A stretch of 64,000 nucleotides of DNA from an uncultured Gammaproteobacteria bacterium (GCA_964522405.1 CAZFTR010000003.1:35711-99710), one strand, 5' to 3'. Counted from the stretch's first letter, positions 1 to 64,000 are shown. Numbers and translations are program-made. The notes: a model not told the origin generated them from the letters alone.

Positions 1-1364
1 AAAATTCAGGTCTTGATTTTCCAAATAACCACAAGATAATCATAAATCTTGCTCCGGCAAATCTCAAAAAAGAAGGGACTCAATATGATCTAGGTATGGC
101 AGTTGCCTTATATGCTTCTTACAATCCAAACATTTATTTACATGTCGAGGATTCTCTATTTATTGGCGAACTTTCTCTAGATGGAAAGGTTAGGCCAGTA
201 AATGGAGTATTGGCTATGACTATCTACGCTACCCAAAAACAATACAAAAAAATCTTTGTTCCAGATCAGAACTCAGAAGAGGCTAGCCTGGTAGATGGTA
301 TTTCTATTTTTCCAGTAAAATCTCTTTTGCAACTAATAAACCACATTTCAGGTGCTAATAAAATTAAAAAAATAAGAGAGAAAGTAAATAAAACAATCAA
401 TACCAAAGCAAAACACAGCGTTGACATGAGTCATATAAGAGGTCAATCATTCGCCAAAAGAGCTCTAGAAATAGCAGCAAGTGGATCACACAATATTTTA
501 CTCAATGGACCTCCCGGTTCTGGTAAAACTCTACTAGCCAAAGCATTACCAAGTATTTTACCAAGCCTCACCAAGCAAGAAGCTATTGAAATAACCAAAA
601 TTTATTCAGTTCTAGGTCTTCTCAACAGAGATACACCTCTTGTGTCCGAGCGCCCCTTTCGCTCTCCTCACCATAGCGCCAGTGCAGCCTCACTGGTTGG
701 CGGAGGAAAAATACCCAAACCCGGTGAAATATCCCTGTCACATCTCGGGGTTTTATTTCTCGATGAACTTCCCGAATTCCCCAGGTCTGTTCTCGAGCAT
801 CTGCGCCAACCTCTTGAAGATGGCAAAATAAATATTTCCAGATCTGGAGGAAGCGCCTGCTTTCCAGCTTCTTTTATGATGATCGCAAGTCAAAATCCCT
901 GCCCCTGTGGATTTGCCACTGATCCTAGAAAAGATTGTGTTTGTAACCCTATACAAATAGCTTCTTACAAGAAAAAAATAAGTGGCCCACTTCTTGACCG
1001 TATTGATATGCATATCGAGGTTCCAAGAGTTGATTTTACAACCCTAACAAAAGATGAAAGCTCAGAAAATTCAATCCTAATTCGCAGAAGGGTTGATCAT
1101 GCTAGAAATATACAAAGATCCAGATTAAAAAACACATCTCTTGATTGCAATGCAAACTTAGACCAAAACTCTATAAAAAAATTCTGTAAGCTAAACAAAG
1201 ATTGCATGGATCTAATCGAGCAAGCAGTAGAGAAGATGGGTCTTTCAGCGAGGGGTTTTTATAAGACTATAAAAGTAAGTAGAACTATAGCTGATCTCGA
1301 CTTAAACAACTCTATTGAAACGAAACACGTTGCTGAAGCTCTACAATACCGACAACTTGCTTAA
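1..1364 (+). CDS. comM: ComM/YifB-family AAA+ ATPase (Mg-chelatase-like), 5'-partial; reading frame is open to the left window edge
   Basis: Frame 3 is open from nt 3 (NSGLDFPNNHKIIINLAPANLKKEGTQYDLGMAVALYASY...). Walker A NGPPGSGKTLLAKAL, FLDELPEF, ISRSGGS and a C-terminal Mg-chelatase-type domain are present. Confidence 0.8.
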   Translation, partial: NSGLDFPNNHKIIINLAPANLKKEGTQYDLGMAVALYASYNPNIYLHVEDSLFIGELSLDGKVRPVNGVLAMTIYATQKQYKKIFVPDQNSEEASLVDGISIFPVKSLLQLINHISGANKIKKIREKVNKTINTKAKHSVDMSHIRGQSFAKRALEIAASGSHNILLNGPPGSGKTLLAKALPSILPSLTKQEAIEITKIYSVLGLLNRDTPLVSERPFRSPHHSASAASLVGGGKIPKPGEISLSHLGVLFLDELPEFPRSVLEHLRQPLEDGKINISRSGGSACFPASFMMIASQNPCPCGFATDPRKDCVCNPIQIASYKKKISGPLLDRIDMHIEVPRVDFTTLTKDESSENSILIRRRVDHARNIQRSRLKNTSLDCNANLDQNSIKKFCKLNKDCMDLIEQAVEKMGLSARGFYKTIKVSRTIADLDLNNSIETKHVAEALQYRQLA

Positions 1365-1405
1365 AAAACACCCTTTCGAGGGGTGTTTTAAAAACCTTTA
1401 TAATA

Positions 1406-2797
1406 TTATCGTCTTACATAACGAAGAGGGTTCTGTTTTCTACCATTTACCCTAACCTCAAAGTGAAGATGCGGACCTGTTGAGCGTCCAGTTGAACCCA
1501 TCAATGCTATAGTTTCTCCTTGACTAACCTGCTGACCAACTGAAACATACATTCCATCTGTTCTGTTATGAGCATATAAAGTATGAACCCCATTTCCATG
1601 ATCAATTATAATATAACAACCATAACCACCATTCCACCCACACTTTGATTTTATTATGCGACCGGATTTTGCTGCATATATTGCGCTTCCACTTTTTCCG
1701 GCAACATCAAGACCTGTATGTCTCCAACCATAATACTGAGTGATTATACGAGCTGCTGATGGCCAAATATAATTCTGCCCAGCAGGCGCGTTTACAGACG
1801 GTGGCGGTGCCACAACTCTACTAAATGTTTTGGAGGTTGTTCTGGTAGCAACATAACGAGCTTGCGGTTTTCTACCGTCAGGAACAACTAACTCTTCTCC
1901 AACTACAATATCTGAACCATCTGATTGCAATCTATTAAAGGCAATAACTTGATCTTGTTCAGCTTTGTATTTTTTGGATATTGCAGAAATTGTGTCTCCG
2001 CGTTTAACAGTATGGAGGACTCCATCTATTGGCAAAATCTTCAATGAGTCTCCAGGGCGAATATATGATCTAGCTGACAAACCATTTGCCCAGAGAATTG
2101 TCTCCACATCAATTCCATAACGCTTGGCAATATTACTAACAACATCACCCGGTTGAACTTCGTACTGCACAATTCTTGATCTCTTGACTTGTTCGCTTCC
2201 AGGCGCCACTGTTTCCAGGTCAGCCCCAGGTGCAATTATTGGCTTAGTAAGAGCATGTCCACCGGCACTTATTCCTGTTAGGTCCTGTGGTTCTGTCTCC
2301 ATCTCCACCCCAATTGATTCAGCAGGCTGATCCAAGACAATCGCACCCTCTTTCCAAGCTGACTGTATTGTTTCAAGCTCAGTATCAACTGTTTCACTAA
2401 TTATTTCCTCCAAATCAAAATCCTGCTCACCAGGACCCACCACTTTATAGAGTATGGTTTTATGCCCCGGAATACTATCATGCTCTTTTGAGTATAGCTT
2501 ACTCTGGGGAATCATTATTACCAACATTATTACCAACAAAAACACCTGAATTGAACCTCTCCTACCCAAGATCTCAAAAGTGCTATATTTATGAAGAAGA
2601 ATATGTTTTCTTATAAATTTACCTACATGAAAAGAAATTTTGTAAATGTAAAATCCCAGGGTTTTCTTGTAAAGATTATTTACCTTTATCAACCCTTTCC
2701 AAACCCGTGACAAAACAAAAAATAGGCCACGTTTAGCAAAAACTAGACCTCTTAGTAATGTCAGCATTACTTTGTAGAATAAATATCGTTTGTTCAT
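1406..2797 (-). CDS. Membrane-anchored LysM-repeat M23 metallo-endopeptidase (cell-wall hydrolase)
   Basis: N-terminal TM segment, two LysM-like repeats (GDTISAISKKYK..., GDVVSNIAKRYGI...), and a C-terminal M23 core (HTGLDVAG...IIIDHGNGVHTLYAHN...GSTGRSTGPHLHFEVR). Confidence 0.8.
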   Translation of the reverse strand: MNKRYLFYKVMLTLLRGLVFAKRGLFFVLSRVWKGLIKVNNLYKKTLGFYIYKISFHVGKFIRKHILLHKYSTFEILGRRGSIQVFLLVIMLVIMIPQSKLYSKEHDSIPGHKTILYKVVGPGEQDFDLEEIISETVDTELETIQSAWKEGAIVLDQPAESIGVEMETEPQDLTGISAGGHALTKPIIAPGADLETVAPGSEQVKRSRIVQYEVQPGDVVSNIAKRYGIDVETILWANGLSARSYIRPGDSLKILPIDGVLHTVKRGDTISAISKKYKAEQDQVIAFNRLQSDGSDIVVGEELVVPDGRKPQARYVATRTTSKTFSRVVAPPPSVNAPAGQNYIWPSAARIITQYYGWRHTGLDVAGKSGSAIYAAKSGRIIKSKCGWNGGYGCYIIIDHGNGVHTLYAHNRTDGMYVSVGQQVSQGETIALMGSTGRSTGPHLHFEVRVNGRKQNPLRYVRR

Positions 2798-2904
2798 GCT
2801 TTTTTACTATTCTATTTACTGTTTATAGAATTAATATTACCATAAATACCAGGGGATTGAAATTTTGTTTCAAATATGCTACACTGATGTAACTGAATAA
2901 CAAT

Positions 2905-2976
<72 letters not shown>

Positions 2977-3145
2977 CAAATCAATTAACAAGTAGTCCAG
3001 CAGAATAGCGGGATCCCTGCCAGAGGCGGGACAATTAACAACTAATAAATAACAAGTGGTATATCCGGATTATCAGGAGTCATCCGTAAATCCGAATACC
3101 TAAGTCAGTACCATCAACACACCAACCATCCACACCTGTCTATAA

Positions 3146-3176
3146 TTTAAAAACTCCCAAGCGGGAGTTTTTTATT
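3146..3176. terminator. Bidirectional rho-independent terminator (ACTCCC-AAGC-GGGAGT flanked by A-run and T-run)
   Basis: Perfect hairpin with T-tracts readable on both strands. It sits between tRNA-Cys (+) and the stop of the minus-strand 3D-domain gene. Confidence 0.7.
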
Positions 3177-3177
3177 T

Positions 3178-3735
3178 TTATCTATAGGGATAAACTTCCA
3201 TTTTCAACCACTTAACACCAAAGTTTTTGGCCTCTTCATAGGTTGGCATCCAGATATCAATCCTTCTACTTCCATTATATTTAGAATTCATTCTATCTCT
3301 TACAACAAAACCATAGTTTTCTAGCTCTGGAATTTCTGCGTCCACAAAACGAACCTGAGTACCAAGAGCCAAGAAATTGGCTGCTATTGAATCTGCCAGT
3401 CCATATTTTTCATAGTACTGACACAGATCAAAGTTTGACATGGCCGGAATACATGGAGTACTGTCTGTCTGCCAAACATCACTTGAATAAGCTGTTGCCA
3501 AAACCCAAACTTCATATTTTGGTTTTACATCTGCAATCTCTGGAAGCACCACATCAGATTTCTGAGTAAATATTTCTGTTTCAAAAATTTCAGAAACAGC
3601 CTTTACCACATCAAAACTTCCGGCTTTTACAGCCTGAGGAAAAGCACTGGTCAGAAAAATACTAAACAAAAGTACTGTAGTTATAAAACCAACAATCAGT
3701 TCTCTATAAGTCTTTTTTAATAGTTTTTTATTCAT
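3178..3735 (-). CDS. 3D-domain (RlpA/MltA-like double-psi beta-barrel) cell-wall-binding protein with N-terminal TM anchor
   Basis: Signal/TM region LIVGFITTVLLFSIFL. C-terminal 3D-like block TAYSS...QTDSTPC...GTQVRF...GFVVRDRM...RIDIWM with three conserved Asp. Confidence 0.6.
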   Translation of the reverse strand: MNKKLLKKTYRELIVGFITTVLLFSIFLTSAFPQAVKAGSFDVVKAVSEIFETEIFTQKSDVVLPEIADVKPKYEVWVLATAYSSDVWQTDSTPCIPAMSNFDLCQYYEKYGLADSIAANFLALGTQVRFVDAEIPELENYGFVVRDRMNSKYNGSRRIDIWMPTYEEAKNFGVKWLKMEVYPYR

Positions 3736-3856
3736 AAATTTCTTAAATACAAAACCCTAGTATAAACTAGGGCAAGCCGTCTTTCATTGACGCCGAAGTA
3801 TACCATAGTGACTAGTGTTTGTCAATGTGATAAACTAGATACTGTAAGTTTTATTC

Positions 3857-3885
3857 TTGACTTTTATTGATTTCTTTGCTAGAAT
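3857..3885 (+). promoter_or_regulatory. Sigma-70-like promoter TTGACT-17-TAGAAT upstream of the PBP gene
   Basis: Hexamers read directly from sequence with 17-nt spacing, about 27 nt before the ATG at 3912. Confidence 0.4.
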
Positions 3886-3911
3886 AAGCCAAAAAAACAT
3901 ATACACTTTTT

Positions 3912-6779
3912 ATGCACAAACCAAAATTAAACAAAAGATCTTACGGTTATATAAAAGGAAAAAAGAAAAAAGCCCTAAAAGTCTTGAAAAAGAAAAGGGC
4001 TAAACTTCAAGGCCGTTTTCCTAATTTGAAAAGAAAAATTTTTGTCTGGACTAGCATGCTCGCTGTCTTTGGTCTTCTTTTTTTGACCATTTTTGTTGCT
4101 TGGGTAAGCAAGGATCTACCTGATCCTGATAAACTAACAGACCGACAGGTTGCTGAAAGTACAAAAATTTATGACAAAACCGGAGAGCATCTTCTCTACG
4201 AAATTTACTCTGATGAAAAACGTACATTGGTAGACCTTGATGAAATTCCCCAATACCTAATTGATGGTGTTATAGCAACTGAAGATACTAAATTCTATGA
4301 ACACAAAGGAATTAGACCTCTGAGTATTTTGAGAGCTTTTGTTTATGGTGTCTTCACAACCAAACGAGTGGCTGGGACCTCAACCTTAACCCAACAACTG
4401 GTAAAAAATGCTATTCTTACCAACGAGAGAACTATAACCAGAAAGATAAAAGAGGCTGTACTCTCAGTTCGTCTTGAACAAAAATATACTAAGGATCAAA
4501 TACTTAAAATTTATTTTAATGAAATACCATACGGATCCACAAACTACGGAGTAGAAGCTGCATCTCAAAGCTATTTTGGAAAACATGTTTCAGACTTGAG
4601 TTTAGCAGAAGCTGCAACACTGGCAGGAATTCCCAAAGCTCCGACAACCTATCTAAATAACCCTGAGCGTCTTTTAGAAAGAAGAAATTTCGTACTAAGA
4701 AGAATGTCAGAAGAAGGTTATATTACAGAAGAGCAGGCAAAAGAGGCCAAAGAACAAGAACTTGAACTGCAACAAAAATTTTCAGACATAAAAGCTCCTC
4801 ATTTTGTACTATACGTGAGAAAACAACTAGTTGAAAAATATGGAGAAAACACAGTTGACACTGGAGGGTTAAAAGTTATAACCACCCTTGATTGGGGAAA
4901 ACAACAAATCGCTGAAAAAGTAATGGAAGAAAAAGGTACTGAAGTTCTTGAGAAAGGCGGTGCAAATAACGCAGCCCTGATTTCACTTGACCCAAAGACA
5001 AACCAAATCATCGCCATGCTAGGATCCAAGGATTTTTTTGATGATTCTATAAATGGACAGTTCAATGTTGCTACTCTTGGAAGAAGACAGCCCGGATCTT
5101 CTATAAAACCAATCATTTATACTGCCAGCTTTGAAAAAGGATACACACCTGAGACCATCCTATTTGATTCTGTTACCAATTTTGCAGTATCAGGAAAAAA
5201 ATACACACCTTTAAACTATGATTTTCAAGAGAGAGGTTCAGTTAGCATGAGACAAGCTCTTCAGGGATCTTTAAATATTCCAGCAGTAAAAACACTTTAC
5301 TTGGTAGGAATAAATCAAGCTATTGAGTTTGCCAACAAACTAGGATACACCACCTTTAACAAAGACACAGTGGGGTTATCACTGGTTCTTGGTGGTGGAG
5401 AAGTAAATATGCTGGAACATGCCGGGGCCTATGCTGTTTTTGCCAACAAAGGTGTTAAACACAAAGAAATGATTAGTATCTTAAGAGTTGAAGACAAGGA
5501 TGGACAAGTTCTTGAAGAGTGGAAGAAAAAAAGAGGTGAAAAAGTTATTGACAAAGATCTTGCTGCACTAATTTCAAACGTTTTAAGCGATGATGAAGCT
5601 AGAGGATACGCTTTTGGAACTGGCGGAGTTTTAACACTCCCAGGAAGACCTGTAGCAGCAAAAACAGGAACAACCAATGGCTATGTTGACGGTTGGACAA
5701 TTGGATATACACCAAGTATCGTAACTGCTGTCTGGGCAGGAAATACAAATAATACACCTATGAAATTAGGATTTGGAGGAAGTGGTGTTGCCGGACCTAT
5801 TTGGAAAGGGTTTATGAGTGAAGCATTAAAAGATACTCCGGTTGAAAGCTTTCCAGAACCACCAAAAAACAAATCCAAAAAAGCCATACTCAAAGGATCA
5901 CATGGTGGGGGGGTAACACTTCTAGTTGATAAAGTTACCAACAAGCTAGCAACCAGCTCAACACCAGAAGAATATATTGTTGAAAGAACTTACATCCTTC
6001 CACACAGTATATTACACTATGTAAACAAAGATGATCCTCAAGGAGACCTTCCTGAAAACCCAGCAGATGATCCTCAATACCAAATATGGGAAAATTCAAT
6101 TCAGGATTGGATTAAAAGAAAAAAAGAAGAAGACCCTGAATGGGAAATAAGTTTTGAAGAGCCCCCAACTGAATATGACAATCTTCATTCACTTGAGCTA
6201 ATTCCAAAACTTGAAATTGTCTATCCTGCACCAAGCTCTACAATTACCAGCAGACAAATAAATACAGATATTAGAGTAACAGCTCCTCGCGGAGTTACCA
6301 AGGTCACATTTAGAATTGATGGAAAATATGTAGCAGTTGTTCGTCAGCATCCTTTTAATTTGAACTACTTTGCAGGTGATATTGACCCAGGAAAACACAC
6401 GCTTACAATTATTGTAGAAGATGATGTTGGAAACAAACTAGAGAAAGAAACTATTTTTATACTTGAAGCCGGTGAAGCACAACCAAGTGCTCAATGGACA
6501 AACCTTGGCAGCGAAATAGAACAAAGCTCATTTCCAAAAACACTATCAATAATACCAAGTAGAATTGATAAGATAGAATCTTTGGAAATTATAGCCAAAA
6601 AAGAAGATCAACAAATCTCGATTAAATCCATAGATAGTTTTGATAATCTTTTTAACGATAGTATTATTTTTAAGTGGGAAAATGCTCCTGAAAAAGGAGA
6701 TTGGCAAGTGTCTGCAAAAATAAAACTCAACAATGGAGACGAGATAGAATCAGGAAAAAGAACAGTTACTATAAATTAA
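3912..6779 (+). CDS. Class A penicillin-binding protein (glycosyltransferase GT51 + transpeptidase) with a long C-terminal Ig-like extension
   Basis: GT51 motifs EDTKFYEHKGIRP and GTSTLTQQLVKN. Transpeptidase motifs SGSSIKP (SxxK), SLN and KTGTT. N-terminal TM helix. Confidence 0.9.
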   Translation: MHKPKLNKRSYGYIKGKKKKALKVLKKKRAKLQGRFPNLKRKIFVWTSMLAVFGLLFLTIFVAWVSKDLPDPDKLTDRQVAESTKIYDKTGEHLLYEIYSDEKRTLVDLDEIPQYLIDGVIATEDTKFYEHKGIRPLSILRAFVYGVFTTKRVAGTSTLTQQLVKNAILTNERTITRKIKEAVLSVRLEQKYTKDQILKIYFNEIPYGSTNYGVEAASQSYFGKHVSDLSLAEAATLAGIPKAPTTYLNNPERLLERRNFVLRRMSEEGYITEEQAKEAKEQELELQQKFSDIKAPHFVLYVRKQLVEKYGENTVDTGGLKVITTLDWGKQQIAEKVMEEKGTEVLEKGGANNAALISLDPKTNQIIAMLGSKDFFDDSINGQFNVATLGRRQPGSSIKPIIYTASFEKGYTPETILFDSVTNFAVSGKKYTPLNYDFQERGSVSMRQALQGSLNIPAVKTLYLVGINQAIEFANKLGYTTFNKDTVGLSLVLGGGEVNMLEHAGAYAVFANKGVKHKEMISILRVEDKDGQVLEEWKKKRGEKVIDKDLAALISNVLSDDEARGYAFGTGGVLTLPGRPVAAKTGTTNGYVDGWTIGYTPSIVTAVWAGNTNNTPMKLGFGGSGVAGPIWKGFMSEALKDTPVESFPEPPKNKSKKAILKGSHGGGVTLLVDKVTNKLATSSTPEEYIVERTYILPHSILHYVNKDDPQGDLPENPADDPQYQIWENSIQDWIKRKKEEDPEWEISFEEPPTEYDNLHSLELIPKLEIVYPAPSSTITSRQINTDIRVTAPRGVTKVTFRIDGKYVAVVRQHPFNLNYFAGDIDPGKHTLTIIVEDDVGNKLEKETIFILEAGEAQPSAQWTNLGSEIEQSSFPKTLSIIPSRIDKIESLEIIAKKEDQQISIKSIDSFDNLFNDSIIFKWENAPEKGDWQVSAKIKLNNGDEIESGKRTVTIN

Positions 6780-6805
6780 ATATCAAAAAATCGATTAACA
6801 ATCAT

Positions 6806-6836
6806 AAATCCGCCTTTACGGGCGGATTTATTTTTT
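6806..6836. terminator. Bidirectional terminator AAATCCGCC-loop-GGCGGATTT with flanking A and T runs
   Basis: Hairpin read directly from sequence. It lies between the convergent PBP (+) and dnaN (-) genes. Confidence 0.7.
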
Positions 6837-6844
6837 ATAAAAAA

Positions 6845-7969
6845 TTACTGCCTAATAGGCATGACTATATAAAGATAATTATCTTTTTCTTTTGGTTTAA
6901 ACAAGCAAGGTGCATCACCACTATTCACGCAAAACTCAACACCGTCAGTTTGAAGATTCTGGAGACCGTCGAGGACATAGCGATGATTTAATAAAATTGA
7001 ATTTTCTTCACCACTTACCTCAGTATCAATAGCTGAACTATGTTCACCTGTTTGAGTACTTACAGAAGAAATACCTACTGAATTTTCTGAAGCATTTAAA
7101 TCAAAAGAAACTGCATTTACCCCAACAGTAGTAAACAAACTAGCTGCTTTTATTTTCTTAGTAACAATATCAAGCGGAAGAACTGTTGTCGTTTTAAAAT
7201 TTGTTGGAATTATCTGAGTGTAATCTGGATAACTACCATCAATAAGCCTAGCGGTTAACTCAAAACTATCATAGCGTAGCGCTATTTGATTTTCACTGAC
7301 CCAAAGTCTAGCTTGAGTTTCTGAATCAATATTCTTACCAACTCCAAGCAATCTAACCATCTCATTAACAACCCGACCAGGAACAATGCAATTAACAGAG
7401 TCAGAACCTTGTAAAACATCTATTTTAACCTCAGCAAGCCGATATGAATCTGTAGCCGCCAGTATTAAACCCCTAGCTCCGTCTTTGAAAAAAGAAAAGT
7501 AAACCCCTGACAGTTCTGGTCGTATTTCATTTTTGGCCACAGCTATCACAGCACGCGACAACGCTTCTTTTAGCGCAATAGCGTCCAGAGTAAAAGCATG
7601 ACTCTCCTCAACTTCAGGTATAACTGGATACTCATCAGAAGGTGATCCTTTTATTTTTGTACTTGAATTACCACATTTTACATTCAACTCATTGCCAACA
7701 AGAGAAATTTCTATCTGCTCATCACCTAGGAGACGAACATAATCTGAAATAGTTTTAGCTGGTACGCTAAACGAACCCTTTTCCTCTACGCGTGCCCGAA
7801 TAGTGGTTTTAACTGCTGATTCTAGGTTTGTAGAACTTAGTACAACACTGGAATCTGTAGCTTCTATGAGAATATTGGATAGTATAGGTAAACTGGTTTG
7901 TTTACCTGCAAGGGTGCTTGAGATATCCAGAGCATGTGTTAAATTTTCTCGAGTACATGTGAATTTCAT
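6845..7969 (-). CDS. dnaN: DNA polymerase III beta sliding clamp
   Basis: Typical DnaN N-terminus MKFTCTRENLTHALDISSTLAGKQTSLPILSNILIEA. The roughly 370-aa length fits a three-domain clamp. It lies immediately downstream of dnaA. Confidence 0.9.
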   Translation of the reverse strand: MKFTCTRENLTHALDISSTLAGKQTSLPILSNILIEATDSSVVLSSTNLESAVKTTIRARVEEKGSFSVPAKTISDYVRLLGDEQIEISLVGNELNVKCGNSSTKIKGSPSDEYPVIPEVEESHAFTLDAIALKEALSRAVIAVAKNEIRPELSGVYFSFFKDGARGLILAATDSYRLAEVKIDVLQGSDSVNCIVPGRVVNEMVRLLGVGKNIDSETQARLWVSENQIALRYDSFELTARLIDGSYPDYTQIIPTNFKTTTVLPLDIVTKKIKAASLFTTVGVNAVSFDLNASENSVGISSVSTQTGEHSSAIDTEVSGEENSILLNHRYVLDGLQNLQTDGVEFCVNSGDAPCLFKPKEKDNYLYIVMPIRQ

Positions 7970-8226
7970 GTCCTGTCCGTTTATATATATATAAATAACT
8001 AGTAATTGGTAATAGGGGCTGTGGATTATGTTGATAACTTTATTTTTTGTTTAGTTTTAGCTGAGTTTTTAGGTTTGTTGATGTTAGTAATTGGTGTAAG
8101 TTTTTTGAATAATCTGTTGATATTTTTTTGTGTAAATTTTTTCTTGTGGATATTATCTGGATATTTGTTTTTTTATTTACATTTTATTAATATGTTTTTG
8201 AATAGTTTATTGACAAGTTACTAACA
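7970..8226. promoter_or_regulatory. dnaA-dnaN intergenic origin-associated region, T-rich with DnaA-box-like 9-mers
   Basis: TGTGGATTA at 8020-8028 and TGTGGATAT at 8145-8153, against the consensus TGTGGATAA. The region is strongly T-skewed and AT-rich. The 72-aa ORF 8006..8224 is a low-complexity artefact. Confidence 0.5.
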
Positions 8227-9609
8227 TTATTTTGTTTGTGAATACAGTCTTTGTTTGATAAATTCAATATCTTGTTTTAGTTTTAAGTCATCTTCTATGT
8301 TTGAGGAGATCTTGGTGTGGGCATGCATCGCTGTTGTGTGATCTCTTCCGCCGAGTTCGTCACCAATTGCAGGGTATGAAAGTTTTAATTCCTCTCTTAG
8401 TAAAAACATGATAATTTGTCGTGGGAAAGCTAATCTTTTTTCTCTACTCTTTCCAAGAACATCTTCTATTTGAATGTCAAAGTATTCTGCAACTTCTGAA
8501 ATCATTTCTCTCGGAGTTGTTGATTTTTTCATGCTCTGTTCTTCAAAACTTGCAAGTGCGGATTTTACAGATTCCTTCGAAGGTTCTATGTTCTTGAGTT
8601 GATGTAAAGCTATTACTTTGTTTAGAGCGCCTTCGAGCTCTCGAATATTGTTGTGAATATTAATTGCGATTAAGTTTAGAAAATCTGGATCAATTTCAAA
8701 ATTTTTCTCTTGAGCCTTTGATTGTAGAATAGCTAGTCGAGTTTCAAGATCAGGATTTGAAATGTCAGCAATCATCCCCCATTCAAATCTGCTTCTTAAA
8801 CGATCTTCAAGGGCTGGAATTGCTTTTGGTGGTCTGTCACTGGTTAGTACAACCTGCTTTCCTTGTTGGTGAAGTTCATTGAAAGTATGAAAAAATTCTT
8901 CTTGGGTTTGTTCTTTTCCAGCGATAAATTGAATGTCATCAATAAGTAGAAGGTCAACTGTTCTGTATTTATCTTTGAATTCTTTTGCTCTTCCTTCTTT
9001 TACAGAACTTACAAATTCATTGGTGAATTTTTCTGAACTAACATAAAGAATTTTTGTTTGAGGGTTTGCTTCCAGCATGGCCTGTCCTATTGCTTGGATA
9101 AGATGAGTTTTACCAAGTCCTACACCACCATATATAAAGAGTGGGTTATAAGCCTCTCCCGGGCGGTCAGCAACAGCGTGTGCAGCTGCATTGGCAAGCT
9201 CATTTCCTTTTCCAACAATAAAATTATCAAATGTGTAATTTGGGTTAAGACCAAAACGTGAAGCGCGTTGATTTTTGGCAGCTGGTTTGTAAATAGGAGT
9301 GTTTTTTGTGGAAACACTTGGTTCTTCTGAAGAGGTGCATTCGTATTCATCAATATTTTTTATATTTTCAACAGCATACTCTACTCTTTTGATTGGTTTG
9401 CCGGTAATTCTCTCAAGAGATTTTACTAGAGTTGAATGATATTTTTTTTCTAACCAGCTTTTGGTAAAAGTATTTGGTACACAAATTACGATTTCTCCCT
9501 TTTCAAACTTAGCAATACCTGTGTTTCTAAACCAGGTAGTAAAATTTGCTTTTGATAGTTTGAGTTCAAAATCAGCAAGAATAGCTTGCCAGACTTCGTA
9601 ATTTGTCAT
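8227..9609 (-). CDS. dnaA: Chromosomal replication initiator DnaA
   Basis: AAA+ Walker A GGVGLGKTHLIQAIG, sensor motifs, and a C-terminal DNA-binding domain (TTAMHAHTKI). Confidence 0.95.
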   Translation of the reverse strand: MTNYEVWQAILADFELKLSKANFTTWFRNTGIAKFEKGEIVICVPNTFTKSWLEKKYHSTLVKSLERITGKPIKRVEYAVENIKNIDEYECTSSEEPSVSTKNTPIYKPAAKNQRASRFGLNPNYTFDNFIVGKGNELANAAAHAVADRPGEAYNPLFIYGGVGLGKTHLIQAIGQAMLEANPQTKILYVSSEKFTNEFVSSVKEGRAKEFKDKYRTVDLLLIDDIQFIAGKEQTQEEFFHTFNELHQQGKQVVLTSDRPPKAIPALEDRLRSRFEWGMIADISNPDLETRLAILQSKAQEKNFEIDPDFLNLIAINIHNNIRELEGALNKVIALHQLKNIEPSKESVKSALASFEEQSMKKSTTPREMISEVAEYFDIQIEDVLGKSREKRLAFPRQIIMFLLREELKLSYPAIGDELGGRDHTTAMHAHTKISSNIEDDLKLKQDIEFIKQRLYSQTK

Positions 9610-9790
9610 AATAATTTTTTTGAAAAACTAAGACCGTTAATCCATTGTATCACAGAACTTGATAACCCAAAATGTTCTGAATAAATAAAAAGTGAGTAAG
9701 ATGTGGAAAGGCTGTGGATTGTGTGGATAATTATTTAATGAAAAGAGATTTTTTTATTTAAATTTAGTGCTATTTCGGAAATAAAAAAAC
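9610..9790. promoter_or_regulatory. Candidate oriC core upstream of dnaA: DnaA-box cluster plus AT-rich unwinding stretch
   Basis: Perfect TGTGGATAA at 9722-9730. Adjacent CTGTGGATT (9712-9720) and ATGTGGAAA (9701-9709). These are followed by an AT-rich tract (GATTTTTTTATTTAAATTTAG...). Confidence 0.6.
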
Positions 9791-9848
9791 CGCCAATCCT
9801 CCTGTTTAAATTATGGTTTTTCATAAGCTAAACAGGCGGGCGGTTCTT
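9785..9848 (-). terminator. Long imperfect hairpin followed by a T-run on the minus strand; terminator for the GC-rich PGBD gene
   Basis: Minus-strand read: GAACCGCCCGCCTGTTTA...TAAACAGGAGGATTGGCGGTT then TTTTTTTATTT. Confidence 0.5.
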
Positions 9849-9931
9849 CATGAACTTTTCACCTTGGGGGGTGGCTGAATCAGCCGTAGGAAGGTGGGGT
9901 GTGTGGCGGGTGTGAGGGTTGAGGGTCAGCT

Positions 9932-10312
9932 CTAGTAGAGCAGTTCGGGCTCCGGGTAGAAGCCGTCCTCGCAGACCAGGGCGATCAGCGCCAGCTTGGT
10001 CGCGTCGTTGAACTCGCCATCGACCTGGACCTGCTCGCTCTCCTCGCTACCGTGGAGGATGAGGGCGGTCTGGAGCAGGCGCACGTCCCAGCCGGCGTCC
10101 TTCGGGTACATGACCTCGGCCCGGTACATCTGGTTGATGGTGGGCTCGTTGATCTCACCGGTGATCTCGAACTCGTCGTTGTCCTCCTGGTAGCTGCTCA
10201 GGGCCTGCCGAGTGCAGGGACCGAGCTCGCCATCGATCAGCAGCTCGCCGTCGGCGTCGTAGCCCTTGAGGGTCAGGAAGGCCTGGACCTGTCGGATCAG
10301 TTTGACATTCAT
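9932..10312 (-). CDS. Small protein with two peptidoglycan-binding (PGBD/PG_binding_1-like) repeats; gene is strongly GC-rich relative to its surroundings
   Basis: Repeats VQAFLTLKGYDADGELLIDGELGPCTRQALSSYQ and LLQTALILHGSEESEQVQVDGEFNDATKLALIAL. GAGGAG Shine-Dalgarno upstream. GC-rich codon third positions. Confidence 0.55.
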   Translation of the reverse strand: MNVKLIRQVQAFLTLKGYDADGELLIDGELGPCTRQALSSYQEDNDEFEITGEINEPTINQMYRAEVMYPKDAGWDVRLLQTALILHGSEESEQVQVDGEFNDATKLALIALVCEDGFYPEPELLY

Positions 10313-10394
10313 CTTGGGAACACTCCTCAGTGGTACCTGGCTATGGCCGGTACCTTCAAAAGTTCAAAATTAGTTATATCATTATTTTTTGGTC

Positions 10395-10423
10395 TTGACA
10401 AGTTTAAAGACTTTTAGTATAAT
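10395..10423 (+). promoter_or_regulatory. Sigma-70 consensus promoter TTGACA-17-TATAAT for the rpmH-rnpA-yidD operon
   Basis: Exact consensus hexamers with 17-nt spacer, about 70 nt upstream of the rpmH ATG. Confidence 0.65.
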
Positions 10424-10494
10424 TTTTGCACTATTCCTTTTAGTTTTGGTCTGGCTGGCCACAAGCTAGAAATTTCGAAAAAACTGATAAATAT

Positions 10495-10671
10495 ATGCCG
10501 AAAAGAACTTATCAACCAAAGAAGCGTAAAAGAGCTAAAACTCATGGTTTTTTTGCTAGAATGGCTACAAAGACTGGACGTAAGCTTCTTAAGAGAAGAA
10601 GAGCAAAGTCTAGAAAACAACTTACTGTAAGTGATGAAAAGAAAGGAAAACGCTTGAGAAAAACTAGATAA
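10495..10671 (+). CDS. rpmH: 50S ribosomal protein L34, with a roughly 13-aa basic C-terminal extension; absent from the ORF track because it is only 58 codons long
   Basis: Hand translation: [58 protein letters not shown]. Canonical L34 core. Conserved position before rnpA. Confidence 0.9.
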
Positions 10672-10749
10672 TTAGCTAAAATTAGCAGAAAATCTCGCCT
10701 AGGCGAGATTTTTGTGTTATAATATGCTTGCTGTTTGTTAATATTTTCT

Positions 10750-11127
10750 ATGATCCCCAAAGAAAATCGTCTAAAACATATGAAGGATTTTGATATTCTC
10801 TGGAAAGAGGGTAATTTTGTAAATTCCAAATATCTCTCAGCAAAGGTTTGGAAAATAGAGCCTGAGAAGTATGAAAGGCGTGGTTATTCAGTAGAGGATC
10901 TTAAAATTGGCTTTGTTGTGGGAAAAAAAGTTCATAAAAGTGCTGTAAAGCGTAACAAAATCAAGCGTCAGATGCGTGAAGTTGTGCGATTGCTCTTAAA
11001 GAGTGATAAGTTGAATCCTGGGTTTATGCTTGCTTTTACTGCAAAACCAGGTGTAGTTGGTGCTGAGTATGAGGAAATTAGTCAAAATACTGTTGATATT
11101 TTGAAAAAAGCAAGGATTTTGAGATAA
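10750..11127 (+). CDS. rnpA: RNase P protein component
   Basis: IPKENRLKHMKDFD N-terminus and RNR-like motif AVKRNKIKRQMRE. Position between rpmH and yidD. The ORF-track start at 10735 is probably 5 codons too long. Confidence 0.85.
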   Translation: MIPKENRLKHMKDFDILWKEGNFVNSKYLSAKVWKIEPEKYERRGYSVEDLKIGFVVGKKVHKSAVKRNKIKRQMREVVRLLLKSDKLNPGFMLAFTAKPGVVGAEYEEISQNTVDILKKARILR

Positions 11128-11139
11128 TTTGGCTAGTTT

Positions 11140-11415
11140 ATGCGAAGAATATTAAAATATCCACGAAAACCAGCACTTTTTTTAATAAGGGTTTATCAGA
11201 AATTCCTTTCACCTGATCATGGGCCTCTTAGGAATAAGTATCCTTATGGGTACTGCAAGTATTATCCTTCCTGTAGCCAGTATAGTTATGAAATTATTGA
11301 AAAAAAAGGTTTGGTTGTAGGTGTACCAAAATCTGTTTGGAGAATTCTGCGCTGCAATCCCTTTTCTGAGGGTGGGATTGATGAGCCTTATGAAAAAGAA
11401 AAAACTGACTGTTAG
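11140..11415 (+). CDS. yidD: Membrane protein insertion efficiency factor YidD
   Basis: YQKFLSP...CKYYPSCSQYSYEII...RILRCNPFSEGGIDEP matches the YidD signature. yidC, which normally follows, is not present. Confidence 0.85.
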   Translation: MRRILKYPRKPALFLIRVYQKFLSPDHGPLRNKYPYGYCKYYPSCSQYSYEIIEKKGLVVGVPKSVWRILRCNPFSEGGIDEPYEKEKTDC

Positions 11416-11426
11416 TCAGTTTTTAG
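11403..11426 (+). terminator. Hairpin AACTGAC-TGTTA-GTCAGTT plus a T-run, overlapping the yidD stop
   Basis: Read directly from sequence. Confidence 0.55.
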
Positions 11427-11645
11427 TTAGGGTTGTCATCAGCGATCGGAACACCTACGAAGTCCTGTCGCTCGCGAGCGACAGGACGAAGTAAGGGGTG
11501 AAGTGGAGAGGCCCCTTTCAATATGGTGAACGAATCGATTAAATGTTACTTTGATTATATAGAAAGGGATCCCTCGGCTTCATTTTTCTTTCAGAAAATT
11601 CCGCTCGGGATGACAGTTTATCCCCTTTTTTCCTTTTATGATTTA

Positions 11646-11873
11646 TCAACCATGAAGTTTAATAGTTTTCAATCTCGAAGTTTTTCCTCTTACTATTTCA
11701 ATTTTAGATTTCGGCATTTTCCAGTTCTTACTTAAAAATTGAATAAGAGATTTATTTGCTTCTCCATGAGTTGGAGGAGCTTTTAATTTTACTTTAATCG
11801 TCCCATCTTCCATTTCTCCAACAATTTCATTTTTAGAAGATCGAGGAATTAATTTTATTTTAATTAGTTTCAT
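11646..11873 (-). CDS. YggU/DUF167 (UPF0235) family small protein
   Basis: KVKLKAPPTHGEANKSLIQFLSK...IEIVRGKTSRLKTIKL matches the DUF167 signature. Confidence 0.75.
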   Translation of the reverse strand: MKLIKIKLIPRSSKNEIVGEMEDGTIKVKLKAPPTHGEANKSLIQFLSKNWKMPKSKIEIVRGKTSRLKTIKLHG

Positions 11874-11964
11874 AAGTTTTATTTCACTTTAAATCATAAT
11901 ATAAAATTAACAAAAATAAAACCACTCTTGCATAAGAGTGGTTTAGAAAATATTTTTTTAGTTT

Positions 11965-13323
11965 TTATTTTGCTTCTTTTTCTTCTTTCTTTTCTTCCTG
12001 CCTGTCGGCAGACACGGCAACTTTTTCAGAAGCTTTTTCTTCGCCAACAAATTTTTCTTTTAAAAATACAGTTACTTTTTTGTTGGCTAAAACATTTCTA
12101 ATAGTATCTTTTACTTCTGCGTGTCCAAGATTTTCCATTGCCTGAGGATCATCTTTGTAAGTTTGCTTCATGGTTTCAATTTCTTTTTCAAGTTCTTCGT
12201 CACTTACGGTGATATTGTTTTCAGTAGCAACATGGCGTGAAAGAAGACTTGCTTTGGCTCGCTTAGTAGCTTGAGTTTTGAAATCTTCAAATAATTCTTC
12301 TTCTGTTTTTTTGATATCAGCCATGTATTTCTCTACGCTAATTCCATGTCTATCCAAGTCTCTTTGAAGTTCATAAAACATTTTTTTGCGTTCAGCGTCT
12401 ACTATCACAACTGGGATTTCATCAAATTTACTTTTTTCAATAAGAGTATCAAAGATTTCAATCTCAAGTTTTTGTTCAGCTTTTTGCGCTTCTTCTGCTT
12501 CTAAATTTTTCTTCAGTAGTGCTTTTAGATCTTCAAGAGATTTTTGTCCAAGAGATTTTGCAAACTCATCATCAATTGCAGGAAATTGTCTTTCAAAAAC
12601 ATCTTTTACTTTTATTTCAAAAGTTGCTGGTTTTCCAGCAAGGTTTTTCTGATAATATTCTTTTGGAAAAGTTAATTCAAAAGATTTTTCATCATCTTTT
12701 TTTACACCGATAAGTTGTTCGTTGAATCCGGGAATATGTCTTCCTTCTTCTGAAAGATAAACTCGATAATCTTTTGCTTGGCCGCCCTCTACTGGAACTC
12801 CATCTTGCTTAAGATCCATATCAATCAAAACCATGTCATCTTTTGTCGAAGCTCCGCTCTTAACAACCTCTTTTGCTTGCATCTTGGTGAGATTTTCAAG
12901 CATTTCATCGGCTTCTTTGTCTGTAACTTCTTTGGTTTTCTTGGAAATTTTAATTTTGTCCAGATCAGCAAGTTCAACTTTTGGAAGAAGTGCCACAATT
13001 GCTTTGTAAACCAGGTCATTTCCTGGTGCAATCTTTTCAATATCAATTTGAGGCATACCAATAGTTTCCACGTCTTCTTCTTTTGCTGCAGCATAAAAAG
13101 TTCTCTGAACTATAGTTTCCAGAGCTTCTTGAAGAATTGCCATTTCTCCAACTTCCTTTTTTATAATATCATAAGGAGCTTTCCCCTTTCGAAAACCCTT
13201 AATAGCTGTTTTATTAGAGATCTTAATAGCTGCTTTCTTCATATCAGCCTCATATTCCTCGGGTTTTACTGTGATTACAAGCTCAACTTGAGACTGTGGA
13301 AGTGTTTTTGAAGTGTGTGACAT
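11965..13323 (-). CDS. tig: Trigger factor (ribosome-associated chaperone / PPIase)
   Basis: N-terminal ribosome-binding signature GFRKGKAP, roughly 450-aa three-domain layout, and a highly charged C-terminus. Confidence 0.9.
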   Translation of the reverse strand: MSHTSKTLPQSQVELVITVKPEEYEADMKKAAIKISNKTAIKGFRKGKAPYDIIKKEVGEMAILQEALETIVQRTFYAAAKEEDVETIGMPQIDIEKIAPGNDLVYKAIVALLPKVELADLDKIKISKKTKEVTDKEADEMLENLTKMQAKEVVKSGASTKDDMVLIDMDLKQDGVPVEGGQAKDYRVYLSEEGRHIPGFNEQLIGVKKDDEKSFELTFPKEYYQKNLAGKPATFEIKVKDVFERQFPAIDDEFAKSLGQKSLEDLKALLKKNLEAEEAQKAEQKLEIEIFDTLIEKSKFDEIPVVIVDAERKKMFYELQRDLDRHGISVEKYMADIKKTEEELFEDFKTQATKRAKASLLSRHVATENNITVSDEELEKEIETMKQTYKDDPQAMENLGHAEVKDTIRNVLANKKVTVFLKEKFVGEEKASEKVAVSADRQEEKKEEKEAK

Positions 13324-13445
13324 AAATATTATTTAATTTATTATCTAATAACAGCAACATTATGCGTTATTTTGCCTAAAATGTCAAGGATTTAAGGAAT
13401 AAAATAGCTAGCCCAAGACCTCTCAACATGTTACAATATAGGGGT

Positions 13446-16136
13446 ATGAAAAAACAAAACTTCGTAATAATTGATGGAAATGCCATAATTCACCGGGCTT
13501 ATCATGCTCTTCCTCCTCTTACTGCTCGGGACGGAACTGTGGTAAATGCAGTTTATGGCTTTACTTCCATGCTTCTCAAGGTTTTAAATCATTTAAAACC
13601 TGATTATCTAGCAGTTAGTTTTGATTTACCAGGTGGAACCTTTCGAGATGAGATTTATGAGGATTATAAGGCAACCAGAGTAAAGGCAGACCAGGAGCTA
13701 TATGACCAAATTCCACTTGCTCATGAGGTGGTAGAAGCTTTTGATATACCAATATATACCAAAGAAGGCTATGAGGCAGATGATGTCATCGGTACAATCA
13801 CTCATAAAACCAAGAAACTCAAAGTAAAAGGCATAACTAGCATAATTGTTTCAGGAGATAAGGATCTTCTTCAGTTGGTAGATGATCAAAAAGTAGAGGT
13901 TTACCTGCTTAGAAAGGGGATTTCAGAGTATGAACTCTATGATGACAAGGCTGTTGAAGAGCGTTTTGGCTTTGGTCCTGAGTATATAGTGGATTTTAAG
14001 TCGCTTATGGGTGACAGTTCTGACAATATTCCCGGTGTGGCAGGTGTTGGTAAGAAAACAGCCACAGATTTGATTCAAAAAGTAGGTGGATTAGATAAAA
14101 TATACAAAAATCTTGATAAATTAGAGGATTTTGGCATAAAGGGGTCAGTTAAGAAGAAACTTGAAGCAGATGAGGACAATGCTCGCATGAGTAAGGAATT
14201 GGCTCAAATCCATACAGATGTAAAAGACATTAAGTTTTCTATCAAAGATTGCGTAGTTTCAGAGTTAAATATAGAGGAAATAAAGGAATTATTTAAAAAA
14301 TTTGAGTTTTATTCTCTCATAAATCGACTTCCTGGGGTTAAAGCTAGCGAAAGAAAAGCCAGCAAATCTTCAAAAAAAGAAAAAACTAGAAATATTGAGT
14401 TAGATGAGCTGGTTTCTTCTCTCAAAAAAGCAGAAAGTTTTTATTGTAAAGAAGTTCTCGACGGAAAAGATTTATTTTCAGACAAGTTAAGAGGATTGGT
14501 TTTTGTTACCGGAGGGGAATCAAGTTTTCTGGAACTAAATTGGCTTCCAGGAAAAACAGAAATTCAAAAAAAAGATCTGAAGAGTTTTAATCAGATTTTT
14601 TCAGATCAAGAAAAGACCCTTGTTGGTCATGATTTGAAGAAATTAATAAAATCATTGGATGTTTTTGGTTTGGGTGTTGAAAATCAGCTTTTTGATGTTA
14701 TGGTTGCCTCATACATAATAGATTCTAGTAGTAGAAATCATGATTTGGCTAGTGTGGTTTTGAGAGAAACAGGAAAAGAACTACACAAATCAAATGAACA
14801 GGGTACTTTGTTTGGGGTAGATCCTTCAGTGGTTGCCACACATGGATCATATATTCTAGAAGTCCAGGAAAAACAAGTAGAAAAATTAAAAAAGGACGCA
14901 AATCTGGGACTTTTTGAAAAAATAGAAATGCCACTTATTCCGGTTCTGGCAGAAATGGAGTTTAATGGAATTGCAGTTGATAGTAAACTTCTCAATGGTT
15001 TGTCAGAGCGAGCCACAAGTACTATAAATAAACTAAATAAGAAAATTTGGAAAGAAGCAGGGGAAGAATTCAATGTAGCCTCATCAGTTCAGCTTCGTGA
15101 AATTCTTTTTGAAAAAATGGAACTACCAACAGAGGGAATTAAAAAAGGAAAAACAGGATATTCAACTGCCTCCTCAGAGCTAGAAAAGCTTAGAGGGTTT
15201 AGTCCTGTAATAGAAATGATAGAAGAGTTTAGAGAGGTTTCAAAACTTCAGAATACCTATACAGATGTTTTGCCAGGTTTGGTAAACAAAAATACAAGAA
15301 GAATACACACTACATTTAATCAGGCAGTAACTACAACCGGAAGATTATCCAGTTCAGATCCAAATTTACAAAATATACCGATACGAACAGAACTTGGCAG
15401 AGAAATAAGAAATGCTTTTGTTTCAGAAAAAGGAAATACACTGATAGCGGCAGATTATTCACAGATTGAACTTAGGATTGTGGCCTCACTGGCGCAGGAT
15501 AAAACACTTTTGGAGATTTTTAAAAAAGGAGAAGATGTGCACAAAGCAACTGCAGCAGCCATAAATGGAGTTCCGCTTAAGGATGTAACCAAAGAAATGA
15601 GAAGTGCAGCCAAAGAGGTAAATTTTGGAGTGCTCTATGGTATGGGAGCTTTTGGGTTGTCAATGAGAACCGGAATTCCTGCTTGGCAAGCAAAAGAATT
15701 TATAGAAAAATATTTTGAAAAGTTTAGTGGAGTGAAAAAATACCTGGATCAAACACTTAAGTTCGCCAAAAAAGAAGGATATGTAGAAACGCTTTTTGGA
15801 AGACGAAGATATATAGTGGAATTAAAATCCCAAAATTATCAAATCAGAAGTGCGGGAGAGAGAATGGCAATCAATATGCCGATTCAAGGAACAGCAGCAG
15901 ACTTGATGAAAATGGCCATGATAAAAGTTTTTCAGAAAATAAAAGAAATAAAGAATTATCGTCAAAAAATAAGGATGATTTTACAGGTTCATGATGAATT
16001 GGTACTGGAAGTGGGCAAAGGAATGGAAAAAGAGATTTCAGAATTGGTAAAAGAAGAAATGGAAAATGTCACTGAGCTTAGAGTTCCAATAGAAGTTCAT
16101 GTTGGCGCGGGGAAAAGTTGGGGCGGGATAAAATAA
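13446..16136 (+). CDS. polA: DNA polymerase I
   Basis: 5' nuclease N-terminus (IIDGNAIIHRAYHAL). Polymerase motifs RRIHTTFNQAVTTTGRLSSSDPNLQNIP, DYSQIELR and QVHDELV. The ORF-track start at 13428 is probably 6 codons too long. Confidence 0.95.
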   Translation: MKKQNFVIIDGNAIIHRAYHALPPLTARDGTVVNAVYGFTSMLLKVLNHLKPDYLAVSFDLPGGTFRDEIYEDYKATRVKADQELYDQIPLAHEVVEAFDIPIYTKEGYEADDVIGTITHKTKKLKVKGITSIIVSGDKDLLQLVDDQKVEVYLLRKGISEYELYDDKAVEERFGFGPEYIVDFKSLMGDSSDNIPGVAGVGKKTATDLIQKVGGLDKIYKNLDKLEDFGIKGSVKKKLEADEDNARMSKELAQIHTDVKDIKFSIKDCVVSELNIEEIKELFKKFEFYSLINRLPGVKASERKASKSSKKEKTRNIELDELVSSLKKAESFYCKEVLDGKDLFSDKLRGLVFVTGGESSFLELNWLPGKTEIQKKDLKSFNQIFSDQEKTLVGHDLKKLIKSLDVFGLGVENQLFDVMVASYIIDSSSRNHDLASVVLRETGKELHKSNEQGTLFGVDPSVVATHGSYILEVQEKQVEKLKKDANLGLFEKIEMPLIPVLAEMEFNGIAVDSKLLNGLSERATSTINKLNKKIWKEAGEEFNVASSVQLREILFEKMELPTEGIKKGKTGYSTASSELEKLRGFSPVIEMIEEFREVSKLQNTYTDVLPGLVNKNTRRIHTTFNQAVTTTGRLSSSDPNLQNIPIRTELGREIRNAFVSEKGNTLIAADYSQIELRIVASLAQDKTLLEIFKKGEDVHKATAAAINGVPLKDVTKEMRSAAKEVNFGVLYGMGAFGLSMRTGIPAWQAKEFIEKYFEKFSGVKKYLDQTLKFAKKEGYVETLFGRRRYIVELKSQNYQIRSAGERMAINMPIQGTAADLMKMAMIKVFQKIKEIKNYRQKIRMILQVHDELVLEVGKGMEKEISELVKEEMENVTELRVPIEVHVGAGKSWGGIK

Positions 16137-16175
16137 TGAGTCTAAAGAGAAAAGTATAAAGGTGAACGGTGGAAA

Positions 16176-16202
16176 AATTCTGATGTAAGTCAGAATTTTT
16201 TA
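16176..16202 (+). terminator. polA terminator AATTCTGA-TGTAAG-TCAGAATT plus TTTTT
   Basis: Read directly from sequence. Confidence 0.65.
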
Positions 16203-16228
16203 TTGTGAAAACTGAAAAGTTCGGCGTA

Positions 16229-16628
16229 AATAAAAACGCCCCGATGGTCAATCGGAGCGCGTTTGCTGCTGAAGGGTGGCGGGGCTCGGAGAGTCCCGCC
16301 GACGAGTCCTGATGGTCGGCTGCTGGAACAGCCAACCGGATCTCGCCGCCCACTCAGCGCAGCGCGCAGCTCAACGAGGGAAGAGACCCCTCGCAGGCCA
16401 TCGGCACCTGAAGACCCAGGCGCGTAGCACACCGTTAGCCGCTTTGTGGACATCGTCCATTAAAGCACACTTTCTGAGTCTTGTCAAGCAGTTGCGCGCC
16501 TCACCGCTGCCCTCGACAGGCGGCAAAGGAGGACGCAATGCGCTCATCGTCACCGCCCGAACTTCGTCGTCAACCACCAGGCCCTCTGCCTGAGCTTCGC
16601 TTCAGTCCTGAAGATGAGGCTCTTTAAT
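16229..16628 (+). ncRNA. Candidate structured RNA 'element A': GC-rich, non-coding-looking, paralogous to element B at 28971-29215; family not identified
   Basis: No credible ORF of 60 aa or more. Preceded by a -10-like TAAATA and bounded by the polA terminator and a 20-bp inverted-repeat terminator. Its 5' 80 nt align with element B with compensatory hairpin changes. Strand is inferred from promoter and terminator placement. Confidence 0.45.
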
Positions 16629-16650
16629 ATTGTCAGGATGGTTATAAAGT

Positions 16651-16703
16651 ATCCAAACAAAAAATACAGCCAAAAGCTGTATTTTTTGTTTGGATTTTTT
16701 TTG
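16651..16703. terminator. Bidirectional terminator: 20-bp perfect inverted repeat ATCCAAACAAAAAATACAGC-CAAAA-GCTGTATTTTTTGTTTGGAT followed by T-run
   Basis: Read directly. It separates element A (+) from the convergent ndh-like gene (-). Confidence 0.75.
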
Positions 16704-16721
16704 TAGATTGACGACTTTAGT

Positions 16722-17948
16722 TTAATCCTCAATATCAACAATATATCTAAAACCAAAACCGTGCAGAGTCCAGTCAATGGCAATTTTCAATTTACGCATA
16801 AAACCAGGCATAAAAAGTAGATAAACAGTACGACGAATCCACCAGGCCAATCTTCCAAATAATACAAAATTGCCAATAATCATCACACCATACCAGTCAC
16901 CAATAGGCATTAGCACTCCTCTTGGTTTAAACATAAAAGGTCTGGTTTTTTTAGTTCTATAAGTTCTAGAGATGTGCTTAGCAACATACTGAGCTTCTTT
17001 GTGAGCAGCTTCAGCAAGCTGAGGATAAGGAATATTACTGTCAGGATCAAGGAGAAGCATAATATCTCCAATAGCGTAGAGAGAAGGATCATTTATGTGG
17101 GTGAGTTTATTGGTAACCGGAATTCTGCCTTTTTGAGTATGAGATTTTGCCAGAAATTTATCAGCAATATTGCTAAATCCGGTAGTCCAAATAGTAATAT
17201 CGCTTTTAATTGTTTTGTCACTATCAAGTACAACGCTATCAGCTCTTACTTCTTTTACACGGGTTCGCAAATAAGTTTTAATTCCTCTTTTTCTGAATCT
17301 GTTTGTTATTTTCTTGCGAACTTTTTCGGGCATGACCTTAAGAAGAAGATCTCCGGATTCAACAATACTGATGTTTACTTTGATATGAGGATAGAGTTTA
17401 GCTACATCTCTCTCAACAAAATCGCAAAATTGACCGGCAACCTCAACACCTGTAAATCCACCTCCGGCAACAACAATTTCCAGATTTTTTTGACTACAAT
17501 TTTCAAGTTTTTTGATAATTTCCTCATGAAGATCAACAGCACCCTTGAGACTTCGCACATGATGCGAAAATTTCTCTGCACCTTTTACTCCGAAATAGTT
17601 AGTAGTGCTACCAAGGGCAACAACACAGTATTCATAACTAATTTCCCCCATGCTTGTAACAACTTTTTTGGATTTTGGTTGAATTTTTTTTATTTCAGCT
17701 TTTATAAAACTGTGGGGAGTATGATGAACCAATTCGCGAAGAGGGACAGCACAATGATTTGGCTCTATAGAGCCGGCAGCAGCTTCATGAAGCATGGGAA
17801 CAAAAGTAAAATAATTGTTTTTATCAACAATGGTAATTTTTTTGTTGATGTTTTTCTTCTTTAGAAGTTTAGAAAGCGAGCGAAAAGTCTCATAGCCTCC
17901 AATACCAGCTCCAAGAATTAGAATATCAGTTTTTATATTTTTATGCAT
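16722..17948 (-). CDS. ndh: Type II NADH dehydrogenase-like FAD/NAD(P)-binding oxidoreductase with a C-terminal membrane anchor
   Basis: Dinucleotide-binding GAGIGG at the N-terminus, a second GxGxxG (AGGGFTGVE), and a hydrophobic C-terminal tail. Confidence 0.75.
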   Translation of the reverse strand: MHKNIKTDILILGAGIGGYETFRSLSKLLKKKNINKKITIVDKNNYFTFVPMLHEAAAGSIEPNHCAVPLRELVHHTPHSFIKAEIKKIQPKSKKVVTSMGEISYEYCVVALGSTTNYFGVKGAEKFSHHVRSLKGAVDLHEEIIKKLENCSQKNLEIVVAGGGFTGVEVAGQFCDFVERDVAKLYPHIKVNISIVESGDLLLKVMPEKVRKKITNRFRKRGIKTYLRTRVKEVRADSVVLDSDKTIKSDITIWTTGFSNIADKFLAKSHTQKGRIPVTNKLTHINDPSLYAIGDIMLLLDPDSNIPYPQLAEAAHKEAQYVAKHISRTYRTKKTRPFMFKPRGVLMPIGDWYGVMIIGNFVLFGRLAWWIRRTVYLLFMPGFMRKLKIAIDWTLHGFGFRYIVDIED

Positions 17949-18003
17949 AAGATTATATCCCCCCTCCTTGAAAAGGAGGGGGTTAGGGGGTAGTTATCAA
18001 TAA

Positions 18004-18417
18004 TTATTTTTTAGAGGATTTTTTTATGAGAAGAGATTTGATTTCATCAAGGTCTTTTTGCATGTCCTGGATTTCGCGTTCAGCTTTTCTGTTTACTGCA
18101 TAGTCATATTTAGCAGTAATTCTGTCCCGTTCAGTTTGTCTGTTCTGGCTCATAAGGATAATAGGAGCCTGAATAGCTGCAACACAAGATAAAATTAGAT
18201 TGAGAAGAATAAAAGGGTATGGATCCCATTGATTGCTCCAGGCAGCCACATTGATCATCATCCAAAAAACTAAGAAAGTTAAGAAAATAATAATAAATAA
18301 CCAACTTCCAAAAAAAGAAGTAATGCTGTCAGTTGATCGTTGTCCAAGAGTTAACTTTTTTTTACCGGCTATTACCGGATGCTCTCCAGTTTTTCTATGT
18401 TTAAAAGGAATTTTCAT
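18004..18417 (-). CDS. DUF1003-family membrane protein
   Basis: WDPYPFILLNLILSCVAAIQAPIILMSQNRQ...RD matches the DUF1003 signature. Two TM helices. Confidence 0.7.
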   Translation of the reverse strand: MKIPFKHRKTGEHPVIAGKKKLTLGQRSTDSITSFFGSWLFIIIFLTFLVFWMMINVAAWSNQWDPYPFILLNLILSCVAAIQAPIILMSQNRQTERDRITAKYDYAVNRKAEREIQDMQKDLDEIKSLLIKKSSKK

Positions 18418-18591
18418 AGTGGCTTAATTATATCACAAAAATAATTGAAAAAAAATAAAATAAAAAACACCGAGTGGTGTTAAATTAAGATTCTCGACCG
18501 GCCCATGCTGAAGTGACAGGTGGTCGAGCATGGGACGGTGGGGTGAAAGAGCAGTGTGGTTTCCTCCTGTAAGGTTTGGCGGCGCAGCTCG

Positions 18592-18807
18592 CTACATGGA
18601 GGTGAAGATATGCCCCCGGAAGTCTTCAACTGCCATGGTGCGGACCGAAGTCCAGCCGATGTATGAGAGATGGACGTGGGGACGTCCCCCAAATTCGAAT
18701 TGGACATCCGGGCGAGCGATCCTCTCCTCGATTTCTTCCCTGGAGTCCAAGAGCGCGACCTGAACCACCTTGCGACCCTTGAGTCTCGGGTGGTCAACGA
18801 TTCTCAT
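18592..18807 (-). CDS. Hypothetical 71-aa protein encoded in a GC-rich segment; no family recognised
   Basis: Only protein-like frame in the GC-rich block 18470-18810. The other frames translate to Arg/Ser/Pro-rich junk. A pseudoknot-like repeat and a hairpin terminator lie just downstream on the minus strand. Confidence 0.3.
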   Translation of the reverse strand: MRIVDHPRLKGRKVVQVALLDSREEIEERIARPDVQFEFGGRPHVHLSYIGWTSVRTMAVEDFRGHIFTSM

Positions 18808-18958
18808 AGCCCCTCCTCTAGGCGCGTATTTAAGGAATAGTTAATCAAATAGGTAAGTTTTTGTCAAACAAAAAATTCCTATTTTGTGAAAGGAATTTTT
18901 TGCTATCTTTTTTGTACAAAAAAGGGAATGCCGACTTTGTGAGGAGTGCCGGCAACTC

Positions 18959-19441
18959 CTACCAGGGAAGCTTGAACGAGATGGTCGGCTTGAAGGCCAG
19001 AGACCAAGGACCGTCGACCAGCTTTCCCACTCCGAAGAGGAAAAGCAGGGAGGTCGTCTCGTTGATCTTGACGCCCGGGGTGACGGACAGTCCGATCAAA
19101 TGCTTCCACTCGTCGTTGTAGGGAGGGGTGGGTTCGTAGAGCAGGGTGATGGAGAGGAGGCTCTGCTCGGAGAGCTTAACCACTGGGCCAGTGAAGACAC
19201 GCGGGTTAGGTTTCAGTGCTGTCGTCGGGATCGAGATCCCGATTTCCGAGTGCCAGCCCAGTCCCTCGACCACCGGGAAGGCCACTCCGACGCCGAGCAC
19301 GGTTTTGCTCGGCAGAAACTTGGCGCCGTCGTCGGGGAAGGCCACGGCCCAGCTCTGGCCTGCGCCGATGCGGAAGGTCTGGGCGTTGGCAGTGTTGTAG
19401 AGGGGGGTGAGGATGGACAGGATCAGGATCAGGTTTTTCAC
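18959..19441 (-). CDS. Secreted beta-strand-rich protein with signal peptide and C-terminal aromatic residue (OmpW/PagL-sized beta-barrel-like); GC-rich
   Basis: Signal peptide MKNLILILSILTPLYNTANA. Alternating hydrophobic pattern. Ends ...FKLPW. Start overlaps the upstream gene by 4 nt (ATGA). Confidence 0.45.
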   Translation of the reverse strand: MKNLILILSILTPLYNTANAQTFRIGAGQSWAVAFPDDGAKFLPSKTVLGVGVAFPVVEGLGWHSEIGISIPTTALKPNPRVFTGPVVKLSEQSLLSITLLYEPTPPYNDEWKHLIGLSVTPGVKINETTSLLFLFGVGKLVDGPWSLAFKPTISFKLPW

Positions 19442-19713
19442 TTGGTTTCTCCTTCAAGTCCTTTAGTGAGCCAGTCGAAGAGCTTCACTCTGAGTCGCGA
19501 CTTGGCGAAAAACCAGCCTGCGCATGCGATGATGCCGGCCATGAAACCAGACCCCAGCATGTGGAACTTCAGGTTCTGCTCAGGGTTGAAACCCAGAAGG
19601 TCGCTACAGTAGTTGAACAAGTCGATCATGGCGTAGGCGTACAGGGAGACGCACCACAGAATCAACACGCCAGAGAGACCCCAGATCGGAATCACCAGGA
19701 TTTTTTTGACCAC
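19438..19713 (-). CDS. Small two-TM membrane protein (91 aa), first gene of a GC-rich two-gene cassette
   Basis: Two hydrophobic helices (ILVIPIWGLSGVLILWCVSLYAYA and GSGFMAGIIACAGWFFA). Translationally coupled to 18959..19441. Confidence 0.4.
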   Translation of the reverse strand: MVKKILVIPIWGLSGVLILWCVSLYAYAMIDLFNYCSDLLGFNPEQNLKFHMLGSGFMAGIIACAGWFFAKSRLRVKLFDWLTKGLEGETK

Positions 19714-19821
19714 AGTCGCCTCCGCGAACGGTTTAGAAGGAACAATTCAAGCTTGATGATCCAACTCTATCATATTTTTCTGTATGTGTCAAGTATATTT
19801 GGCTAAAATAAGCTAAAAAAA

Positions 19822-19905
19822 CGTCATCTACAAAATGACTAGATTTATAAATTATTGATTTTTTCGCTAAATATAGTATAATAAGATTGTCATAAAAAAT
19901 ATGAC
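19822..19905 (+). promoter_or_regulatory. Promoter TTGATT-16-TATAAT (19855-19882) with two GTCAT/ATGAC palindromes: GTCATA-N5-TATGAC at 19889-19905 over the predicted start site, and GTCAT-N9-ATGAC at 19822-19844
   Basis: Read directly. Sits just 5' of the TrmB-like regulator gene, so a likely auto-operator. Confidence 0.45.
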
Positions 19906-19911
19906 AAAACT

Positions 19912-21450
19912 ATGGTAAATAAAGATTTAGAAAAATTGGGCTTTACAAAGAATGAAGTAAAAATTTATCTTTCTCTTTTTGATCTTGGAAAAGTTCGGGC
20001 TGGAGAGATAATAGATTATACTAAATTGCATAGAAATATAGTTTATACAGTTTTAGATGAGTTAGTTAGAAGAGAGCTGGCAAGTAAGACGCTAAGTAAG
20101 GGAATAGCAGAGTTTGTGGCAAATAATCCAGATAGATTAATAGAAGAAGTGGATACAAAGAAGAGTATTGCTGAAAAATTGGCAGAAAGTTTAAAAATTA
20201 AGCAGGAAGAAAAACCTAGAGAGGTTGCAGTTTATGAAGGGGTTGAAGGAATAAAGCACGTTCGAGATAAAACCTTAAATTTAAAAAAAGAAAATACAGT
20301 ACATGTCATGGGAGCTTCAAAACTCAGCACAATGCCGGAGTTAGAAAAATATTGGAAAGCATATCACAAGAAAAGAGATCTACGCGGACAAGAAGCAAAG
20401 TTTTTATTTTTTCGTGGAGCTGCCAATTCATCTGATTGGCGTAAAAATTTACCAAATACAGAAGTTAGGGATCTGCCATTCAATGCAGAGATGCCGATTT
20501 GGTTTGAATTTTATGATGATCAATTAGGAATAGGATTACCATCAGAAAATCCACTGCTTTTTATAATAAAAAGTAAAGAAGCAGTAGAAGGATTTAAACC
20601 CTTTTTTGAATATTTTTGGAATCAGGATGTTTATGTAGATAGTGGAGAGGGAGCGCTTGATAGAGCTTTTTATTCCATGCTTAATGAACTTGAAGAGGGA
20701 GAAGAGTATTATGTACTCGGTGCTACACATGGAGAGCAAGCAGAAAGTACTTTGAGTTTTTTTGACCAGTATCATAAGAAGAGAATTGAAAAAGGAGTTA
20801 TAACAAATATGCTTGTTACACAGGATTCTTTTGAGATAATTAAGCATAGATATTCTTCTATGGGAGATCCGGATTTTGAGATAAGTCATGTGAAAAGAAT
20901 GCTGACCACAACGCCACAACCCTTTCAAATAAATATGTATAAAAATAAAGTACAAATGGTTTTGTATGGAGATGAGAATAGAGTCATGTATATGGATGAT
21001 CAAGATGTTTATGCTGGATTTAAAAGCTATTTTGACATGCTTTGGGGCCAAAAAATGGCAACCTACTCAGATGATCAGGGCGCAAGTATTGCCTTTGAGG
21101 ATATTTTGAAAACATTAAGTTCTGGAGATGAATTGCTGGTCATGGGAATTTCAGAGTTTGATCCAGATTTTTTTAAGTTTATTGAGAGCTTTCATGGGAT
21201 TAGGTCAAAAAAAGGAATAAGTGCAAGAATTTTGCTGAATGATAATGCCAAGAAAATGGGAAATGCCTTGGGAAAATTAGAGAAAACAAAAGTTAAATAT
21301 ATGAAGGAGGGTGTGGTAACTCCAGCAGTTTTTCTGATATATGGTGAAAAGATCTTGTTCAGTATTCCAAATCAGAGAACATTTTTTAGTTTAGATAACA
21401 AAGCGGCAGCAGAATCATTTAGAACGTATTTCAATTCACTTTGGGGATAG
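19912..21450 (+). CDS. TrmB-family winged-HTH transcriptional regulator with a large C-terminal domain
   Basis: N-terminal LGFTKNEVKIYLSLFDLGKVRAGEIIDYTKLHRNIVYTVLDELVRRELA matches the TrmB HTH. The roughly 400-aa C-terminal region is unassigned. Confidence 0.6.
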   Translation: MVNKDLEKLGFTKNEVKIYLSLFDLGKVRAGEIIDYTKLHRNIVYTVLDELVRRELASKTLSKGIAEFVANNPDRLIEEVDTKKSIAEKLAESLKIKQEEKPREVAVYEGVEGIKHVRDKTLNLKKENTVHVMGASKLSTMPELEKYWKAYHKKRDLRGQEAKFLFFRGAANSSDWRKNLPNTEVRDLPFNAEMPIWFEFYDDQLGIGLPSENPLLFIIKSKEAVEGFKPFFEYFWNQDVYVDSGEGALDRAFYSMLNELEEGEEYYVLGATHGEQAESTLSFFDQYHKKRIEKGVITNMLVTQDSFEIIKHRYSSMGDPDFEISHVKRMLTTTPQPFQINMYKNKVQMVLYGDENRVMYMDDQDVYAGFKSYFDMLWGQKMATYSDDQGASIAFEDILKTLSSGDELLVMGISEFDPDFFKFIESFHGIRSKKGISARILLNDNAKKMGNALGKLEKTKVKYMKEGVVTPAVFLIYGEKILFSIPNQRTFFSLDNKAAAESFRTYFNSLWG

Positions 21451-21513
21451 ATTGTGGACTCAGAAAGTACTTGATTTATGTTATAATAAAAATTCTAAAA
21501 ATAACCAAATTTC

Positions 21514-22473
21514 ATGATAATTTTTATCTACGGACCAGATACATTTCGTTCTAGAATTTATCTCAAGAAAATGATAGATAAATTTAAAGCTGATCGAGAT
21601 CCAGCAGGATACAATATTACTGAATTAGACTGTTTGAATTCAGAAGAGGTACAAAAGGTCATGTCAGAGATATTGGCAATTCCATTTTTGGCAGAAAAAA
21701 GAATGGTAATAGTCAAGAATTTGATCAGTTCAAAAGAAGTAGAACTAAAAAAAGAATTAAGAAGAAGAATAGAAGAAAAAGATTTGCCTGAAACAAGTAT
21801 AATTGTGGTAAGTGAGGAATCAGAGAAATTTCGAGCAAAGGCAGACAAAGAATTTCTAGAATTATTAAAAAAAGAAAAATACAAAGAGTATTTTAAGGTT
21901 TTAGAAGGAAAAGAGTTGTCAGTTTGGGTAAATCAAGAGGTGAAAATGCGAGGTGGTTCAATTGATAGAAAAGCCCTCAGTTATATAGTGGATAATTTCA
22001 ACTCAGACATGTGGTCGCTGAGCCATCTTGTTGATCAGCTAACAGCTTATAAGTCAGATGGAAAAGTAGAATTGGAAGATGTAAAAAAATTTTTAGAAGA
22101 AAAAATCGATGATAATATATTTAACTTGGTTGATGCTATTGTTGCCGGAAAAAAAGACCAGGCATTCAAGATGATGCGAGAGCAGTACAGAAAAGGAGAA
22201 GACAGTTTCTACGTATTTGCCATGATATTGCGTCAGTTTAAGATTATGCTACAAATTCGAGATCTAATCGATAGAGGCATTAAACCGGATGCGAAAGAGC
22301 TTGGACTTCATCCATTTGTAGTGAAGAAAACAATCCCATTAGTAAATAGATATTCAATGGCTCAGCTCAAGGAAATTTACAATCAGCTTTTGCAAATAGA
22401 TATTAAAACAAAGACCGGTCAAGGAGACCAGTCAGTTATGCTTGACCTTTTTGTTGGGTCTATTCATATATAG
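21514..22473 (+). CDS. holA: DNA polymerase III delta subunit
   Basis: IIFIYGPDTFRSRIY N-terminus, the roughly 320-aa size, and overall HolA-like helical C-terminal pattern. Confidence 0.7.
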   Translation: MIIFIYGPDTFRSRIYLKKMIDKFKADRDPAGYNITELDCLNSEEVQKVMSEILAIPFLAEKRMVIVKNLISSKEVELKKELRRRIEEKDLPETSIIVVSEESEKFRAKADKEFLELLKKEKYKEYFKVLEGKELSVWVNQEVKMRGGSIDRKALSYIVDNFNSDMWSLSHLVDQLTAYKSDGKVELEDVKKFLEEKIDDNIFNLVDAIVAGKKDQAFKMMREQYRKGEDSFYVFAMILRQFKIMLQIRDLIDRGIKPDAKELGLHPFVVKKTIPLVNRYSMAQLKEIYNQLLQIDIKTKTGQGDQSVMLDLFVGSIHI

Positions 22474-23566
22474 GTTCAATGCCTTGAGCTTTCATTTCGT
22501 TCAGAACTTTTTGTCTCATTTCAGGTAGTGCTTCCTCAAGAACTCTGTTTGCGATCTCAGCCGGACAATTTTTGGGTAATACCAATCTTAGAGGTCTTTC
22601 CATACCTTTTCTGGCAGCAGCTTGATTTAGTTGTTCTGTATCAATTTTTCCTTCAATTTCTTCTATTTTGTCAAAATTTATTATTCTTTCAGATGCAGTC
22701 ATTCCACCATTTAGGGGTGACATTTTTTTGGAAGATGCTTGTGCTTGGTCAGCATCATTAAATAGATCAACCGCACCAAGACCTTGGTCTTTTTTGGTAA
22801 CGGTTCTATAACCTATACTCATCTCAACAGGCAATCCGTCAGGTCTTTCAACATTCTCTTGAATATATTTAACCGCTCTAGTTAAAATCTGTTGTATAAG
22901 AGCATCAATTTTTTCAGAATCCATGTCTGCCGGCATATCCATATCAAGAAGAAGTCCAAATTCATCTCCACTGAAGTGAACTCTAACGTCATCAGGTCTG
23001 ACACATAAGTCAATTGCTTGTCCAAAATCTCTCAATAGTTTATTTCCTGCCTCGTGCCCATAAACATCATTGATAGTTTTAAGTCCGTTTACATCAATAC
23101 TTACCGGAACAAGAATTTTTTGTGGGCCCCTAACATTATCTTCTATATTTTCTAGACTGCTCGATAATCTATCATTAAATTGTTGACCGGTTGCTAGCTG
23201 GGGATTTAAACGATCTTTTCCCTGCTCTGCTTTTATTTCAGCAACCCTTATTCTACCCTTTAATTCACCGATGACTCTATTTGCGGCATGAATAATGCGC
23301 TGATCAAGCTCTTCACCGTCAACTGCTCTTTTGAGCCTTTCGGCAGGAGTGTCAGCAATTCTTCTTATTTCCCTTGATTGCCACTGCTCAAGTGTATGTC
23401 TTGCCTGCTCATCAAGAGAGGATTCTTTTATTACTCTTTCAACAATTTTTCTATATTTTCCATCACTAGCTATATCTTCCATTGATTCAATTAAATCATC
23501 ACTTACTTGGTCCTTTGCTACGACTTGGGCAGCAAGTCTAGAAGCCTCACTTCCTTCTCCAGGCAT
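22460..23566 (-). CDS. GGDEF-domain (diguanylate cyclase-like) protein with a variant SGDEF active-site motif
   Basis: IDVNGLKTINDVYGHEAGNKLLRDFGQAI...RVHFSGDEFGLLL. The N-terminal helical region is unassigned. Confidence 0.6.
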   Translation of the reverse strand: MPGEGSEASRLAAQVVAKDQVSDDLIESMEDIASDGKYRKIVERVIKESSLDEQARHTLEQWQSREIRRIADTPAERLKRAVDGEELDQRIIHAANRVIGELKGRIRVAEIKAEQGKDRLNPQLATGQQFNDRLSSSLENIEDNVRGPQKILVPVSIDVNGLKTINDVYGHEAGNKLLRDFGQAIDLCVRPDDVRVHFSGDEFGLLLDMDMPADMDSEKIDALIQQILTRAVKYIQENVERPDGLPVEMSIGYRTVTKKDQGLGAVDLFNDADQAQASSKKMSPLNGGMTASERIINFDKIEEIEGKIDTEQLNQAAARKGMERPLRLVLPKNCPAEIANRVLEEALPEMRQKVLNEMKAQGIEPIYE

Positions 23567-23623
23567 ATATTTATGATTTAATAATAAAACTCGGTTTTAC
23601 CCGAGTTTATTGTATCATATTCT

Positions 23624-23881
23624 TTATTTTGCGCCAGTATTTACTTTTTTCATAAGTCTAGATAACTTGCGTGCAGCGGCGTTTTTCTTGATAACACCCT
23701 TTTTTGCAGCTTTATCCAGCTTTTTTTGAGCAAATTTTACTTTATCTTTTATATCAGCAGATCCAATTGATTTTTTAGCATCTTTTATAGCTGATTTAAA
23801 GGCTTTTTTTACTTTTAGGTTAGCTACAGCCTTTTTTTGTGATTGGCGCAATGCTTTTTTAGCATTTCTTAAATTTGGCAT
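23624..23881 (-). CDS. rpsT: 30S ribosomal protein S20
   Basis: MPNLRNAKKALRQSQKKAVANLKVKKAFKS... basic helical S20 pattern. Confidence 0.85.
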   Translation of the reverse strand: MPNLRNAKKALRQSQKKAVANLKVKKAFKSAIKDAKKSIGSADIKDKVKFAQKKLDKAAKKGVIKKNAAARKLSRLMKKVNTGAK

Positions 23882-23969
23882 AAATTGCTTAAGTTTCTAA
23901 CTAAATGTCCGAAGACGTGAGAGTGAGATGAGTATAGCAGGAGTGGTGGGATTTGTCAAGATTAAGAGG

Positions 23970-24782
23970 TTATTTCCGCTTCTTATACCAATAAACAAAA
24001 AATGCACCAGTATAAAGGTATTGAGAAATAAATTGGATGCATTCAGGTTTAGAATACCAGCCGGTCAGAACATAGAGGGGTAAACCAAGTGCCCCTTTTT
24101 TATGATAGAGAATAGTCCCGGATAGATCATAGGCTTTTGTAAAAATAGAACTTGAGGGAGCAATCATATTTAGATTTTTCATAGCAGATAAACCTTCATG
24201 AATGCTGTATCCCAGCAAGAAACCGGCTTGAAGGATCAGATAAGCAAGAGTAATATTGAAAATAGTTTTGAGTTTAATTTTTACAATAGAAAAATGAATC
24301 AAGGTAACAAGGCCAACAGCAAGAACTATACCAATAAAGATCGGAAGAAGAGAATATTTACCGGCAAAAGAGAAAATAGCAATTTCAGTTCCTTCTCTCA
24401 TTACCATAAACATAGCTAGAAGAAAAATACCTTTTTTAGATAAGTTCAGGGTAGCTTTGTTGGTAATGTGATGTTTGATTTTGCTACCGTTTTTGACCAT
24501 CCAAACAATAAAAGTAGTAATCAGAACAACAGCAATCAAGCTGGCTGCACTTTCCCAAAGTTTGGCAGTAGCATCAATCTCTCCAATAAAAGAAGAGAGC
24601 GTCATGAGAATGGCACCAAAAACCAGAGAAGCCAGAATTCCAGCACCAGTCCCCTGCCAAACATTTTTCTTTAGGTTTGAGTTGTCAGATTTATCTAGAA
24701 ATTCAAGAAGAATAACAATAATAAGAAAAGCTTCCAGACCTTCTCGAAAAGCAATAATCATCGCTTGGATAAATGTTTCCAT
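23970..24782 (-). CDS. FTR1/EfeU-family iron permease
   Basis: Two REGxE motifs (FREGLEAFLII and MREGTEIAIF) and multiple TM helices. Confidence 0.75.
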   Translation of the reverse strand: METFIQAMIIAFREGLEAFLIIVILLEFLDKSDNSNLKKNVWQGTGAGILASLVFGAILMTLSSFIGEIDATAKLWESAASLIAVVLITTFIVWMVKNGSKIKHHITNKATLNLSKKGIFLLAMFMVMREGTEIAIFSFAGKYSLLPIFIGIVLAVGLVTLIHFSIVKIKLKTIFNITLAYLILQAGFLLGYSIHEGLSAMKNLNMIAPSSSIFTKAYDLSGTILYHKKGALGLPLYVLTGWYSKPECIQFISQYLYTGAFFVYWYKKRK

Positions 24783-24809
24783 GAGGTTTAAATTATTTAA
24801 ATAACAAAT

Positions 24810-25385
24810 TTATTTTTTAACTTCGCTATACCTAAAGCAAGAAACTTCATGATCATTGACCATGCCAACAGCTTGCATAAAGGCATAGATAATAGTGGAA
24901 CCAACAAAATTCATATCTCGCTTTTTTAGATCTTTAGATATTTTATCAGAAAGATCAGTTTTTGCCGGTATCTCTGACATGGATTTAAATTTATTTTGAA
25001 TAGGTTTGTAGTTTACAAAATTCCATATATATTTGTCAAAACTGCCGAACTCTTTTTGAATTTCTAGAAAGGCTTTGGCGTTTTGAATTGCTGATTTTAC
25101 TTTGAGACGATTACGAATAATCCCTTCATTTTGAAGTAGTTGATCTATTTTTTTCTGATTGTACTTTGCAATTTTATTTGGGTCAAAATCATCAAAAGCT
25201 TTTCTATAGTTTTCTCTTTTTTTCAAAACAGTGTCCCAAGAAAGTCCTGCCTGGGCACCTTCAAGAATGATCATTTCAAAAAGTTTTTTGTCATCATGAA
25301 CCGGAAGACCCCAATCTTCATCATGGTATTTTGTGTTTAGTTTATTTTTAAGAGTGGACCAGGCACATTTGGGTTTGGTTTTCAT
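24810..25385 (-). CDS. tag: DNA-3-methyladenine glycosylase I
   Basis: WGLPVHDDKKLFEMIILEGAQAGLSWDTVLKKRENYRKAFDDFD is the Tag signature. A Cys/His Zn site is present. Confidence 0.85.
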   Translation of the reverse strand: MKTKPKCAWSTLKNKLNTKYHDEDWGLPVHDDKKLFEMIILEGAQAGLSWDTVLKKRENYRKAFDDFDPNKIAKYNQKKIDQLLQNEGIIRNRLKVKSAIQNAKAFLEIQKEFGSFDKYIWNFVNYKPIQNKFKSMSEIPAKTDLSDKISKDLKKRDMNFVGSTIIYAFMQAVGMVNDHEVSCFRYSEVKK

Positions 25386-25387
25386 AT

Positions 25388-26155
25388 TTATTTTTTAAAA
25401 GTTCCTACAATCAAATCATGAAATTTTCCATTTGTTGCGAGTATGGTTGAACTGTCTTTTGTTATTGGTTTGCCTTCAATATCAGTCACTTTTCCTCCGG
25501 CTTCTTCAACAATAATAGTAAGTGCAGCAATATCCCAAATTTTTATGCTAGCTTCAACCATGATTTCCACTTTGCCTTGGGCTAACATATGATAGCAAAT
25601 ACAATCACCAACACCTCTATGGCCCCAGGCCTTTTCAGATAGATTTACCAAGGAATCTACAAGTCCGAGTTTTCTGAAGTATTTTATACCACCAAAATAT
25701 AGATAAGATTCAGATAGATCCTGTATATCTGAGACATTAATTTTTTGATCATTCAGAAAAGCGCCCTTACCTTTTTCTGCATACAACATTTCTTTCAGTG
25801 CAGGAGCATTTGAAACACCTACGATGATTTCTCCATGGTGCATCAGCGCAATTTGAGTGCCAAAAAGAGGAATTTGCCGAGCATAGTTTTTTGTTCCATC
25901 AATAGGATCAATAACCCATTGATATTCAGAAGTTAAGCTGTCTTCTCCAGATTCTTCGCCAAGAAAAGAATGATTAGGAAAAGATTTTTTAATAGTTTCA
26001 ATAATGGCTTTTTCAGATTCAGTGTCAGCAATAGTGACAGGAGAAAGATCAGATTTTCTTTCCCATTTTAAATTGTTTGAATAATGCTCCAGAATAATTT
26101 TTTCAGCATTTTTTGCTGCTTCTATGGCAACTTGGAGAAATTGGCTTTTTTTCAT
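25388..26155 (-). CDS. Inositol monophosphatase family protein (SuhB-like)
   Basis: DPIDGTKNY, WVIDPIDG and GEESGE motifs. Start placed at the internal MKKSQF... to avoid a 77-nt overlap with the upstream gene. Confidence 0.75.
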   Translation of the reverse strand: MKKSQFLQVAIEAAKNAEKIILEHYSNNLKWERKSDLSPVTIADTESEKAIIETIKKSFPNHSFLGEESGEDSLTSEYQWVIDPIDGTKNYARQIPLFGTQIALMHHGEIIVGVSNAPALKEMLYAEKGKGAFLNDQKINVSDIQDLSESYLYFGGIKYFRKLGLVDSLVNLSEKAWGHRGVGDCICYHMLAQGKVEIMVEASIKIWDIAALTIIVEEAGGKVTDIEGKPITKDSSTILATNGKFHDLIVGTFKK

Positions 26156-26162
26156 ATGTTTA

Positions 26163-26504
26163 TTATTCTTGGATGCAGCCTTTGTCACTAACATAAGGAG
26201 AAACTGGCGTTGGGCATTCACATTTTGAAAAATGTACACATTTTTTGCTTGGGCCTGAATAAGTAGGATTTGCTAGAAAGTTTAAAATACGACAATTTGG
26301 ATTTTCTTCACATTTATCAATGGGTGTAATTTTTGAGCATTCTTTATCAGTACCTTTTGATATCCATTTCCCACCTGTTGATTCACATATGTTTGCTTGT
26401 TCCTCCTCAAATGGGTCATATTTTTCATTATTAATGATTTTTCCACTGCTACAACCTACGCCTACTAAGAGAAGCGTGATCGTTAGTAAAAGTATTTTTT
26501 TCAT
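26163..26504 (-). CDS. Small cysteine-rich lipoprotein (hypothetical)
   Basis: Lipobox LLVGVGCSSG after a signal peptide. Ten Cys residues in 113 aa. Confidence 0.5.
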   Translation of the reverse strand: MKKILLLTITLLLVGVGCSSGKIINNEKYDPFEEEQANICESTGGKWISKGTDKECSKITPIDKCEENPNCRILNFLANPTYSGPSKKCVHFSKCECPTPVSPYVSDKGCIQE

Positions 26505-26573
26505 AGAATTGCTAATTATTTGAATTAATTATTCTGATAATCTCCTTTTTTTATTTTAAAAAGAATTTTTGAT

Positions 26574-27089
26574 TTAAGGATGCTCGTAATGCGTTTCTAC
26601 TACGCCAATTTTATAAGATTTAGTTTTTGTAAGTCTTAATGGTAATGCTTTATTTGCTTCTTCAAATAATTTTATGCCATCACCCAATAAAACCGGCATG
26701 GTGAATAAAATAAACTCATCAATCAAATTAGACTTTATGAATTGATTTGCCAGATTTGCGCCACCAACAAGCCAAATATTACCTTCTAATTTATCAACAA
26801 TTTTTTTGATATTTCCAGAAACAAAAGTAACATTTTCGTCTTTGCCAGTTTTTTTGTTTGAGAAAACATATCCTTTCTGTTTTTTGTAAGGATAATCACA
26901 ATCAAAACCTAGTATTTGTTGATAAGTTGTGTCACCCATAATTACAATATCTATCGGTTTAATAAAATCATTATAACCCATATCTTCTCCAGAATTATTA
27001 AACTGATCAAGCCACTTTACAGAACCATCTTTGGTGGCAATAAATCCATCAAGACTCATTGCAATGTATAGAATTATTTTTTTTGCCAT
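26574..27089 (-). CDS. RibD C-terminal domain / dihydrofolate-reductase-like reductase
   Basis: MAKKIILYIAMSLDGFIATKDGSVKWLD...IVIMGDTTYQQI matches the RibD_C family. Confidence 0.7.
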   Translation of the reverse strand: MAKKIILYIAMSLDGFIATKDGSVKWLDQFNNSGEDMGYNDFIKPIDIVIMGDTTYQQILGFDCDYPYKKQKGYVFSNKKTGKDENVTFVSGNIKKIVDKLEGNIWLVGGANLANQFIKSNLIDEFILFTMPVLLGDGIKLFEEANKALPLRLTKTKSYKIGVVETHYEHP

Positions 27090-27123
27090 ATTATAAATAA
27101 AAAACTCAATCACTATTAAATTT

Positions 27124-27387
27124 TTATTTTAGTGCACCTTCCTTTATAAGAAGCTTGCGTTTGTTTTCTATTCCTCTATTATACCCGCCTAGTCCACCAT
27201 CTGATCTAATGACTCTATGGCAAGGTATCTGTGGGTTATAATTTTTCGCCATCAGGTTGCCAACCACCCTAGAAGCTTTTGGATTTCCAGCTTGCCTAGC
27301 CACTTCTTTATAGGTCATGATTTCCCCTTTTGGAATTTTAGACACCACCTTAAGAACTTTTTCTTTAAAATTTGTTTGTTGATTCAT
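27124..27387 (-). CDS. Methylated-DNA-protein-cysteine methyltransferase, DNA-binding/active-site domain only (standalone MGMT C-domain)
   Basis: TYKEVARQAGNPKASRVVGNLMAKNYNPQIPCHRVIRSDGGLGGY with the PCHRV active-site motif. Confidence 0.75.
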   Translation of the reverse strand: MNQQTNFKEKVLKVVSKIPKGEIMTYKEVARQAGNPKASRVVGNLMAKNYNPQIPCHRVIRSDGGLGGYNRGIENKRKLLIKEGALK

Positions 27388-27529
27388 AATATTAAGAGAA
27401 AACTATCCAGATTTATTATCGTGCTAAAAAAATTAAGTTGTTTTTAAAACTTCTGTAACTTCATACACGGTGTTAAGCAGCATACGAACATATAAGTTTA
27501 ACTTATTACAATTCACATCGTCACATCAA

Positions 27530-28648
27530 CTACTCCCCCAACCCAACCTTCTCAATCACAACCGGCTCAATCACCCTCTCCCCCTCAGTAATCCTCACAA
27601 CATCTTTATCAATCTTGGCAAGTTCTTTATACGCAGTATTATAGTGATTTACTGTTGTACTCATACTGTTCCCAAGTTTTTTCATATAGTTTTCGTAGGC
27701 TGCTACATGCTTGCCCAACATCTCTACATTTTTTCGAATACTTTTTGCACCTTCTTCAATCTTGAAGGCGCGTAGTCCTTGCAGCACTGTTTGCAAGTAC
27801 GCTGCGAATGTTGTTGGTGAAACTATTACTACTTTTTTTTCTTTGAATGCATACTCAATCAAACTTCGTGTGTTTACTTTCACTGCACCAACTTCGTTTA
27901 CAAGTAAATCATAATAAATTGCCTCACTGGGAATAAACATGAAGGCAAATTCAAGTGTTCCTGAATTTGGTTTTATATATTTACTTGTTTCATCAATTCG
28001 TTTTTTTAAATCTGATTTAAATTCTCTTTCTAATTTTTCTCGTTTCTCTTCATTTGTTTCGTCACTGAGTTTCTGATAATTTTCCAATGAAAATTTTGCA
28101 TCAACTGGTATCAATCCATCTTTTGTAAATATTGCAGCGTCAACCACATCTCCATCTTCAAACTGATGTTGAATTTTGAATGCTGTTGGAGGTAACATGT
28201 TTTCTAGAACAAGTTGCAATCCTGCTTCTCCCAAGTTCCCTCTTTGTTTCTGACTTTTAAGAACTTTTTCTAGGTTTTGTAATTGTTCTGAAAATCCGAT
28301 CACTTGCTGATTTGTTTTATCAAGACTGGTTAGTTTTTCTGTAATTTCTGCTATCATTTTTGAACTCTGTCCTGTAATTCCCTGAATAATCTTGGTACTT
28401 TGTCCAAATTGATCCTGAATTGTCTTATTTAGGTTCTGCTGTGTCTCATTCATGGCCTTATGAGTCTCTGACATCTTTGTATCCATAGTTTTGTTCAGGT
28501 CTTGAATTTGCTGTTGGAGCATTATAAATAGGTTTTGATCTCCTGAGCCACCTTCTTGCATTGATTTTAGTTTTTTGAAAAGTAGAAAAATTCCCACAAC
28601 TGCGCCAAGAAGTAGGATTAGTAATATATATGTTATGAATGATTGCAT
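27530..28648 (-). CDS. rmuC: DNA recombination protein RmuC
   Basis: N-terminal TM, long coiled coil, and conserved C-terminal block FAFMFIPSEAIYYDLL...VVIVSPTTFAAYLQTV. Confidence 0.8.
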   Translation of the reverse strand: MQSFITYILLILLLGAVVGIFLLFKKLKSMQEGGSGDQNLFIMLQQQIQDLNKTMDTKMSETHKAMNETQQNLNKTIQDQFGQSTKIIQGITGQSSKMIAEITEKLTSLDKTNQQVIGFSEQLQNLEKVLKSQKQRGNLGEAGLQLVLENMLPPTAFKIQHQFEDGDVVDAAIFTKDGLIPVDAKFSLENYQKLSDETNEEKREKLEREFKSDLKKRIDETSKYIKPNSGTLEFAFMFIPSEAIYYDLLVNEVGAVKVNTRSLIEYAFKEKKVVIVSPTTFAAYLQTVLQGLRAFKIEEGAKSIRKNVEMLGKHVAAYENYMKKLGNSMSTTVNHYNTAYKELAKIDKDVVRITEGERVIEPVVIEKVGLGE

Positions 28649-28843
28649 AGTAGTCTTGATTTTTTAATTAAAATGATATAAACTGGGTTCATCATTAGTT
28701 AGGATTATAGCATGTACAGGAGTTAATGCAAATCGTTGTGGATAGTATCTTAATATTGTACGACACTCTCAACTATGCTTAAATTAGCCATAAATTAGAA
28801 AAATTGCTAATTTACCTTCCCATTCTTTTCAAGACAATATCAT

Positions 28844-28915
28844 GACCCCATAGTTTAATGGATAGAACAAGAACCTCCTAAGTTCTGGGTCCACGTTCGA
28901 TTCGTGGTGGGGTCA
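28844..28915 (+). tRNA. tRNA-Arg (anticodon CCU)
   Basis: Folded by hand: acceptor GACCCCA/TGGGGTC, D-stem GTTT/GAAC, anticodon stem AGAAC/GTTCT with loop CTCCTAA, T-arm CCACG-TTCGATT-CGTGG, discriminator A. Confidence 0.8.
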
Positions 28916-28970
28916 CATTTGGAAATTCTATATTTATAGGATTTCTTTTTTTAGATCAATTTTGCTTTTC

Positions 28971-29215
28971 AAATAAAAACACTCGATGATATCATCGAGC
29001 ACATTGTTGATGAAGGGCGGCGGGTCTCAGAGAGTCCCGCCGATGAGCTCCCATGTGTCGGCTCCGGTTCAGCTCGACAAGAGCTCATCACTCAAAGGTG
29101 AGGCAGGCCAGCATACAGGAAAAATCTGGTTTCCGGTAGCGATAAACATTCTAACCGCAGTATCGCGAAAGTACGGCGGTTCGAGTGCATTAGGCACCGC
29201 ATCACAGAGCTAGTT
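28971..29215 (+). ncRNA. Candidate structured RNA 'element B', GC-rich, paralogous to element A; sits about 55 nt after tRNA-Arg
   Basis: No protein-like ORF. The 5' 80 nt align with element A with compensatory changes in the first hairpin. Blocks of similarity continue through the element. Confidence 0.45.
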
Positions 29216-29422
29216 CAATTTACACGCTTTACTCTATTTTGTCAAATTTATATTTAATGATTTTTTAATAAAAATTTAATGATTATCGTGAAACATCAGT
29301 TTAGAATTTTTTAATTAAATCTTAATCTTTTTCCTAGTTTTATAGAGTAGTCTGTACAAAATTATTAAATGTGGGCTGTTTTGACTTTCCTAAACTGTGC
29401 ATAACTCTCCAAAGAGTTTAAT

Positions 29423-30280
29423 GTGGAACTCAAACTGATTGATTTTTCAAGCATTTTTCTCTATACTACTTCTACTATGAGTCAACTTATCAAACAACTT
29501 CAAGAATTTGATCTTTCTGATAGTGAAGCGCGTCTTTATCTGGCTTGCCTTGAACTTGGTCCTGAATCTGTGCAGAATATTGCCAAACTCTCTAAACTAA
29601 ACCGAGTTACTGCCTACGGAGTTATTGATTCTCTTATTAAGAAGGGATTTCTTCATGAAGTTATGGAGAAAAATAAGAGAAAGATTGCTGCTTATTCTCC
29701 TTCTTAACTCTATGACGTGGTCAGCAGAAGAGAAGAAAAGCTCAAAAAGCAGATTAAAAAGCTTGATTTACTAGTTCCAAACCTCAAAGCTGTAACTGGT
29801 GGCAAGAAGACCGGCACTAATATTATCTATTACGAAGGTGAGGAAGGTTTGAAGAACTGGGCATCTGATGCTCTTGAGACAAAAGATGAATTGCTGGAGT
29901 GGGTTAGAATTGAGACTTTTGGTAAACCTTTTAAAAAATATCTAGAAACTTACTATTTTCCTGAAAAATTTAAAAAACAAATTCCAACTAGATTTATTCT
30001 TATTGATACTCCTGAAGGAAAAGAGTATGTGCAAAAAAGATATATAAACAACCCAGATGCTTCTCCTATAAAAGCCAGATTTATTTCAAGGGAAGATTTT
30101 GATGTGCCTGCTTTTACCATTGTCTATAATGATAGATTTAGTATTGCTTTGCCAAAAGAACTAAGAGCTGTAACTGTGGTTGATAATTTAATAGCTGATA
30201 GTCAGAGAAAAATGTTTGAATTTGCCTGGAGACATGCGACTGGTGAGATGCAGAATAAGCCCTACCCACTAGATAATTAA
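29423..30280 (+). pseudogene. TrmB-family regulator gene interrupted by a single in-frame TAA (29705-29707); the two ORF-track pieces 29423..29707 and 29717..30280 are one reading frame
   Basis: Both pieces are in the same frame. The upstream piece ends ...KRKIAAYSPS* and the downstream continues LYDVVSRREEKLKKQIKKL..., as the intact paralog at 19912 does (..NPDRLIEEVDTKKSIAEKL..). N-terminal TrmB HTH LSDSEARLYLACLELGPESVQNIAKLSKLNRVTAYGVIDSLIKKGFL. Confidence 0.6.
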
Positions 30281-30446
30281 CAATGTTGTCGGAAGCTTAC
30301 AACATTTTAACTAGATAAATTAGACTATACTCAGCCTAATTTTTTATATAATCTAAAAATTGTAATTTTCCAATTTACATTTTGCTCATTTTAAATTATA
30401 TTATATTTGAATATTCAACTGGCTCCAAAGGAGCTAGGAGGCAAGA

Positions 30447-30716
30447 ATGACCAGAATGAGCGCCTACTTCGGTGGCGGTGTTATCAGCTTCAAGAGAGAC
30501 CCCGACGACAAGATGTCGCCTACTGACGGCGTGATCCAGCCGGGCAAGGAGTTTGAATTCTACCCGTCCTACTACGAGCGCATCATTCTGACCCACGGTC
30601 GTGCCACCATCAATGGCAAAACCATGGTCGCTGGTGATGAGATCGTCGTTCCTACAGGTAAAAAGATCTGCATCCTGGCTCACGAAGTGAGCTGTTACGA
30701 GTGCTACTACAGCTGA
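30447..30716 (+). CDS. ppnP: PpnP/YaiE (DUF1255) family cupin-like pyrimidine/purine nucleoside phosphorylase homolog; GC-rich gene
   Basis: SAYFGGGVISFKR...GKEFEFYPSYYERIILTHGRATINGKTMVAGDEIVVPTGKKICILAHEVSCYECYY parallels E. coli YaiE (NEYFSGKVKSIGF...GEYTF...VISGAL...AGSVFNVPGHSEF...YLCRY). AGGAGG Shine-Dalgarno. Confidence 0.55.
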   Translation: MTRMSAYFGGGVISFKRDPDDKMSPTDGVIQPGKEFEFYPSYYERIILTHGRATINGKTMVAGDEIVVPTGKKICILAHEVSCYECYYS

Positions 30717-30830
30717 GACCAACAAAGGGGAACTCACGTGCACGTGTATCTTGACGGCAGCCTTTGCCAGTCGTCGAGATGCATTCAAAACAACCCAGAA
30801 TATGGGTTGTTTTGTTAGTTTAAGATGAAA

Positions 30831-31817
30831 TTATTTTATATATTCAAATTGTAATTTTGAAACTAAATCTGTTTTTTTAATCTCAGATTCTATTTTCATC
30901 TCAAGTCTGCGCTCAAGACCGTGAGCAAGTGATTCAGAAATTTTTAATAATTTATTTTGATCCATTTCCAGTTGATCTAAGTTCTCGAGAGCTTTTTTTC
31001 CTGTTTCTTTTGAAATAAAATCCTTTGGAAAATCAATTAATAGTCCTCTACCAAAGTTTTTCATAATATGTGCTGCTGTGATTGATAGATTCATAGCATG
31101 AGGACTGTTATGTTGGCACTGCAAATCAGCTTCTAGAAGTTCTGTATTTAGTTTTGAGGTTAAAATCTTGTCTGAAATATTTTTTCCTGTTTCATTTATG
31201 TCTGTTGCTAGATTTATATTAATTCTTCTGTGAGAACAAGAGCTTCCAGTGTATTGTTTTATGTAGTTTTCAAGATTTCCTGCGCTTGGAATGACTGGAT
31301 CAGGACCTAGATGATTTACTTTTGTTTGTATTACCGGATCATATGGTGACATGGAGTGGATATCTAGCCAAACTCCTCCTGGCTTCAAACTTTTTATAGT
31401 TTTAAAAATATTCTTCATGGTTTTTTTGTGAAGTATTCTAAGTTGCTTTAGAATTTTTTCATTTTTTCTAAAATCAAAAACATTTCTAATTGCTTTTTCA
31501 GAACTTATTCTTCCGAGATCAAGTATTCCGCGTGGAATTTGTACATCAAATATATCTACTCGTATTTTCTTTTTGGAATTTTCTACTAATTTCTTTGCGG
31601 TTGTGTGGGCAAGTTCTCTTGTTCCAAAATCATATTCTATTTTAAGAAATTTTTTAAAAGTACCTTCAGAATCCTGAAGCGCTTCCCGAAGCAGGGGATT
31701 ATTTTCATAAAAATCTATTCCATCATCTGAATGCAGACATAGCAAAAGGCAATCAGGTCGATCAGATTTGTAATTTGAATAAGTTGTAATTTTAAATTTT
31801 TCTGTTTTTATTTTCAT
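30831..31817 (-). CDS. Hypothetical protein, possibly N-formylglutamate-amidohydrolase (FGase)-like amidohydrolase/deacylase
   Basis: LLLCLHSDDGIDFYENNPL and GGVWLDIHSMSPYD resemble the FGase-family HxG...DxHSM pattern. AT-rich. Immediately downstream of the ATP-grasp gene on the same strand. Confidence 0.35.
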   Translation of the reverse strand: MKIKTEKFKITTYSNYKSDRPDCLLLCLHSDDGIDFYENNPLLREALQDSEGTFKKFLKIEYDFGTRELAHTTAKKLVENSKKKIRVDIFDVQIPRGILDLGRISSEKAIRNVFDFRKNEKILKQLRILHKKTMKNIFKTIKSLKPGGVWLDIHSMSPYDPVIQTKVNHLGPDPVIPSAGNLENYIKQYTGSSCSHRRININLATDINETGKNISDKILTSKLNTELLEADLQCQHNSPHAMNLSITAAHIMKNFGRGLLIDFPKDFISKETGKKALENLDQLEMDQNKLLKISESLAHGLERRLEMKIESEIKKTDLVSKLQFEYIK

Positions 31818-31912
31818 ATTATAATTTTAAATTTAGACAACCAAATGCCAAATATATTTTGACACTTAGATGCCCGCGCTGTGTCCTCCAGGTACAACGC
31901 TTGGCCTCCTTA

Positions 31913-33223
31913 TCAGTTGTTGATCAGTGTGCGGAACTCGTCCCGCGCAGCGCTCGCAGCGATTTGCGAGGTAGCCACGACTGCGAACGAGAACCAGCCC
32001 TTGAGCTCAGGATCAGGTGGCGAGACGATGATGATCTTCACCTTCGCGCAGTCAGTCTCTTCCTGAACTCGGCGTTCGGCCTGCTCGGCAAGAGCGTTCA
32101 ACTCACTGGCGGAGAAGACCTTACCCTTGATGGGCGGATCTTCGTCGTACTCAGCGAAGAGTTGGCTCTTGTTCGTTTCCCAGAGCTTGGCCAGTTGCTC
32201 CAGGATGTTGAGGATCACGCTCGTGAGCAGCACGCGCGCGTTGCTCTCGAAGTAGAAGCGAACTCTTTCTCCGAGTGCTGCATCCACGTCGGCGTCACCG
32301 CGGTAGCCCATCTCGTGCAGATGCCAGCCGTAGGCGAGCGCTTCCTCGATGACTTGCTCGAGACCGGGGATGGCAGGGCAAGGCACGGTGCAGCCCACCG
32401 ACTCAAGGCCATTGAGTCGACGGAGCGTGGTCGCCACGATCTTCGGACCTGCGTCCATGATCTCCATGACCACCGAGATGGCCTTCAGACCCTGGTAGAG
32501 ATCGTAGAGGTGTGGCTCGACCAGTACTGCGACCGGGTCAGCGATCTTGGCGATCGCTTTTCGCAGCTCTGCTTCGGTCGCGCAGAGCGCGTTGCCCAGG
32601 CCACCGGCCGAAACGATCTCGCGCAGAACCGCGCGCACGGCCCTCGCCAGCTCCTTGCGCGCCCGATCGAAGATCTGCTTGCGATCAGTGATGGCGGTCG
32701 GTGCGTTGGGTAGCGGAAGTCCATGCTCGTCACAGTAGAGCGTGAACCTCTGCTTGTCGTTGCTGCGTTGCGGTAGGCCTGCCTTGACCAGGTCTTCGGG
32801 GGTGCCGAGCACCTCGAGACCGAGTTCATTCCCCAGCTTGCAGACCGATGCGTGTTGCATGAGTGGTCCCAGCTTGTAGCCCTGGCGGCCGAGCTCGGTG
32901 ATCTCCCGACAAAGTCGCGGACTCCTTCGAATTTCTGCCACGAAATCAAAGGGTGAGCCCGGCATGTGGTCGAGGTAGAGCGGCTTGACCCGGAAGCCCA
33001 TGATCGAGGCGTGGTAGTCGAGGAGCTCCTCAATACCTTCGGTCGGCGGCAAGATGATGGTGTCGCCCGGCCCGATGCGCCACAATCCACGCAAGACCAG
33101 TTTGGCGCATTTGGCAGCGACCTTGCCCTCAGCCGGTTTGTTGAAAAACCTGCCGTAGTTCTCAACTGCGATAACTTTCATTTCCCCCTGCTCCAAGTGC
33201 GTGGATTCAAAAAAACTTCTCAC
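31913..33223 (-). CDS. ATP-grasp-fold carboxylate-amine ligase-like protein; GC-rich gene
   Basis: C-terminal catalytic block GYRGDADVDAALGERVRFYFESNARV parallels the D-Ala-D-Ala ligase/RimK pattern GxRGxARVDF....E(V/I)N..PG. The plus-strand ORF 31859..32713 is an antisense shadow. Confidence 0.5.
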   Translation of the reverse strand: MRSFFESTHLEQGEMKVIAVENYGRFFNKPAEGKVAAKCAKLVLRGLWRIGPGDTIILPPTEGIEELLDYHASIMGFRVKPLYLDHMPGSPFDFVAEIRRSPRLCREITELGRQGYKLGPLMQHASVCKLGNELGLEVLGTPEDLVKAGLPQRSNDKQRFTLYCDEHGLPLPNAPTAITDRKQIFDRARKELARAVRAVLREIVSAGGLGNALCATEAELRKAIAKIADPVAVLVEPHLYDLYQGLKAISVVMEIMDAGPKIVATTLRRLNGLESVGCTVPCPAIPGLEQVIEEALAYGWHLHEMGYRGDADVDAALGERVRFYFESNARVLLTSVILNILEQLAKLWETNKSQLFAEYDEDPPIKGKVFSASELNALAEQAERRVQEETDCAKVKIIIVSPPDPELKGWFSFAVVATSQIAASAARDEFRTLINN

Positions 33224-33545
33224 CCACGCTGTGCGGGTAATTTTTTTGCTCTATTGCCTAATAAAACAAAAAACTTACCCGCATGGATAAGAAGTTTGTT
33301 CCAAAAATCTATTCAAAAGACTTTGGCTTATCTTTCCCAGCAAGGGTTGGAAGGAGCACCTTGCTCAGATTGAGTAGGTTGCTAGAGAGTCACAGGGCCA
33401 ATTCCCTCATCTCTTCTTGATATTTCTAAATTGTCTAAAAGATCTGTTATTAGAATAATATATTTTTGGAAAATTGTCAAATTCGGTTTTTTGGTTGACC
33501 TAGAGAAAAATATCTGCTATAATCTTTCTACTTTGTTTAAATAAC

Positions 33546-33619
33546 GGGCCTGTAGCTCAGCTGGCTAGAGCATCGCCATGGCATGGCGGGGGTCAGGAGT
33601 TCGAATCTCCTCAGGTCCA
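33546..33619 (+). tRNA. tRNA-Ala (anticodon GGC)
   Basis: Acceptor GGGCCTG/CAGGTCC with the G3:U70 Ala identity pair. Anticodon loop ATGGCAT. T-arm AGGAG-TTCGAAT-CTCCT. Confidence 0.8.
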
Positions 33620-33628
33620 CATTTTTTT

Positions 33629-34699
33629 ATGCTATCTATTGGAATTGTTGGTTTGCCCAATGTTGGAAAGTCTACTCTTTTCAACGCTCTTACCAAGAGT
33701 AAGCAGGCTGATGCACAAAATTATCCTTTTTGTACTATCGAACCAAATGTCGGTATTGTTGAGGTGCCTGATCAACGTCTTGCTCAACTATCTGAAATTT
33801 CAAAATCCCAGAAAACTGTACCAACTGCTATTGAGTTTGTAGATATTGCCGGATTGGTAAAAGGTGCATCAGAGGGCGAGGGTCTGGGAAATAGGTTCTT
33901 GTCGCATATTCGCGAAGTTGATGCTATTGCTCACGTGGTACGTGGTTTTGATGACAGTAATATTACCCATGTTCATGGAAATATTGATCCAAAATCTGAT
34001 GCTGAAGTTATAAATTTGGAATTGGTTATGGCTGATTGGCAGACTGTCAGTAAACGTTTGGAAAAAACTAAGGCAAAAGCAAAGGGAATTGCTGCCAAGG
34101 AATTACAAAAAGAGTTGGAATTGCTAGAGAGGCTATCAAGTCATCTTGAAGCTGGAAAAAATGCTCGAACTTTGGAATATACTGACGATGAAATGGAAAT
34201 TATCAGAGATTTGCATCTGCTCTCCATGAAGCCTATGATGTACATTGTAAATGATAATGAAAAGTTAGCAGAAACTTCTTTTGAGATCGAGCCGGGAGTT
34301 CCCAGTGTCCAGATTTGTGCTCGTCTTGAAGCTGAATTGGTTGGGTTGTCTGATCAGGAAGCTCAAGAATATATGAAAGAGTTAGGTATGGAGCAAACAG
34401 GTCTTGATAAAATTATTATTGCTGGTTATAAATTATTAAATTTAGTAACTTTTTTTACTTCTGGTGAGCCAGAAACAAGAGCTTGGACTGTTATTGAGAA
34501 TACCAAAGGGCCTGATGCAGCTGGTGTAATTCATACTGATTTTATAAAAGGATATATTAAGGCTGATGTGGCAAATGTGGCTGATTTTATTGAGAGTGGC
34601 GGCTGGAATGGTGTAAAAGAATCAGGTAAAATGCGTCTTGAGGGAAAAGATTATATTGTCAAAGATGGTGATGTTTGTTATTTTCATGTAAGCACTTAA
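33629..34699 (+). CDS. ychF: Ribosome-binding ATPase YchF (Obg-family GTPase/ATPase)
   Basis: [23 protein letters not shown]-terminus and C-terminal TGS domain. The ORF-track start at 33578 would run through the tRNA, so the start is placed at the ATG at 33629. Confidence 0.9.
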
Positions 34700-34822
34700 A
34701 AGAAGAAAAATTTTCATTAAAATTCGTTGAAATCAGCGGATTTTTTTATTTTGTATATTAGATAAATTATGCTACTATTGATTTATCTATAATCTTTTAT
34801 TAAATTTATTATTTTTTTAAAT

Positions 34823-37579
34823 TTGCTTATGAAAAAGAAAATTTTATTTGCAGGTTTTCTAGTTTTTGCTTTTATCTTGGCTTCAGGTCAGGTTTTGGCT
34901 CAAACAGATCCTGTTACAGAAGGTGATTCAGATGATCAACCGGTTCCAGAATTGTATCAAGAGGCTGTAGTTGAAGAGTCTGATGCGCCAGAAGAAGTTC
35001 CAGAGGATGTAATAGAAGATGAACAAGTTAGTGCAGAAGATCTTGGTGTGGAAGAGGCAAGGATTTTACCTGATAATCCTCTTTATGCGTTCAAGAGATT
35101 TGCTCGCGGAGTTCGTGAGGCTGTTACTTTTAATCCAATAAAAAAAGCTGAACTTCGTCTACGATATGCAAATGAAGAACTTGCTGATGCTCAAAAACTC
35201 CTAGATGAGAAGTTTGAAGATGAGGATGCTGTTCGCGCTGCTACCAAAGCAGTTGAGCGTTTTGAAAGAAGGATTGAGAAGATCAGCGATAAAACTGATA
35301 AATTAAAAGAGAAAATTGATGAAGATGGCAGGGTAGATAGATTTTTAGACAATGTTCTTGATAAACAAATCAAACAGCAGAAAGTTTTAGAAAAAGTTGA
35401 GCGAAGAATTATTGAACATGCTCCGGAAGAGGTTGCAAAAAGAGTTTTAGAAAGAGTTCAAGATGTGCGTGACAGATCTGCTGAACATGTTGCTCAGGTT
35501 ATGACTCGAGTCGAAGAAAATCAAGAAAGGATTGTTCAACGTTTTGATCGTGTTTTAGATGCTCAGGAAGGAAGTGGATTCAAAGAACTTAGAAATCTTG
35601 AAGTTTTAAAACGTATTGAAGATCATGTACCAGAGCAAGCCAGAGAAGCTATTGTACATGCACAGGAAAATGCTTTTAAGCGCTTAGGTAATGGTTTTAG
35701 AGATCATTCTGCCGAAGATTTTGAAAGATATACTAGACATATGGGCGGTGATGAGACTAGATATATGGAGATTTTTGATCGTCCTGAATTTGTAGAAGAT
35801 GCACCCGAAGAAATTAAACAAAAAATGGAAAAAATTAAAGATCTTGCTGCCAGAAGGCTTCAGCATAGGGTTGAAGAGATAAATGATAGATTTGATGATG
35901 AGCAATTTGAAAGACGTACTCGCGATAGAATGTTCGAACATCTCAAAGAAGGAGAGATTGCTAATCCTGCTAAGATTCGAGTTATGCAGGAACTTGGAGA
36001 GAGAATGCATTTTGAAGATAAGAAAATGCAGGAAGAAATGGTAAAACATGAAGATGAAAGTGTTGATGCTTTTATTGCCGCTTTTCCTGACGCTAAAGCT
36101 GATGCAGAAAGATTTCGTGAATTATCCAAAAAAATGGCAGACAATCCTGATCCAAATACATTTAGATTGATCCAGGATTTAGAAAGAAAAGTAATGGCTG
36201 ATCCTGAAATGGCCGATTTTATAAGAAAAATGGAAGTTGAAGCCAAACAGGGATTTGCCCAAAAAGCTACACAAGTAGGAGAAGATTTTTTTGAAGAGAT
36301 TATTTCCAGTAATCCGGCAGATATAGAAATCTTCAAACAACTACAAAGAGATTTTGCTGAAAATCCTGATGACTTCTTTGGTCCTCCGGGATTCAATGGC
36401 GAGCGTCCTGAATTTGAGGATCATCGATATGGACCTCCTCCGGGATTTGATCGTTATTTTGACCGAGCTCTTGATAAGCAAACTGAAAAAATTACAGATT
36501 ATCTGGGTGAGATAGATAATCCTATGGATTTCCAACAGTTCCAATCAAGATTTGATATTCCAGAAGAAGCTCTTGCTGAATTAAAAAGAAGACAGGGAGA
36601 TTTTGATGATAAGTTTAGAGACAGAAGGGTTGATGTTGAAGAATATGAGCATAAGCAGGCCTGGGATCAGTTAGAGAGAGAGTTTGATCAGAGATTGAAA
36701 AATGTAGGGGATGTTGGAAAGGATGAAATTATAAAAGAATTTGATGAGCGTCGAAAACAGCTTTCCAATCAAGCTGATGTCAGACGAAAAGAATTTTTTG
36801 AGAAGAGTATTACAAATGACCCTTTTTGTGATCAGAGATGCCAAGAGCAGGAGAGACATTTCTTTGATGAGAGGATGAGAAAAGACCAAGAAAGGCGTAG
36901 GGAAAATGAAGAATTTTATGAGATCGAAAAAGAGATCAATGAATTTTTCTGGAAAAAAGAAAAAGAAAAAGTAGAAGGTCAGATGCGCGAGGATGGAAAT
37001 TTCTTTGTAGGAAAATGTGGGGATGCTGAATCTTGTGAAAAATGGTGTATAGAAAATCCAGGACATCCAGAATGTGATCGGCCAGATGGTCAACCCGGAC
37101 CAGATGATCATCGTCGTGATGATAGATTTTTCCAAAAAGATGATTTTGAATTTGATGGAGAAAAGTATCAAGAGAAATATCCAAATCCAGATAAGCTAGA
37201 AAAAGAAGGCTTTGAAACCGGCCCTATTGGCGATAGGGATGATTGGGAAAAAAGAGGGTTGGCGCCAATGCCAAGTCCTGGTCCTAAAAAATACCAAAAA
37301 GAAGGCTTTGAAACCGGCCCTATTGGAGACAAGTATGAGGACAAATATGAAAAAAAGGACTATGATGATAGGTATGATAAGGAAAAGTATGATTACCAAG
37401 ATAAAGATCTCAGATCAGCACCTATGCCGGGTAGTGATGTTGGGCACAGAGGTTTGGCTCCGGTTCCTACTCCGGGAATGCAAAATAACATTCCAAAACC
37501 AGGCTTAGCACCTATTCCAAGTCCAGGGCCTGCAAATGATCTTGAAAAAACAGGTCTCGCCCCGATGCCAAGTCCTTAA
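34823..37579 (+). CDS. Large secreted, highly charged (D/E/K/R-rich) repetitive protein with C-terminal tandem motifs
   Basis: Signal peptide KKKILFAGFLVFAFILASGQVLA. About 900 aa of charged low-complexity helical sequence. C-terminal repeats KEGFETGPIGD (x2) and GLAP(M/V/I)PSPGP-type (x4). Roughly 30-nt DNA direct repeat at 37203 and 37301. Confidence 0.6.
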   Translation: MLMKKKILFAGFLVFAFILASGQVLAQTDPVTEGDSDDQPVPELYQEAVVEESDAPEEVPEDVIEDEQVSAEDLGVEEARILPDNPLYAFKRFARGVREAVTFNPIKKAELRLRYANEELADAQKLLDEKFEDEDAVRAATKAVERFERRIEKISDKTDKLKEKIDEDGRVDRFLDNVLDKQIKQQKVLEKVERRIIEHAPEEVAKRVLERVQDVRDRSAEHVAQVMTRVEENQERIVQRFDRVLDAQEGSGFKELRNLEVLKRIEDHVPEQAREAIVHAQENAFKRLGNGFRDHSAEDFERYTRHMGGDETRYMEIFDRPEFVEDAPEEIKQKMEKIKDLAARRLQHRVEEINDRFDDEQFERRTRDRMFEHLKEGEIANPAKIRVMQELGERMHFEDKKMQEEMVKHEDESVDAFIAAFPDAKADAERFRELSKKMADNPDPNTFRLIQDLERKVMADPEMADFIRKMEVEAKQGFAQKATQVGEDFFEEIISSNPADIEIFKQLQRDFAENPDDFFGPPGFNGERPEFEDHRYGPPPGFDRYFDRALDKQTEKITDYLGEIDNPMDFQQFQSRFDIPEEALAELKRRQGDFDDKFRDRRVDVEEYEHKQAWDQLEREFDQRLKNVGDVGKDEIIKEFDERRKQLSNQADVRRKEFFEKSITNDPFCDQRCQEQERHFFDERMRKDQERRRENEEFYEIEKEINEFFWKKEKEKVEGQMREDGNFFVGKCGDAESCEKWCIENPGHPECDRPDGQPGPDDHRRDDRFFQKDDFEFDGEKYQEKYPNPDKLEKEGFETGPIGDRDDWEKRGLAPMPSPGPKKYQKEGFETGPIGDKYEDKYEKKDYDDRYDKEKYDYQDKDLRSAPMPGSDVGHRGLAPVPTPGMQNNIPKPGLAPIPSPGPANDLEKTGLAPMPSP

Positions 37580-37674
37580 TTTGAAATTAGATTTTTTAAA
37601 AAGCACTCAGATTTAGTTGAGAGTGCTTTTTTATTTGGTGGCTTTTATTTTTATTTTTAATAAGATATAATAAG

Positions 37675-38409
37675 TTGACTATGAGATATGAACGCATAAA
37701 AAATCCAGATTATATTCATCATCAGAATATTGATGCATCTATTATAAAAGAGTTTATTTTTGGTGCAGAAGATGGAATGGTTTCTACTATGGGTTCAATT
37801 ACTGGAATTGCAGCTGCTACTGGAAATCCTTTTACAGTTATTCTTGCCGGTTCTGTTATTATTGCGGTAGAGTCTATTTCAATGGCAGTTGGATCTTATC
37901 TTTCAAACAAATCAGAACAGTCAATTGACAGGAGAATGATAGAAGAGGAAAAAGAAGAAATTAAAAATCAGCTAATGGAGGAAAAAGAAGAGATGATAGA
38001 ATTATTTGTGAGAGATGGCTGGCCAAAGAAACTTGCCAAAGAGATGGCTGATATAACTGAGAAGGACAAAGATCTTATGCTTAGAGAAATGGCTTATAGA
38101 GAATTAAAAATCGATCCGGATGATGGAAGGGTTCCATTTAAAAATGGAATTGTAATGGGCTTTTCATATATTGCCGGTGGTTTAATACCTCTTTTACCTT
38201 ATTTATTCTTGGATTTATTTGTAGCAATTCCTGTTTCAATTGTCTTCACTCTTGTTAGTCTTTTTGTTCTTGGTAGCTTTACTAGTAGATATTCAAGACG
38301 TACTTGGTGGAAAGCCGGTGCGGAGATGTTAGTACTGGCCGGATTGGCGGCTATGGTTGGTTATTTGGCAGGTCAAGCAATTGATAATTGGTGGGCAAGT
38401 GGAAAATAA
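37675..38409 (+). CDS. VIT1/CCC1-family (vacuolar-iron-transporter-like) membrane protein
   Basis: GAEDGMVSTMGSITGIAAATGN N-terminal block, a central charged loop, and C-terminal TM helices. Confidence 0.65.
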   Translation: MTMRYERIKNPDYIHHQNIDASIIKEFIFGAEDGMVSTMGSITGIAAATGNPFTVILAGSVIIAVESISMAVGSYLSNKSEQSIDRRMIEEEKEEIKNQLMEEKEEMIELFVRDGWPKKLAKEMADITEKDKDLMLREMAYRELKIDPDDGRVPFKNGIVMGFSYIAGGLIPLLPYLFLDLFVAIPVSIVFTLVSLFVLGSFTSRYSRRTWWKAGAEMLVLAGLAAMVGYLAGQAIDNWWASGK

Positions 38410-39540
38410 TTATTTTTTGCTAAATTTGAAGATTTCTCTCGCCAAATGTTGTTTTGGCCGGTGATAGACCAAAGTTTTTTCTTTTTCAGTGAATGGGATT
38501 TGATTAAATCCTATTTTTTTTATCTCATCTACACAGTTAATTGTTATCCAGCTTTCATCATGGTCAAATTTTGGAATTATAAAAATAACAACAGCATCTT
38601 TTTTTAAGATTTTCTTAAATGATCTAAATGAATTTGCATAAAGCCTTTTCAGTTCACTAGTTTGTTTCTCCATTTGTTCTCTGGTTTCTTTTCCATGGAG
38701 TGGTTTACCAAGATATGGTTCTGATACGATTAGATCAATTGATTCAGGTTTTAATTTTTTATCTATATGAGTTGCATCAGATATAAAAACTCTTTCTTCA
38801 ACATCTTCTATTTCTGGGTTATTTTCTTTTATCCATTCTATATTATTTCTAGTGTCTTCTGTTGCCTTGCTCGAAATATCTGATCCAATAATTGTTTTGA
38901 AGCCCAGTGTTAGAGCTTCGGTAAGTACTGTTCCAGATCCGCAAAAAGGATCAAGTAAGGTAGATTTTGTATTTGCCTGAGAGAGATTTATCATAATTCT
39001 GGCCAACTTGGGTGGAAGCATGCCACTCTTGGTGTCAAAACCAGGTCGATCATAATCTCTTTTACTAAATTCTTCTATGGGTTGAATAGCGACAGTTTGA
39101 TAAATTTTATTGTTTATAATTGTAAAATCTGTTCCTCGTTTGACCAAGTTATTATGAATAATTGTTGCTGAGTTTTTTGGTTCTATATATCTTACTGATT
39201 TTCCAAGTTGCTTTAATTCTTTTTTTACCTTTATACCGGTATTTTTGGATGATACTGAAAAATGAATTTTTGAACTTTCGTCTTTCATGAGTTCCACAAG
39301 AGTATTTTCTATGTTTTTTATGGTAGGAATTAATTTTGTAATTTTGACAGTTCCACCAAGTTGGAGCATGATTTCTTCGGCATCAAATTTATGATAGGTT
39401 TCAAGAATTAGATATTTTTTACTTTCTGAAATTGTCTGGTATTTGATTTTTTTTGCAGAAAAAACCGCTTTGATTTCAGCGGTTGAAATATGAGGTTGAT
39501 GCCCTAGTTCAAAGGCATAGATATTTTTTGGGTCAGCCAT
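38410..39540 (-). CDS. THUMP-domain class I SAM-dependent RNA methyltransferase (RlmL/Trm14-like, UPF0020)
   Basis: SAM motif LLDPFCGSGTVLTEA and catalytic DLIVSEPYLGKP (xPPY-like). N-terminal THUMP-like region. Confidence 0.65.
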   Translation of the reverse strand: MADPKNIYAFELGHQPHISTAEIKAVFSAKKIKYQTISESKKYLILETYHKFDAEEIMLQLGGTVKITKLIPTIKNIENTLVELMKDESSKIHFSVSSKNTGIKVKKELKQLGKSVRYIEPKNSATIIHNNLVKRGTDFTIINNKIYQTVAIQPIEEFSKRDYDRPGFDTKSGMLPPKLARIMINLSQANTKSTLLDPFCGSGTVLTEALTLGFKTIIGSDISSKATEDTRNNIEWIKENNPEIEDVEERVFISDATHIDKKLKPESIDLIVSEPYLGKPLHGKETREQMEKQTSELKRLYANSFRSFKKILKKDAVVIFIIPKFDHDESWITINCVDEIKKIGFNQIPFTEKEKTLVYHRPKQHLAREIFKFSKK

Positions 39541-39541
39541 A

Positions 39542-39889
39542 CTAGTCTTTTTCTTCGATTACTTCTTGATTAAATGGATTTTTAGTTATCATACTGGTAG
39601 TTGTAAATTTTTTTTCTAGATTAACCTTGGTTTCTTGATAAAGTTTGAAATTGATAGGTCTTGTGCCTGGATCTCTTTGGAGTATCAAAGCTGCGTCAGT
39701 AGTATCAATTGTTTTATAGATATAAGAATAAGCAAACCAAATTGTAGCTAGAAATATACTGACAAAGACAATAATAGAGGATATGCTCAAAATTTTCAAG
39801 TTTATATAGCTTTTGTACTCAACCCCAAAAGGAACCTCTGCTTTTGGTTTAGGTTTTTTTCCTTCTTTTTTTCCTTTTTTAAACTTCAT
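39542..39889 (-). CDS. Small single-TM membrane protein, last gene of the type IV pilus assembly operon (PilP-position)
   Basis: Lys-rich N-terminus and one TM helix. Translationally coupled (1-nt gap) to the upstream pilO-like gene. Confidence 0.35.
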   Translation of the reverse strand: MKFKKGKKEGKKPKPKAEVPFGVEYKSYINLKILSISSIIVFVSIFLATIWFAYSYIYKTIDTTDAALILQRDPGTRPINFKLYQETKVNLEKKFTTTSMITKNPFNQEVIEEKD

Positions 39890-39891
39890 AT

Positions 39892-40452
39892 TTAGTGGGT
39901 AAATACTTTTGCAGAAAAATTAAGAGTTATGCTTGGTTGCTCATTTTTTATTTTTTGATTGTTTTTTAGGTTAATATTGTCTATTAATACATAAAAAGGC
40001 AGATTCTCTATTGCTTCGAGGTAGCTTATATGATTTTCAAAGCTGCCAATATTATGAAAAGTGAAAGTGAAATAGCCGCCATCACTTATCTGGTTATCAA
40101 GTTTTGGATCTCCTGCTTGAAAGTCAAGATTAGTGCTTTGTCTAATATTGTGTGCTTCTGCCAAAGATTCAAATTTAGTTATCAGTTCTAGTTGTTCATT
40201 TTTATCAACTGTCATTTCTCGGTATGAATCAATTGTTTCATAAATCTCATCTAATTCGTGAATTGATTTTCTGAGCAAACGGGTTTTCTGGTAACTGTCT
40301 TCAATATTTTGTTCTGTTATTCCTATGTCTCCCTTTAGTTCAGTGATATTTTTTGCAGAAGGAATAATTATATAAATAAGCACAATTGAGATTACTACCA
40401 ATAGTGTGAGTATGCTTAGCAAAATTTTATTTTTTATAGATAATCTCAACAT
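39892..40452 (-). CDS. pilO: PilO-like pilus assembly membrane protein
   Basis: N-terminal TM, coiled coil, and position after pilN in the operon. Confidence 0.45.
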   Translation of the reverse strand: MLRLSIKNKILLSILTLLVVISIVLIYIIIPSAKNITELKGDIGITEQNIEDSYQKTRLLRKSIHELDEIYETIDSYREMTVDKNEQLELITKFESLAEAHNIRQSTNLDFQAGDPKLDNQISDGGYFTFTFHNIGSFENHISYLEAIENLPFYVLIDNINLKNNQKIKNEQPSITLNFSAKVFTH

Positions 40453-40453
40453 A

Positions 40454-40993
40454 CTATTTTATTTTTGCTTCTATTCCAAATGAAATATCTGTTTTTTTGG
40501 TTAACTGTGATGGAGAAATTGGTACAGACTCAATACATAAATCTTTACAATCTAATGCTAAGAGTTTGGTCTTAAGCTCTAGAAGATTTTCTCGATTTAG
40601 AGCAAAACCAGATAAAGTTACAGTCTTTCTATTTAAATCTATGGTTAATTCGTTTAATCGAATGTTTTCAGGTATTGCTTCAGAAACAAGATTGATTTTG
40701 TCGGTCCAGGTTTTATATTGTTTTTGAATTGCATCTGCCTGTGACAATGATTGGTTTATGGTATTTATTTTTTTGTTAATTTCCGCATGCGAATTTGAAG
40801 TGTCAGATATGCCAATACTCATAGCGCTAAAATGAGATTGCATAAATGATTGAGCTGCCAGTAAAAAAATTCCTGAAAGACAAATAATTATCAGAAAACC
40901 TTGTAAAACTGTTCGTACAAATTGAAAAATAATAATTCGCTGTAATGAATTCTTTTTTTCTTTGGAAAGGAGATTTATTCTGATCGGATACAT
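40454..40993 (-). CDS. pilN: PilN-like fimbrial assembly membrane protein
   Basis: Short cytoplasmic N-terminus, TM helix (LQGFLIIICLSGIFLLAA), periplasmic coiled coil, and position after pilM. Confidence 0.55.
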   Translation of the reverse strand: MYPIRINLLSKEKKNSLQRIIIFQFVRTVLQGFLIIICLSGIFLLAAQSFMQSHFSAMSIGISDTSNSHAEINKKINTINQSLSQADAIQKQYKTWTDKINLVSEAIPENIRLNELTIDLNRKTVTLSGFALNRENLLELKTKLLALDCKDLCIESVPISPSQLTKKTDISFGIEAKIK

Positions 40994-40995
40994 AA

Positions 40996-42102
40996 TTATA
41001 TTATATCGATTTTCGAAAAAGGATTATCAGCTGCTCGTATTGCCAGCCCTATTGCTGTTGAATAGGTTAGTGAAGTCTGATCCGGAACATTTATTTTCTT
41101 TTTGTTTGATAGATTTTTCCAAGGATGGCCAGGCTGACATTCTATTCCCAGTTCTTTGGAAAGCAGTTCTGGTAGTTGTTTTATATTTGTACCTCCACCA
41201 CACATAGTAATATGAGTGATTCTATTATTTTCAGGAAAATGAGTATAATAAAATTGTATGGCTTTTTTTATTTCGTGTATAAATAAGTTGGTTAATTTCA
41301 TAACAGTTGCCCATACCTTTTTATCTTTTGAATAGGTCAATCCATTTTTATGCATAATTTCTTTTGCCTCTTCATAGTCAATATTCATTTGTTGAGAAAT
41401 CGCAGTTGCAAATAATTCTCCGGAAAAGGGTAGAGAAGTGCTAAATCTAACACTATTATTATCATATACTACAAAGCTTGATCTAGCTGCTCCAATATCT
41501 AGAAGTGCTCTTGCTTCGCCGGTATAGTCTTTGCTGGCAGTGACCAGTGATCTGGCGAGAGCCAGAGCTTCGATTTCAAGCGCAATTACTCCCAGTCCCA
41601 CTGATTGCAAAAGATAAGTGTAGCTGTCACTGGTATGTCTTGGTATAGCTCCAATTAGAATATAAGTTTTATTTTCATCTGCTTTTTTGTTGGGTAGGAT
41701 TTGCCAGTCTAGATAATATTCACTGTCTTCATCAAAAGGAATATGTTTTTTTGCTTCAAGTGTAATGTCATCATCAATTACTTCTTCATTTTTTTTGTGT
41801 ACTGTAATTAATTTGATAAAGCTCTGAGGTTCAGGAAGAGAAGCAACGGTCCATGGTGATTTTATTGATTTATTTCTGTTTCCATTTCCTCTTAAAAGTT
41901 TTTGAAGATAATGCCTGACTTTTTCCGGTTTTTGTAATTCTCCATCAACAATTAGCCCGGGAGGCATATGAATACTGTGAATTTCTTTTAGTTCATATCG
42001 TGGGCCATGCAATTTTGAAGAATTGTTGCTAAGTTGCACAAGTTTGATAGAGAGATCGCCTATATCCAGGCCAAATGCATTTGGAAAGGGATTATGAATC
42101 AT
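40996..42102 (-). CDS. pilM: Type IV pilus assembly protein PilM (actin-like ATPase fold)
   Basis: FGLDIGDLSIKLVQL N-terminus, actin-fold phosphate motifs, and the roughly 370-aa size. Confidence 0.75.
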   Translation of the reverse strand: MIHNPFPNAFGLDIGDLSIKLVQLSNNSSKLHGPRYELKEIHSIHMPPGLIVDGELQKPEKVRHYLQKLLRGNGNRNKSIKSPWTVASLPEPQSFIKLITVHKKNEEVIDDDITLEAKKHIPFDEDSEYYLDWQILPNKKADENKTYILIGAIPRHTSDSYTYLLQSVGLGVIALEIEALALARSLVTASKDYTGEARALLDIGAARSSFVVYDNNSVRFSTSLPFSGELFATAISQQMNIDYEEAKEIMHKNGLTYSKDKKVWATVMKLTNLFIHEIKKAIQFYYTHFPENNRITHITMCGGGTNIKQLPELLSKELGIECQPGHPWKNLSNKKKINVPDQTSLTYSTAIGLAIRAADNPFSKIDII

Positions 42103-42110
42103 TTTTTTGC

Positions 42111-43223
42111 TTAAAAATTTTGTATTAATGTAAACATGGGCATGATTACTGCTACTGCAACCCCTGCCACTACTAATCCTAAGATAATTATAATTATTGG
42201 TTCAATAACTGTAGAGAAATTTTTCATGGTTCTGTCTACTTCTGTGCTGTAAAATTCAGCAAGTTCAGAAAGCAACCTATCAACTTCTCCTGTTCTCTCT
42301 CCAACCATTATCATTTCTGTTACCATTGGTGGGTATAGTTTTTCATAGCTGTTTAAAACTTGAGACATTGGTTCACCTTTTTTAAGTCTGGTAGCAGTTT
42401 CATGCAAAGTATTTTTGAAAAGTACGTTTGAGCAAGTTTCAGCACTGATGTCTACTGCATCAATTATTGGAATAGTGCTTTTGAGTAGTGATGAAAGTGT
42501 AAGAGAAAATCTTGCCAGATTAATATGTTGTATAACTTTACCAATAATTGGCAGTTTTAAATTCAAACTGTGAATTGCTTTTTTAAATCCTGGTGATTTT
42601 TTAAGAAAAACAATAAAGACTACTATTATTCCAATCAAGACCAAAAACATGATAGCAACATTTATGGGATTACTCATGAATTTGGTTATTGCTACCAGAA
42701 CTTTTGTGGCAATTGGCAAGTCTGATCCAAATTGGTCAAATAAAGTAATTAATTTGGGAAGAACAACTGTGGTCATCAATATTCCTACTACTATTATAGC
42801 TAAAATAATAATGCTTGGATATATCATTGCTCCTTTGACGCTAGAGTTAAGAGTCTGCTGTTTTTTCATCTGAGTTACAATATGTCCAAGGGATTCTTCC
42901 AGAGTACCGGCTGCTTCGCCAGAAGCAATCATTTTGACATACATTGAATCAAATAGTTTTGTGTGCGGTGCAAGTGCCTCACTAAGTTGTTTTCCTTGTT
43001 CAACTTCTGCCCGAACTTGTTCAATGGTAATTTTAAATTTTTTGTTTTCAGTTTCTTTTTCCAGTATGGCTAGACTTTCAGTGAGAGAAAGTCCAGCATG
43101 GAGCATGGTTTGCAGGTGATCAATAAAAAAGATCTTATCAATCAAAGAAATCCTGGTTAAGTGAACATTGACCCAGTTATTAATTTTTTGTTCCAAAGGA
43201 CTTAATTCTCTTTTTTGGGACAT
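42111..43223 (-). CDS. pilC: Type IV pilus / T2SS platform protein PilC (GspF family)
   Basis: Two GspF-like repeats and three TM segments. The size and conserved GEAAG / GE(R/K)TG loops fit the family. Confidence 0.8.
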   Translation of the reverse strand: MSQKRELSPLEQKINNWVNVHLTRISLIDKIFFIDHLQTMLHAGLSLTESLAILEKETENKKFKITIEQVRAEVEQGKQLSEALAPHTKLFDSMYVKMIASGEAAGTLEESLGHIVTQMKKQQTLNSSVKGAMIYPSIIILAIIVVGILMTTVVLPKLITLFDQFGSDLPIATKVLVAITKFMSNPINVAIMFLVLIGIIVVFIVFLKKSPGFKKAIHSLNLKLPIIGKVIQHINLARFSLTLSSLLKSTIPIIDAVDISAETCSNVLFKNTLHETATRLKKGEPMSQVLNSYEKLYPPMVTEMIMVGERTGEVDRLLSELAEFYSTEVDRTMKNFSTVIEPIIIIILGLVVAGVAVAVIMPMFTLIQNF

Positions 43224-43227
43224 AATA

Positions 43228-44964
43228 TTATTCTCGCGTGACTCTTAGGATTTCTTCTATGGTAGTTATTCCTTGTTTTGCTTTTATTACTCCATCTTGA
43301 AGCATGGTTATCATCTGTTGGCTTTCTATGGCATGCTGTCTGATTTGTTGGGCATTGCCTCCGGAATTTATAATAGTTGAAAGCTGATCTTCGGTTTCTA
43401 ATACTTCATATATACCGATTCTTCCTTTGTAGCCAGTATTATGACATCTTTTGCATCCCTTTGCTCGGAAAAAAGTCATTTGCTCCAGTTTTCTCTCTTG
43501 GTCAGTGAGTTTAATTCCGTGGCTATCAAATAATTCATTTAAAACTTCTGTTTTGATCAATCTGGAAAGTTCTTTTAATTCATCTTTTTGTAGAGGAAGG
43601 GCTTGGGCACAGTATTTGCAAAGTCTTCTTACCAGTCTCTGGGCAATTATGCAGTTGAGAGTAAAGGCTACTAGAAATGGAGGAATATTCATGTCAGTTA
43701 ATCGAGGAATCGTGGTCGGCGCATCATTGGTGTGAAGAGTCGAGAGAACTAGATGTCCTGTCATGGCAGAGTGAACAGCAATTTCAGCAGTTTCCTGATC
43801 ACGAATTTCTCCAACCATGATTATATCAGGATCTTGTCTTAGAAATGCTCGAAGACCATTTGCAAAACTAAATCCAGCTTTTTCATTGATTTGGCTTTGG
43901 TTTATGCCAGTAATATGATATTCAATCGGGTCTTCTATGGTGCAAATATTTACTTTGGCTGTATTTAGTTTTCCAAGAATTGAATACAGCGTTGTAGTTT
44001 TACCGCTTCCTGTTGGGCCGGTTACAAGTACCATTCCATGGGGTTTGTTTATAGAATCTTCTACCAGTTGCTTTGGTCCAGGATGAAATCCAAGCTGGTC
44101 AAGTGTTAGAGGTTTTGAGCCTTCATGAAGAAGACGCATAACAATTTTTTCTCCTCCATATACTGGCATAACAGATACACGAAATGCCAGCGCCTCATCA
44201 TGCACATCAATTTTAAATCTTCCGTCCTGAGGAATCATATGTTCATCTATTTTTAGATGGGCAAGTATTTTTACTCTGGCCACAATTCCGTTTTGAACAT
44301 GTTTGGGAAGAGTCATCACTTGTCTCAAAATACCATCAATTCTATATCTGACAATAAGACCGTTTTCTGTTGGTTCTATATGAATATCACTTGAATTTTC
44401 AAAAACAGCATGCTCCAGAATACTGTTAAGGATATTTATAATTGGAACTTCTTGAGCAACTTTTTTTAGTTCTCCTTCTTCGGCAATTTCTTCTTCTTGT
44501 TTTGAAAGTTTCTCAATTACTTTATCACTGGCCAGATTGCTGTGATATTCACGCAGAGTTTCTTTTATTTGGGTTGGAGTGGTTATAAATACTTTTGGCG
44601 AGAGCCCAGTTTTCCTCCTGACAAATTCAATAGTTTGGATATCTGTTGGATCAGTTAGTGCTATTGAAAGAGTAGTTTTTTTTCTGTCAAATGCTACTAC
44701 ATTATGGTTTTCTGCAAATTGGGCAGGAATTAAATCTACGTTTTCTTTTTTTATTTCTTGCTCCTTGAGCAGAACAAAATTTATTTTTAATAGTTCTGAG
44801 GCCCACTGATAGAGTTGCTTTTCCTCGACAATATTTTGTCGTACAAAAAAATTCTCCAGTGATTGATTTTTTATACTTGCCTGCTTTTGATGGGCCTGGA
44901 TCTGTTCACTGTTAAGACCAAGTTTATTTTTTAAAACATTTATAAGTACATTAACTGGAAGCAT
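43228..44964 (-). CDS. pilB: Type IV pilus assembly ATPase PilB (GspE family)
   Basis: Walker A GPTGSGKTTTLYS, Asp box, His box, and a C-terminal tetracysteine (CKYC...CKRC). N-terminal GSPII-like domain. Confidence 0.9.
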   Translation of the reverse strand: MLPVNVLINVLKNKLGLNSEQIQAHQKQASIKNQSLENFFVRQNIVEEKQLYQWASELLKINFVLLKEQEIKKENVDLIPAQFAENHNVVAFDRKKTTLSIALTDPTDIQTIEFVRRKTGLSPKVFITTPTQIKETLREYHSNLASDKVIEKLSKQEEEIAEEGELKKVAQEVPIINILNSILEHAVFENSSDIHIEPTENGLIVRYRIDGILRQVMTLPKHVQNGIVARVKILAHLKIDEHMIPQDGRFKIDVHDEALAFRVSVMPVYGGEKIVMRLLHEGSKPLTLDQLGFHPGPKQLVEDSINKPHGMVLVTGPTGSGKTTTLYSILGKLNTAKVNICTIEDPIEYHITGINQSQINEKAGFSFANGLRAFLRQDPDIIMVGEIRDQETAEIAVHSAMTGHLVLSTLHTNDAPTTIPRLTDMNIPPFLVAFTLNCIIAQRLVRRLCKYCAQALPLQKDELKELSRLIKTEVLNELFDSHGIKLTDQERKLEQMTFFRAKGCKRCHNTGYKGRIGIYEVLETEDQLSTIINSGGNAQQIRQHAIESQQMITMLQDGVIKAKQGITTIEEILRVTRE

Positions 44965-45079
44965 ATATAAATAGACTAAAACAAAAGAGAAAATACTCTT
45001 CTTTATTTAATGATAGCATATTTTTGCTTTGTTAGATAGGTGATTTATTGACTTTTTGGGATTGAAAGTGTAATCTATT

Positions 45080-45811
45080 TTGCATATGTTAAAAAAACTA
45101 ATTTATATAATTCAATTCCGAACAGATGCTTCAGAAGAGCATGAAAAAAAATGTTTCAATGAGCAATTAAGTGATTATCAAGATAATCTAGTTTTTATAA
45201 ATGCTGTGAATCAAGAACTTTCACTTGAAAAAATGCCCAATGTAGCTGCAATTATTCTTGGCGGAAGCGGTCAATTCTATGCCTCAAAAGATGATCAAAG
45301 AGCTCCTCATAAAAAAACTCTTGATTTTATAGATCGAGTTTTGGAGGCAGAGATCCCGCTGCTTGGAATATGTTATGGAATGCAAATGTTATGTGTGAAA
45401 TACGGATCTAAAATGGTGGATGATAAAAAATATCATGAAAATGGTAGTTTTTTGGTGGAGAAGTTGGCAGCGGCAGATAGCGATCCTTTGCTTGGTAAAA
45501 TGCCACAAGAATTTTTTGGTCAATTTGGTCATAAAGAGGCTGCTATAAACATTCCTGATGATTTAATATGTCTTGCCAGATCAGAGCGGGTTGATTGTCA
45601 GGCTGTTCGTGTGAAAGGTAAGGATGCTTGGGGTGTTCTTTTCCATGCAGAATTAAATTATCAGCATCTTAGAGAAAGGACTATGATTTTTCCTGACTAC
45701 GCAAGTGATCCGCAAAATCTTGAAGAGTCAATGAAGAATTTTCAAGAGGCTCCGGAGTCAAATGATTTCCTTAGATTTTTTGTTAAGTTGGCTTTGGATA
45801 AAAATCATTGA
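45080..45811 (+). CDS. Class I glutamine amidotransferase-like protein (standalone GATase1 / gamma-glutamyl hydrolase-like)
   Basis: Nucleophile elbow LLGICYGMQ and a His in VLFHAELN. No synthase domain is fused. Confidence 0.65.
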   Translation: MHMLKKLIYIIQFRTDASEEHEKKCFNEQLSDYQDNLVFINAVNQELSLEKMPNVAAIILGGSGQFYASKDDQRAPHKKTLDFIDRVLEAEIPLLGICYGMQMLCVKYGSKMVDDKKYHENGSFLVEKLAAADSDPLLGKMPQEFFGQFGHKEAAINIPDDLICLARSERVDCQAVRVKGKDAWGVLFHAELNYQHLRERTMIFPDYASDPQNLEESMKNFQEAPESNDFLRFFVKLALDKNH

Positions 45812-46071
45812 CAAGAGTAATTTTTTTTGATAGCTTGTAGTTAAGTATGAGTAATATAAAAACAAACAACTTCTTTTTCTTTTTTGGAGATTCCGCTAGG
45901 CGGTAAGTCTTTTTCAAAAGATTTGTTCACCGCCAAAAGCGGTGTTTTTTTCTACTCAATTTTGGTTTGACAACGGTATTTAGGTAAATATCATTGTCAG
46001 TCCAAAAGCATTTGCCTAGGACTAACTGCTCTTTCTTTTTTTGTTTTTTCTTCGGCACAGGGGTCTATTCC

Positions 46072-47052
46072 ATGTTCAAAAAGACGGCGCTTCTCGCCAC
46101 TCTCAAGGTCCTCCAGGCGTATGCTGCCAAGCAGGCTGTCGATCAGATGTTCGAGGCACAGAGGCGTGCCTTCGACAAGATGAGCGACTTCCAACGGCGT
46201 CTCGCCAGGCGTGCCTTCATCTACAGGCGTCGGGCTATGTACGCCAGGAACTGGCACAACCCTCGTACTGTGGGGTGCGAGCTCGAACTCGTCATGTGTC
46301 GTCTTTCCGAGGACGGCAGCTTCTACGAGATCCATGGCAAGGTCGCGGAGCTGGTCGAGAAGATCGCAGCTCAGCATCCGAAGCTGGCCAAGTTCTTCGA
46401 CATCGAGTTCTCGGCGCATCAGATCGAGATCAGAACCGGAGTGCACATCTGCATTAACCAGATGCTCGACGAGCTGTTCGAGCTGATCGGCATCGCTCGA
46501 AAGGTCGCGGCTGAGCTGGGCTACGAACTCCACGCGGTTGAGTACATCGACTGCGAGTACAAGTTCGCTGCCCTCGACGTCACGCCGGGAGAAGTCGAGC
46601 CTGCCTACCTGGCCTTTGCCATGCAGAACCCGAGCAAGATCGACGCCATGTGCCGCGTGGCAGCGTTCCAGGTCTCGTTCGGACTCTGCAGCGAGCGCGA
46701 GGCCATCGACGTGCACAACCGGCTCATCGAGGCTCTGCCTGAGCTCATGCTTCGCTGGATGGACAGCGTTCGCAAGAAGCTCTTCGGACAGGTCATCGCG
46801 CCTGGGGTCTTCGACACGGGTCCGCTTCAGAACCTGGGCGAGCTCTTCGACCGCATGGCTGAGGCTGGATGTCTCGGTGGTCGCAAGGGGCGTTACTACC
46901 CGGCGATTCGGCTCCAGGACAAGATCCCGGTGGCTGAAGTGCGGATCGGCGGCGCCACCGACGATCGGGAGCAGATGTTCCGGATGATCTGCGAGTTCTT
47001 CAAGGTCGCATTCCCGAGAGAGGCTCCGCCTCTCCGTCACATCTTCTGGTAG
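46072..47052 (+). CDS. GCS2/YbdK-like carboxylate-amine ligase-related protein (short paralog, tentative); strongly GC-rich
   Basis: GC-rich third codon positions on the plus strand. TVGCELELVMCRL resembles the YbdK 'TLGIELEM' ligase motif. The first 26 codons of the ORF track (FFFCFFF...) are AT-rich non-coding, so the start is placed at 46072. The minus-strand ORF 45997..47040 is an antisense shadow. Confidence 0.4.
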   Translation: MFKKTALLATLKVLQAYAAKQAVDQMFEAQRRAFDKMSDFQRRLARRAFIYRRRAMYARNWHNPRTVGCELELVMCRLSEDGSFYEIHGKVAELVEKIAAQHPKLAKFFDIEFSAHQIEIRTGVHICINQMLDELFELIGIARKVAAELGYELHAVEYIDCEYKFAALDVTPGEVEPAYLAFAMQNPSKIDAMCRVAAFQVSFGLCSEREAIDVHNRLIEALPELMLRWMDSVRKKLFGQVIAPGVFDTGPLQNLGELFDRMAEAGCLGGRKGRYYPAIRLQDKIPVAEVRIGGATDDREQMFRMICEFFKVAFPREAPPLRHIFW

Positions 47053-47094
47053 GAGGAAGGGGGGGAGGTCGGCGTGTTCCCCACCACGCTGACC

Positions 47095-47136
47095 AAACTC
47101 TTTTGCATATAAGTTTTATATGCAAAAGAGTTTTTT
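47095..47136 (+). terminator. Strong terminator: 18-bp stem AAACTCTTTTGCATATAA-GTT-TTATATGCAAAAGAGTTT plus T-run
   Basis: Read directly from sequence. Confidence 0.75.
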
Positions 47137-47573
47137 CCACAAAATTTATTGACTGATTTTGTATATATGCTAATCTATAATTAGTATGAATCTAAAAAAT
47201 AGTCAAAAATTCATTATTCTGCCAGTGACTCCCTCCTAATTTGGCGGTTTTTTAGAACATATTTACCTCAACCCGCCAAAAAGGCGGGATTTTATTTATT
47301 TGGCTAATTTAAGATAAATCCCTTGACTAAACCATCTAAATTTGCTAATTTAAATTGTTAAATAGTGTTAAGATTAGAAGTTGATAAATAATATGATTAT
47401 TTTACAACTTTTGTTCTTTACAGTTGATGCTAGAAATTGTCCTTGTCTATTGATTTGCTGAATTTTCAGTGCATCAATAGGCAAGGACAGCTCTGTCCGG
47501 GCCGGTACGGGCATGACGTCCAAGCTGGCTTTGCCAGACAACCACCACGAAGCAGAGGGAGTCGAGAAGGCAA

Positions 47574-48950
47574 TTGGCCACGAAGCGACATCGAAACAAT
47601 TACGAGCGGGTTCGCAACAGACTCGCTGAACTCTTCACCAACGTCCCACGTGTTGCACTGGGACAGCGATTGACGCTGGGGCTTGAGGAGGAGTTCCAGT
47701 TCGTTCAGTCGACCGGCCTTCCCGGCCAGGCCTACCCCGTCATCGAGGGTGTCAGCCGGATGGAGGGCTACGAAGCTGTCTACGACGACATCTTCACTGA
47801 CGAGCTGATAGCTGCCCGTCATCCGGTTTTCGGGGGGCTGGGCTGGGATGCCGGCTACTCTCTGGTCGAGTGGGATTCCCCGCCTGTCACTCGAGTACAG
47901 ACGGCCGACGCTCTGCGCAACCAGATGCTCTGCACGGTGCTGCCGCTCGCAGGCCGAAACAGGCTGACGGTGGCGGGTATCGGCAGACTGCCTCTCGGCA
48001 AGGGCAGATCTGAGAGCTGGAAGCGCAAGGGTCGCTATGAGACCATGCGTTCCTGCTACGGGCCGGAGATCAACGCCGCTACCATGTGTGCGGCTCGCCA
48101 GGTCTCGGTCGGCACGCGGAGTATGCGTCACCAGATCAAGGTGACCAACACCTTCCTGGCGCTCTCGGGCGCCATCACGGCCATGACCGCCAACTCTCCG
48201 ATTCACTGCGGTCGAGCGCACAAGAAGATGCTGGCTTCGCGTCAGTTCTTCTGGTCCTCGTTCGCTGAGGCGAGTCGGGTCGGAGTCCCCAACCGACCCT
48301 TCGGCGGTCTCGGCTCTCTCCTCGACTGGCTGCTCGGCGAGAAGCTGCTCTTCTACAAGAAGGATGGCCAGTACGTCAAGTGCGGTCAACTCTTCTGGAG
48401 GGCGGCGGCTCGCTACGTCAACGACGACGAGATGTTCACGCAGATGGCACTGCTCCACATCGGCACCTGCTGGCAGGAGGCGCGGGCACGCATTCTCAAC
48501 GGTACGGTCGAGTTCCGCTCCATGTGCCAGCAGCCTCAGTCCACTGGTGCTGCCTGCGAGGCTCTGATCGTCGGACTGGCTGAGAACGTCGGCGAGGCCT
48601 GGGATCTGGTTCTGACCCACACCTGGGATCAGTGGCGAGAGAGTCGCGATCGTGGAGCCTGCCTCAGCTTCGGCGCCAAGGTCGGTCGCGAGCCCATGGT
48701 TCGAGTCTGCAACAGCGTGCTCAACGTGGCTGAGCGTGGACTCAAGATGCGTAAGTTGCGCGAAGAGCGCTATCTGCGCCCCTTCCGCGAGCGCGTCCTG
48801 CGCCGTCGGGCCCCGGCTCTCGACCAGCTTCGTTCCTGGGGCAAGGGTGGGCGCCAGCAGCTGATCCAGGACTCGGCCTACGAGATTGAGGCGTTGCCCA
48901 GCTACAGCAGCTACCGCGACCAGCTCGAGGCCATGGCCAGCTGCGCCTAG
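47574..48950 (+). CDS. Glutamate-cysteine-ligase family 2 (GCS2/YbdK-type) carboxylate-amine ligase; strongly GC-rich
   Basis: LTLGLEEEFQFVQSTGL matches the GCS2 N-terminal signature. GC-rich third codon positions. The annotated start is TTG, and the true start may be the in-frame TTG just before TLGLEEEF. The minus-strand ORF 47466..48974 is an antisense shadow. Confidence 0.55.
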   Translation: MATKRHRNNYERVRNRLAELFTNVPRVALGQRLTLGLEEEFQFVQSTGLPGQAYPVIEGVSRMEGYEAVYDDIFTDELIAARHPVFGGLGWDAGYSLVEWDSPPVTRVQTADALRNQMLCTVLPLAGRNRLTVAGIGRLPLGKGRSESWKRKGRYETMRSCYGPEINAATMCAARQVSVGTRSMRHQIKVTNTFLALSGAITAMTANSPIHCGRAHKKMLASRQFFWSSFAEASRVGVPNRPFGGLGSLLDWLLGEKLLFYKKDGQYVKCGQLFWRAAARYVNDDEMFTQMALLHIGTCWQEARARILNGTVEFRSMCQQPQSTGAACEALIVGLAENVGEAWDLVLTHTWDQWRESRDRGACLSFGAKVGREPMVRVCNSVLNVAERGLKMRKLREERYLRPFRERVLRRRAPALDQLRSWGKGGRQQLIQDSAYEIEALPSYSSYRDQLEAMASCA

Positions 48951-49208
48951 CATCAACGACCGAATCGCCGTCATCAGGGAGACGGCGTGTAGGGAGGGAA
49001 TTGGGCGGAGTGTGTGCGTGTCATGCGTAGCACACCGCCCCGGTTCTTGTGCAAATAAGTTTATTGTTTGTAAAAGAAACTTTAATAGTGAGTAATCAAT
49101 AGTGTTTAAGCACTATTGATTTTTTTATTTAATAAATCTTAATCAGTAACAAAATTGCCAGTAAGTTTTTTTTGTGTTAATCTTCACCTCATAAATTATA
49201 AAATTCTT

Positions 49209-50300
49209 ATGGAAAAAATTGATGAAATGGTAAAAATAACTTCTGATCTAATTAGAATTAGATCTACTCATGACAGACAAGATCAAATTGCCAAGTGTGT
49301 TGACTATGTGGCTGATTTTTTTAAAGAAACTGAATTAAAAGTTGAAAGATTTGAATCAGATGGTGTTGCTTCTCTTGTGGTAACCAAAAATACAAATTCA
49401 CCAACTGTTTTTTTATGTGGGCATGTTGATGTTGTTGATGGTCAAGAAAAACAATTTCTGCCAGAAATTGAAGAAGATAAAATATTTGGACGTGGAGCTA
49501 TGGATATGAAGAGTGGAGTTGCTATTATGATGATTCTTATGAAGGAGCTCTCAACAACTGAACATAATTTTGGATTGATGATTGTTGGAGATGAAGAAAT
49601 CGGCGGGGCCAATGGTTCAGCCTTTCTACTAGAGAAAGGCTATAGATGTAAGTCTGTGGTAATTGCTGACGGCGGTGAAAAAATTAATAGAATAATTGAA
49701 AAGGAGAAGGCCTCTTTGAGAATTAAATTAACTGCCAGTGGAAAATCTACACATAGTTCAAGACCATGGCTTGGCATAAATGCCAATGAAATATTAATTG
49801 AAGCTATTCAGAAAATTAAAACTTTATTTATAAATCTTGATGAGCATCCAGAGGATCACTGGGTAAAGACTCTTAGTGTCGGCAAAATAAATGGAGGCAT
49901 TGCTTATAATCAAGTTCCTGCAAGCGCTCAGGCAGAGTGTAATATTCGTTATACGGAAAATGAGACAAGAGATCAGATTATTTCTTCTATCAAAGCTGTT
50001 TTACCGGAAAATGTTGAAATTGAATATATAGGTATTTGTGACGGGTTTAAACTTGAAAAAGAAGATTCAATGGTTCAGGAATATCAAAAAGCAATAGAAT
50101 CAGTAGGAAAAACCCCTGAATTTCTTAAGACCCATGGTGGATCTGATGCAGGTTATTTTGCTAAATTGGGAATTCCGGTACTTATGAGCCAGCCTGAAGG
50201 TGCTAATCTTCATGCTGATGGTGAGTATGTTTATATATCTTCTATGGTTGATTATTATAAAATGTTGCGCAGTTTTTTAAATTCTGTAGCTTTAAAATAG
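49209..50300 (+). CDS. M20-family metallopeptidase / deacylase (ArgE/DapE-like)
   Basis: GHVDVV, GRGAMDMKSG and DEEIGG metal-binding motifs. Dimerisation-domain layout. Confidence 0.75.
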   Translation: MEKIDEMVKITSDLIRIRSTHDRQDQIAKCVDYVADFFKETELKVERFESDGVASLVVTKNTNSPTVFLCGHVDVVDGQEKQFLPEIEEDKIFGRGAMDMKSGVAIMMILMKELSTTEHNFGLMIVGDEEIGGANGSAFLLEKGYRCKSVVIADGGEKINRIIEKEKASLRIKLTASGKSTHSSRPWLGINANEILIEAIQKIKTLFINLDEHPEDHWVKTLSVGKINGGIAYNQVPASAQAECNIRYTENETRDQIISSIKAVLPENVEIEYIGICDGFKLEKEDSMVQEYQKAIESVGKTPEFLKTHGGSDAGYFAKLGIPVLMSQPEGANLHADGEYVYISSMVDYYKMLRSFLNSVALK

Positions 50301-50447
50301 TATTTTAGCCTTTAATTAGCTTATTCTTGACAAAAAAAACCAATTTTGATATAGTAGTCACGCCCTTTTTTGGGCGTTTTGTCTTGTTACGATCCAAGAC
50401 TCGGTCGAAGGGGGATAATTAAATTATTAACTAAATCAGTATTTCGT

Positions 50448-51056
50448 ATGAATAATTATGAAATGCTTTGTGTATTACCAGGAACTTTAACAGAAACTGA
50501 AGTAAAAGAACTTCTGCAAAATGTTGAAGATACATTGAAGAAATACGGTGGTACAATTGCCAAAACCCATGACATGGGAAAAAACAGACTTGCCTATCCA
50601 ATGCAACACATTAGATATGGATATTTTCAACTTTTTTATTTTTCTGCAGAACCAGAGGCTCTTGCAGAGATTGAGCGCAGAATTCGCTTAATTGGAAAAT
50701 TGCTTAGAATAATTATTCGTGGCTATAATCCAGAAAAAGTTGACCCGGTAGAGTTTATTAGCTCTGCAAATATTACACCATCTGCGACTACAGCTCCTGA
50801 AAAAGAAGTTGCTCAGATTCCAGAAGTTACTATTCCAAAAGCCAAGAAACCAGCCATGCCAGTCGTGAAGAAAGAAGAAAAGCCTGCAGAAGTTTCAGAA
50901 ACTACAGCAGAAAAAGCAGACTTGCCTGCTGATAAGAAAGAAGAAAAGATTGCAGAAGAAAAACCAGCTCCAGAGAAAAAAGGTTCTGAAGTTACACTTG
51001 AGCAGATTGATGAGAAGCTTGATGAGCTTCTTGAAAAGGACTTGGAAAATCTATAA
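50448..51056 (+). CDS. rpsF: 30S ribosomal protein S6 with an acidic C-terminal extension
   Basis: MNNYEMLCVLPGTLTETEVKELLQNVEDTLKKYGGTIAKTHDMGKNRLAYPMQHIRYGYF. Position before ssb and rpsR. Confidence 0.85.
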   Translation: MNNYEMLCVLPGTLTETEVKELLQNVEDTLKKYGGTIAKTHDMGKNRLAYPMQHIRYGYFQLFYFSAEPEALAEIERRIRLIGKLLRIIIRGYNPEKVDPVEFISSANITPSATTAPEKEVAQIPEVTIPKAKKPAMPVVKKEEKPAEVSETTAEKADLPADKKEEKIAEEKPAPEKKGSEVTLEQIDEKLDELLEKDLENL

Positions 51057-51156
51057 AATATTTGAGATTTGCCAGTTAAGAATTATTTAATTTTTTGACT
51101 GACAGATCAGAAAAACTATGTTAACATGAAAATGTTAATTCATTAAGAAAAGTTCT

Positions 51157-51594
51157 ATGGACTTAAATCGAGCAACAATATTGGGGCGCTTAACTAGAGA
51201 TCCAGAAGTACGAAGTACAAATTCTGGACAGACTGTTACTTCTATGGGAGTAGCAACCGGAAGAGTTTGGACTGATCAGAGTGGTGTTAAACAAGAAAGA
51301 ACAGAATTCCACAATTGCGTTTTATGGGGCAGGCTTGGAGAGATCGCAGGTCAGTATCTTGCCAAAGGTAGACAAGTTTATCTAGAGGGAAGATTACAGA
51401 CACGTGATTGGACAGGCCAAGATGGTGTTAAGAGATATAAAACAGAAATTGTAGTAGAGAATATGATTATGCTTGGTGGGCCTCGATCAGGTGGTGCAGC
51501 TCCACAATCTAGTCAGGCTTCTGCTCCTGTATCAGATAATCTAGATAGTCAAGTAGTAGAAGAAGAAATTAAAGTGGAAGATATACCATTTTAA
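51157..51594 (+). CDS. ssb: Single-stranded DNA-binding protein
   Basis: OB-fold N-terminal region (ATILGRLTRDPEVR...) and the acidic C-terminal tip ending DIPF. Confidence 0.9.
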   Translation: MDLNRATILGRLTRDPEVRSTNSGQTVTSMGVATGRVWTDQSGVKQERTEFHNCVLWGRLGEIAGQYLAKGRQVYLEGRLQTRDWTGQDGVKRYKTEIVVENMIMLGGPRSGGAAPQSSQASAPVSDNLDSQVVEEEIKVEDIPF

Positions 51595-51617
51595 TTTCAA
51601 ATTAAATAATTATCGTT

Positions 51618-51857
51618 ATGATTCACAAGAAGAAAAAGAGAATTCTTGGAAAAAAGAAACGCCAGTGTTATTTCAAAGTAAATAACATTAAACATGTTGA
51701 TTATAAGGATGTTCAAACTCTTAGACGTTTTATTTCATCTTATGGAAAGATTCGTCCAAGAAGAAAAACAGGACTTTCTGCAAAATATCAACGCAAAGTT
51801 GCCAATGCTATTAAGCAGGCACGCATTGCAGGATTGATTTCTTTTGTTCCAAAATAA
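51618..51857 (+). CDS. rpsR: 30S ribosomal protein S18
   Basis: CYFKVNNIKHVDYKDVQTLRRFISSYGKIRPRRKTGLSAKYQRKVANAIKQARIAGLI. Confidence 0.9.
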   Translation: MIHKKKKRILGKKKRQCYFKVNNIKHVDYKDVQTLRRFISSYGKIRPRRKTGLSAKYQRKVANAIKQARIAGLISFVPK

Positions 51858-51997
51858 AATTCTAAAAATATAGGCTTCTATTAAGAGGCTTATAAAAAAC
51901 ATCGGTTTATAACCGGTGTTTTTTTGTGTATAATGGTAGTAGCTTAATTTGGAACAAAGCATTTTTTGTTTCAGACGGTAAATCTTGATTAAATTTT

Positions 51998-52453
51998 ATG
52001 TCACAAGAAATTGAACCATCCGGTTTTAGTCGAGAGGCAGAACCTTCCCACGAAACCAAGGAGTCAAAAGAAAAAGAACTAAGCCAGGAATTAAAAGCTG
52101 CTGCTGCCATGGAGCGCGCTGATTATCTGGCTGGTGAAGTGAAGCAAAGTAAGAAACAAATGCAAAATATTATTGTGCACATGCAGCAGGTTTTAAATAC
52201 TATTCGTCAGTTGCGAGCACAGCTTCAGCTTTCTACAGATCAAGATGTTGAATCAGTTGAACAGGATAAAGAAAGGGTTGAAAAATTGAAAAAGAAAATT
52301 GCTGAATATTCTGATGAACTTTTGAAAATGAAAGATGAACTTATTGCTGAACAAATGCAAGAATTACAAAATCAAGGAAAAGTGACAAATGATGCACTGA
52401 AAGAAACAGCAGAGAAAATGGTTGATGAAATTTTAAAAGTAGCTCAAGAATAA
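51998..52453 (+). CDS. Hypothetical coiled-coil protein
   Basis: Heptad-rich, charged, with no TM segment. It precedes the prepilin-like genes. Confidence 0.35.
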   Translation: MSQEIEPSGFSREAEPSHETKESKEKELSQELKAAAAMERADYLAGEVKQSKKQMQNIIVHMQQVLNTIRQLRAQLQLSTDQDVESVEQDKERVEKLKKKIAEYSDELLKMKDELIAEQMQELQNQGKVTNDALKETAEKMVDEILKVAQE

Positions 52454-52460
52454 TTTTACT

Positions 52461-54236
52461 ATGCGCCTGTCAAAACAAAACCAAGGATTTACTTTGATAG
52501 AGATATTGGTGTCATTGGCTATTTTTGCTTTGTTTGTGGTTGGAATTTATGGTGGAATTCAGTTAGTTTTCAGAATTGTTTATCAATCTCGAGTTACTAT
52601 TATTGAGTCAGCAATTCTCAATGAACAAGTTGAAATAGTTCGTAATTTAGCTTTTGCTGATGTTGGGATTGTCGGAGGAAGTCCATCTGGTCTCCTTGCT
52701 CGCACTGTGACTACCACCAGAAATAATATTGATTTTGAAATAACTCGAACCATTAGAAATATTGATGACGCTTATGATGGAACTGTTGGGGGTAATCCAA
52801 ATGATACTGCTCCTGCGGATTATAAATTGGTGCAAATTGAAATAAATTGTTCAAGTTGTAATCAGAGAAATCCGTTATCAGTGCAAACCTATGTGTCACC
52901 AAAATATCTGGAAGGTAATCCAGAAAATGGCGCATTATTTGTTCAAGTTTTTGATGCCAGTGCTCTACCGGTGCAAGGTGCCCAAGTTCATGTAGTTGCA
53001 ACTTCAACTGCTGTACCTGTTGATTTTACAGACACAACTGACAATGATGGGATGTTGCGCATTGTCGACCTTAGTCAGGGTCTTGGAGCTTATGATATTA
53101 CAGTTAGTAAATCCGGATTTACTAATGATGCCACTCTGAGAGCAACTCAATCAATTCCAAATCCGGTTAAGCCACCAGCTTCTGTCATTGCTCAAGATGT
53201 TAGTGAGATCAGTTTTGCAATTGATCAGATTTCTTCAGTAGATATTTCAACTATTGATGAGCAGTGTCAAGTAGTTGCTTCTGTGCCTTTTACTTTTCGT
53301 GGAACAAAATTATTGGGTACAGACCCTAATACTCTAAAGGTAAACAGCTCGGTTCAGACCAGTGGCAGTGGAACTTATACTTTTCCTTCTTTGGAGTGGG
53401 ATTCTTACGCAGTTTCTGTCAGTGATTATGATTTGATTGGTAGTATTCCAAATATTCCTTTTACATTGTTACCAGCATCAAATCAGCCAGTTCAGTTAAT
53501 AGTTGGGTCAAATGCTAGCAATTCACTTTTGATTAGTGTCAGAGATGGGATTACAGGACAGCCAGTGCCAAATGCAAGTGTTCAAGTAAGTTCCGGAGGA
53601 TTTGATCAGACCAAAATCACTGGTGTTGGAAGTACGCGACAAACTGATTGGTCTCTCGGATCTGGACAGTTATTTTTTTCTAATCAATCACAGTATTGGT
53701 TTGATGATGGTGGTATTGATGTAAATAATCCGGATGGAGATATTAAATTATTGCAAATTGGACAAAACTACGTTGCTTCAGGCGAGCTTGAATCTTCAAT
53801 TTTTGATCTTGGTACAGGTGTTGATTATGTAAATATAATTTGGGAGCCAATTTCCCAGCCAGAAGATACAGATTTGAAGTTTAGAATTGCAACTGCTGAC
53901 AATACAAATCCATCAGCTTGGGATTATTTCGGATATGATGGAACTACAAGTACTTATTATACAATTGAAAATTCTGTAATAAATTCTCTTCATGACGGAG
54001 ACAGGTATTTGAGATATAAAGCATATCTCGGCACTAGTAATTCAACATCAACTCCAGTTTTTTCTGATATCTCTTTTACTTTTACCAACAGCTGCACTCC
54101 GCCCGGCCAGGCCTATTATACTCCGAGCTCTGGAAATTATGATGTGCAAATTACTCATGGAAGTTATCAAGTTTATAATACCAATGTTGAAGTTAGTGGT
54201 GATGTATTTTTAACTGCTGACTTGGTGGCACAATAA
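52461..54236 (+). CDS. Large (591 aa) prepilin-like protein with a class III signal (G/FTLIE) and beta-rich extracellular domains
   Basis: MRLSKQNQGFTLIEILVSLAIFALFVV is a type IV pilin N-terminus. Several Ig/carbohydrate-binding-like beta segments follow. Confidence 0.7.
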   Translation: MRLSKQNQGFTLIEILVSLAIFALFVVGIYGGIQLVFRIVYQSRVTIIESAILNEQVEIVRNLAFADVGIVGGSPSGLLARTVTTTRNNIDFEITRTIRNIDDAYDGTVGGNPNDTAPADYKLVQIEINCSSCNQRNPLSVQTYVSPKYLEGNPENGALFVQVFDASALPVQGAQVHVVATSTAVPVDFTDTTDNDGMLRIVDLSQGLGAYDITVSKSGFTNDATLRATQSIPNPVKPPASVIAQDVSEISFAIDQISSVDISTIDEQCQVVASVPFTFRGTKLLGTDPNTLKVNSSVQTSGSGTYTFPSLEWDSYAVSVSDYDLIGSIPNIPFTLLPASNQPVQLIVGSNASNSLLISVRDGITGQPVPNASVQVSSGGFDQTKITGVGSTRQTDWSLGSGQLFFSNQSQYWFDDGGIDVNNPDGDIKLLQIGQNYVASGELESSIFDLGTGVDYVNIIWEPISQPEDTDLKFRIATADNTNPSAWDYFGYDGTTSTYYTIENSVINSLHDGDRYLRYKAYLGTSNSTSTPVFSDISFTFTNSCTPPGQAYYTPSSGNYDVQITHGSYQVYNTNVEVSGDVFLTADLVAQ

Positions 54237-54247
54237 TTTTTTGAAAA

Positions 54248-54868
54248 ATGTTGAAAAAAATAATTAAAAATCAAAATGGATTTACAGTGCTGGAATTAAC
54301 AGTTGCAGTGGCAATTTTTGCTATTTTGAGTTTGGCAGTTTCATGGTTGGTAATCAGAAGTTGGAGATCAAATGCTGTAATTTGGGAACAGCTCACCACT
54401 CAAAATGATGGAAGAAAAGCTGTAAAGCAAGTTGTAGATGATGTTCGTCGAGCAGAAGAATCAAGTCTTGGTTCATTTCCAATTGTTCTTGCTGATGATT
54501 ATGAATTGGCCTTTTACGCAAATATTGATAATGATAGTATTCGCGAAAGAGTTAGATTTTGGCTTGATGATTCAAATTTGAAAAAAGGCATAATTGAGCC
54601 AACTGGAAATCCTCTGCAATATGACATCCAAACAGAGACAGAAGTAATAATAGCAAGTGATGTGGTCAATACTACCAGTTCAGTTCCGGTTTTTTCATAT
54701 TATGATTCTAGTTATACGGGCGAAGAGTCGGCAATGATAACCCCTGCCAATATTACTGATCTTAGAGTGGTAAAAGTTCAATTGGAACTTGAAAAAGATC
54801 CAACAGAAACACCAGTTCCGCTCCATGTTGAAAGTACAGTGCAGATTCGTAATTTAAAAGATAATTAA
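54248..54868 (+). CDS. Minor (pseudo)pilin with type IV prepilin N-terminus
   Basis: MLKKIIKNQNGFTVLELTVAVAIFAILSLAV. Confidence 0.7.
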   Translation: MLKKIIKNQNGFTVLELTVAVAIFAILSLAVSWLVIRSWRSNAVIWEQLTTQNDGRKAVKQVVDDVRRAEESSLGSFPIVLADDYELAFYANIDNDSIRERVRFWLDDSNLKKGIIEPTGNPLQYDIQTETEVIIASDVVNTTSSVPVFSYYDSSYTGEESAMITPANITDLRVVKVQLELEKDPTETPVPLHVESTVQIRNLKDN

Positions 54869-54869
54869 T

Positions 54870-56267
54870 TTGATGATGTTTGTAAAAAAAATACTCAAAG
54901 AAATATTATTGAGCAAATCAGGTAGCATGCTGGTCTTTGTGATGATTTTTGGGTTTATGGCTTTTACTGTGATTATTTTGGGGGTAAGTGGTTATGCCAT
55001 GTTTGAAAACAAAGCCTCAAATCATCAAAAAGCTCGAACTGCTTCATTTCATATAGCAGAAGCTGGTGTAAATTATTATCGTTGGCATCTAGCACATAAT
55101 CCAACTGATTATCAGGATGGAACAGGTCAGCCTGGTCCCTACCTTCATGAGCATAAGGATAAAGATGGAAATCTAGTTGGCTATTTTTCTCTTGAAATTG
55201 ATGAGCCGTTGTCAGGTTCAACTATTGTGGTTGTTCGTTCAACTGGTTGGTTGGCAAGTGAACCAAATATCACCAGAACTATTCAAGTGCGCGTGGGTTT
55301 TCCAGCTTTAACTGATTATTCTTTTGTTGAAAATTCAAATATGAATTTTAGTCCAACAACTCAAGTTCATGGAAAAGTACATGCAAACGGAGGAATAAAA
55401 TTTGATGGTACGACTGACGCAGTTATACAGAGTGCAAAGGAAACTTACCAGTATGGATATCAGACTAAGCCGGGAATTTGGGGAGATGGTGGACCTACAG
55501 AGCTCTGGGATTTTCCAGTAGCTCCAAAAGATTTTAATTCTATAAGTGCTGATTTGGCTGCTGTTCGTGATCTTGCGGATAATGGGGGAATTCATCTTAA
55601 TTCTTCTGGTCAAGAGGGTTGGCATATTGTTTTTAAAGCAAATGGTACTTTTGATTTATATAGGGTTACTCAGAGACAGTGTTATTATGGAAATGGTTAT
55701 TTTTGGTGGTGGTGGTGGGTTGGGGATACTCATTGTTATGATATTCAGAGTGAGACTTTTGTACAAAATTATCAGATTCCTGAAAATGGAGCAGTTTTTA
55801 TAGAAGATGATGTTTGGGTTGATGGTGTGGTCGATGGAAGAGTTACTATTGGAGCTGGTAGATTTCCTGTTCTTGAATCTACTTATCAGGAAATTTACCT
55901 AAATGGAAATATAACTTATGAAGAGCAGGCCAGTGATGATGTTCTCGGGCTTATTGCTCAGGGCGATGTTATTGCTCCATATGATTTGCCGGATGATTTA
56001 GTTATAAATGCCGCAGTATTATCCCAATTTAAAAAAATTATCAGACCTTATTACCACAGCTCTTATAATCCAAGTATCAAAAATAGTCTGACATTTTTAG
56101 GGTCACAAATTTCTTATGATGGTGGTGGTTGGAAATGGGGTAACCCAGTTGTTTCCGGTTTTGTTAATACTAATTATATTTATGATGGAAATCTCAGGTA
56201 TTTTCCGCCGCCCGGCTTTCCTGTTGGAAATACTTATGAGCTTATAAGTTGGGAAGAAATTGAGTGA
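54870..56267 (+). CDS. PilX-like minor pilin / pilus-associated protein (N-terminal TM plus large ectodomain)
   Basis: N-terminal hydrophobic segment MLVFVMIFGFMAFTVIILGV. Translationally coupled to the preceding pilin gene. Contains a WWWW motif. Confidence 0.45.
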   Translation: MMMFVKKILKEILLSKSGSMLVFVMIFGFMAFTVIILGVSGYAMFENKASNHQKARTASFHIAEAGVNYYRWHLAHNPTDYQDGTGQPGPYLHEHKDKDGNLVGYFSLEIDEPLSGSTIVVVRSTGWLASEPNITRTIQVRVGFPALTDYSFVENSNMNFSPTTQVHGKVHANGGIKFDGTTDAVIQSAKETYQYGYQTKPGIWGDGGPTELWDFPVAPKDFNSISADLAAVRDLADNGGIHLNSSGQEGWHIVFKANGTFDLYRVTQRQCYYGNGYFWWWWWVGDTHCYDIQSETFVQNYQIPENGAVFIEDDVWVDGVVDGRVTIGAGRFPVLESTYQEIYLNGNITYEEQASDDVLGLIAQGDVIAPYDLPDDLVINAAVLSQFKKIIRPYYHSSYNPSIKNSLTFLGSQISYDGGGWKWGNPVVSGFVNTNYIYDGNLRYFPPPGFPVGNTYELISWEEIE

Positions 56268-56352
56268 ATAACTAAATAGCCAAAAATGGTTTTTTTTGAT
56301 ATAGTATTGTAAGGATTTGCATGCAAGTCCTTATCAGTAAAATAAATTTATT

Positions 56353-57234
56353 ATGAGTAAAGTTAGAAAAGGCGTAATTACTGTCGCTGGTCTTGGTACA
56401 CGTTTTTTACCAGCCACAAAAGCTATGCCAAAAGAGATGTTGCCAGTACTTGATAAGCCGGTAGTCCAATATATAGTAGAAGAAATGGCAGCAAGTGGAA
56501 TTACAGAAATAATATTTGTAACCAGTTCAAAGAAAACAGCAATTGAAGATCATTTTGATCGAAATCATGATTTTGAATGTGCATTAGAGAAGGCTGGAAA
56601 GTTTGAAAGATTAAAGCCATTGGTAGAATTATCCAAAAAAGTTCGTTTTTTCTATACCAGACAATCAGCTCCTCTTGGAAATGGTCATGCCCTGCTCTGC
56701 ACTAGGGAATTTATTGGAAATCAACCTTTTGCTTTTTCAGACGGGGACAGCATTATTGATTCCAAGACTCCCGTTATTAAGCAGTTGGTCAAAGTTTTCA
56801 ATAAGCAAAAGGCCTCTGTTATTGGGGTTCAGAGAATTGATGACAAAGAAGCAATGACTAAGTACGGGAATGTATATGCTAAGCCTCTTAAAGAAAAAAG
56901 AACTTATAAAGTAAGTGAATTTATAGAAAAACCAAAATTAAAAAATGTCTCACCGGAAGGATTAATAGTTGGTGGGATGAGATATATTTTCACCAGCGAT
57001 ATTTGGAATTTTCTTGAGAAACAGAGAAAAGGAAAGGGCGGGGAGATCTGGCTTGCCGACGCAGCAAACGCACTTGCCAAGAAAAAACCATTTTTTGCTT
57101 ATGAATATGAAGGAAAGTATTTTGATACCGGCAACAAGGCATCGCTGCTTAGAACCTCACTCCACTTTGCCATGAAAGATCATGATTTAAAATCAGAAGT
57201 TTTAAATTTATTAAAAGAAAAATCAGAAATATGA
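56353..57234 (+). CDS. galU: UTP--glucose-1-phosphate uridylyltransferase
   Basis: GVITVAGLGTRFLPATKAMPKEMLPVLDKPVVQYIVEEM N-terminus and GalU-type C-terminal motifs. Confidence 0.9.
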   Translation: MSKVRKGVITVAGLGTRFLPATKAMPKEMLPVLDKPVVQYIVEEMAASGITEIIFVTSSKKTAIEDHFDRNHDFECALEKAGKFERLKPLVELSKKVRFFYTRQSAPLGNGHALLCTREFIGNQPFAFSDGDSIIDSKTPVIKQLVKVFNKQKASVIGVQRIDDKEAMTKYGNVYAKPLKEKRTYKVSEFIEKPKLKNVSPEGLIVGGMRYIFTSDIWNFLEKQRKGKGGEIWLADAANALAKKKPFFAYEYEGKYFDTGNKASLLRTSLHFAMKDHDLKSEVLNLLKEKSEI

Positions 57235-58571
57235 TTTCTTTAAATAAAATCAGGATTTCAGCATTTGTATTTTTTCTTGCTGCGGGTTTTTTGGTGTTTG
57301 CTGGTGGGGTTGGGGCTGCAGCGGAAGGATATTGTTTTTATTTGGAACCACCGGGTTTAACAGATTTATGTTATAAATATGATAAAGCTGCAAATGAAAT
57401 AGATGCAGATAGTTTAGCAGGTTGCAATACTTGGTCAGAAGAGTTAACCAAGGGAGAGGCTTTCCCGGAAAAATTAGTCGGTGGTATAGAGTTAGAGAAA
57501 TTTTCTACTGGTTGTCCTGATTTAAATATGTTAGATGCTGACGGTTCAGTAATGTATAAAATGAGTCATGTCCAAGTAAAGACCGGTGATCAAATTATTT
57601 TGTTTCCTATCCCGGTTGGAGCTTTGGAGATAAATTCAGATGCTTTGGCTGGAATTTTACCTAATATTTCTCACCCTAAATTTGTTTCCAGCGCTAATAA
57701 GCAATTGAATCCGACATTAACCCTAGAGCAAGTAAAAAAAGCAATTCAATTATTACAAACAAAAACTTGTTGTGTTCCCAAAGATCCAGATGCTGGACTG
57801 AAGTGTGGGGTTGCTGAATTAACAGATTTTGTTAAATCAGGTTTAAATGACAAGAACATTGCTATAAATTCGCCATTTGACTTTAAGCAAATTGAGAATT
57901 GGATTAATCCGCAAAATCCAGCTCAACCAAAATGGACTGATTTGTTTAAATGTCCGGTTCCTAAAAATATCCTTGGAGGAGGATATGCACTTTATACTGA
58001 TATTTCATGTTCTAGCCCATCACCAGTCGAAGCGCCGTCAGATAAGTATAATCAACAGCAGGGTGGAGTTATTATTGCTATAAGCGGGTATTGTGGTAGA
58101 AGTGAATCTTATCAATACTGCGCTTGTGATAAGGAGATTACCAGTTGCTACAAAACAGACAAAGCAAATGAACTAGATTGTCAAAAGGAAGCAACTCAAA
58201 AATTTGGAGCAGGTGCTTTTTGTCAAAAAACCATTATTGGTCATTCATGTAGTTTTAAAAAAGGCGGTGAATATACTGGTCCTACAGGATTATCAAACGA
58301 AGAGCTAAAAGCCATGGTCAAAGGACTGCATAAACTTCAAACTACAGATATAAGAGTTTTGATTGGTAATGCCATCAGAGTTTTAATGGGAATTATGGGA
58401 AGTATCGCTCTTGCTATGTTTACACTTGGTGGAATTATGTTTATGACAGCTTCCGGTAACGCAGAAAAGACTAAAAAAGGAATCAATATTGTAGTTTGGA
58501 GTGGACTTGGTTTGATTGTTATAGTATCAAGTTATGCTCTGGTTGATTTTATTTTGAAGGTTTTGAAATAA
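57231..58571 (+). CDS. Pilin-module paralog 1: secreted cysteine-rich ectodomain (about 370 aa) plus C-terminal TrbC/VirB2-like two-helix membrane module
   Basis: Signal peptide. C-terminal LMGIMGSIALAMFTLGGIMFMTASGNAEKTKKGINIVVWSGLGLIVIVSSYALV matches the family motif shared by the eight paralogs. Start overlaps the galU stop (ATGA). Confidence 0.6.
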   Translation: MISLNKIRISAFVFFLAAGFLVFAGGVGAAAEGYCFYLEPPGLTDLCYKYDKAANEIDADSLAGCNTWSEELTKGEAFPEKLVGGIELEKFSTGCPDLNMLDADGSVMYKMSHVQVKTGDQIILFPIPVGALEINSDALAGILPNISHPKFVSSANKQLNPTLTLEQVKKAIQLLQTKTCCVPKDPDAGLKCGVAELTDFVKSGLNDKNIAINSPFDFKQIENWINPQNPAQPKWTDLFKCPVPKNILGGGYALYTDISCSSPSPVEAPSDKYNQQQGGVIIAISGYCGRSESYQYCACDKEITSCYKTDKANELDCQKEATQKFGAGAFCQKTIIGHSCSFKKGGEYTGPTGLSNEELKAMVKGLHKLQTTDIRVLIGNAIRVLMGIMGSIALAMFTLGGIMFMTASGNAEKTKKGINIVVWSGLGLIVIVSSYALVDFILKVLK

Positions 58572-58596
58572 ATATAGCCAATAGAAAAAGTTTCTT

Positions 58597-59970
58597 ATGA
58601 AAAAAAGGTTCACAAAAATTTTATTACTCTGCTTGTCTTTCTTGGTTCTTGGTTTTGGCTGTAAGGGTTTGAGTGAAGAGGAAATTGCTGCTTTTCAACC
58701 GGTAGTTTTGAATTATTGGACAGTTTACAATGATCTTGACATGCTTCGAGGATTTGCTGCAGAATACAAAAAAATACGACCTTATGTAACTATAAATATA
58801 CGACAAGTTAGATATGATGAATTTGATCGCTTGTTTACCAATGCGCTTGCTGACGATGTTGCTCCTGATTTAGTTTCTATGCACAATAGATGGGTTAGGG
58901 CTAATTCACATAGATTGTCTCCAATGCCTGAGAGTGTTGAGGTTTCAAGGTTAGTTGTTAAAAGTGAATTTAGCAAAGAAATAGAAGTCCTTCCGGAAAT
59001 AACTCAAATGCCTTCTATCCAATCTATGAAAAGTGCCTATGTTAAAACTGTGGTTGAGGATGCGGTTGTGGGTGGGCAGGTTTATGGTTTGCCAATAGCT
59101 ATGGATACTATGGCAATTTATTATAATAAGGGTTTACTTGATAAAGCCGGGATTCCGGAACCGCCGGCAGATTGGGATGAGTTTGTTGAGGCTGTAAAAA
59201 AGACAACTCGTTTTGATAGCACAGGTAGAATAATGCAATCAGGGGTTGCTTTGGGAACAGGGAAAAATATTGATAATTCTTTTGATATTTTATCACTTTT
59301 GATGATGCAGAGCGGTGTAAAAATGGCCAGTGGAGGAAGGGTAACTTTTGCTGATGGTTTGAAAAAAGCTCGAAGTTCACATCCTACTTTTCAAGCTTTG
59401 AGATTTTATAGTGATTTTGCTACGCCCACCAAAGAAGCATATAGCTGGAACAATGATCAAGAAAATGCACTTGATGCCTTTGTAAGAGGAAAAACAGCTT
59501 TTTATCTTGGGTTTGCTTTTGATCAGAGAAGAATAAGATCTCGAGCGCCTGGCATTGACCTGGAAGTAATACCTATGTTTCAGTTAAATCAGGCTTCGCC
59601 GGTTAATATTTCAAATTATTGGTTGGAGTCAGTGGTAAGAAGATCAAAAAATCAAAATGAGGCCTGGGATTTTATCAGATATATAACTGCGCTTTCAAGT
59701 GTACAAGTCTACACAGACAGAACTCTGCAACCAACCCCATACAGATCACAAATTGAAAGACAGATGGAAAATCCAGAATTGGAACCTTTTACTTCACAAG
59801 TACTTTTTGCAGAAAATTGGTTTAATGGCCGAAATTTTTCCAGTGCCAAAGAAGCTATCTCAAATATGATTGACACTTATCTTGAGCCATATTCACAAGA
59901 CAAGGATCCTCTAATGAGAGATAAGGAAATAATTAATAATGCTGCTAGTAGAGTTCAGCAGGCTATGTAA
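58597..59970 (+). CDS. ABC-transporter extracellular solute-binding lipoprotein (SBP family 1, sugar-type), embedded within the pilin-module array
   Basis: Lipobox LVLGFGC. The size and pattern fit SBP_bac_1 (WTVYND..., AFYLGFAFDQRR). Confidence 0.65.
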   Translation: MKKRFTKILLLCLSFLVLGFGCKGLSEEEIAAFQPVVLNYWTVYNDLDMLRGFAAEYKKIRPYVTINIRQVRYDEFDRLFTNALADDVAPDLVSMHNRWVRANSHRLSPMPESVEVSRLVVKSEFSKEIEVLPEITQMPSIQSMKSAYVKTVVEDAVVGGQVYGLPIAMDTMAIYYNKGLLDKAGIPEPPADWDEFVEAVKKTTRFDSTGRIMQSGVALGTGKNIDNSFDILSLLMMQSGVKMASGGRVTFADGLKKARSSHPTFQALRFYSDFATPTKEAYSWNNDQENALDAFVRGKTAFYLGFAFDQRRIRSRAPGIDLEVIPMFQLNQASPVNISNYWLESVVRRSKNQNEAWDFIRYITALSSVQVYTDRTLQPTPYRSQIERQMENPELEPFTSQVLFAENWFNGRNFSSAKEAISNMIDTYLEPYSQDKDPLMRDKEIINNAASRVQQAM

Positions 59971-59976
59971 TTTTTT

Positions 59977-60699
59977 ATGAAACTCTTAATATTTTTCTCA
60001 ACAGTTTTATTTCTAAGTTTTGTTTTTTTATTTTCTCCCGGTGTGGTGAGTGCAGAAGGTGATTGTGAGTTGAATTATGAAGATTTTGGACTTAAGTGTC
60101 AGCCTATAGCTGATTGTGGGGATTCTGCAGAAATAACAGCTCAGACTCAGAAACATCACTCGGATGTTGGTCAGGGTTCTTTAGTTGTTCAAAGTGGTAA
60201 AACTGTTATAACAGGTCAGTGCGCTGACGCAAATCAAGTTTGTTGTTTCAAAACAGGTTCAGCAACTTCCGGAAGTGCTGCAGGAACATCGTTTGAAAAG
60301 CCTACATCAGGTAATACTGATAGCTTTGTCCCTACAAAACCGGATAAATACTTAGGTCCGTTGCCTCCTTGTGCTTGGGCTGGTACTTGTAGAGGAATCA
60401 ATGATGTCCTCTCAGTTGCTGTGAAGTGGGGAAGTAGAATCTTTGGATTTATTGGTTCAATGGCATTTGTTATGTTTGTCTATGGTGGATTTATGATGAT
60501 GATTTCAATGGGAAATGCTGAAAGAGTAAAAAAAGGAACTGATATAATGGTGGCAGCTGTAGTAGGTTTGATAATTGCTTTCAGCGCTTATTTGATTGTT
60601 GGATTTATACTTGATGCAATCGGAGTTACAGATCCGCAATTTAGGGCTGTTGATAAAATAAGTGCTGTTTTTGATCTGGTGGGTGACAGATTCTTATAA
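59977..60699 (+). CDS. Pilin-module paralog 2: N-terminal Cys-rich ectodomain plus C-terminal TrbC/VirB2-like module
   Basis: IGSMAFVMFVYGGFMMMISMGNAERVKKGTDIMVAAVVGLIIAFSAYLIV. Confidence 0.6.
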   Translation: MKLLIFFSTVLFLSFVFLFSPGVVSAEGDCELNYEDFGLKCQPIADCGDSAEITAQTQKHHSDVGQGSLVVQSGKTVITGQCADANQVCCFKTGSATSGSAAGTSFEKPTSGNTDSFVPTKPDKYLGPLPPCAWAGTCRGINDVLSVAVKWGSRIFGFIGSMAFVMFVYGGFMMMISMGNAERVKKGTDIMVAAVVGLIIAFSAYLIVGFILDAIGVTDPQFRAVDKISAVFDLVGDRFL

Positions 60700-60748
60700 G
60701 TGTGCTATAGTATAATACTTTTATTTCGGGATAAAGATTTATCATTTT

Positions 60749-61552
60749 ATGAAAAAAAGTACCAAAATTTTAGTTATAATGTCTTGTCTTGTTTTTGTAG
60801 GTTTAGTTTTCGTGCCGCTTGTTGCTGAGGCAACCAATGTTAGTGTGGTTAAACTTCAAAATCCTCTTGGTACTACCAATATTCCTCAGATAATAGGTGG
60901 TTTTATTGCTAGATTGTTAGCGTTAATTGGTTCAATAGCGCTTCTCATGTTTATAATTGGTGGGTTCATGTGGCTTACTTCTGCCGGTAATCCTGAGAAA
61001 ATCCAAAAAGGTATACAAACTATGATTTGGTCTGCTATTGGAGTGTTTATCATTTTCAGCTCTTATGCTATACTACAGCTAATCTTAAAAGGGCTGAGTG
61101 TAGAGAGTTATGCTGACGCACCGAATCCTTTTACTGTAGAAGAGGGAGTTGATGGTACATCATCCGAAGGAAAGCAAGGTTGTTACTGTATTTTCAAAGA
61201 AGATGAAGAAGCTGGTGAAAAGAAAGTAACCGCGCCTGTTAAGCAGGGTGATTGTACGGATTATGCAGAAGCAGCAAAAGAAACAATAAAATCATGTAAA
61301 TGGTATGAGACAGCTTCAGCAGCTGCAGCTACTGAAAAACAAAGTGAATGTCAGAAAAATTACAGCAAATTTGGTTTAAGCTGTAATACTAAAACAACTT
61401 GCGATAAGTCATCTGAATCAAAATCAAAAATCAAAAGCGCTTGGGCAGAAAAATCAAAACCACATAAGAATTCAAAAAAGAAATCATATTTTATAACTTG
61501 GCAGTGTCTGGGACAGCCGACAAATGTGGTATGTTGTGTGAAGAAGCCTTAA
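60749..61552 (+). CDS. Pilin-module paralog 3: N-terminal TrbC/VirB2-like module plus C-terminal Cys/Lys-rich domain
   Basis: IGSIALLMFIIGGFMWLTSAGNPEKIQKGIQTMIWSAIGVFIIFSSYAIL. Confidence 0.6.
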   Translation: MKKSTKILVIMSCLVFVGLVFVPLVAEATNVSVVKLQNPLGTTNIPQIIGGFIARLLALIGSIALLMFIIGGFMWLTSAGNPEKIQKGIQTMIWSAIGVFIIFSSYAILQLILKGLSVESYADAPNPFTVEEGVDGTSSEGKQGCYCIFKEDEEAGEKKVTAPVKQGDCTDYAEAAKETIKSCKWYETASAAAATEKQSECQKNYSKFGLSCNTKTTCDKSSESKSKIKSAWAEKSKPHKNSKKKSYFITWQCLGQPTNVVCCVKKP

Positions 61553-61603
61553 TTTTAAAAGTATTACTATGAATACTATCCAAAATAGAAGGGGGGTGAT
61601 TAC

Positions 61604-62047
61604 ATGTATTGGCTAACAAAACTTGCTAAACACAAAGTTGCTATGAGTTTTGCTGTAGCACTTGCTTTCGGTTTATTGCTAGCTCCGGCTGCAAATGTTG
61701 GTGCTGCTGCAACTGATACATTCGGAATATCCCCTGTTGGAAGTGAATTAAAAACAACTCTTGGAGACACTGACCTTCGAACAACTATTGCCAGATTGAT
61801 TAATGTTGCTTTGAGTTTGCTTGGTATCGTAGCAGTTGTGATCATCCTAATGGGTGGATTTAAATGGATGACTGCTGGTGGTAATGAAGATAAAGTAGCA
61901 GAGGCTAGAAAATTAATCTTCTCTGGTATTATCGGACTTGCAATCATCATGACCAGTTGGGCAATTGCTCTATTTGTATTTAACAAATTGGCAGAAGCTA
62001 CAACCGGAACAACAGCTGGAATACCTACTGAATTCCAAATTAAGTAA
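61604..62047 (+). CDS. Pilin-module paralog 4: core-only TrbC/VirB2-like small membrane protein
   Basis: LLGIVAVVIILMGGFKWMTAGGNEDKVAEARKLIFSGIIGLAIIMTSWAIALF. Confidence 0.65.
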   Translation: MYWLTKLAKHKVAMSFAVALAFGLLLAPAANVGAAATDTFGISPVGSELKTTLGDTDLRTTIARLINVALSLLGIVAVVIILMGGFKWMTAGGNEDKVAEARKLIFSGIIGLAIIMTSWAIALFVFNKLAEATTGTTAGIPTEFQIK

Positions 62048-62167
62048 AATTGATGAGTGGGGCAGGGCTGGTCTCTGCCCCCTATTTTACAGCAGGAAAT
62101 TAAATATAAGATTGTTCAAACTTTTATATATAATTTTCTGCAAAACTGCAGAACTAAAAATATTTCT

Positions 62168-62596
62168 ATGTATAAAAAAATAATATTAGCCTTTGGTGGT
62201 TTTTTTGTAATTTTTGGAGCATTGCTAAGTGTTGACATAGTAAGAGCTCAGCAAACCCCAATTTGTGATTTTGACCCGGTTACAGATCCTCTGGGACTTG
62301 CTTGTGCCAGTGCTACAGGATTAAAAGCAGATGATCCTCGTCTTATAGCAGGAAGAATTATAAATGTAACATTAGGAATTTTGGGAATTTTAGCAACAGT
62401 TTTGATTGTCTATGCAGGATTTAGATGGATGACCGCAGGTGGAAATGAAGAAAATGTAAAAACAGCTCAAAAAATTCTTATCTCAGCAGTAATTGGTTTG
62501 CTTATTATTCTGACAGCTTATTCTGTAACTGCTTTTGTGATTAAAAAGGCTTATTCCGCGACTACCGGAGTACAGTACGGAACACCGGTACCATAA
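62168..62596 (+). CDS. Pilin-module paralog 5: core-only TrbC/VirB2-like small membrane protein
   Basis: ILGILATVLIVYAGFRWMTAGGNEENVKTAQKILISAVIGLLIILTAYSVTAF. Start placed at the internal ATG (MYKKIILAFGG...), which gives a signal peptide. Confidence 0.6.
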   Translation: MYKKIILAFGGFFVIFGALLSVDIVRAQQTPICDFDPVTDPLGLACASATGLKADDPRLIAGRIINVTLGILGILATVLIVYAGFRWMTAGGNEENVKTAQKILISAVIGLLIILTAYSVTAFVIKKAYSATTGVQYGTPVP

Positions 62597-62621
62597 TTTG
62601 AAATTTCTATAAATATTTTCA

Positions 62622-63365
62622 ATGCTTATGAAGTTTAAAACAAAGTTAAAAGTAGCAGTTTTTGCAGTCTTGGTAGTTTGTGCAGGATTTAGCGCTAGTG
62701 TAGTATATGGGCAAAATTCTAGTGACCCATATGGTTTGGATACCACTGCCGGAGCAGCACAATTAACAACAGATAAAGATGTGCCTACCATTATTGGTAA
62801 TGTGGTTGGTGCGGCACTTTCTCTGGTTTCTGTTTTGTTTTTTATACTTATGATCTATGGTGGAGTTCGTTGGATGCTGGCGCGCGGACATGAAGATGAG
62901 GCTAGAAAAGCACTAGATACTATTATCGGAGCAATAATCGGTATTTTGATTATTCTTGGAGCATACGCTATAACTAGATTTATTTTGGAGGCGCCTGGAG
63001 CTGGTAGTTCTGGTGGCGGTGGAGGTACTACCCAAGAACAACAGGTTGGTTCATGTACACCAGACCCAGCAGTTGATGACGATGATATAGGCACTGACTT
63101 AGATCCAAAATGTATGGCTTTAAATATTGGCCTTGTTGTGGGTGATGAGGCTGGAAATACTCAAAAATGTGCTGCTGCGGAAATAAACGGCGTTAAAGGG
63201 GTTTGTGTAGTCGATCCTGTTGCAGCTAATAATGGTGCAGCATCATGCATGGTCGCAGATGATGGAGGAACAAAATATAAAGCAGCATGTGCAAGTCTCT
63301 CCGGAGAGACAGCGTGTAAAGGTCATAAATCAGGCGCAGCTAGTATTTGTAAATTTGAAAAATAG
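62622..63365 (+). CDS. Pilin-module paralog 6: TrbC/VirB2-like module plus Gly-run and Cys-rich C-terminal domain
   Basis: LVSVLFFILMIYGGVRWMLARGHEDEARKALDTIIGAIIGILIILGAYAIT, then SSGGGGG and a Cys-rich tail. Confidence 0.6.
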   Translation: MLMKFKTKLKVAVFAVLVVCAGFSASVVYGQNSSDPYGLDTTAGAAQLTTDKDVPTIIGNVVGAALSLVSVLFFILMIYGGVRWMLARGHEDEARKALDTIIGAIIGILIILGAYAITRFILEAPGAGSSGGGGGTTQEQQVGSCTPDPAVDDDDIGTDLDPKCMALNIGLVVGDEAGNTQKCAAAEINGVKGVCVVDPVAANNGAASCMVADDGGTKYKAACASLSGETACKGHKSGAASICKFEK

Positions 63366-63374
63366 GCTTCTTCT

Positions 63375-64000
63375 ATGCATTTCCTTAGAAATATTATACT
63401 GGGATTTATAGCATCTTTTCTGATCGTGGGCGCAACATACGCTGCCTTTGATTTGACTGATGCTGGCAGCTCTCTTGGTAAAGTGACTAAAAAATCCGGA
63501 ATTGATCAAAAGGATATTGGTAAATACGTGGGAAATGTTATAGCTAGTGCTTTGGCCATAGTTGGATTGATATTTTTGATACTCATGGTCTATGCCGGGT
63601 TTAAATGGATGCTCTCCAGAGGAAATGAAGATGAAGTTACCAAAGCAAGAGAGACAATAATAGCGGCAACAATTGGGCTCATCGTGATAGCGGCAGGATA
63701 TGCCATAACTAGATTTATTACTGATCAGATAATCGCCAAAGCGCCTGATACAGAATTTAGTGGGCCTAGTGGACAGTCAGATACAGTTGGTGGTGTAGGT
63801 GCAGCATGTTGTATTGTTCCTTCCACTCCGGATCATTGTCATTCAGAGTCTGATCCAGGCGGGCTTTATACAGCTAGTATGAGAACTCCGAAACAGTGTT
63901 TAAGTATTTCTGAAAATTCTGCTTCATGTGCTTATGGTGAGGGTTGGGAAATGTATGAGACAGAGACTTTTGCTGATTGCTTAAAAGTATTTGAATGTTG
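63375..64000 (+). CDS. Pilin-module paralog 7 (3'-partial; runs off the window): TrbC/VirB2-like module plus Cys-rich C-terminal domain
   Basis: Hand translation from the ATG at 63375: ...IVGLIFLILMVYAGFKWMLSRGNEDEVTKARETIIAATIGLIVIAAGYAIT... then CCIVPSTPDHCH... Not in the ORF track because no stop lies within the window. Confidence 0.55.
   Translation, partial: MHFLRNIILGFIASFLIVGATYAAFDLTDAGSSLGKVTKKSGIDQKDIGKYVGNVIASALAIVGLIFLILMVYAGFKWMLSRGNEDEVTKARETIIAATIGLIVIAAGYAITRFITDQIIAKAPDTEFSGPSGQSDTVGGVGAACCIVPSTPDHCHSESDPGGLYTASMRTPKQCLSISENSASCAYGEGWEMYETETFADCLKVFEC

What the first reader, a model, noticed from the sequence alone, without database searches (positions are those of the whole stretch)
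45080..50300. Gene neighbourhood of GATase1 - two GCS2/YbdK-type carboxylate-amine ligases - M20 peptidase: candidate gamma-glutamyl-amide / peptide-tag metabolism module
A standalone class I glutamine-amidotransferase-like hydrolase (45080-45811, GICYGMQ elbow) is followed by two tandem GC-rich GCS2-family ligases. One is 326 aa with a TVGCELELVM motif. The other is 458 aa with a canonical LTLGLEEEFQFV motif. An M20 deacylase/peptidase follows at 49209-50300.

The GS-like ligase plus GATase1-like hydrolase pairing is the logic of gamma-glutamylation pathways, such as PuuA/PuuD. It also appears in the amidoligase neighbourhoods proposed to build peptide-like metabolites or protein tags.

The two ligases differ compositionally from their AT-rich neighbours. 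Strong terminators and a 17-bp inverted repeat (47438-47489) at the AT/GC junction suggest each is an independent transcription unit.
Basis: partly seen in the sequence, partly recalled or inferred. Interest (0 to 1): 0.65.

Follow-up and report, generated by a model that had tools for sequence, protein, structure and literature searches.

The report
GC-rich ligase genes behind leader-peptide attenuators
In an AT-rich, small-genome (Patescibacteria-type) bacterium, two strikingly GC-rich genes for glutamate-cysteine-ligase-like enzymes sit between a glutamine-amidotransferase-like gene and an M20 hydrolase gene; the cluster recurs in relatives, and each ligase gene follows a short leader-peptide/terminator switch that should turn it on when a hydrophobic amino acid runs short.

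Summary
All four + strand genes are real:
- GATase class I, 45086-45811.
- Ligase A, 46072-47052: a weak but above-threshold GCS2 match, with no detectable homologue.
- Ligase B, 47574-48950: a GCS2 subfamily with 439 representatives, and a plant-GCL-like fold.
- M20 hydrolase, 49209-50300.

The antisense ORFs are by-products of GC-rich codon usage.

The module reading is partly supported. In 7 of 9 lineages examined, a B-family ligase lies next to a GATase1-like or an M20 hydrolase gene. One diverged syntenic relative (L020) carries tandem GC-rich GCS2 genes, then M20, rpsF, ssb and rpsR.

1. The "strong terminators" upstream of A and B are the terminator halves of leader-peptide attenuators. 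Each has a promoter, a 17-19-codon ORF with a hydrophobic codon run (FFFFF for A, FIILPV for B), and an antiterminator segment at the stop codon. The same design occurs upstream of ligase genes in three other genomes.
2. The GC3 anomaly (0.78-0.80 against 0.21-0.27) is shared with the syntenic relative, so a single recent transfer does not explain it.

The chemistry is inferred, not shown. My best guess is amino-acid-specific, possibly gamma-glutamyl, dipeptide formation and re-hydrolysis, analogous to hmrA/ldmS.

The parts
45086..45811 (+). Class I glutamine-amidotransferase-like protein (241 aa from the ATG; a TTG at 45080 is also possible). Native AT-rich composition.
   Evidence: Pfam GATase 8e-15, GATase_3 6e-7, Peptidase_C26 6e-7. 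NCBIfam PRK09065 2.6e-33, below its cut-off. Cys96/His187/Glu189 are invariant in the alignment with orthologues that sit beside B-family ligases. Closest solved structure is GMP synthase subunit A, 1e-12.
45809..45951 (+). Leader unit 1, a putative Phe attenuator. It has a -35 TTGACA at 45809-45814 and an sORF at 45847-45906 (MSNIKTNNFFFFFGDSARR, Phe codons 45871-45885). The antiterminator segment GGCGG at 45899-45903 lies in the last codons. The terminator is at 45928-45944, followed by T7.
   Evidence: Sequence. Terminator scan. Antiterminator -16.7 against terminator -8.7 kcal/mol. Shuffle p = 0.0009. One of only two convincing hits of this design in the whole window. The peptide resembles the L015/L019 leaders (MENNISQNNFFFGFWFY...).
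46072..47052 (+). Ligase A: a 326-aa, minimal, highly divergent GCS2-like protein. GC 0.60, GC3 0.80.
   Evidence: Pfam GCS2 9.8e-6, above the gathering score. hhalign against the B family gives E 2e-5, probability 77%, covering only the N-terminal ~60% of the family. It keeps E70, E72, E119, Q200, R234, R280, E289 and R291, which match the B-family invariants. No homologue found among 5.8e9 proteins. The single-sequence model failed, pLDDT 40.
47067..47140 (+). Terminators of gene A: a GC hairpin at 47067-47094, then a perfect 18-bp hairpin at 47095-47133 followed by a T-run.
   Evidence: I3, 100% complementary.
47149..47296 (+). Leader unit 2, a putative Ile/Leu/Phe attenuator. It has a -35 TTGACT at 47149-47154 and a -10 TAATCT at 47171-47176. 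The sORF is at 47186-47239 (MNLKNSQKFIILPVTPS). The antiterminator segment GGCGG is at 47243-47247. The terminator is at 47272-47288, followed by a T-rich tail.
   Evidence: Antiterminator -9.6 against terminator -11.5 kcal/mol. Shuffle p = 0.0001. Found by the window-wide scan.
47438..47492 (+). Long hairpin in the 5' region of B, at the AT/GC junction: a 17-bp outer stem and a 6-bp inner stem, with no T-run after it.
   Evidence: The whole 47134-47590 region folds with z = -8.0. Function not established.
47574..48950 (+). Ligase B: a 458-aa, plant-GCL-like GCS2-family carboxylate-amine ligase. TTG start, SD GAGAAGG at 47564-47570. GC 0.63, GC3 0.78.
   Evidence: Pfam GCS2 5.3e-9. 439 family representatives at E<=1e-3, top hits 35-39% identical over the full length. 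AF2 model pLDDT 96.2. Best fold matches are 2gwc (TM 0.80-0.84), then YbdK 1r8g. All family-invariant residues are present: E99, R154, Q176, R223, W300, R304, E313, R315.
49094..49128 (+). Intrinsic terminator after B: a 12-pair hairpin followed by a T-run.
49209..50300 (+). M20 metallohydrolase of the ArgE/DapE/LysK type, 363 aa. Native AT-rich composition.
   Evidence: Pfam M20 1.4e-25 and M20_dimer 1.5e-17. NCBIfam DapE-ArgE subfamily 3.3e-52, below its cut-off. PDB 2rb7 5e-60, function unknown. Metal-ligand motifs HVDVV, GAMDMK, GDEEIGG and NLHADGE are visible in the translation. An orthologue 41% identical sits in the same position in L020.

Best explanation
This is a conserved Patescibacteria-type gene cluster. 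GCS2-fold, ATP-dependent carboxylate-amine ligases (A, a minimal form; B, plant-GCL-like) are paired with two amide hydrolases: a class I GATase-like protein and an M20 metallohydrolase. Each ligase gene is switched by its own ribosome-mediated transcription attenuator.

How the attenuator is arranged (shown at sequence level). A sigma-70-like promoter drives a 17-19-codon leader ORF containing a run of hydrophobic codons: Phe x5 before A, and Phe-Ile-Ile-Leu-Pro-Val before B. A short GC segment at or just after the leader's stop codon is a copy of the 3' arm of the downstream intrinsic terminator. It can therefore pair with the terminator's 5' arm to form an antiterminator.

How the attenuator should work (inferred by analogy with pheL, leuL and ilvL). 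A ribosome that reaches the stop codon masks the GC segment, so the terminator forms and the gene is off. A ribosome stalled 13-18 nt upstream for lack of charged tRNA leaves the segment free, so transcription reads through and the gene is on.

Chemistry (inferred, weakest step). Each ligase joins an acidic amino-acid carboxylate, most likely the gamma-carboxyl of glutamate, to the hydrophobic amino acid sensed by its leader. The GATase1-like (gamma-glutamyl-peptidase-like) and M20 (dipeptidase/deacylase) enzymes reopen such bonds. Together they would give an auxotrophic, host-dependent cell an ATP-driven capture or buffer cycle for scarce amino acids. This is the same logic, and the same unresolved paradox, as the S-box/CodY-controlled hmrA (M20D) and ldmS (L-Asp-L-Met ligase) operon of staphylococci.

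Unexplained. The ligase genes' extreme GC3 is shared with a diverged syntenic relative and has no explanation yet.
For: The genes and families are real.

Neighbourhood conservation:
- GCS2 followed by GATase: L004-6 (Ca. Azambacteria) and L007-9.
- GATase followed by GCS2: L011.
- GCS2 followed by M20: L015/16 and L019 (Patescibacteria, Doudnabacteria).
- L020: GCS2, GCS2, M20, rpsF, ssb, rpsR. This is syntenic with the window (M20 41%, ssb 70%, rpsR 81% identity).

Attenuators:
- Six units in four genomes share the design although their sequences differ.
- Antiterminators fold at -9.6 to -37.9 kcal/mol, terminators at -8.4 to -11.5.
- The chance of the stop-codon-linked complement, as a product over five independent units, is about 3e-12.
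- The hydrophobic run ends 13-18 nt before the antiterminator segment in every unit.
- A scan of the whole window on both strands finds this design before A and B, plus one weak AT-rich case before M20.
- Leader runs are FFFFF, LLLLL, VIVNII and FFxFWFY, like classical pheL/leuL/ilvL leaders (established knowledge).

Precedents:
- A carboxylate-amine ligase beside a GATase-like thiol peptidase was predicted to make glutathione-like peptides (PMC2588565).
- An amino-acid ligase and an M20 peptidase share one operon under a SAM riboswitch or CodY/CymR (PMC9486568).
- In this same window, a third GC-rich ligase-like gene (pre-ATP-grasp domain) lies behind a SAM riboswitch.
Against: - No experiment and no expression data exist. 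Substrates are unknown.
- The leader ORFs lack clear Shine-Dalgarno sequences and start only about 4-13 nt after the predicted transcription start, whereas the ligase genes have good SDs. Their translation is therefore assumed.
- Promoter-like sites also lie downstream of both terminators (45967-45994, 11 of 12 matches; 47368-47397). They could bypass the attenuators.
- For unit 2, the antiterminator is slightly weaker than the terminator, and its hydrophobic run is mixed.
- Three lineages with the GCS2-GATase pair have no such leader.
- A ligase that consumes the scarce amino acid is paradoxical.
- The GATase is more similar to ammonia-donating GuaA-type subunits than to gamma-glutamyl hydrolases.
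- GATase and M20 are seen together only in the window.
- The M20 genes of L015/L019 are only 22% identical to the window's.
- A's assignment rests on weak scores. It lacks the C-terminal domain and the R154/K152/W300 equivalents.
Confidence: 0.42

Rival explanations
1. Two-subunit glutamine-dependent amidotransferase. The GATase hydrolyses glutamine and passes ammonia to the GCS2-fold ligase, which amidates an ATP-activated carboxylate (R-COOH to R-CONH2). M20 is unrelated or acts on the product.
For: The GATase's best matches are true ammonia-donating subunits: GMP synthase subunit A 1e-12, guaA_Nterm 1.8e-18, PRK09065/PRK07567 1e-31 to 1e-33. The Cys-His-Glu triad is intact. GATase and ligase are tightly adjacent and co-directional in L004, L008 and L011. 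GS-fold enzymes use ammonia in glutamine synthetase (established knowledge).
Against: No fused GATase-ligase protein appears among the 150 best family members. Several lineages have the ligase with M20 and no adjacent GATase. An amidation reaction has no obvious link to Phe/Leu/Ile-sensing leaders. No complex model could be computed.
Confidence: 0.2
2. One reading: a gamma-glutamylation/deglutamylation pathway of the PuuA/PuuD type for an amine, or synthesis of a glutathione-like thiol. The ligases make gamma-glutamyl amides, and the GATase1-like enzyme and M20 remove the group.
For: B's closest structures are gamma-glutamylcysteine ligases. JGI annotates family members as gamma-glutamylcysteine synthetase. 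The ligase plus GATase-like peptidase logic is known.
Against: No oxidoreductase or aminotransferase lies between the glutamylation and deglutamylation steps. The ligases are not GlnA-type. The GATase is not of the PuuD family. The leaders point to hydrophobic amino acids rather than to polyamines or cysteine. No glutathione synthetase is in the cluster.
Confidence: 0.15
3. The short ORFs are precursor or tag peptides (RiPP-like). The ligases modify or conjugate them, and the hairpins set the precursor-to-enzyme stoichiometry.
For: A small ORF with its own promoter and a partial terminator precedes each ligase in several genomes. GS/GCS-fold enzymes can ligate peptides, as PafA does. An MvdD-type ATP-grasp gene with tiny ORFs lies near the pair in L004.
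Against: The peptides share no conserved C-terminus or core. What is conserved is the RNA design: a copy of the terminator arm at the stop codon, and the spacing of the hydrophobic run. Runs of a single amino acid are typical of attenuator leaders.
Confidence: 0.08
4. The two GC-rich genes are recently transferred foreign DNA that landed beside native genes by chance. There is no functional module.
For: GC3 is 0.78-0.80 against 0.21-0.27, and amino-acid composition is shifted as well. A has no detectable homologue. At least three other GC-rich islands lie in the same 64 kb.
Against: B groups with Patescibacteria sequences from conserved loci, not with the GC-rich Rubrobacter-type clade. The diverged syntenic relative L020 has GC-rich GCS2 genes at the same place, with the same leader architecture. 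Hydrolase partners recur. No phage or defence signal was found.
Confidence: 0.12

Closest known systems
Carboxylate-amine ligase (GCS2-sized 'new CAL') with a GATase-like thiol peptidase: neighbourhoods of Iyer, Burroughs and Aravind 2008 (PMC2588565)
   Same: A GS/GCS-fold ligase encoded next to a class I GATase-like protein. It was predicted to make glutathione-like or peptide metabolites rather than protein tags.
   Different: Here the setting is a Patescibacteria-centred subfamily that is plant-GCL-like in fold. There are tandem hyper-divergent paralogues, an M20 partner, leader-peptide attenuators and an extreme codon-composition anomaly. Whether B belongs to their 'new CAL' family was not tested, because their alignment was not available.
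Plant/proteobacterial-type glutamate-cysteine ligase (2gwc) and E. coli YbdK (1r8g)
   Same: Same fold (TM 0.80-0.84 and 0.64/0.81). The Glu triad, Gln and Arg fingers are conserved.
   Different: Only 21-22% identity. All NCBIfam GCL/YbdK models score far below their cut-offs. The substrate is unknown. A lacks the C-terminal helical domain.
hmrA/ldmS operon of Staphylococcaceae: an M20D peptidase and an L-Asp-L-Met ligase under an S-box riboswitch or CodY/CymR (PMC9486568)
   Same: An ATP-dependent amino-acid ligase is paired with an M20 peptidase and induced by limitation of the amino acid it would consume. The physiological paradox is the same.
   Different: LdmS is an ATP-grasp enzyme, whereas A and B are GCS2-fold. 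The control element here is a leader peptide, not a riboswitch (except for the separate ATP-grasp-like island at 31913-33223). The M20 subfamily differs.
Classical ribosome-mediated attenuators (pheL-pheA, pheM-pheST, leuL, ilvL/ivbL, trpL)
   Same: A short leader ORF with a run of regulatory codons, mutually exclusive terminator and antiterminator structures, and a stop codon placed so that a terminating ribosome masks the antiterminator.
   Different: The controlled genes are ligases, not biosynthetic enzymes or tRNA synthetases. The leaders are nearly leaderless and lack a clear SD. The host is a Patescibacteria-type genome, for which I found no report of such attenuators (this absence is weak evidence). 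There are no significant Rfam leader hits.
PuuA/PuuD and related gamma-glutamylation pathways; yeast DUG (Dug2/3 GATase plus Dug1 M20) glutathione degradation
   Same: An ATP-dependent ligase makes a gamma-glutamyl amide, and a GATase-like hydrolase (plus an M20 dipeptidase in DUG) takes it apart (established knowledge; GGP1 papers listed).
   Different: PuuA is GlnA-type and PuuD is C26-type. Dug3 is a class II GATase. Neither family matches best here. No intermediate-modifying enzymes are present.

Membership tests
GCS2 / glutamate-cysteine ligase family 2 (PF04107): gene B | Profile match above the curated threshold | tested here: met
   36.3 bits against a cut-off of 21, E 5.3e-9.
GCS2 / glutamate-cysteine ligase family 2 (PF04107): gene B | GS/GCL fold | tested here: met
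   Model pLDDT 96.2. 2gwc TM 0.80-0.84; 1r8g TM 0.64/0.81.
GCS2 / glutamate-cysteine ligase family 2 (PF04107): gene B | Metal-binding Glu triad and Arg fingers | tested here: met
   E38, E40, E99, Q176, R223, R304, E313 and R315 are present and invariant, or nearly so, in the family.
GCS2 / glutamate-cysteine ligase family 2 (PF04107): gene B | Gamma-glutamylcysteine (or any) ligase activity | not testable with these tools
   Needs an enzyme assay. All equivalog models (GshA, EgtA, YbdK) score far below their cut-offs.
GCS2 family: gene A | Profile match above the curated threshold | tested here: met
   25.6 bits against 21, E 9.8e-6, but covering only profile positions 22-151 of 291.
GCS2 family: gene A | Full catalytic core and fold | tested here: inconclusive
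   Keeps E70, E72, E119, Q200, R234, R280, E289 and R291. Lacks the equivalents of K152, R154, N207 and W300, and the C-terminal domain. hhalign probability 77%. The structure model failed.
Class I glutamine amidotransferase (PF00117) | Profile match and the Cys-His-Glu triad | tested here: met
   55.4 bits against 22.8. C96, H187 and E189 are invariant in A3.
PuuD / peptidase C26 gamma-glutamyl hydrolases | Best match to the C26/PuuD family rather than to synthase-associated GATases | tested here: not met
   Peptidase_C26 scores only 6.4e-7, against GATase 8e-15 and PRK09065 2.6e-33. PDB best hits are GMP synthase subunit A.
Peptidase M20 (ArgE/DapE/LysK type) | Catalytic and dimerisation domains, and metal ligands | tested here: met
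   PF01546 90.8 bits and PF07687 63.9 bits. The H-x-D, D, E-E and H motifs can be read in the translation. No equivalog reaches its cut-off, so the specific substrate is unknown.
Leader-peptide (ribosome-mediated) transcription attenuator | A short ORF with clustered regulatory codons upstream of an intrinsic terminator | tested here: met
   Units at 45847-45944 and 47186-47288. The same arrangement occurs in L020 (two units), L015 and L019.
Leader-peptide (ribosome-mediated) transcription attenuator | A mutually exclusive antiterminator whose 5' segment is masked by a ribosome at the leader stop codon | tested here: met
   (combined shuffle p about 3e-12). The spacing is 13-18 nt in all units.
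Leader-peptide (ribosome-mediated) transcription attenuator | The leader ORF is translated (has a ribosome-binding site) | tested here: inconclusive
   There is no clear SD. The ATG lies about 4-13 nt after the predicted start, so translation would be leaderless or short-leader.
Leader-peptide (ribosome-mediated) transcription attenuator | Read-through responds to the charging of the cognate tRNA | not testable with these tools
   Needs Term-seq or in vitro assays.
Horizontally acquired genomic island | Deviant composition | tested here: met
   GC3 0.78-0.80 against 0.21-0.27. Two-fold codon families are reversed (TTC 0.95-1.00 against 0.11).
Horizontally acquired genomic island | Absent from relatives, or closest homologues lie in a distant donor lineage | tested here: not met
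   The syntenic L020 carries GC-rich GCS2 genes at the same locus. B clusters with Patescibacteria loci. No donor was found.

The most novel reading that the evidence does not exclude
Patescibacteria of this clade keep a family of rapidly diverging GCS2-fold enzymes, each dedicated to one hydrophobic amino acid and switched on by its own leader-peptide attenuator. They also keep an ATP-grasp counterpart behind a SAM riboswitch. The extreme GC3 of exactly these genes would then not be a transfer scar. It would be maintained, by selection or by biased gene conversion, because the messages must be made and survive when ribosomes are stalled. Possible benefits are resistance to AU-directed RNases, to Rho, or to competition for the heavily used AT-ending codons. 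Codon composition would then act as a regulatory device for a starvation-response amino-acid capture system in organisms that cannot make amino acids.
Probability: 0.12. Interest if true: 0.85.

Novelty: new variant of a known kind. Interest (0 to 1): 0.6.

Why it matters
Patescibacteria (CPR) are a large, mostly uncultured part of bacterial diversity. They lack amino-acid biosynthesis, and how they sense and cope with amino-acid shortage is largely unknown.

If the leaders work as predicted, three things follow:
- They would be evidence for classical ribosome-mediated attenuation in this group.
- They would assign a physiological cue (Phe, Leu, Ile/Val limitation) to an uncharacterised GCS2 subfamily with hundreds of members.
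- They would link that subfamily to two hydrolase partners, which gives concrete substrates to test.

The cluster also repeats the unexplained pattern of the hmrA/ldmS operon, where a ligase that consumes a scarce amino acid is induced by its shortage. That suggests a more general dipeptide-buffering strategy.

Finally, genes with GC3 near 0.8 inside genomes with GC3 near 0.25, conserved between diverged relatives, are an unusual compositional puzzle. They also mislead gene callers: one public assembly calls the antisense ORF.

Tried and rejected
1. Minus-strand coding. The 347-aa and 502-aa antisense ORFs have no Pfam hits. GC3 peaks in the + frame. The ORFs exist because TTA, CTA and TCA codons are absent from A and B. 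They are broken in the equally GC-rich genes C and L020_X.

2. GC-rich structured RNA instead of genes. There are no Rfam hits and codon periodicity is strong.

3. Chimeric assembly. Four independent contigs are identical across the junctions.

4. Recent transfer from a non-Patescibacteria donor, such as a host. No close homologue turned up in the 5.8e9-protein word search, the GTDB genomes or the JGI metagenomes. The tree and source names place B among Patescibacteria.

5. Phage or defence origin. IMG/VR and PADLOC gave nothing.

6. Depletion of the sensed amino acid in the ligases. A has more Phe (6.7%) than native proteins (4.4%). L020_B1 has more Leu.

7. Isoacceptor-charging as the sole cause of the codon bias. 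Two-fold families read by a single tRNA are reversed too.

8. Structure of A. The single-sequence AF2 model was unusable, so no fold search was run.

9. The search for related loci with the broad B-family alignments failed because no block was conserved enough. The metagenome scan gave one distant locus.

10. The window's genome could not be named. A composition match to Minisyncoccus (36.6% GC) is not evidence. The SRA run numbers are not in the literature library.

11. The Iyer et al. 2009 amidoligase paper (PMC3268129) is not held.

Full report
**1. What is in the sequence**

The window is about 35% GC and carries housekeeping genes such as PilM/PilC/PilB, PolA and rpsF-ssb-rpsR. Relatives recovered through its proteins are named Patescibacteria, Ca. 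Azambacteria, Ca. Doudnabacteria or Saccharibacteria.

Between pilB and rpsF lie four + strand genes:
- a class I GATase-like gene (45086-45811);
- ligase A (46072-47052, 326 aa);
- ligase B (47574-48950, 458 aa);
- an M20 hydrolase gene (49209-50300).

- GATase, 8e-15.
- GCS2, 9.8e-6 for A and 5.3e-9 for B, both above the gathering score.
- Peptidase_M20, 1.4e-25, plus the dimerisation domain.

The long antisense ORFs hit nothing.

A and B are 60-63% GC with GC3 of 0.80 and 0.78. The native genes have GC3 of 0.21-0.27. The antisense ORFs arise because A and B contain no TTA, CTA or TCA codons. Other equally GC-rich genes do break them. Four independent public contigs match the window exactly across the AT/GC junctions, so this is not an assembly chimera. 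One of those assemblies calls the 502-aa antisense ORF instead of B.

**2. The proteins**

Ligase B:
- It has no close relative. The best hits are 35-39% identical.
- It belongs to a well-defined family: 439 representatives at E<=1e-3, and 36 at E<=1e-30.
- With that family as the alignment, the AlphaFold model is excellent (pLDDT 96.2).
- The model superposes best on plant glutamate-cysteine ligase 2gwc (TM 0.80-0.84), then on YbdK.
- All family-invariant residues are present.

Ligase A:
- It is an orphan by sequence search.
- A profile comparison aligns residues 62-294 with the N-terminal 60% of the B family (E 2e-5, probability 77%).
- It keeps the Glu-x-Glu pair, the third Glu, the Gln, three Arg and the strand Glu. 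It lacks several other invariant positions and the C-terminal helical domain.
- Its single-sequence model failed.
- I regard A as a probable, minimal GCS2-fold enzyme whose activity is uncertain.

GATase. The Cys-His-Glu triad is intact. The protein is most similar to synthase-associated GATases: PRK09065 2.6e-33, guaA N-terminal domain 1.8e-18, and archaeal GMP synthase subunit A 1e-12. It is less similar to PuuD/C26.

M20. It has the metal-ligand motifs. Its best solved relative is a protein of unknown function (2rb7, 5e-60), followed by DapE enzymes.

**3. Is it a module?**

I looked at nine lineages carrying a B-family gene.

| Lineage | Arrangement |
|---|---|
| L004-6 (Ca. Azambacteria), L007-9 | Ligase immediately followed by a GATase orthologous to the window's (33-37% identity, shared IQFRTD.S..HE..CF motif) |
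| L011 | The GATase precedes the ligase |
| L015/16, L019 | The ligase is followed by an M20 gene, of a different subfamily (22% identity) |
| L017, L021/22 | Neither hydrolase is adjacent |
| L020 | See below |

L020 is the most informative.
- The stretch I hold of its 57-kb contig (bases 1-6797) reads: the end of a GC-rich ORF, GCS2 (455 aa, 31% identical to B), GCS2 (471 aa, here called X, a third very divergent paralogue), M20 (41% identical to the window's), rpsF, ssb (70%), rpsR (81%), and a 154-aa gene (51%).
- This is the window's locus in a diverged genome.

So a hydrolase partner is adjacent in 7 of 9 lineages, and the arrangement of tandem ligases then M20 then rpsF is inherited. 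A carboxylate-amine ligase next to a GATase-like thiol peptidase has been described before. It was interpreted as synthesis of glutathione-like peptides rather than protein tagging (PMC2588565). The specific PuuA/PuuD analogy is not: the ligase family is wrong, the GATase is not of the PuuD type, and there are no intermediate-modifying enzymes.

**4. The regulatory elements**

Each is preceded by a sigma-70-like promoter with a perfect or near-perfect -35 box and by a short ORF.

| Unit | Leader peptide | Position or downstream gene |
|---|---|---|
| w1 | MSNIKTNNFFFFFGDSARR | 45847-45906, before A |
| w2 | MNLKNSQKFIILPVTPS | 47186-47239, before B |
| L020-1 | MNTAYNNVRALLLLLTSE | before the B orthologue |
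| L020-2 | MKNHGRNVIVNIISRHTRWF | before X |
| L015 / L019 | MENNISQNN(L/F)FF(D/G)FWFYNRLSP(A/V) | before the B-family gene |

Features shared by all six units:
- A 4-6-nt GC segment inside the last codons, or within 8 nt after the stop codon, copies the terminator's 3' arm. It can therefore pair with the 5' arm.
- The resulting antiterminators are as stable as the terminators or much more so: -9.6 to -37.9 against -8.4 to -11.5 kcal/mol.
- The placement is very unlikely by chance. Shuffle p values are 0.0001-0.13 per unit, with a product of about 3e-12 over five independent units.
- The hydrophobic run always ends 13-18 nt before the antiterminator segment.

A scan of the whole window on both strands for this design returns only the two ligase leaders and one weak AT-rich case before M20.

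This is the anatomy of classical ribosome-mediated attenuation, as in pheL, leuL and ilvL. A ribosome at the stop codon masks the antiterminator, so the terminator forms. A ribosome stalled at the hungry codons leaves it free, so transcription reads through.

Caveats:
- The leaders have no clear Shine-Dalgarno sequence and would be nearly leaderless.
- Promoter-like sites also lie downstream of both terminators.
- Unit 2 is energetically marginal.
- Three lineages lack such leaders.
- Rfam does not recognise the units.

The 17-bp inverted repeat at 47438-47492 is a separate, very stable hairpin in B's long 5' region. It has no T-run, and its role is open.

**5. Function**

Shown at sequence level:
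- two GCS2-fold enzymes;
- two hydrolases with intact active sites;
- recurrent linkage between them;
- attenuator-like leaders with Phe, Leu or Ile/Val runs.

Inferred:
- The ligases are induced when the corresponding charged tRNA is scarce.
- Each probably ligates an acidic amino acid (by analogy with GCL, the gamma-carboxyl of Glu) to that hydrophobic amino acid.
- The GATase-like and M20 enzymes would cleave such bonds.

The closest documented parallel is the staphylococcal hmrA/ldmS operon. There, an M20D Met-X dipeptidase and an ATP-grasp L-Asp-L-Met ligase are controlled by CodY/CymR or an S-box riboswitch. The authors note the same paradox: a ligase that consumes the limiting amino acid is induced by its limitation (PMC9486568).

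A serious rival is that the GATase is the ammonia-donating subunit of a two-subunit amidotransferase. Its sequence affinities favour this reading. I cannot decide between the two without biochemistry or a complex model.

**6. The composition puzzle**

- The GC3 excess is not general to the family. B-family genes match their genomes in L004, L008, L015, L017, L019 and L022, and are slightly higher in L011. They are strongly deviant only in the window (0.78 against about 0.23) and in the syntenic L020 (0.73 against 0.32-0.44).
- A rough neighbour-joining tree puts both genes in one Patescibacteria clade, not with the GC-rich Rubrobacter-type members.
- The bias affects two-fold codon families read by one tRNA (TTC 0.95-1.00 against 0.11 native) and also amino-acid composition. 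It looks like a general GC pressure rather than isoacceptor choice.
- The sensed amino acids are not depleted in the proteins.
- The flanking leaders, promoters and terminators are AT-rich and native-like in both genomes.

A single recent transfer does not fit two diverged genomes. An ancient transfer should have ameliorated. Repeated precise replacement of the coding sequences alone seems unlikely. Maintenance by selection or biased gene conversion is possible but untested. I leave this unexplained.

**7. Context in the window**

The same theme appears elsewhere. A third GC-rich gene (31913-33223, minus strand, GC3 0.75) has a weak pre-ATP-grasp domain hit and lies directly behind a SAM riboswitch. 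A fourth island carries small GC-rich ORFs. In a Saccharibacteria relative (L012), the GATase orthologue is preceded not by a GCS2 gene but by a 430-aa protein. That protein has weak similarity to the ATP-grasp-like protein (E 3e-5 for the pair).

**8. Verdict**

- The family assignments and the ligase-plus-hydrolase logic are of a known kind.
- New here are the amino-acid-specific leader-peptide attenuators in front of GCS2 paralogues in Patescibacteria, and the conserved, extreme GC3 of exactly these genes.
- Function and mechanism remain predictions.

Noticed in passing
window 31913-33426 (minus strand), and 30831-31817: A third GC-rich gene (436 aa, GC3 0.75) has a weak Pre-ATP-grasp domain hit (PF18604, 4e-4, below cut-off). 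It sits directly downstream of a SAM riboswitch (RF00162, 62 bits, 33325-33426). An AT-rich 328-aa gene with no family hit follows it. This is the same theme as the finding: a GC-rich ligase-like gene behind a sensor related to an amino acid.
   Followed up: partly
window 18592-19713 (minus strand): A fourth GC-rich island has native-looking promoters and terminators. It carries ORFs of 91 aa (membrane-like), 160 aa (signal peptide, GC3 0.83, ends ...FKLPW) and 71 aa (GC3 0.71). None has a family hit.
   Followed up: partly
window 16240-16640: A stretch of about 400 nt at 60-70% GC lies just after polA. It has no codon-position periodicity and no Rfam hit at E<=0.1. The + strand folds with z = -4.8. 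It may be an unrecognised structured RNA.
   Followed up: partly
window 47447-47480 and 49095-49120: The hairpin in B's 5' region and the terminator after B both contain the palindromic core CTATTGAT/ATCAATAG. The 8-mer occurs 8 times in the window against 3.6 expected, and 4 of the 8 are in these two hairpins. The cause could be chance, a shared protein-binding site, or a trace of how the GC-rich segment was inserted.
   Followed up: partly
window 45868-45885 and 46024-46041: The Phe-codon tract of leader 1 (AACTTCTTTTTCTTTTTT) is repeated at 89% identity just upstream of A's ATG. The repeat is in frame with A and reads NCSFFFCFFFG. It could be a second Phe-sensitive element or an alternative N-terminal extension.
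   Followed up: no
window 47227-47235 and 47555-47563: A perfect 9-nt complementarity (GACTCCCTC / GAGGGAGTC) links the last codons of leader ORF 2 with the bases immediately 5' of B's Shine-Dalgarno sequence. The two segments pair in the predicted minimum-energy fold of the 457-nt region (z = -8.0).
   Followed up: no
L012 6620-8720 (Saccharibacteria MAG): The orthologous GATase is preceded by a 430-aa protein with no Pfam hit instead of a GCS2 ligase. That protein shows weak collinear similarity (E 3e-5 for the pair) to the window's ATP-grasp-like protein. This hints that ligases of different folds can partner this GATase.
   Followed up: partly
L010 19-1527 (Logan SRR8146441 contig): The public gene call for this locus is the 502-aa antisense ORF, not ligase B. 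GC-rich genes of this kind are probably mis-annotated in databases.
   Followed up: yes
L004 14819-16519 (Ca. Azambacteria): An MvdD-type ATP-grasp gene flanked by tiny ORFs (46 and 49 aa) lies about 3 kb from the GCS2-GATase pair. It may be a graspetide-like cluster.
   Followed up: no
L020 1-54: The contig starts inside a GC-rich ORF whose last residues (SRERIFEIAHLVSRVIK*) resemble A's C-terminal helix (REQMFRMICEFFKVA). L020 may therefore carry an A-like gene upstream of its two GCS2 genes. The fragment is too short to test.
   Followed up: no
window 9610-11964: A stretch of about 2.3 kb has no ORF of 150 aa or more and locally raised GC (0.44). It has no Rfam hit.
   Followed up: no

What the first reader, a model, noticed from the sequence alone, without database searches (positions are those of the whole stretch)
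57231..64000. Tandem array of eight TrbC/VirB2-like pilin-module paralogs with swappable cysteine-rich ectodomains, split by a solute-binding lipoprotein gene
Seven complete paralogs and one 3'-partial paralog share a two-helix module. The consensus is roughly I..V..LLG..A.V.I.MGGF.WMTAGGNE(E/D).V..A...I..A.IGL.II..SYAI..F.

Two paralogs are core-only, at 147 and 142 aa. The others fuse the module to variable Cys-rich, Gly-rich or Lys-rich extracellular domains. These domains sit N-terminal in paralogs 1-2 and C-terminal in paralogs 3, 6 and 7.

The module resembles conjugative T4SS pilins (VirB2/TrbC-type; I recall a Pfam family named T4SS_pilin). No VirB4, VirB6 or VirD4 gene lies in the window.

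An ABC substrate-binding lipoprotein gene is inserted between paralogs 1 and 2, and the array begins overlapping galU. The modular display of diverse Cys-rich domains on a common membrane or pilus scaffold suggests a surface-variation or host-attachment system. That would fit an epibiotic lifestyle.
Basis: partly seen in the sequence, partly recalled or inferred. Interest (0 to 1): 0.7.

Follow-up and report, generated by a model that had tools for sequence, protein, structure and literature searches.

The report
VirB2-like pilin array with cysteine-rich add-ons
An ultra-small (Patescibacteria/CPR) bacterium carries a row of conjugation-type pilin genes, a kind of array already described in this phylum; half of the copies here carry disulfide-rich surface modules, and the array always travels with a sugar-binding lipoprotein gene and galU.

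Summary
The window holds seven paralogs (six complete, one cut by the window end), not eight. All seven pass Pfam's own threshold for T4SS_pilin (PF18895). They reach TrbC/VirB2 (PF04956) only below threshold.

Tandem VirB2-like pilin arrays are already published for Patescibacteria (Wang 2023; Quiñonero-Coronel 2025: 441 arrays of 2-11 genes). The core idea is therefore known.

Four things look new in 29 related loci, as far as I could find:
- The locus type is conserved: [type IV pilus-like minor pilins]-galU-(1-3 pilins)-SBP lipoprotein-9 to 15 pilins. No VirB4 lies within 10 kb.
- One short, cysteine-free paralog (W4, 61604-62047) is the only one with an extended Shine-Dalgarno site. It is followed by a strong hairpin, so it is probably the major subunit.
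- Half of 157 pilins carry an N- or C-terminal extension averaging 9.6 cysteines, with an even count in 91%. The core module has almost none.
- The same small Cys modules occur on either side of the core.

No DNA repeats suggest switching. Pilus assembly and adhesion remain inferred.

The parts
56353..57234 (+). galU-like UTP-glucose-1-phosphate uridylyltransferase. Its stop overlaps the start of the first pilin gene by 4 bp.
   Evidence: TIGR01099 galU E 8e-87 (291 bits, below NCBIfam's cut-off of 326.8); Pfam NTP_transferase E 5e-29. The overlap is shown. A galU homolog lies directly upstream of the pilin/SBP block in every related locus that has upstream sequence.
57231..58571 (+). Pilin W1 (446 aa): signal peptide, a ~335-aa N-terminal ectodomain with 16 Cys, and a C-terminal T4SS_pilin hairpin.
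   Evidence: PF18895 at 30.3 bits, residues 374-441. Cys counts. Against the positional ortholog in L004, only the core and the membrane-proximal ~90 aa of the ectodomain align. No other homolog of the ectodomain was found among 5.8e9 proteins.
58597..59970 (+). Orphan solute-binding lipoprotein (SBP_bac_1; lipobox-like GFGC). It is a conserved member of the locus.
   Evidence: Pfam SBP_bac_1 E 6e-22 and SBP_bac_8 E 3e-20. It is 48% identical over its full length to the L003 ortholog. Of 26 metagenomic homologs (35-56% identity), 24 are flanked by T4SS_pilin genes. No permease or ATPase gene is adjacent.
59977..60699 (+). Pilin W2 (240 aa): N-terminal 6-Cys module 'B' (residues 30-91), then the pilin core.
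   Evidence: PF18895 at 31.2 bits. Its module is similar to the C-terminal module of W3 (blastp E 1e-3; regex match).
60749..61552 (+). Pilin W3 (267 aa): pilin core, disordered linker, 4-Cys module 'A' (145-185), and a Lys-rich 6-Cys module 'B' (201-264).
   Evidence: PF18895 at 34.9 bits; TrbC at 21.6 bits (E 2.6e-4, sub-threshold). AF2: hairpin pLDDT ~90, module A 59-87, module B low. Thirty-four homologs of 160-395 aa all carry Cys-rich extensions.
61591..61599 (+). Extended Shine-Dalgarno site GGGGGGTGA, 4 nt before the W4 start codon.
   Evidence: It is one of only two RGGRGGTGA sites in the 64-kb window. The other array genes have AT-rich upstream regions. The same motif precedes 13 of 16 W4-like genes and 0 of 141 other pilin genes in related loci.
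61604..62047 (+). Pilin W4 (147 aa): core-only, no Cys. Candidate major subunit.
   Evidence: Best PF18895 score in the window (41.5 bits). Most conserved paralog: 68-74% core identity to A05/A06/B04, against 44-56% for the others. AF2: signal helix 6-25 and helical hairpin 56-90/95-134 at pLDDT ~90.
62059..62091 (+). GC-rich terminator or attenuator hairpin plus a T-rich tail, right after W4.
   Evidence: Nine pairs, 7 of them G-C. Equivalent hairpins follow the W4 orthologs in L004 (7040-7075, 15 pairs) and L003 (7086-7113). Across loci, the 80-nt downstream MFE has a median of -25.4 versus -7.8 kcal/mol for other pilin genes.
62168..62596 (+). Pilin W5 (142 aa): core-only, with 2 Cys in the mature N-tail.
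   Evidence: PF18895 at 37.0 bits. The ATG at 62168 gives a normal signal peptide and matches the gene call on contig L001.
62622..63365 (+). Pilin W6 (247 aa): core, Gly-rich linker, and a C-terminal 8-Cys domain.
   Evidence: PF18895 at 40.1 bits. Cys counts.
63375..64000 (+). Pilin W7 (more than 208 aa; 3' end cut by the window): core plus a C-terminal Cys-rich domain (7 Cys so far, begins with CC-I-V-P).
   Evidence: PF18895 at 30.5 bits. Translation. Related arrays continue for 9-16 genes in all.
51998..56267 (+). Context: type IV pilus-like minor pilin cluster (151 aa, 591 aa with N_methyl, 206 aa with N_methyl, 465 aa), directly upstream of galU.
   Evidence: N_methyl motif E 3.5e-8 and 3.4e-7. 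The same four genes precede galU in L008, L013, L015, L019 and L028, and in part in L003.

Best explanation
This is the proximal part of a chromosomal array of VirB2-like 'T4SS_pilin' (PF18895) genes. Such arrays are already known from Patescibacteria. This one belongs to a Magasanikbacteria-like (ABY1) lineage.

Proposed mechanism, step by step:
1. Each product is exported by Sec and loses a signal peptide.
2. It sits in the membrane as a two-helix hairpin. The short GN(E/D)E..K loop faces the cytoplasm, and both termini face outward. (Steps 1-2 are inferred from sequence and an AF2 model.)
3. One paralog, W4, is short, Cys-free and the best conserved. It is the only one with an extended Shine-Dalgarno site, and a strong hairpin follows it. 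It is probably made in excess as the major subunit. (Inferred from signals conserved in 13 loci.)
4. The other paralogs are minor subunits. About half carry disulfide-stabilised modules on the N- or the C-terminus, built from a small shuffled repertoire. The parts furthest from the membrane diverge fastest. (The sequence pattern is shown; the role is inferred.)
5. These modules are most likely binding or contact modules. They would be displayed on a T4SS-dependent pilus or stalk, or on the membrane around it, towards a host or partner cell.
6. Polymerisation would depend on a VirB4/TrsD/VirB3 machine encoded elsewhere in the genome, as in published Magasanikbacteria genomes. (Inferred; not testable from the window.)
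7. galU and the orphan sugar-binding lipoprotein are conserved co-transcribed partners. They point to a carbohydrate link: glycosylation of the subunits, or capture of host sugars at the contact site. (Speculative.)
For: - Family: 7 of 7 window copies, and 28 of 28 copies in L003 and L004, hit PF18895. The window copies all exceed the gathering score. Sub-threshold TrbC/VirB2 hits span the full model.
- Topology: each protein has a signal peptide plus two ~25-35-residue hydrophobic helices around a 12-15-residue polar loop. The AF2 hairpin has pLDDT ~90.
- Cysteines: they are confined to the extensions. Extensions average 9.6 Cys, with an even count in 91%; the core module averages 0.17. CPR bacteria are enriched in MdbA-like oxidoreductase and VKOR.
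- Major subunit: the extended SD site occurs in 13 of 16 W4-like genes versus 0 of 141 others (Fisher 1.7e-16). The downstream hairpin MFE is -25.4 versus -7.8 kcal/mol (Mann-Whitney 2.4e-6).
- Module shuffling: module A is C-terminal in 11 proteins and N-terminal in 2. Module B is N-terminal in W2 and P0131 and C-terminal in W3, P0129 (twice), P0148 and P0161.
- Old, stable array: positional orthology holds across genomes, and there are no long DNA repeats.
- Conserved synteny with galU and SBP in about 25 loci.
- Literature: pilin arrays are widespread in Patescibacteria and essential in Southlakia. Magasanikbacteria carry TrsD-VirB4-VirB3 far from their VirB2 hits.
Against: - No VirB4, VirB6 or VirD4 lies in the 64-kb window or within 10 kb of any of about 10 long related loci. 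The link to a T4SS rests on family membership and on other genomes.
- No VirB2-type pilus has been seen in any monoderm. Neighbouring genes are type IV pilus genes, not T4SS genes.
- A profile of the module finds no solved conjugative pilin.
- hhalign against A. tumefaciens VirB2 gives only 34% probability.
- Ectodomains of 100-335 aa on every subunit would be hard to pack on a conjugative-type filament.
- The ectodomain models have low confidence, and no binding function was shown.
- The related loci are not phylogenetically independent, so the P values are optimistic.
Confidence: 0.6

Rival explanations
1. Membrane-anchored display without a filament. The two-helix hairpin is only a membrane anchor, or a ring or channel component. 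The proteins stay in the cytoplasmic membrane as a family of surface receptors or adhesins, independent of any T4SS.
For: - No T4SS gene lies near any of these arrays.
- Gram-positive-type T4SSs normally lack pili.
- The nearest NCBIfam model is the Mbov_0395 'pilin-like' protein of wall-less Mycoplasma ICEs.
- The large ectodomains (up to 335 aa) look sterically awkward for a VirB2-type filament.
- Structure searches give no specific pilin match.
Against: - One Cys-free, core-only paralog with special expression signals is conserved. That is what a polymerising major subunit looks like, and it is hard to explain for a set of independent receptors.
- Core-only members are the large majority of the wider family (120 of the top 120 hits).
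- In Southlakia the pilin genes lie inside the T4SS cluster and are essential.
Confidence: 0.28
2. Antigenic or phase variation system. The paralogs act as cassettes that recombine or are expressed one at a time to vary the surface.
For: - Many divergent paralogs sit in tandem.
- The analogy with Bartonella and Anaplasma VirB2 paralogs is drawn in the literature.
- The distal ectodomain parts diverge fastest.
Against: - The only repeated DNA is a 54-nt stretch at 61-76% identity. There are no invertible elements or homopolymer tracts.
- Every copy is a complete gene with its own signal peptide, in one orientation, with 6-120-bp gaps.
- Each paralog has a positional ortholog in other genomes, so the array is old and stable.
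Confidence: 0.05
3. Accessory components of the type IV pilus (T4P) encoded next door, not of a T4SS.
For: A T4P-like minor pilin cluster lies directly upstream, on the same strand, in the window and in at least 5 related loci. PilB, PilC and PilM are 12-16 kb upstream, and PilB lies near the array in L002.
Against: The proteins lack the class III (N_methyl) prepilin signal that the true T4P pilins next door have. They have Sec-type signal peptides and two membrane helices. They score on T4SS_pilin and TrbC models only.
Confidence: 0.05

Closest known systems
VirB2-like pilin arrays of Patescibacteria (Quiñonero-Coronel et al. 2025, PMC12102498; Southlakia epibionticum ML1 T4SS cluster, Wang et al. 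2023, PMC10633639; TM7x 'Sec secreted array')
   Same: - Same Pfam family (PF18895).
- Tandem, sequence-divergent paralogs (here 21-48% core identity; about 25% on average in the survey).
- Sometimes interrupted by a non-pilin gene.
- Chromosomal and close to oriC (dnaA lies 48 kb away in the window).
   Different: - Related arrays hold 9-16 genes, against a published range of 2-11.
- They are never within 10 kb of virB4.
- They are always preceded by galU and an SBP lipoprotein gene, and often by T4P-like minor pilins.
- Half of the members carry Cys-rich ectodomains.
- One member carries distinct expression signals.

None of these points is mentioned in the papers I could read. The published table lists only 1-3 VirB2 hits for two Magasanikbacteria genomes.
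TrbC/VirB2/TraA conjugative pilins of diderm T4SSs (PF04956)
   Same: Signal peptide, two hydrophobic helices joined by a short polar loop, and both termini on the outer side. Sub-threshold full-length HMM alignments (E 2.6e-4 to 0.017). The weak hhalign match covers the mature N-terminus and helix 1.
   Different: - Below the family threshold.
- No match to solved pilins by sequence profile or by fold search.
- No adjacent VirB3-B11.
- Canonical pilins are about 70-aa mature peptides without globular domains; here up to 335 aa are fused.
Mbov_0395 family pilin-like conjugal transfer protein of Mycoplasma ICEs (NCBIfam NF045849)
   Same: It is the only NCBIfam model that the core modules hit, over 70-74 of 80 positions. 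Both belong to monoderm-type T4SS contexts.
   Different: Scores of 13-33 bits are below the cut-off of 40. The Mycoplasma protein is a single gene in a mobile element, not a chromosomal multi-gene array, and it has no ectodomains.
Multi-copy VirB2 paralogs of Bartonella and Anaplasma T4SSs (as cited in PMC12102498)
   Same: Several divergent VirB2 paralogs in tandem, thought to diversify host contact.
   Different: Those are short pilins next to a complete diderm VirB/D4 system. No fused domains are described in the text I read.
Modular type IV pilins with grafted globular domains (for example in Streptococcus sanguinis; from my own knowledge, not checked here)
   Same: The concept is the same: a conserved polymerisation module carries a variable functional domain, and one unadorned major pilin goes with several decorated minor ones.
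   Different: Unrelated fold and machinery: a class III signal peptide, a single N-terminal helix, and PilB/PilC assembly.

Membership tests
Pfam PF18895 T4SS_pilin | HMM score at or above the gathering score (26.6 bits) | tested here: met
   All 7 window copies score 30.3-41.5 bits. All 28 copies in L003 and L004 match at E <= 1e-3.
Pfam PF18895 T4SS_pilin | Small exported protein with a signal peptide and two hydrophobic helices joined by a short polar loop | tested here: met
   Hydropathy segments and N-terminal sequences. AF2 hairpin 56-90/95-134 at pLDDT ~90.
Patescibacterial VirB2-like pilin array (literature definition: at least 2 pilin genes in tandem, or separated by one non-pilin gene) | Tandem arrangement of divergent paralogs in a Patescibacteria genome | tested here: met
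   Seven copies on one strand with gaps of 6-120 bp and one intervening SBP gene. The closest loci are Magasanikiibacteriota MAGs.
Patescibacterial VirB2-like pilin array | Presence of a VirB4-type T4SS in the same genome | not testable with these tools
   Only the window is available, and the 110-kb source contig could not be read. There is none in the window. Two published Magasanikbacteria genomes have TrsD-VirB4(-VirB3) far from their VirB2 hits.
Pfam PF04956 TrbC/VirB2 pilin | HMM score at or above the gathering score (27.9 bits) | tested here: not met
   The best score is 21.6 bits (W3). W6 scores 17.1 and W5 15.7; the other copies are not reported.
Pfam PF04956 TrbC/VirB2 pilin | Detectable similarity to experimentally solved conjugative pilins | tested here: inconclusive
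Pfam PF04956 TrbC/VirB2 pilin | Polymerises into a phospholipid-containing helical filament on a VirB machine | not testable with these tools
   No multimer prediction or experiment was available.
NCBIfam NF045849 Mbov_0395 pilin-like conjugal transfer protein | Score at or above the cut-off of 40 bits | tested here: not met
   Scores are 13.3-32.9 bits.
ABC transporter substrate-binding protein (SBP_bac_1) | SBP fold family match | tested here: met
   PF01547 E 6e-22 and PF13416 E 3e-20.
ABC transporter substrate-binding protein (SBP_bac_1) | Adjacent permease and ATPase genes of an ABC importer | tested here: not met
   Pilin genes flank it on both sides in the window. In 24 related loci it is flanked by galU or pilin genes.
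Recombination-based antigenic variation locus | Long, near-identical DNA tracts shared between copies, or silent partial cassettes | tested here: not met
   The longest shared stretch is 54 nt at 61-76% identity, and all copies are complete genes.

The most novel reading that the evidence does not exclude
The VirB2-type hairpin has become a general display scaffold in one Patescibacteria lineage. One highly expressed plain subunit builds a T4SS-type filament or stalk in a monoderm cell. A dozen co-transcribed minor subunits graft interchangeable disulfide-knotted modules onto either outward-facing terminus. A dedicated sugar-binding lipoprotein and UDP-glucose supply (galU) are built into the same operon, next to the type IV pilus minor pilins. 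Together these would form a previously undescribed composite organelle for contact with, or feeding on, a host cell.
Probability: 0.25. Interest if true: 0.75.

Novelty: new variant of a known kind. Interest (0 to 1): 0.55.

Why it matters
The T4SS and its pilin array are essential for the epibiotic growth of the one Patescibacterium that can be manipulated genetically. Yet their role is described as 'completely unknown'.

This locus type adds handles that can be tested:
- a candidate major subunit, recognisable by sequence signals alone;
- a catalogue of small Cys-rich modules that can be expressed and tested for binding;
- two conserved non-pilin partners (a sugar-binding lipoprotein and GalU) that point to carbohydrate chemistry at the contact site.

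It also shows that surveys centred on virB4 neighbourhoods miss the largest arrays. If decorated VirB2-type pilins really polymerise, that would change the view that conjugative-type pilins are bare ~70-residue peptides and that monoderm T4SSs have no pili.

Tried and rejected
- **Reading past the window end.** Exact-protein look-ups reached only 1.7-2.7-kb Logan contigs. The 110-kb NCBI contig is on record but cannot be read. The one genome-contig scan returned relatives only, at 61% identity or less.
- **Profile of the module against PDB sequences.** Nothing relevant.
- **Ectodomain identity.** No Pfam or NCBIfam family matched any extension. phmmer of the W3 ectodomain against 1.84e9 representatives found only itself and two junk repeat proteins. 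The W1 ectodomain has no homolog. The AF2 confidence for the modules is too low for a fold assignment.
- **Mobile-element origin.** tblastn of W4 against 72,556 plasmids and 50,697 phages gave no match.
Only weak, scattered sub-threshold hits appeared (RTA1, DUF6112, Colicin_V, TctB). Rejected.
- **Glycosyltransferase at the distal end as a conserved part.** One is seen in L002, L003, L004 and L012 (plus DUF2079 in L026), but from different families, and it is absent elsewhere. I did not count it as part of the system.
- **Gene-conversion cassette model.** Rejected.

Full report
**What is in the sequence**

Between 57231 and the window end there are seven same-strand ORFs that share an ~82-residue module:
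- W1, 57231-58571
- W2, 59977-60699
- W3, 60749-61552
- W4, 61604-62047
- W5, 62168-62596
- W6, 62622-63365
- W7, 63375->64000 (truncated by the window end)

An HMM built from the module and run over all six frames of the 64-kb window finds these seven (E 1e-31 to 1e-35) and nothing else (next hit E 0.7). The consensus, the two core-only copies (147 and 142 aa), the side on which each extension sits, the SBP gene between copies 1 and 2, and the 4-bp overlap with galU are all correct.

Core identity between paralogs is 21-48%, with a mean of 32%.

**Family**

All seven copies exceed Pfam's gathering score for PF18895 T4SS_pilin (30.3-41.5 bits against 26.6). TrbC/VirB2 (PF04956) is hit only below threshold, though over nearly the whole model (W3: 21.6 bits, E 2.6e-4). 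The only NCBIfam model hit is the Mycoplasma ICE 'Mbov_0395 pilin-like' family, also below its cut-off.

Each protein has three parts:
- a Sec-type signal peptide;
- two long hydrophobic helices;
- a 12-15-residue polar loop (T-A-x-G-N-E-E-x-V-x-K-A) between the helices.

AlphaFold2 with 122 homologs models W4 as a signal helix plus a hairpin (56-90/95-134) at pLDDT ~90. This topology puts both termini outside the cell, which fits Cys-rich domains on either end.

Structural and PDB-sequence comparisons could not confirm or refute a specific relationship to solved conjugative pilins, because a bare hairpin is uninformative.

**Genomic setting**

The window is a Patescibacteria chromosome of about 36% GC. 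It contains:
- rnpA, dnaA and dnaN at 6.8-11.1 kb, so the array lies about 48 kb from the origin on the leading strand;
- PilB, PilC and PilM at 41-45 kb;
- rpsF and ssb;
- a cluster of type IV pilus-like minor pilins (51998-56267, two with N_methyl motifs) directly upstream of galU.

No scanned ORF hits a VirB4, VirD4 or VirB6 family. The nearest relatives are Magasanikiibacteriota MAGs, which the published survey classes as ABY1.

**What is already known**

Three sources describe these arrays:
- Wang et al. 2023 reported essential predicted pilin genes inside the Southlakia T4SS cluster.
- Quiñonero-Coronel et al. 2025 reported 441 VirB2 arrays of 2-11 genes in 383 Patescibacteria assemblies. 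[quoted passage not shown]
- A 2025 T4SS review repeats this.

The central idea of the finding is therefore published. I found no paper that describes fused Cys-rich domains on these pilins.

**New observation 1: a conserved locus type**

Two Magasanikiibacteriota loci are syntenic with the window:
- L003: galU-pilin-SBP-15 pilins (16 PF18895 genes in all).
- L004: 12 PF18895 genes.

A metagenome scan with the SBP protein returned 26 homologs at 35-56% identity. Of these, 24 are flanked by T4SS_pilin genes; one exception is a 1.7-kb contig and the other a 25%-identity outlier.

The common order is [rpsF-ssb]-[four T4P-like minor pilin genes]-galU-(0-3 pilins)-SBP-9 to 15 pilins. galU is directly upstream wherever upstream sequence exists. 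The genes downstream of the arrays vary: rpoB, photolyase, DUF2079 and assorted glycosyltransferases. No VirB4-like protein occurs within 10 kb.

The SBP is as conserved as the pilin cores (48% identity to L003) and has no adjacent permease. It is therefore a component of the locus, not an insertion.

In the published survey's table, two Magasanikbacteria genomes show TrsD-VirB4(-VirB3) several hundred genes away from only 1-3 VirB2 hits. In one genome, two of those hits are separated by a single gene, as W1 and W2 are here. These large arrays seem to have been under-counted.

**New observation 2: a probable major subunit**

W4 stands out from the other paralogs in three ways:
- It is the best conserved: 68-74% core identity to its positional orthologs, against 44-56% for the others.
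- It is the only array gene with an extended Shine-Dalgarno site (GGGGGGTGA, 61591-61599).
- It is followed at once by a GC-rich hairpin with a T-rich tail (62059-62091).

The same holds in L003, L004 and L002.

Over 157 complete pilin genes from these loci:
- 13 of 16 W4-like genes (at least 50% core identity) carry RGGRGGTGA-N2-8-ATG, against 0 of 141 other genes (Fisher 1.7e-16).
- The 80 nt downstream fold at a median of -25.4 versus -7.8 kcal/mol (Mann-Whitney 2.4e-6).
- All W4-like genes are short (119-170 aa), and 13 of the 16 have no cysteine.

The loci are related to one another, so these P values overstate independence. Still, the pattern holds from 50% to 74% identity. A strongly translated plain subunit followed by an attenuator is the classic arrangement for a major pilin. 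That reading is an inference.

**New observation 3: Cys-rich, shuffled ectodomains**

Of the 157 genes, 79 carry an extension: 37 are C-terminal (at least 40 aa) and 42 are N-terminal. Extensions average 9.6 cysteines, with an even count in 91%. The core module averages 0.17 cysteines and core-only proteins 0.65.

By contrast, the 120 best hits to the core profile across 5.8e9 proteins are all 102-146-aa core-only proteins. Decorated members are thus a distinct subset.

Two recurrent modules can be written as motifs:
- **Module A** (C-x-C ... C ... C-x-W, about 45 aa). It is C-terminal in W3 and ten other proteins, but N-terminal in B03 and P0124.
- **Module B** (six Cys, ending C-x3-12-CC-[VILFM], often followed by K-K; about 65 aa). 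It is N-terminal in W2 and P0131, and C-terminal in W3, P0129 (twice), P0148 and P0161.

Positional orthologs keep their cores but not their extensions:
- W3 has a C-terminal extension. Its ortholog A04 has none, and B03 has an N-terminal one.
- W1 and B01 align only in the core and the membrane-proximal ~90 residues.

None of the extensions matches a Pfam or NCBIfam family or any protein outside this group. CPR bacteria are enriched in MdbA-like oxidoreductase and VKOR, so extracellular disulfide formation is plausible.

**What it is not**

- Not a recombination-based variation locus. The only shared DNA is a 54-nt stretch at 61-76% identity, and every copy is a complete gene with a positional ortholog elsewhere.
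- Not on a known plasmid or phage.
- Not a holin or another small-membrane-protein family.

**Most likely mechanism and its weak points**

The proteins are Sec-exported hairpin subunits with both ends outside. W4 would be the bulk subunit. The decorated paralogs would be minor subunits that present disulfide-stabilised contact modules. Assembly would use the monoderm-type T4SS (TrsD-VirB4-VirB3) that relatives encode elsewhere.

The steps 'forms a filament', 'depends on VirB4' and 'binds host' are inferred, not shown. The consistent absence of T4SS genes nearby, the consistent presence of T4P minor pilins, and the size of some ectodomains keep the plain membrane-anchor model alive (about 0.3).

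The role of galU and the SBP is unknown. A carbohydrate link (glycosylation or sugar capture) is the simplest guess.

**Verdict**

It is best described as a new variant of that kind, for four reasons:
- the arrays are larger and detached from virB4;
- galU and the SBP are fixed partners;
- one member is a recognisable major subunit;
- Cys-rich domains are fused to either terminus in a modular way.

Interest is moderate to fairly high for specialists in CPR biology and T4SSs.

Noticed in passing
window 31913-33223 (-), 45994-47052 (+), 47466-48974 (-): Three gene-sized islands of 60-65% GC sit in a 33-37% GC genome, with AT-rich DNA between them. The first is a 436-aa protein with a weak pre-ATP-grasp hit, downstream of a SAM riboswitch (33325-33426, -). 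The second is a weak GCS2/YbdK-like carboxylate-amine ligase. The third is a 502-aa protein with no family. This looks like recent transfer from high-GC donors.
   Followed up: partly
window 51998-56267 (+); L008, L013, L015, L019, L028: A four-gene type IV pilus-like minor pilin cluster (151, 591, 206 and 465 aa; two have N_methyl motifs, and the 591-aa protein has a CarboxypepD_reg domain) is conserved directly upstream of galU and the VirB2-like array in at least six loci. Two different kinds of 'pilin' genes are therefore kept side by side.
   Followed up: partly
window 6845-11127: dnaN (6845-7969, -), dnaA (8227-9609, -) and rnpA (10735-11127, +) mark the replication origin region. GC skew turns positive from about 8 kb. 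No virB4 lies next to dnaA here, unlike what the 2025 survey reports for most Patescibacteria classes, including Paceibacteria and Microgenomatia.
   Followed up: partly
L004 290-661, 2852-3238, 17947-18303: Small ORFs of about 120 aa that resemble one another are scattered in the Magasanikiibacteriota locus. One is inserted between the first pilin gene and the SBP gene, and so interrupts the otherwise conserved order. From memory they resemble four-helix-bundle proteins encoded by 23S rRNA intervening sequences; I ran no family search on them.
   Followed up: no
L002 5998-6720 (-), L003 13868-15016, L004 12058-12759, L012 17339-18481 (-), L026 7265-9331: A glycosyltransferase-type gene often sits at the distal end of the arrays: Pfam GT2 in L002, an MGDG-synthase/GT28-like gene in L012, and DUF2079 in L026. 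The L003 and L004 genes look like GT4 and GT2 from their sequences only and were not scanned. The families differ between loci. With galU at the proximal end, this may hint at glycosylation, but it is not conserved enough to count as part of the system.
   Followed up: partly
window 34823-37579 (+) and 22460-23566 (-): A 918-aa protein whose only hit is DUF5667, and a 368-aa GGDEF-domain protein. Neither was examined further.
   Followed up: no
L002 and L005 (records CAYFPJ010000011.1, CAZHHN010000006.1): Two MAG contigs titled 'uncultured Gammaproteobacteria bacterium' carry T4SS_pilin arrays of 8 and 7 genes, with galU and SBP in L005. The taxonomic labels of these records look wrong.
   Followed up: no
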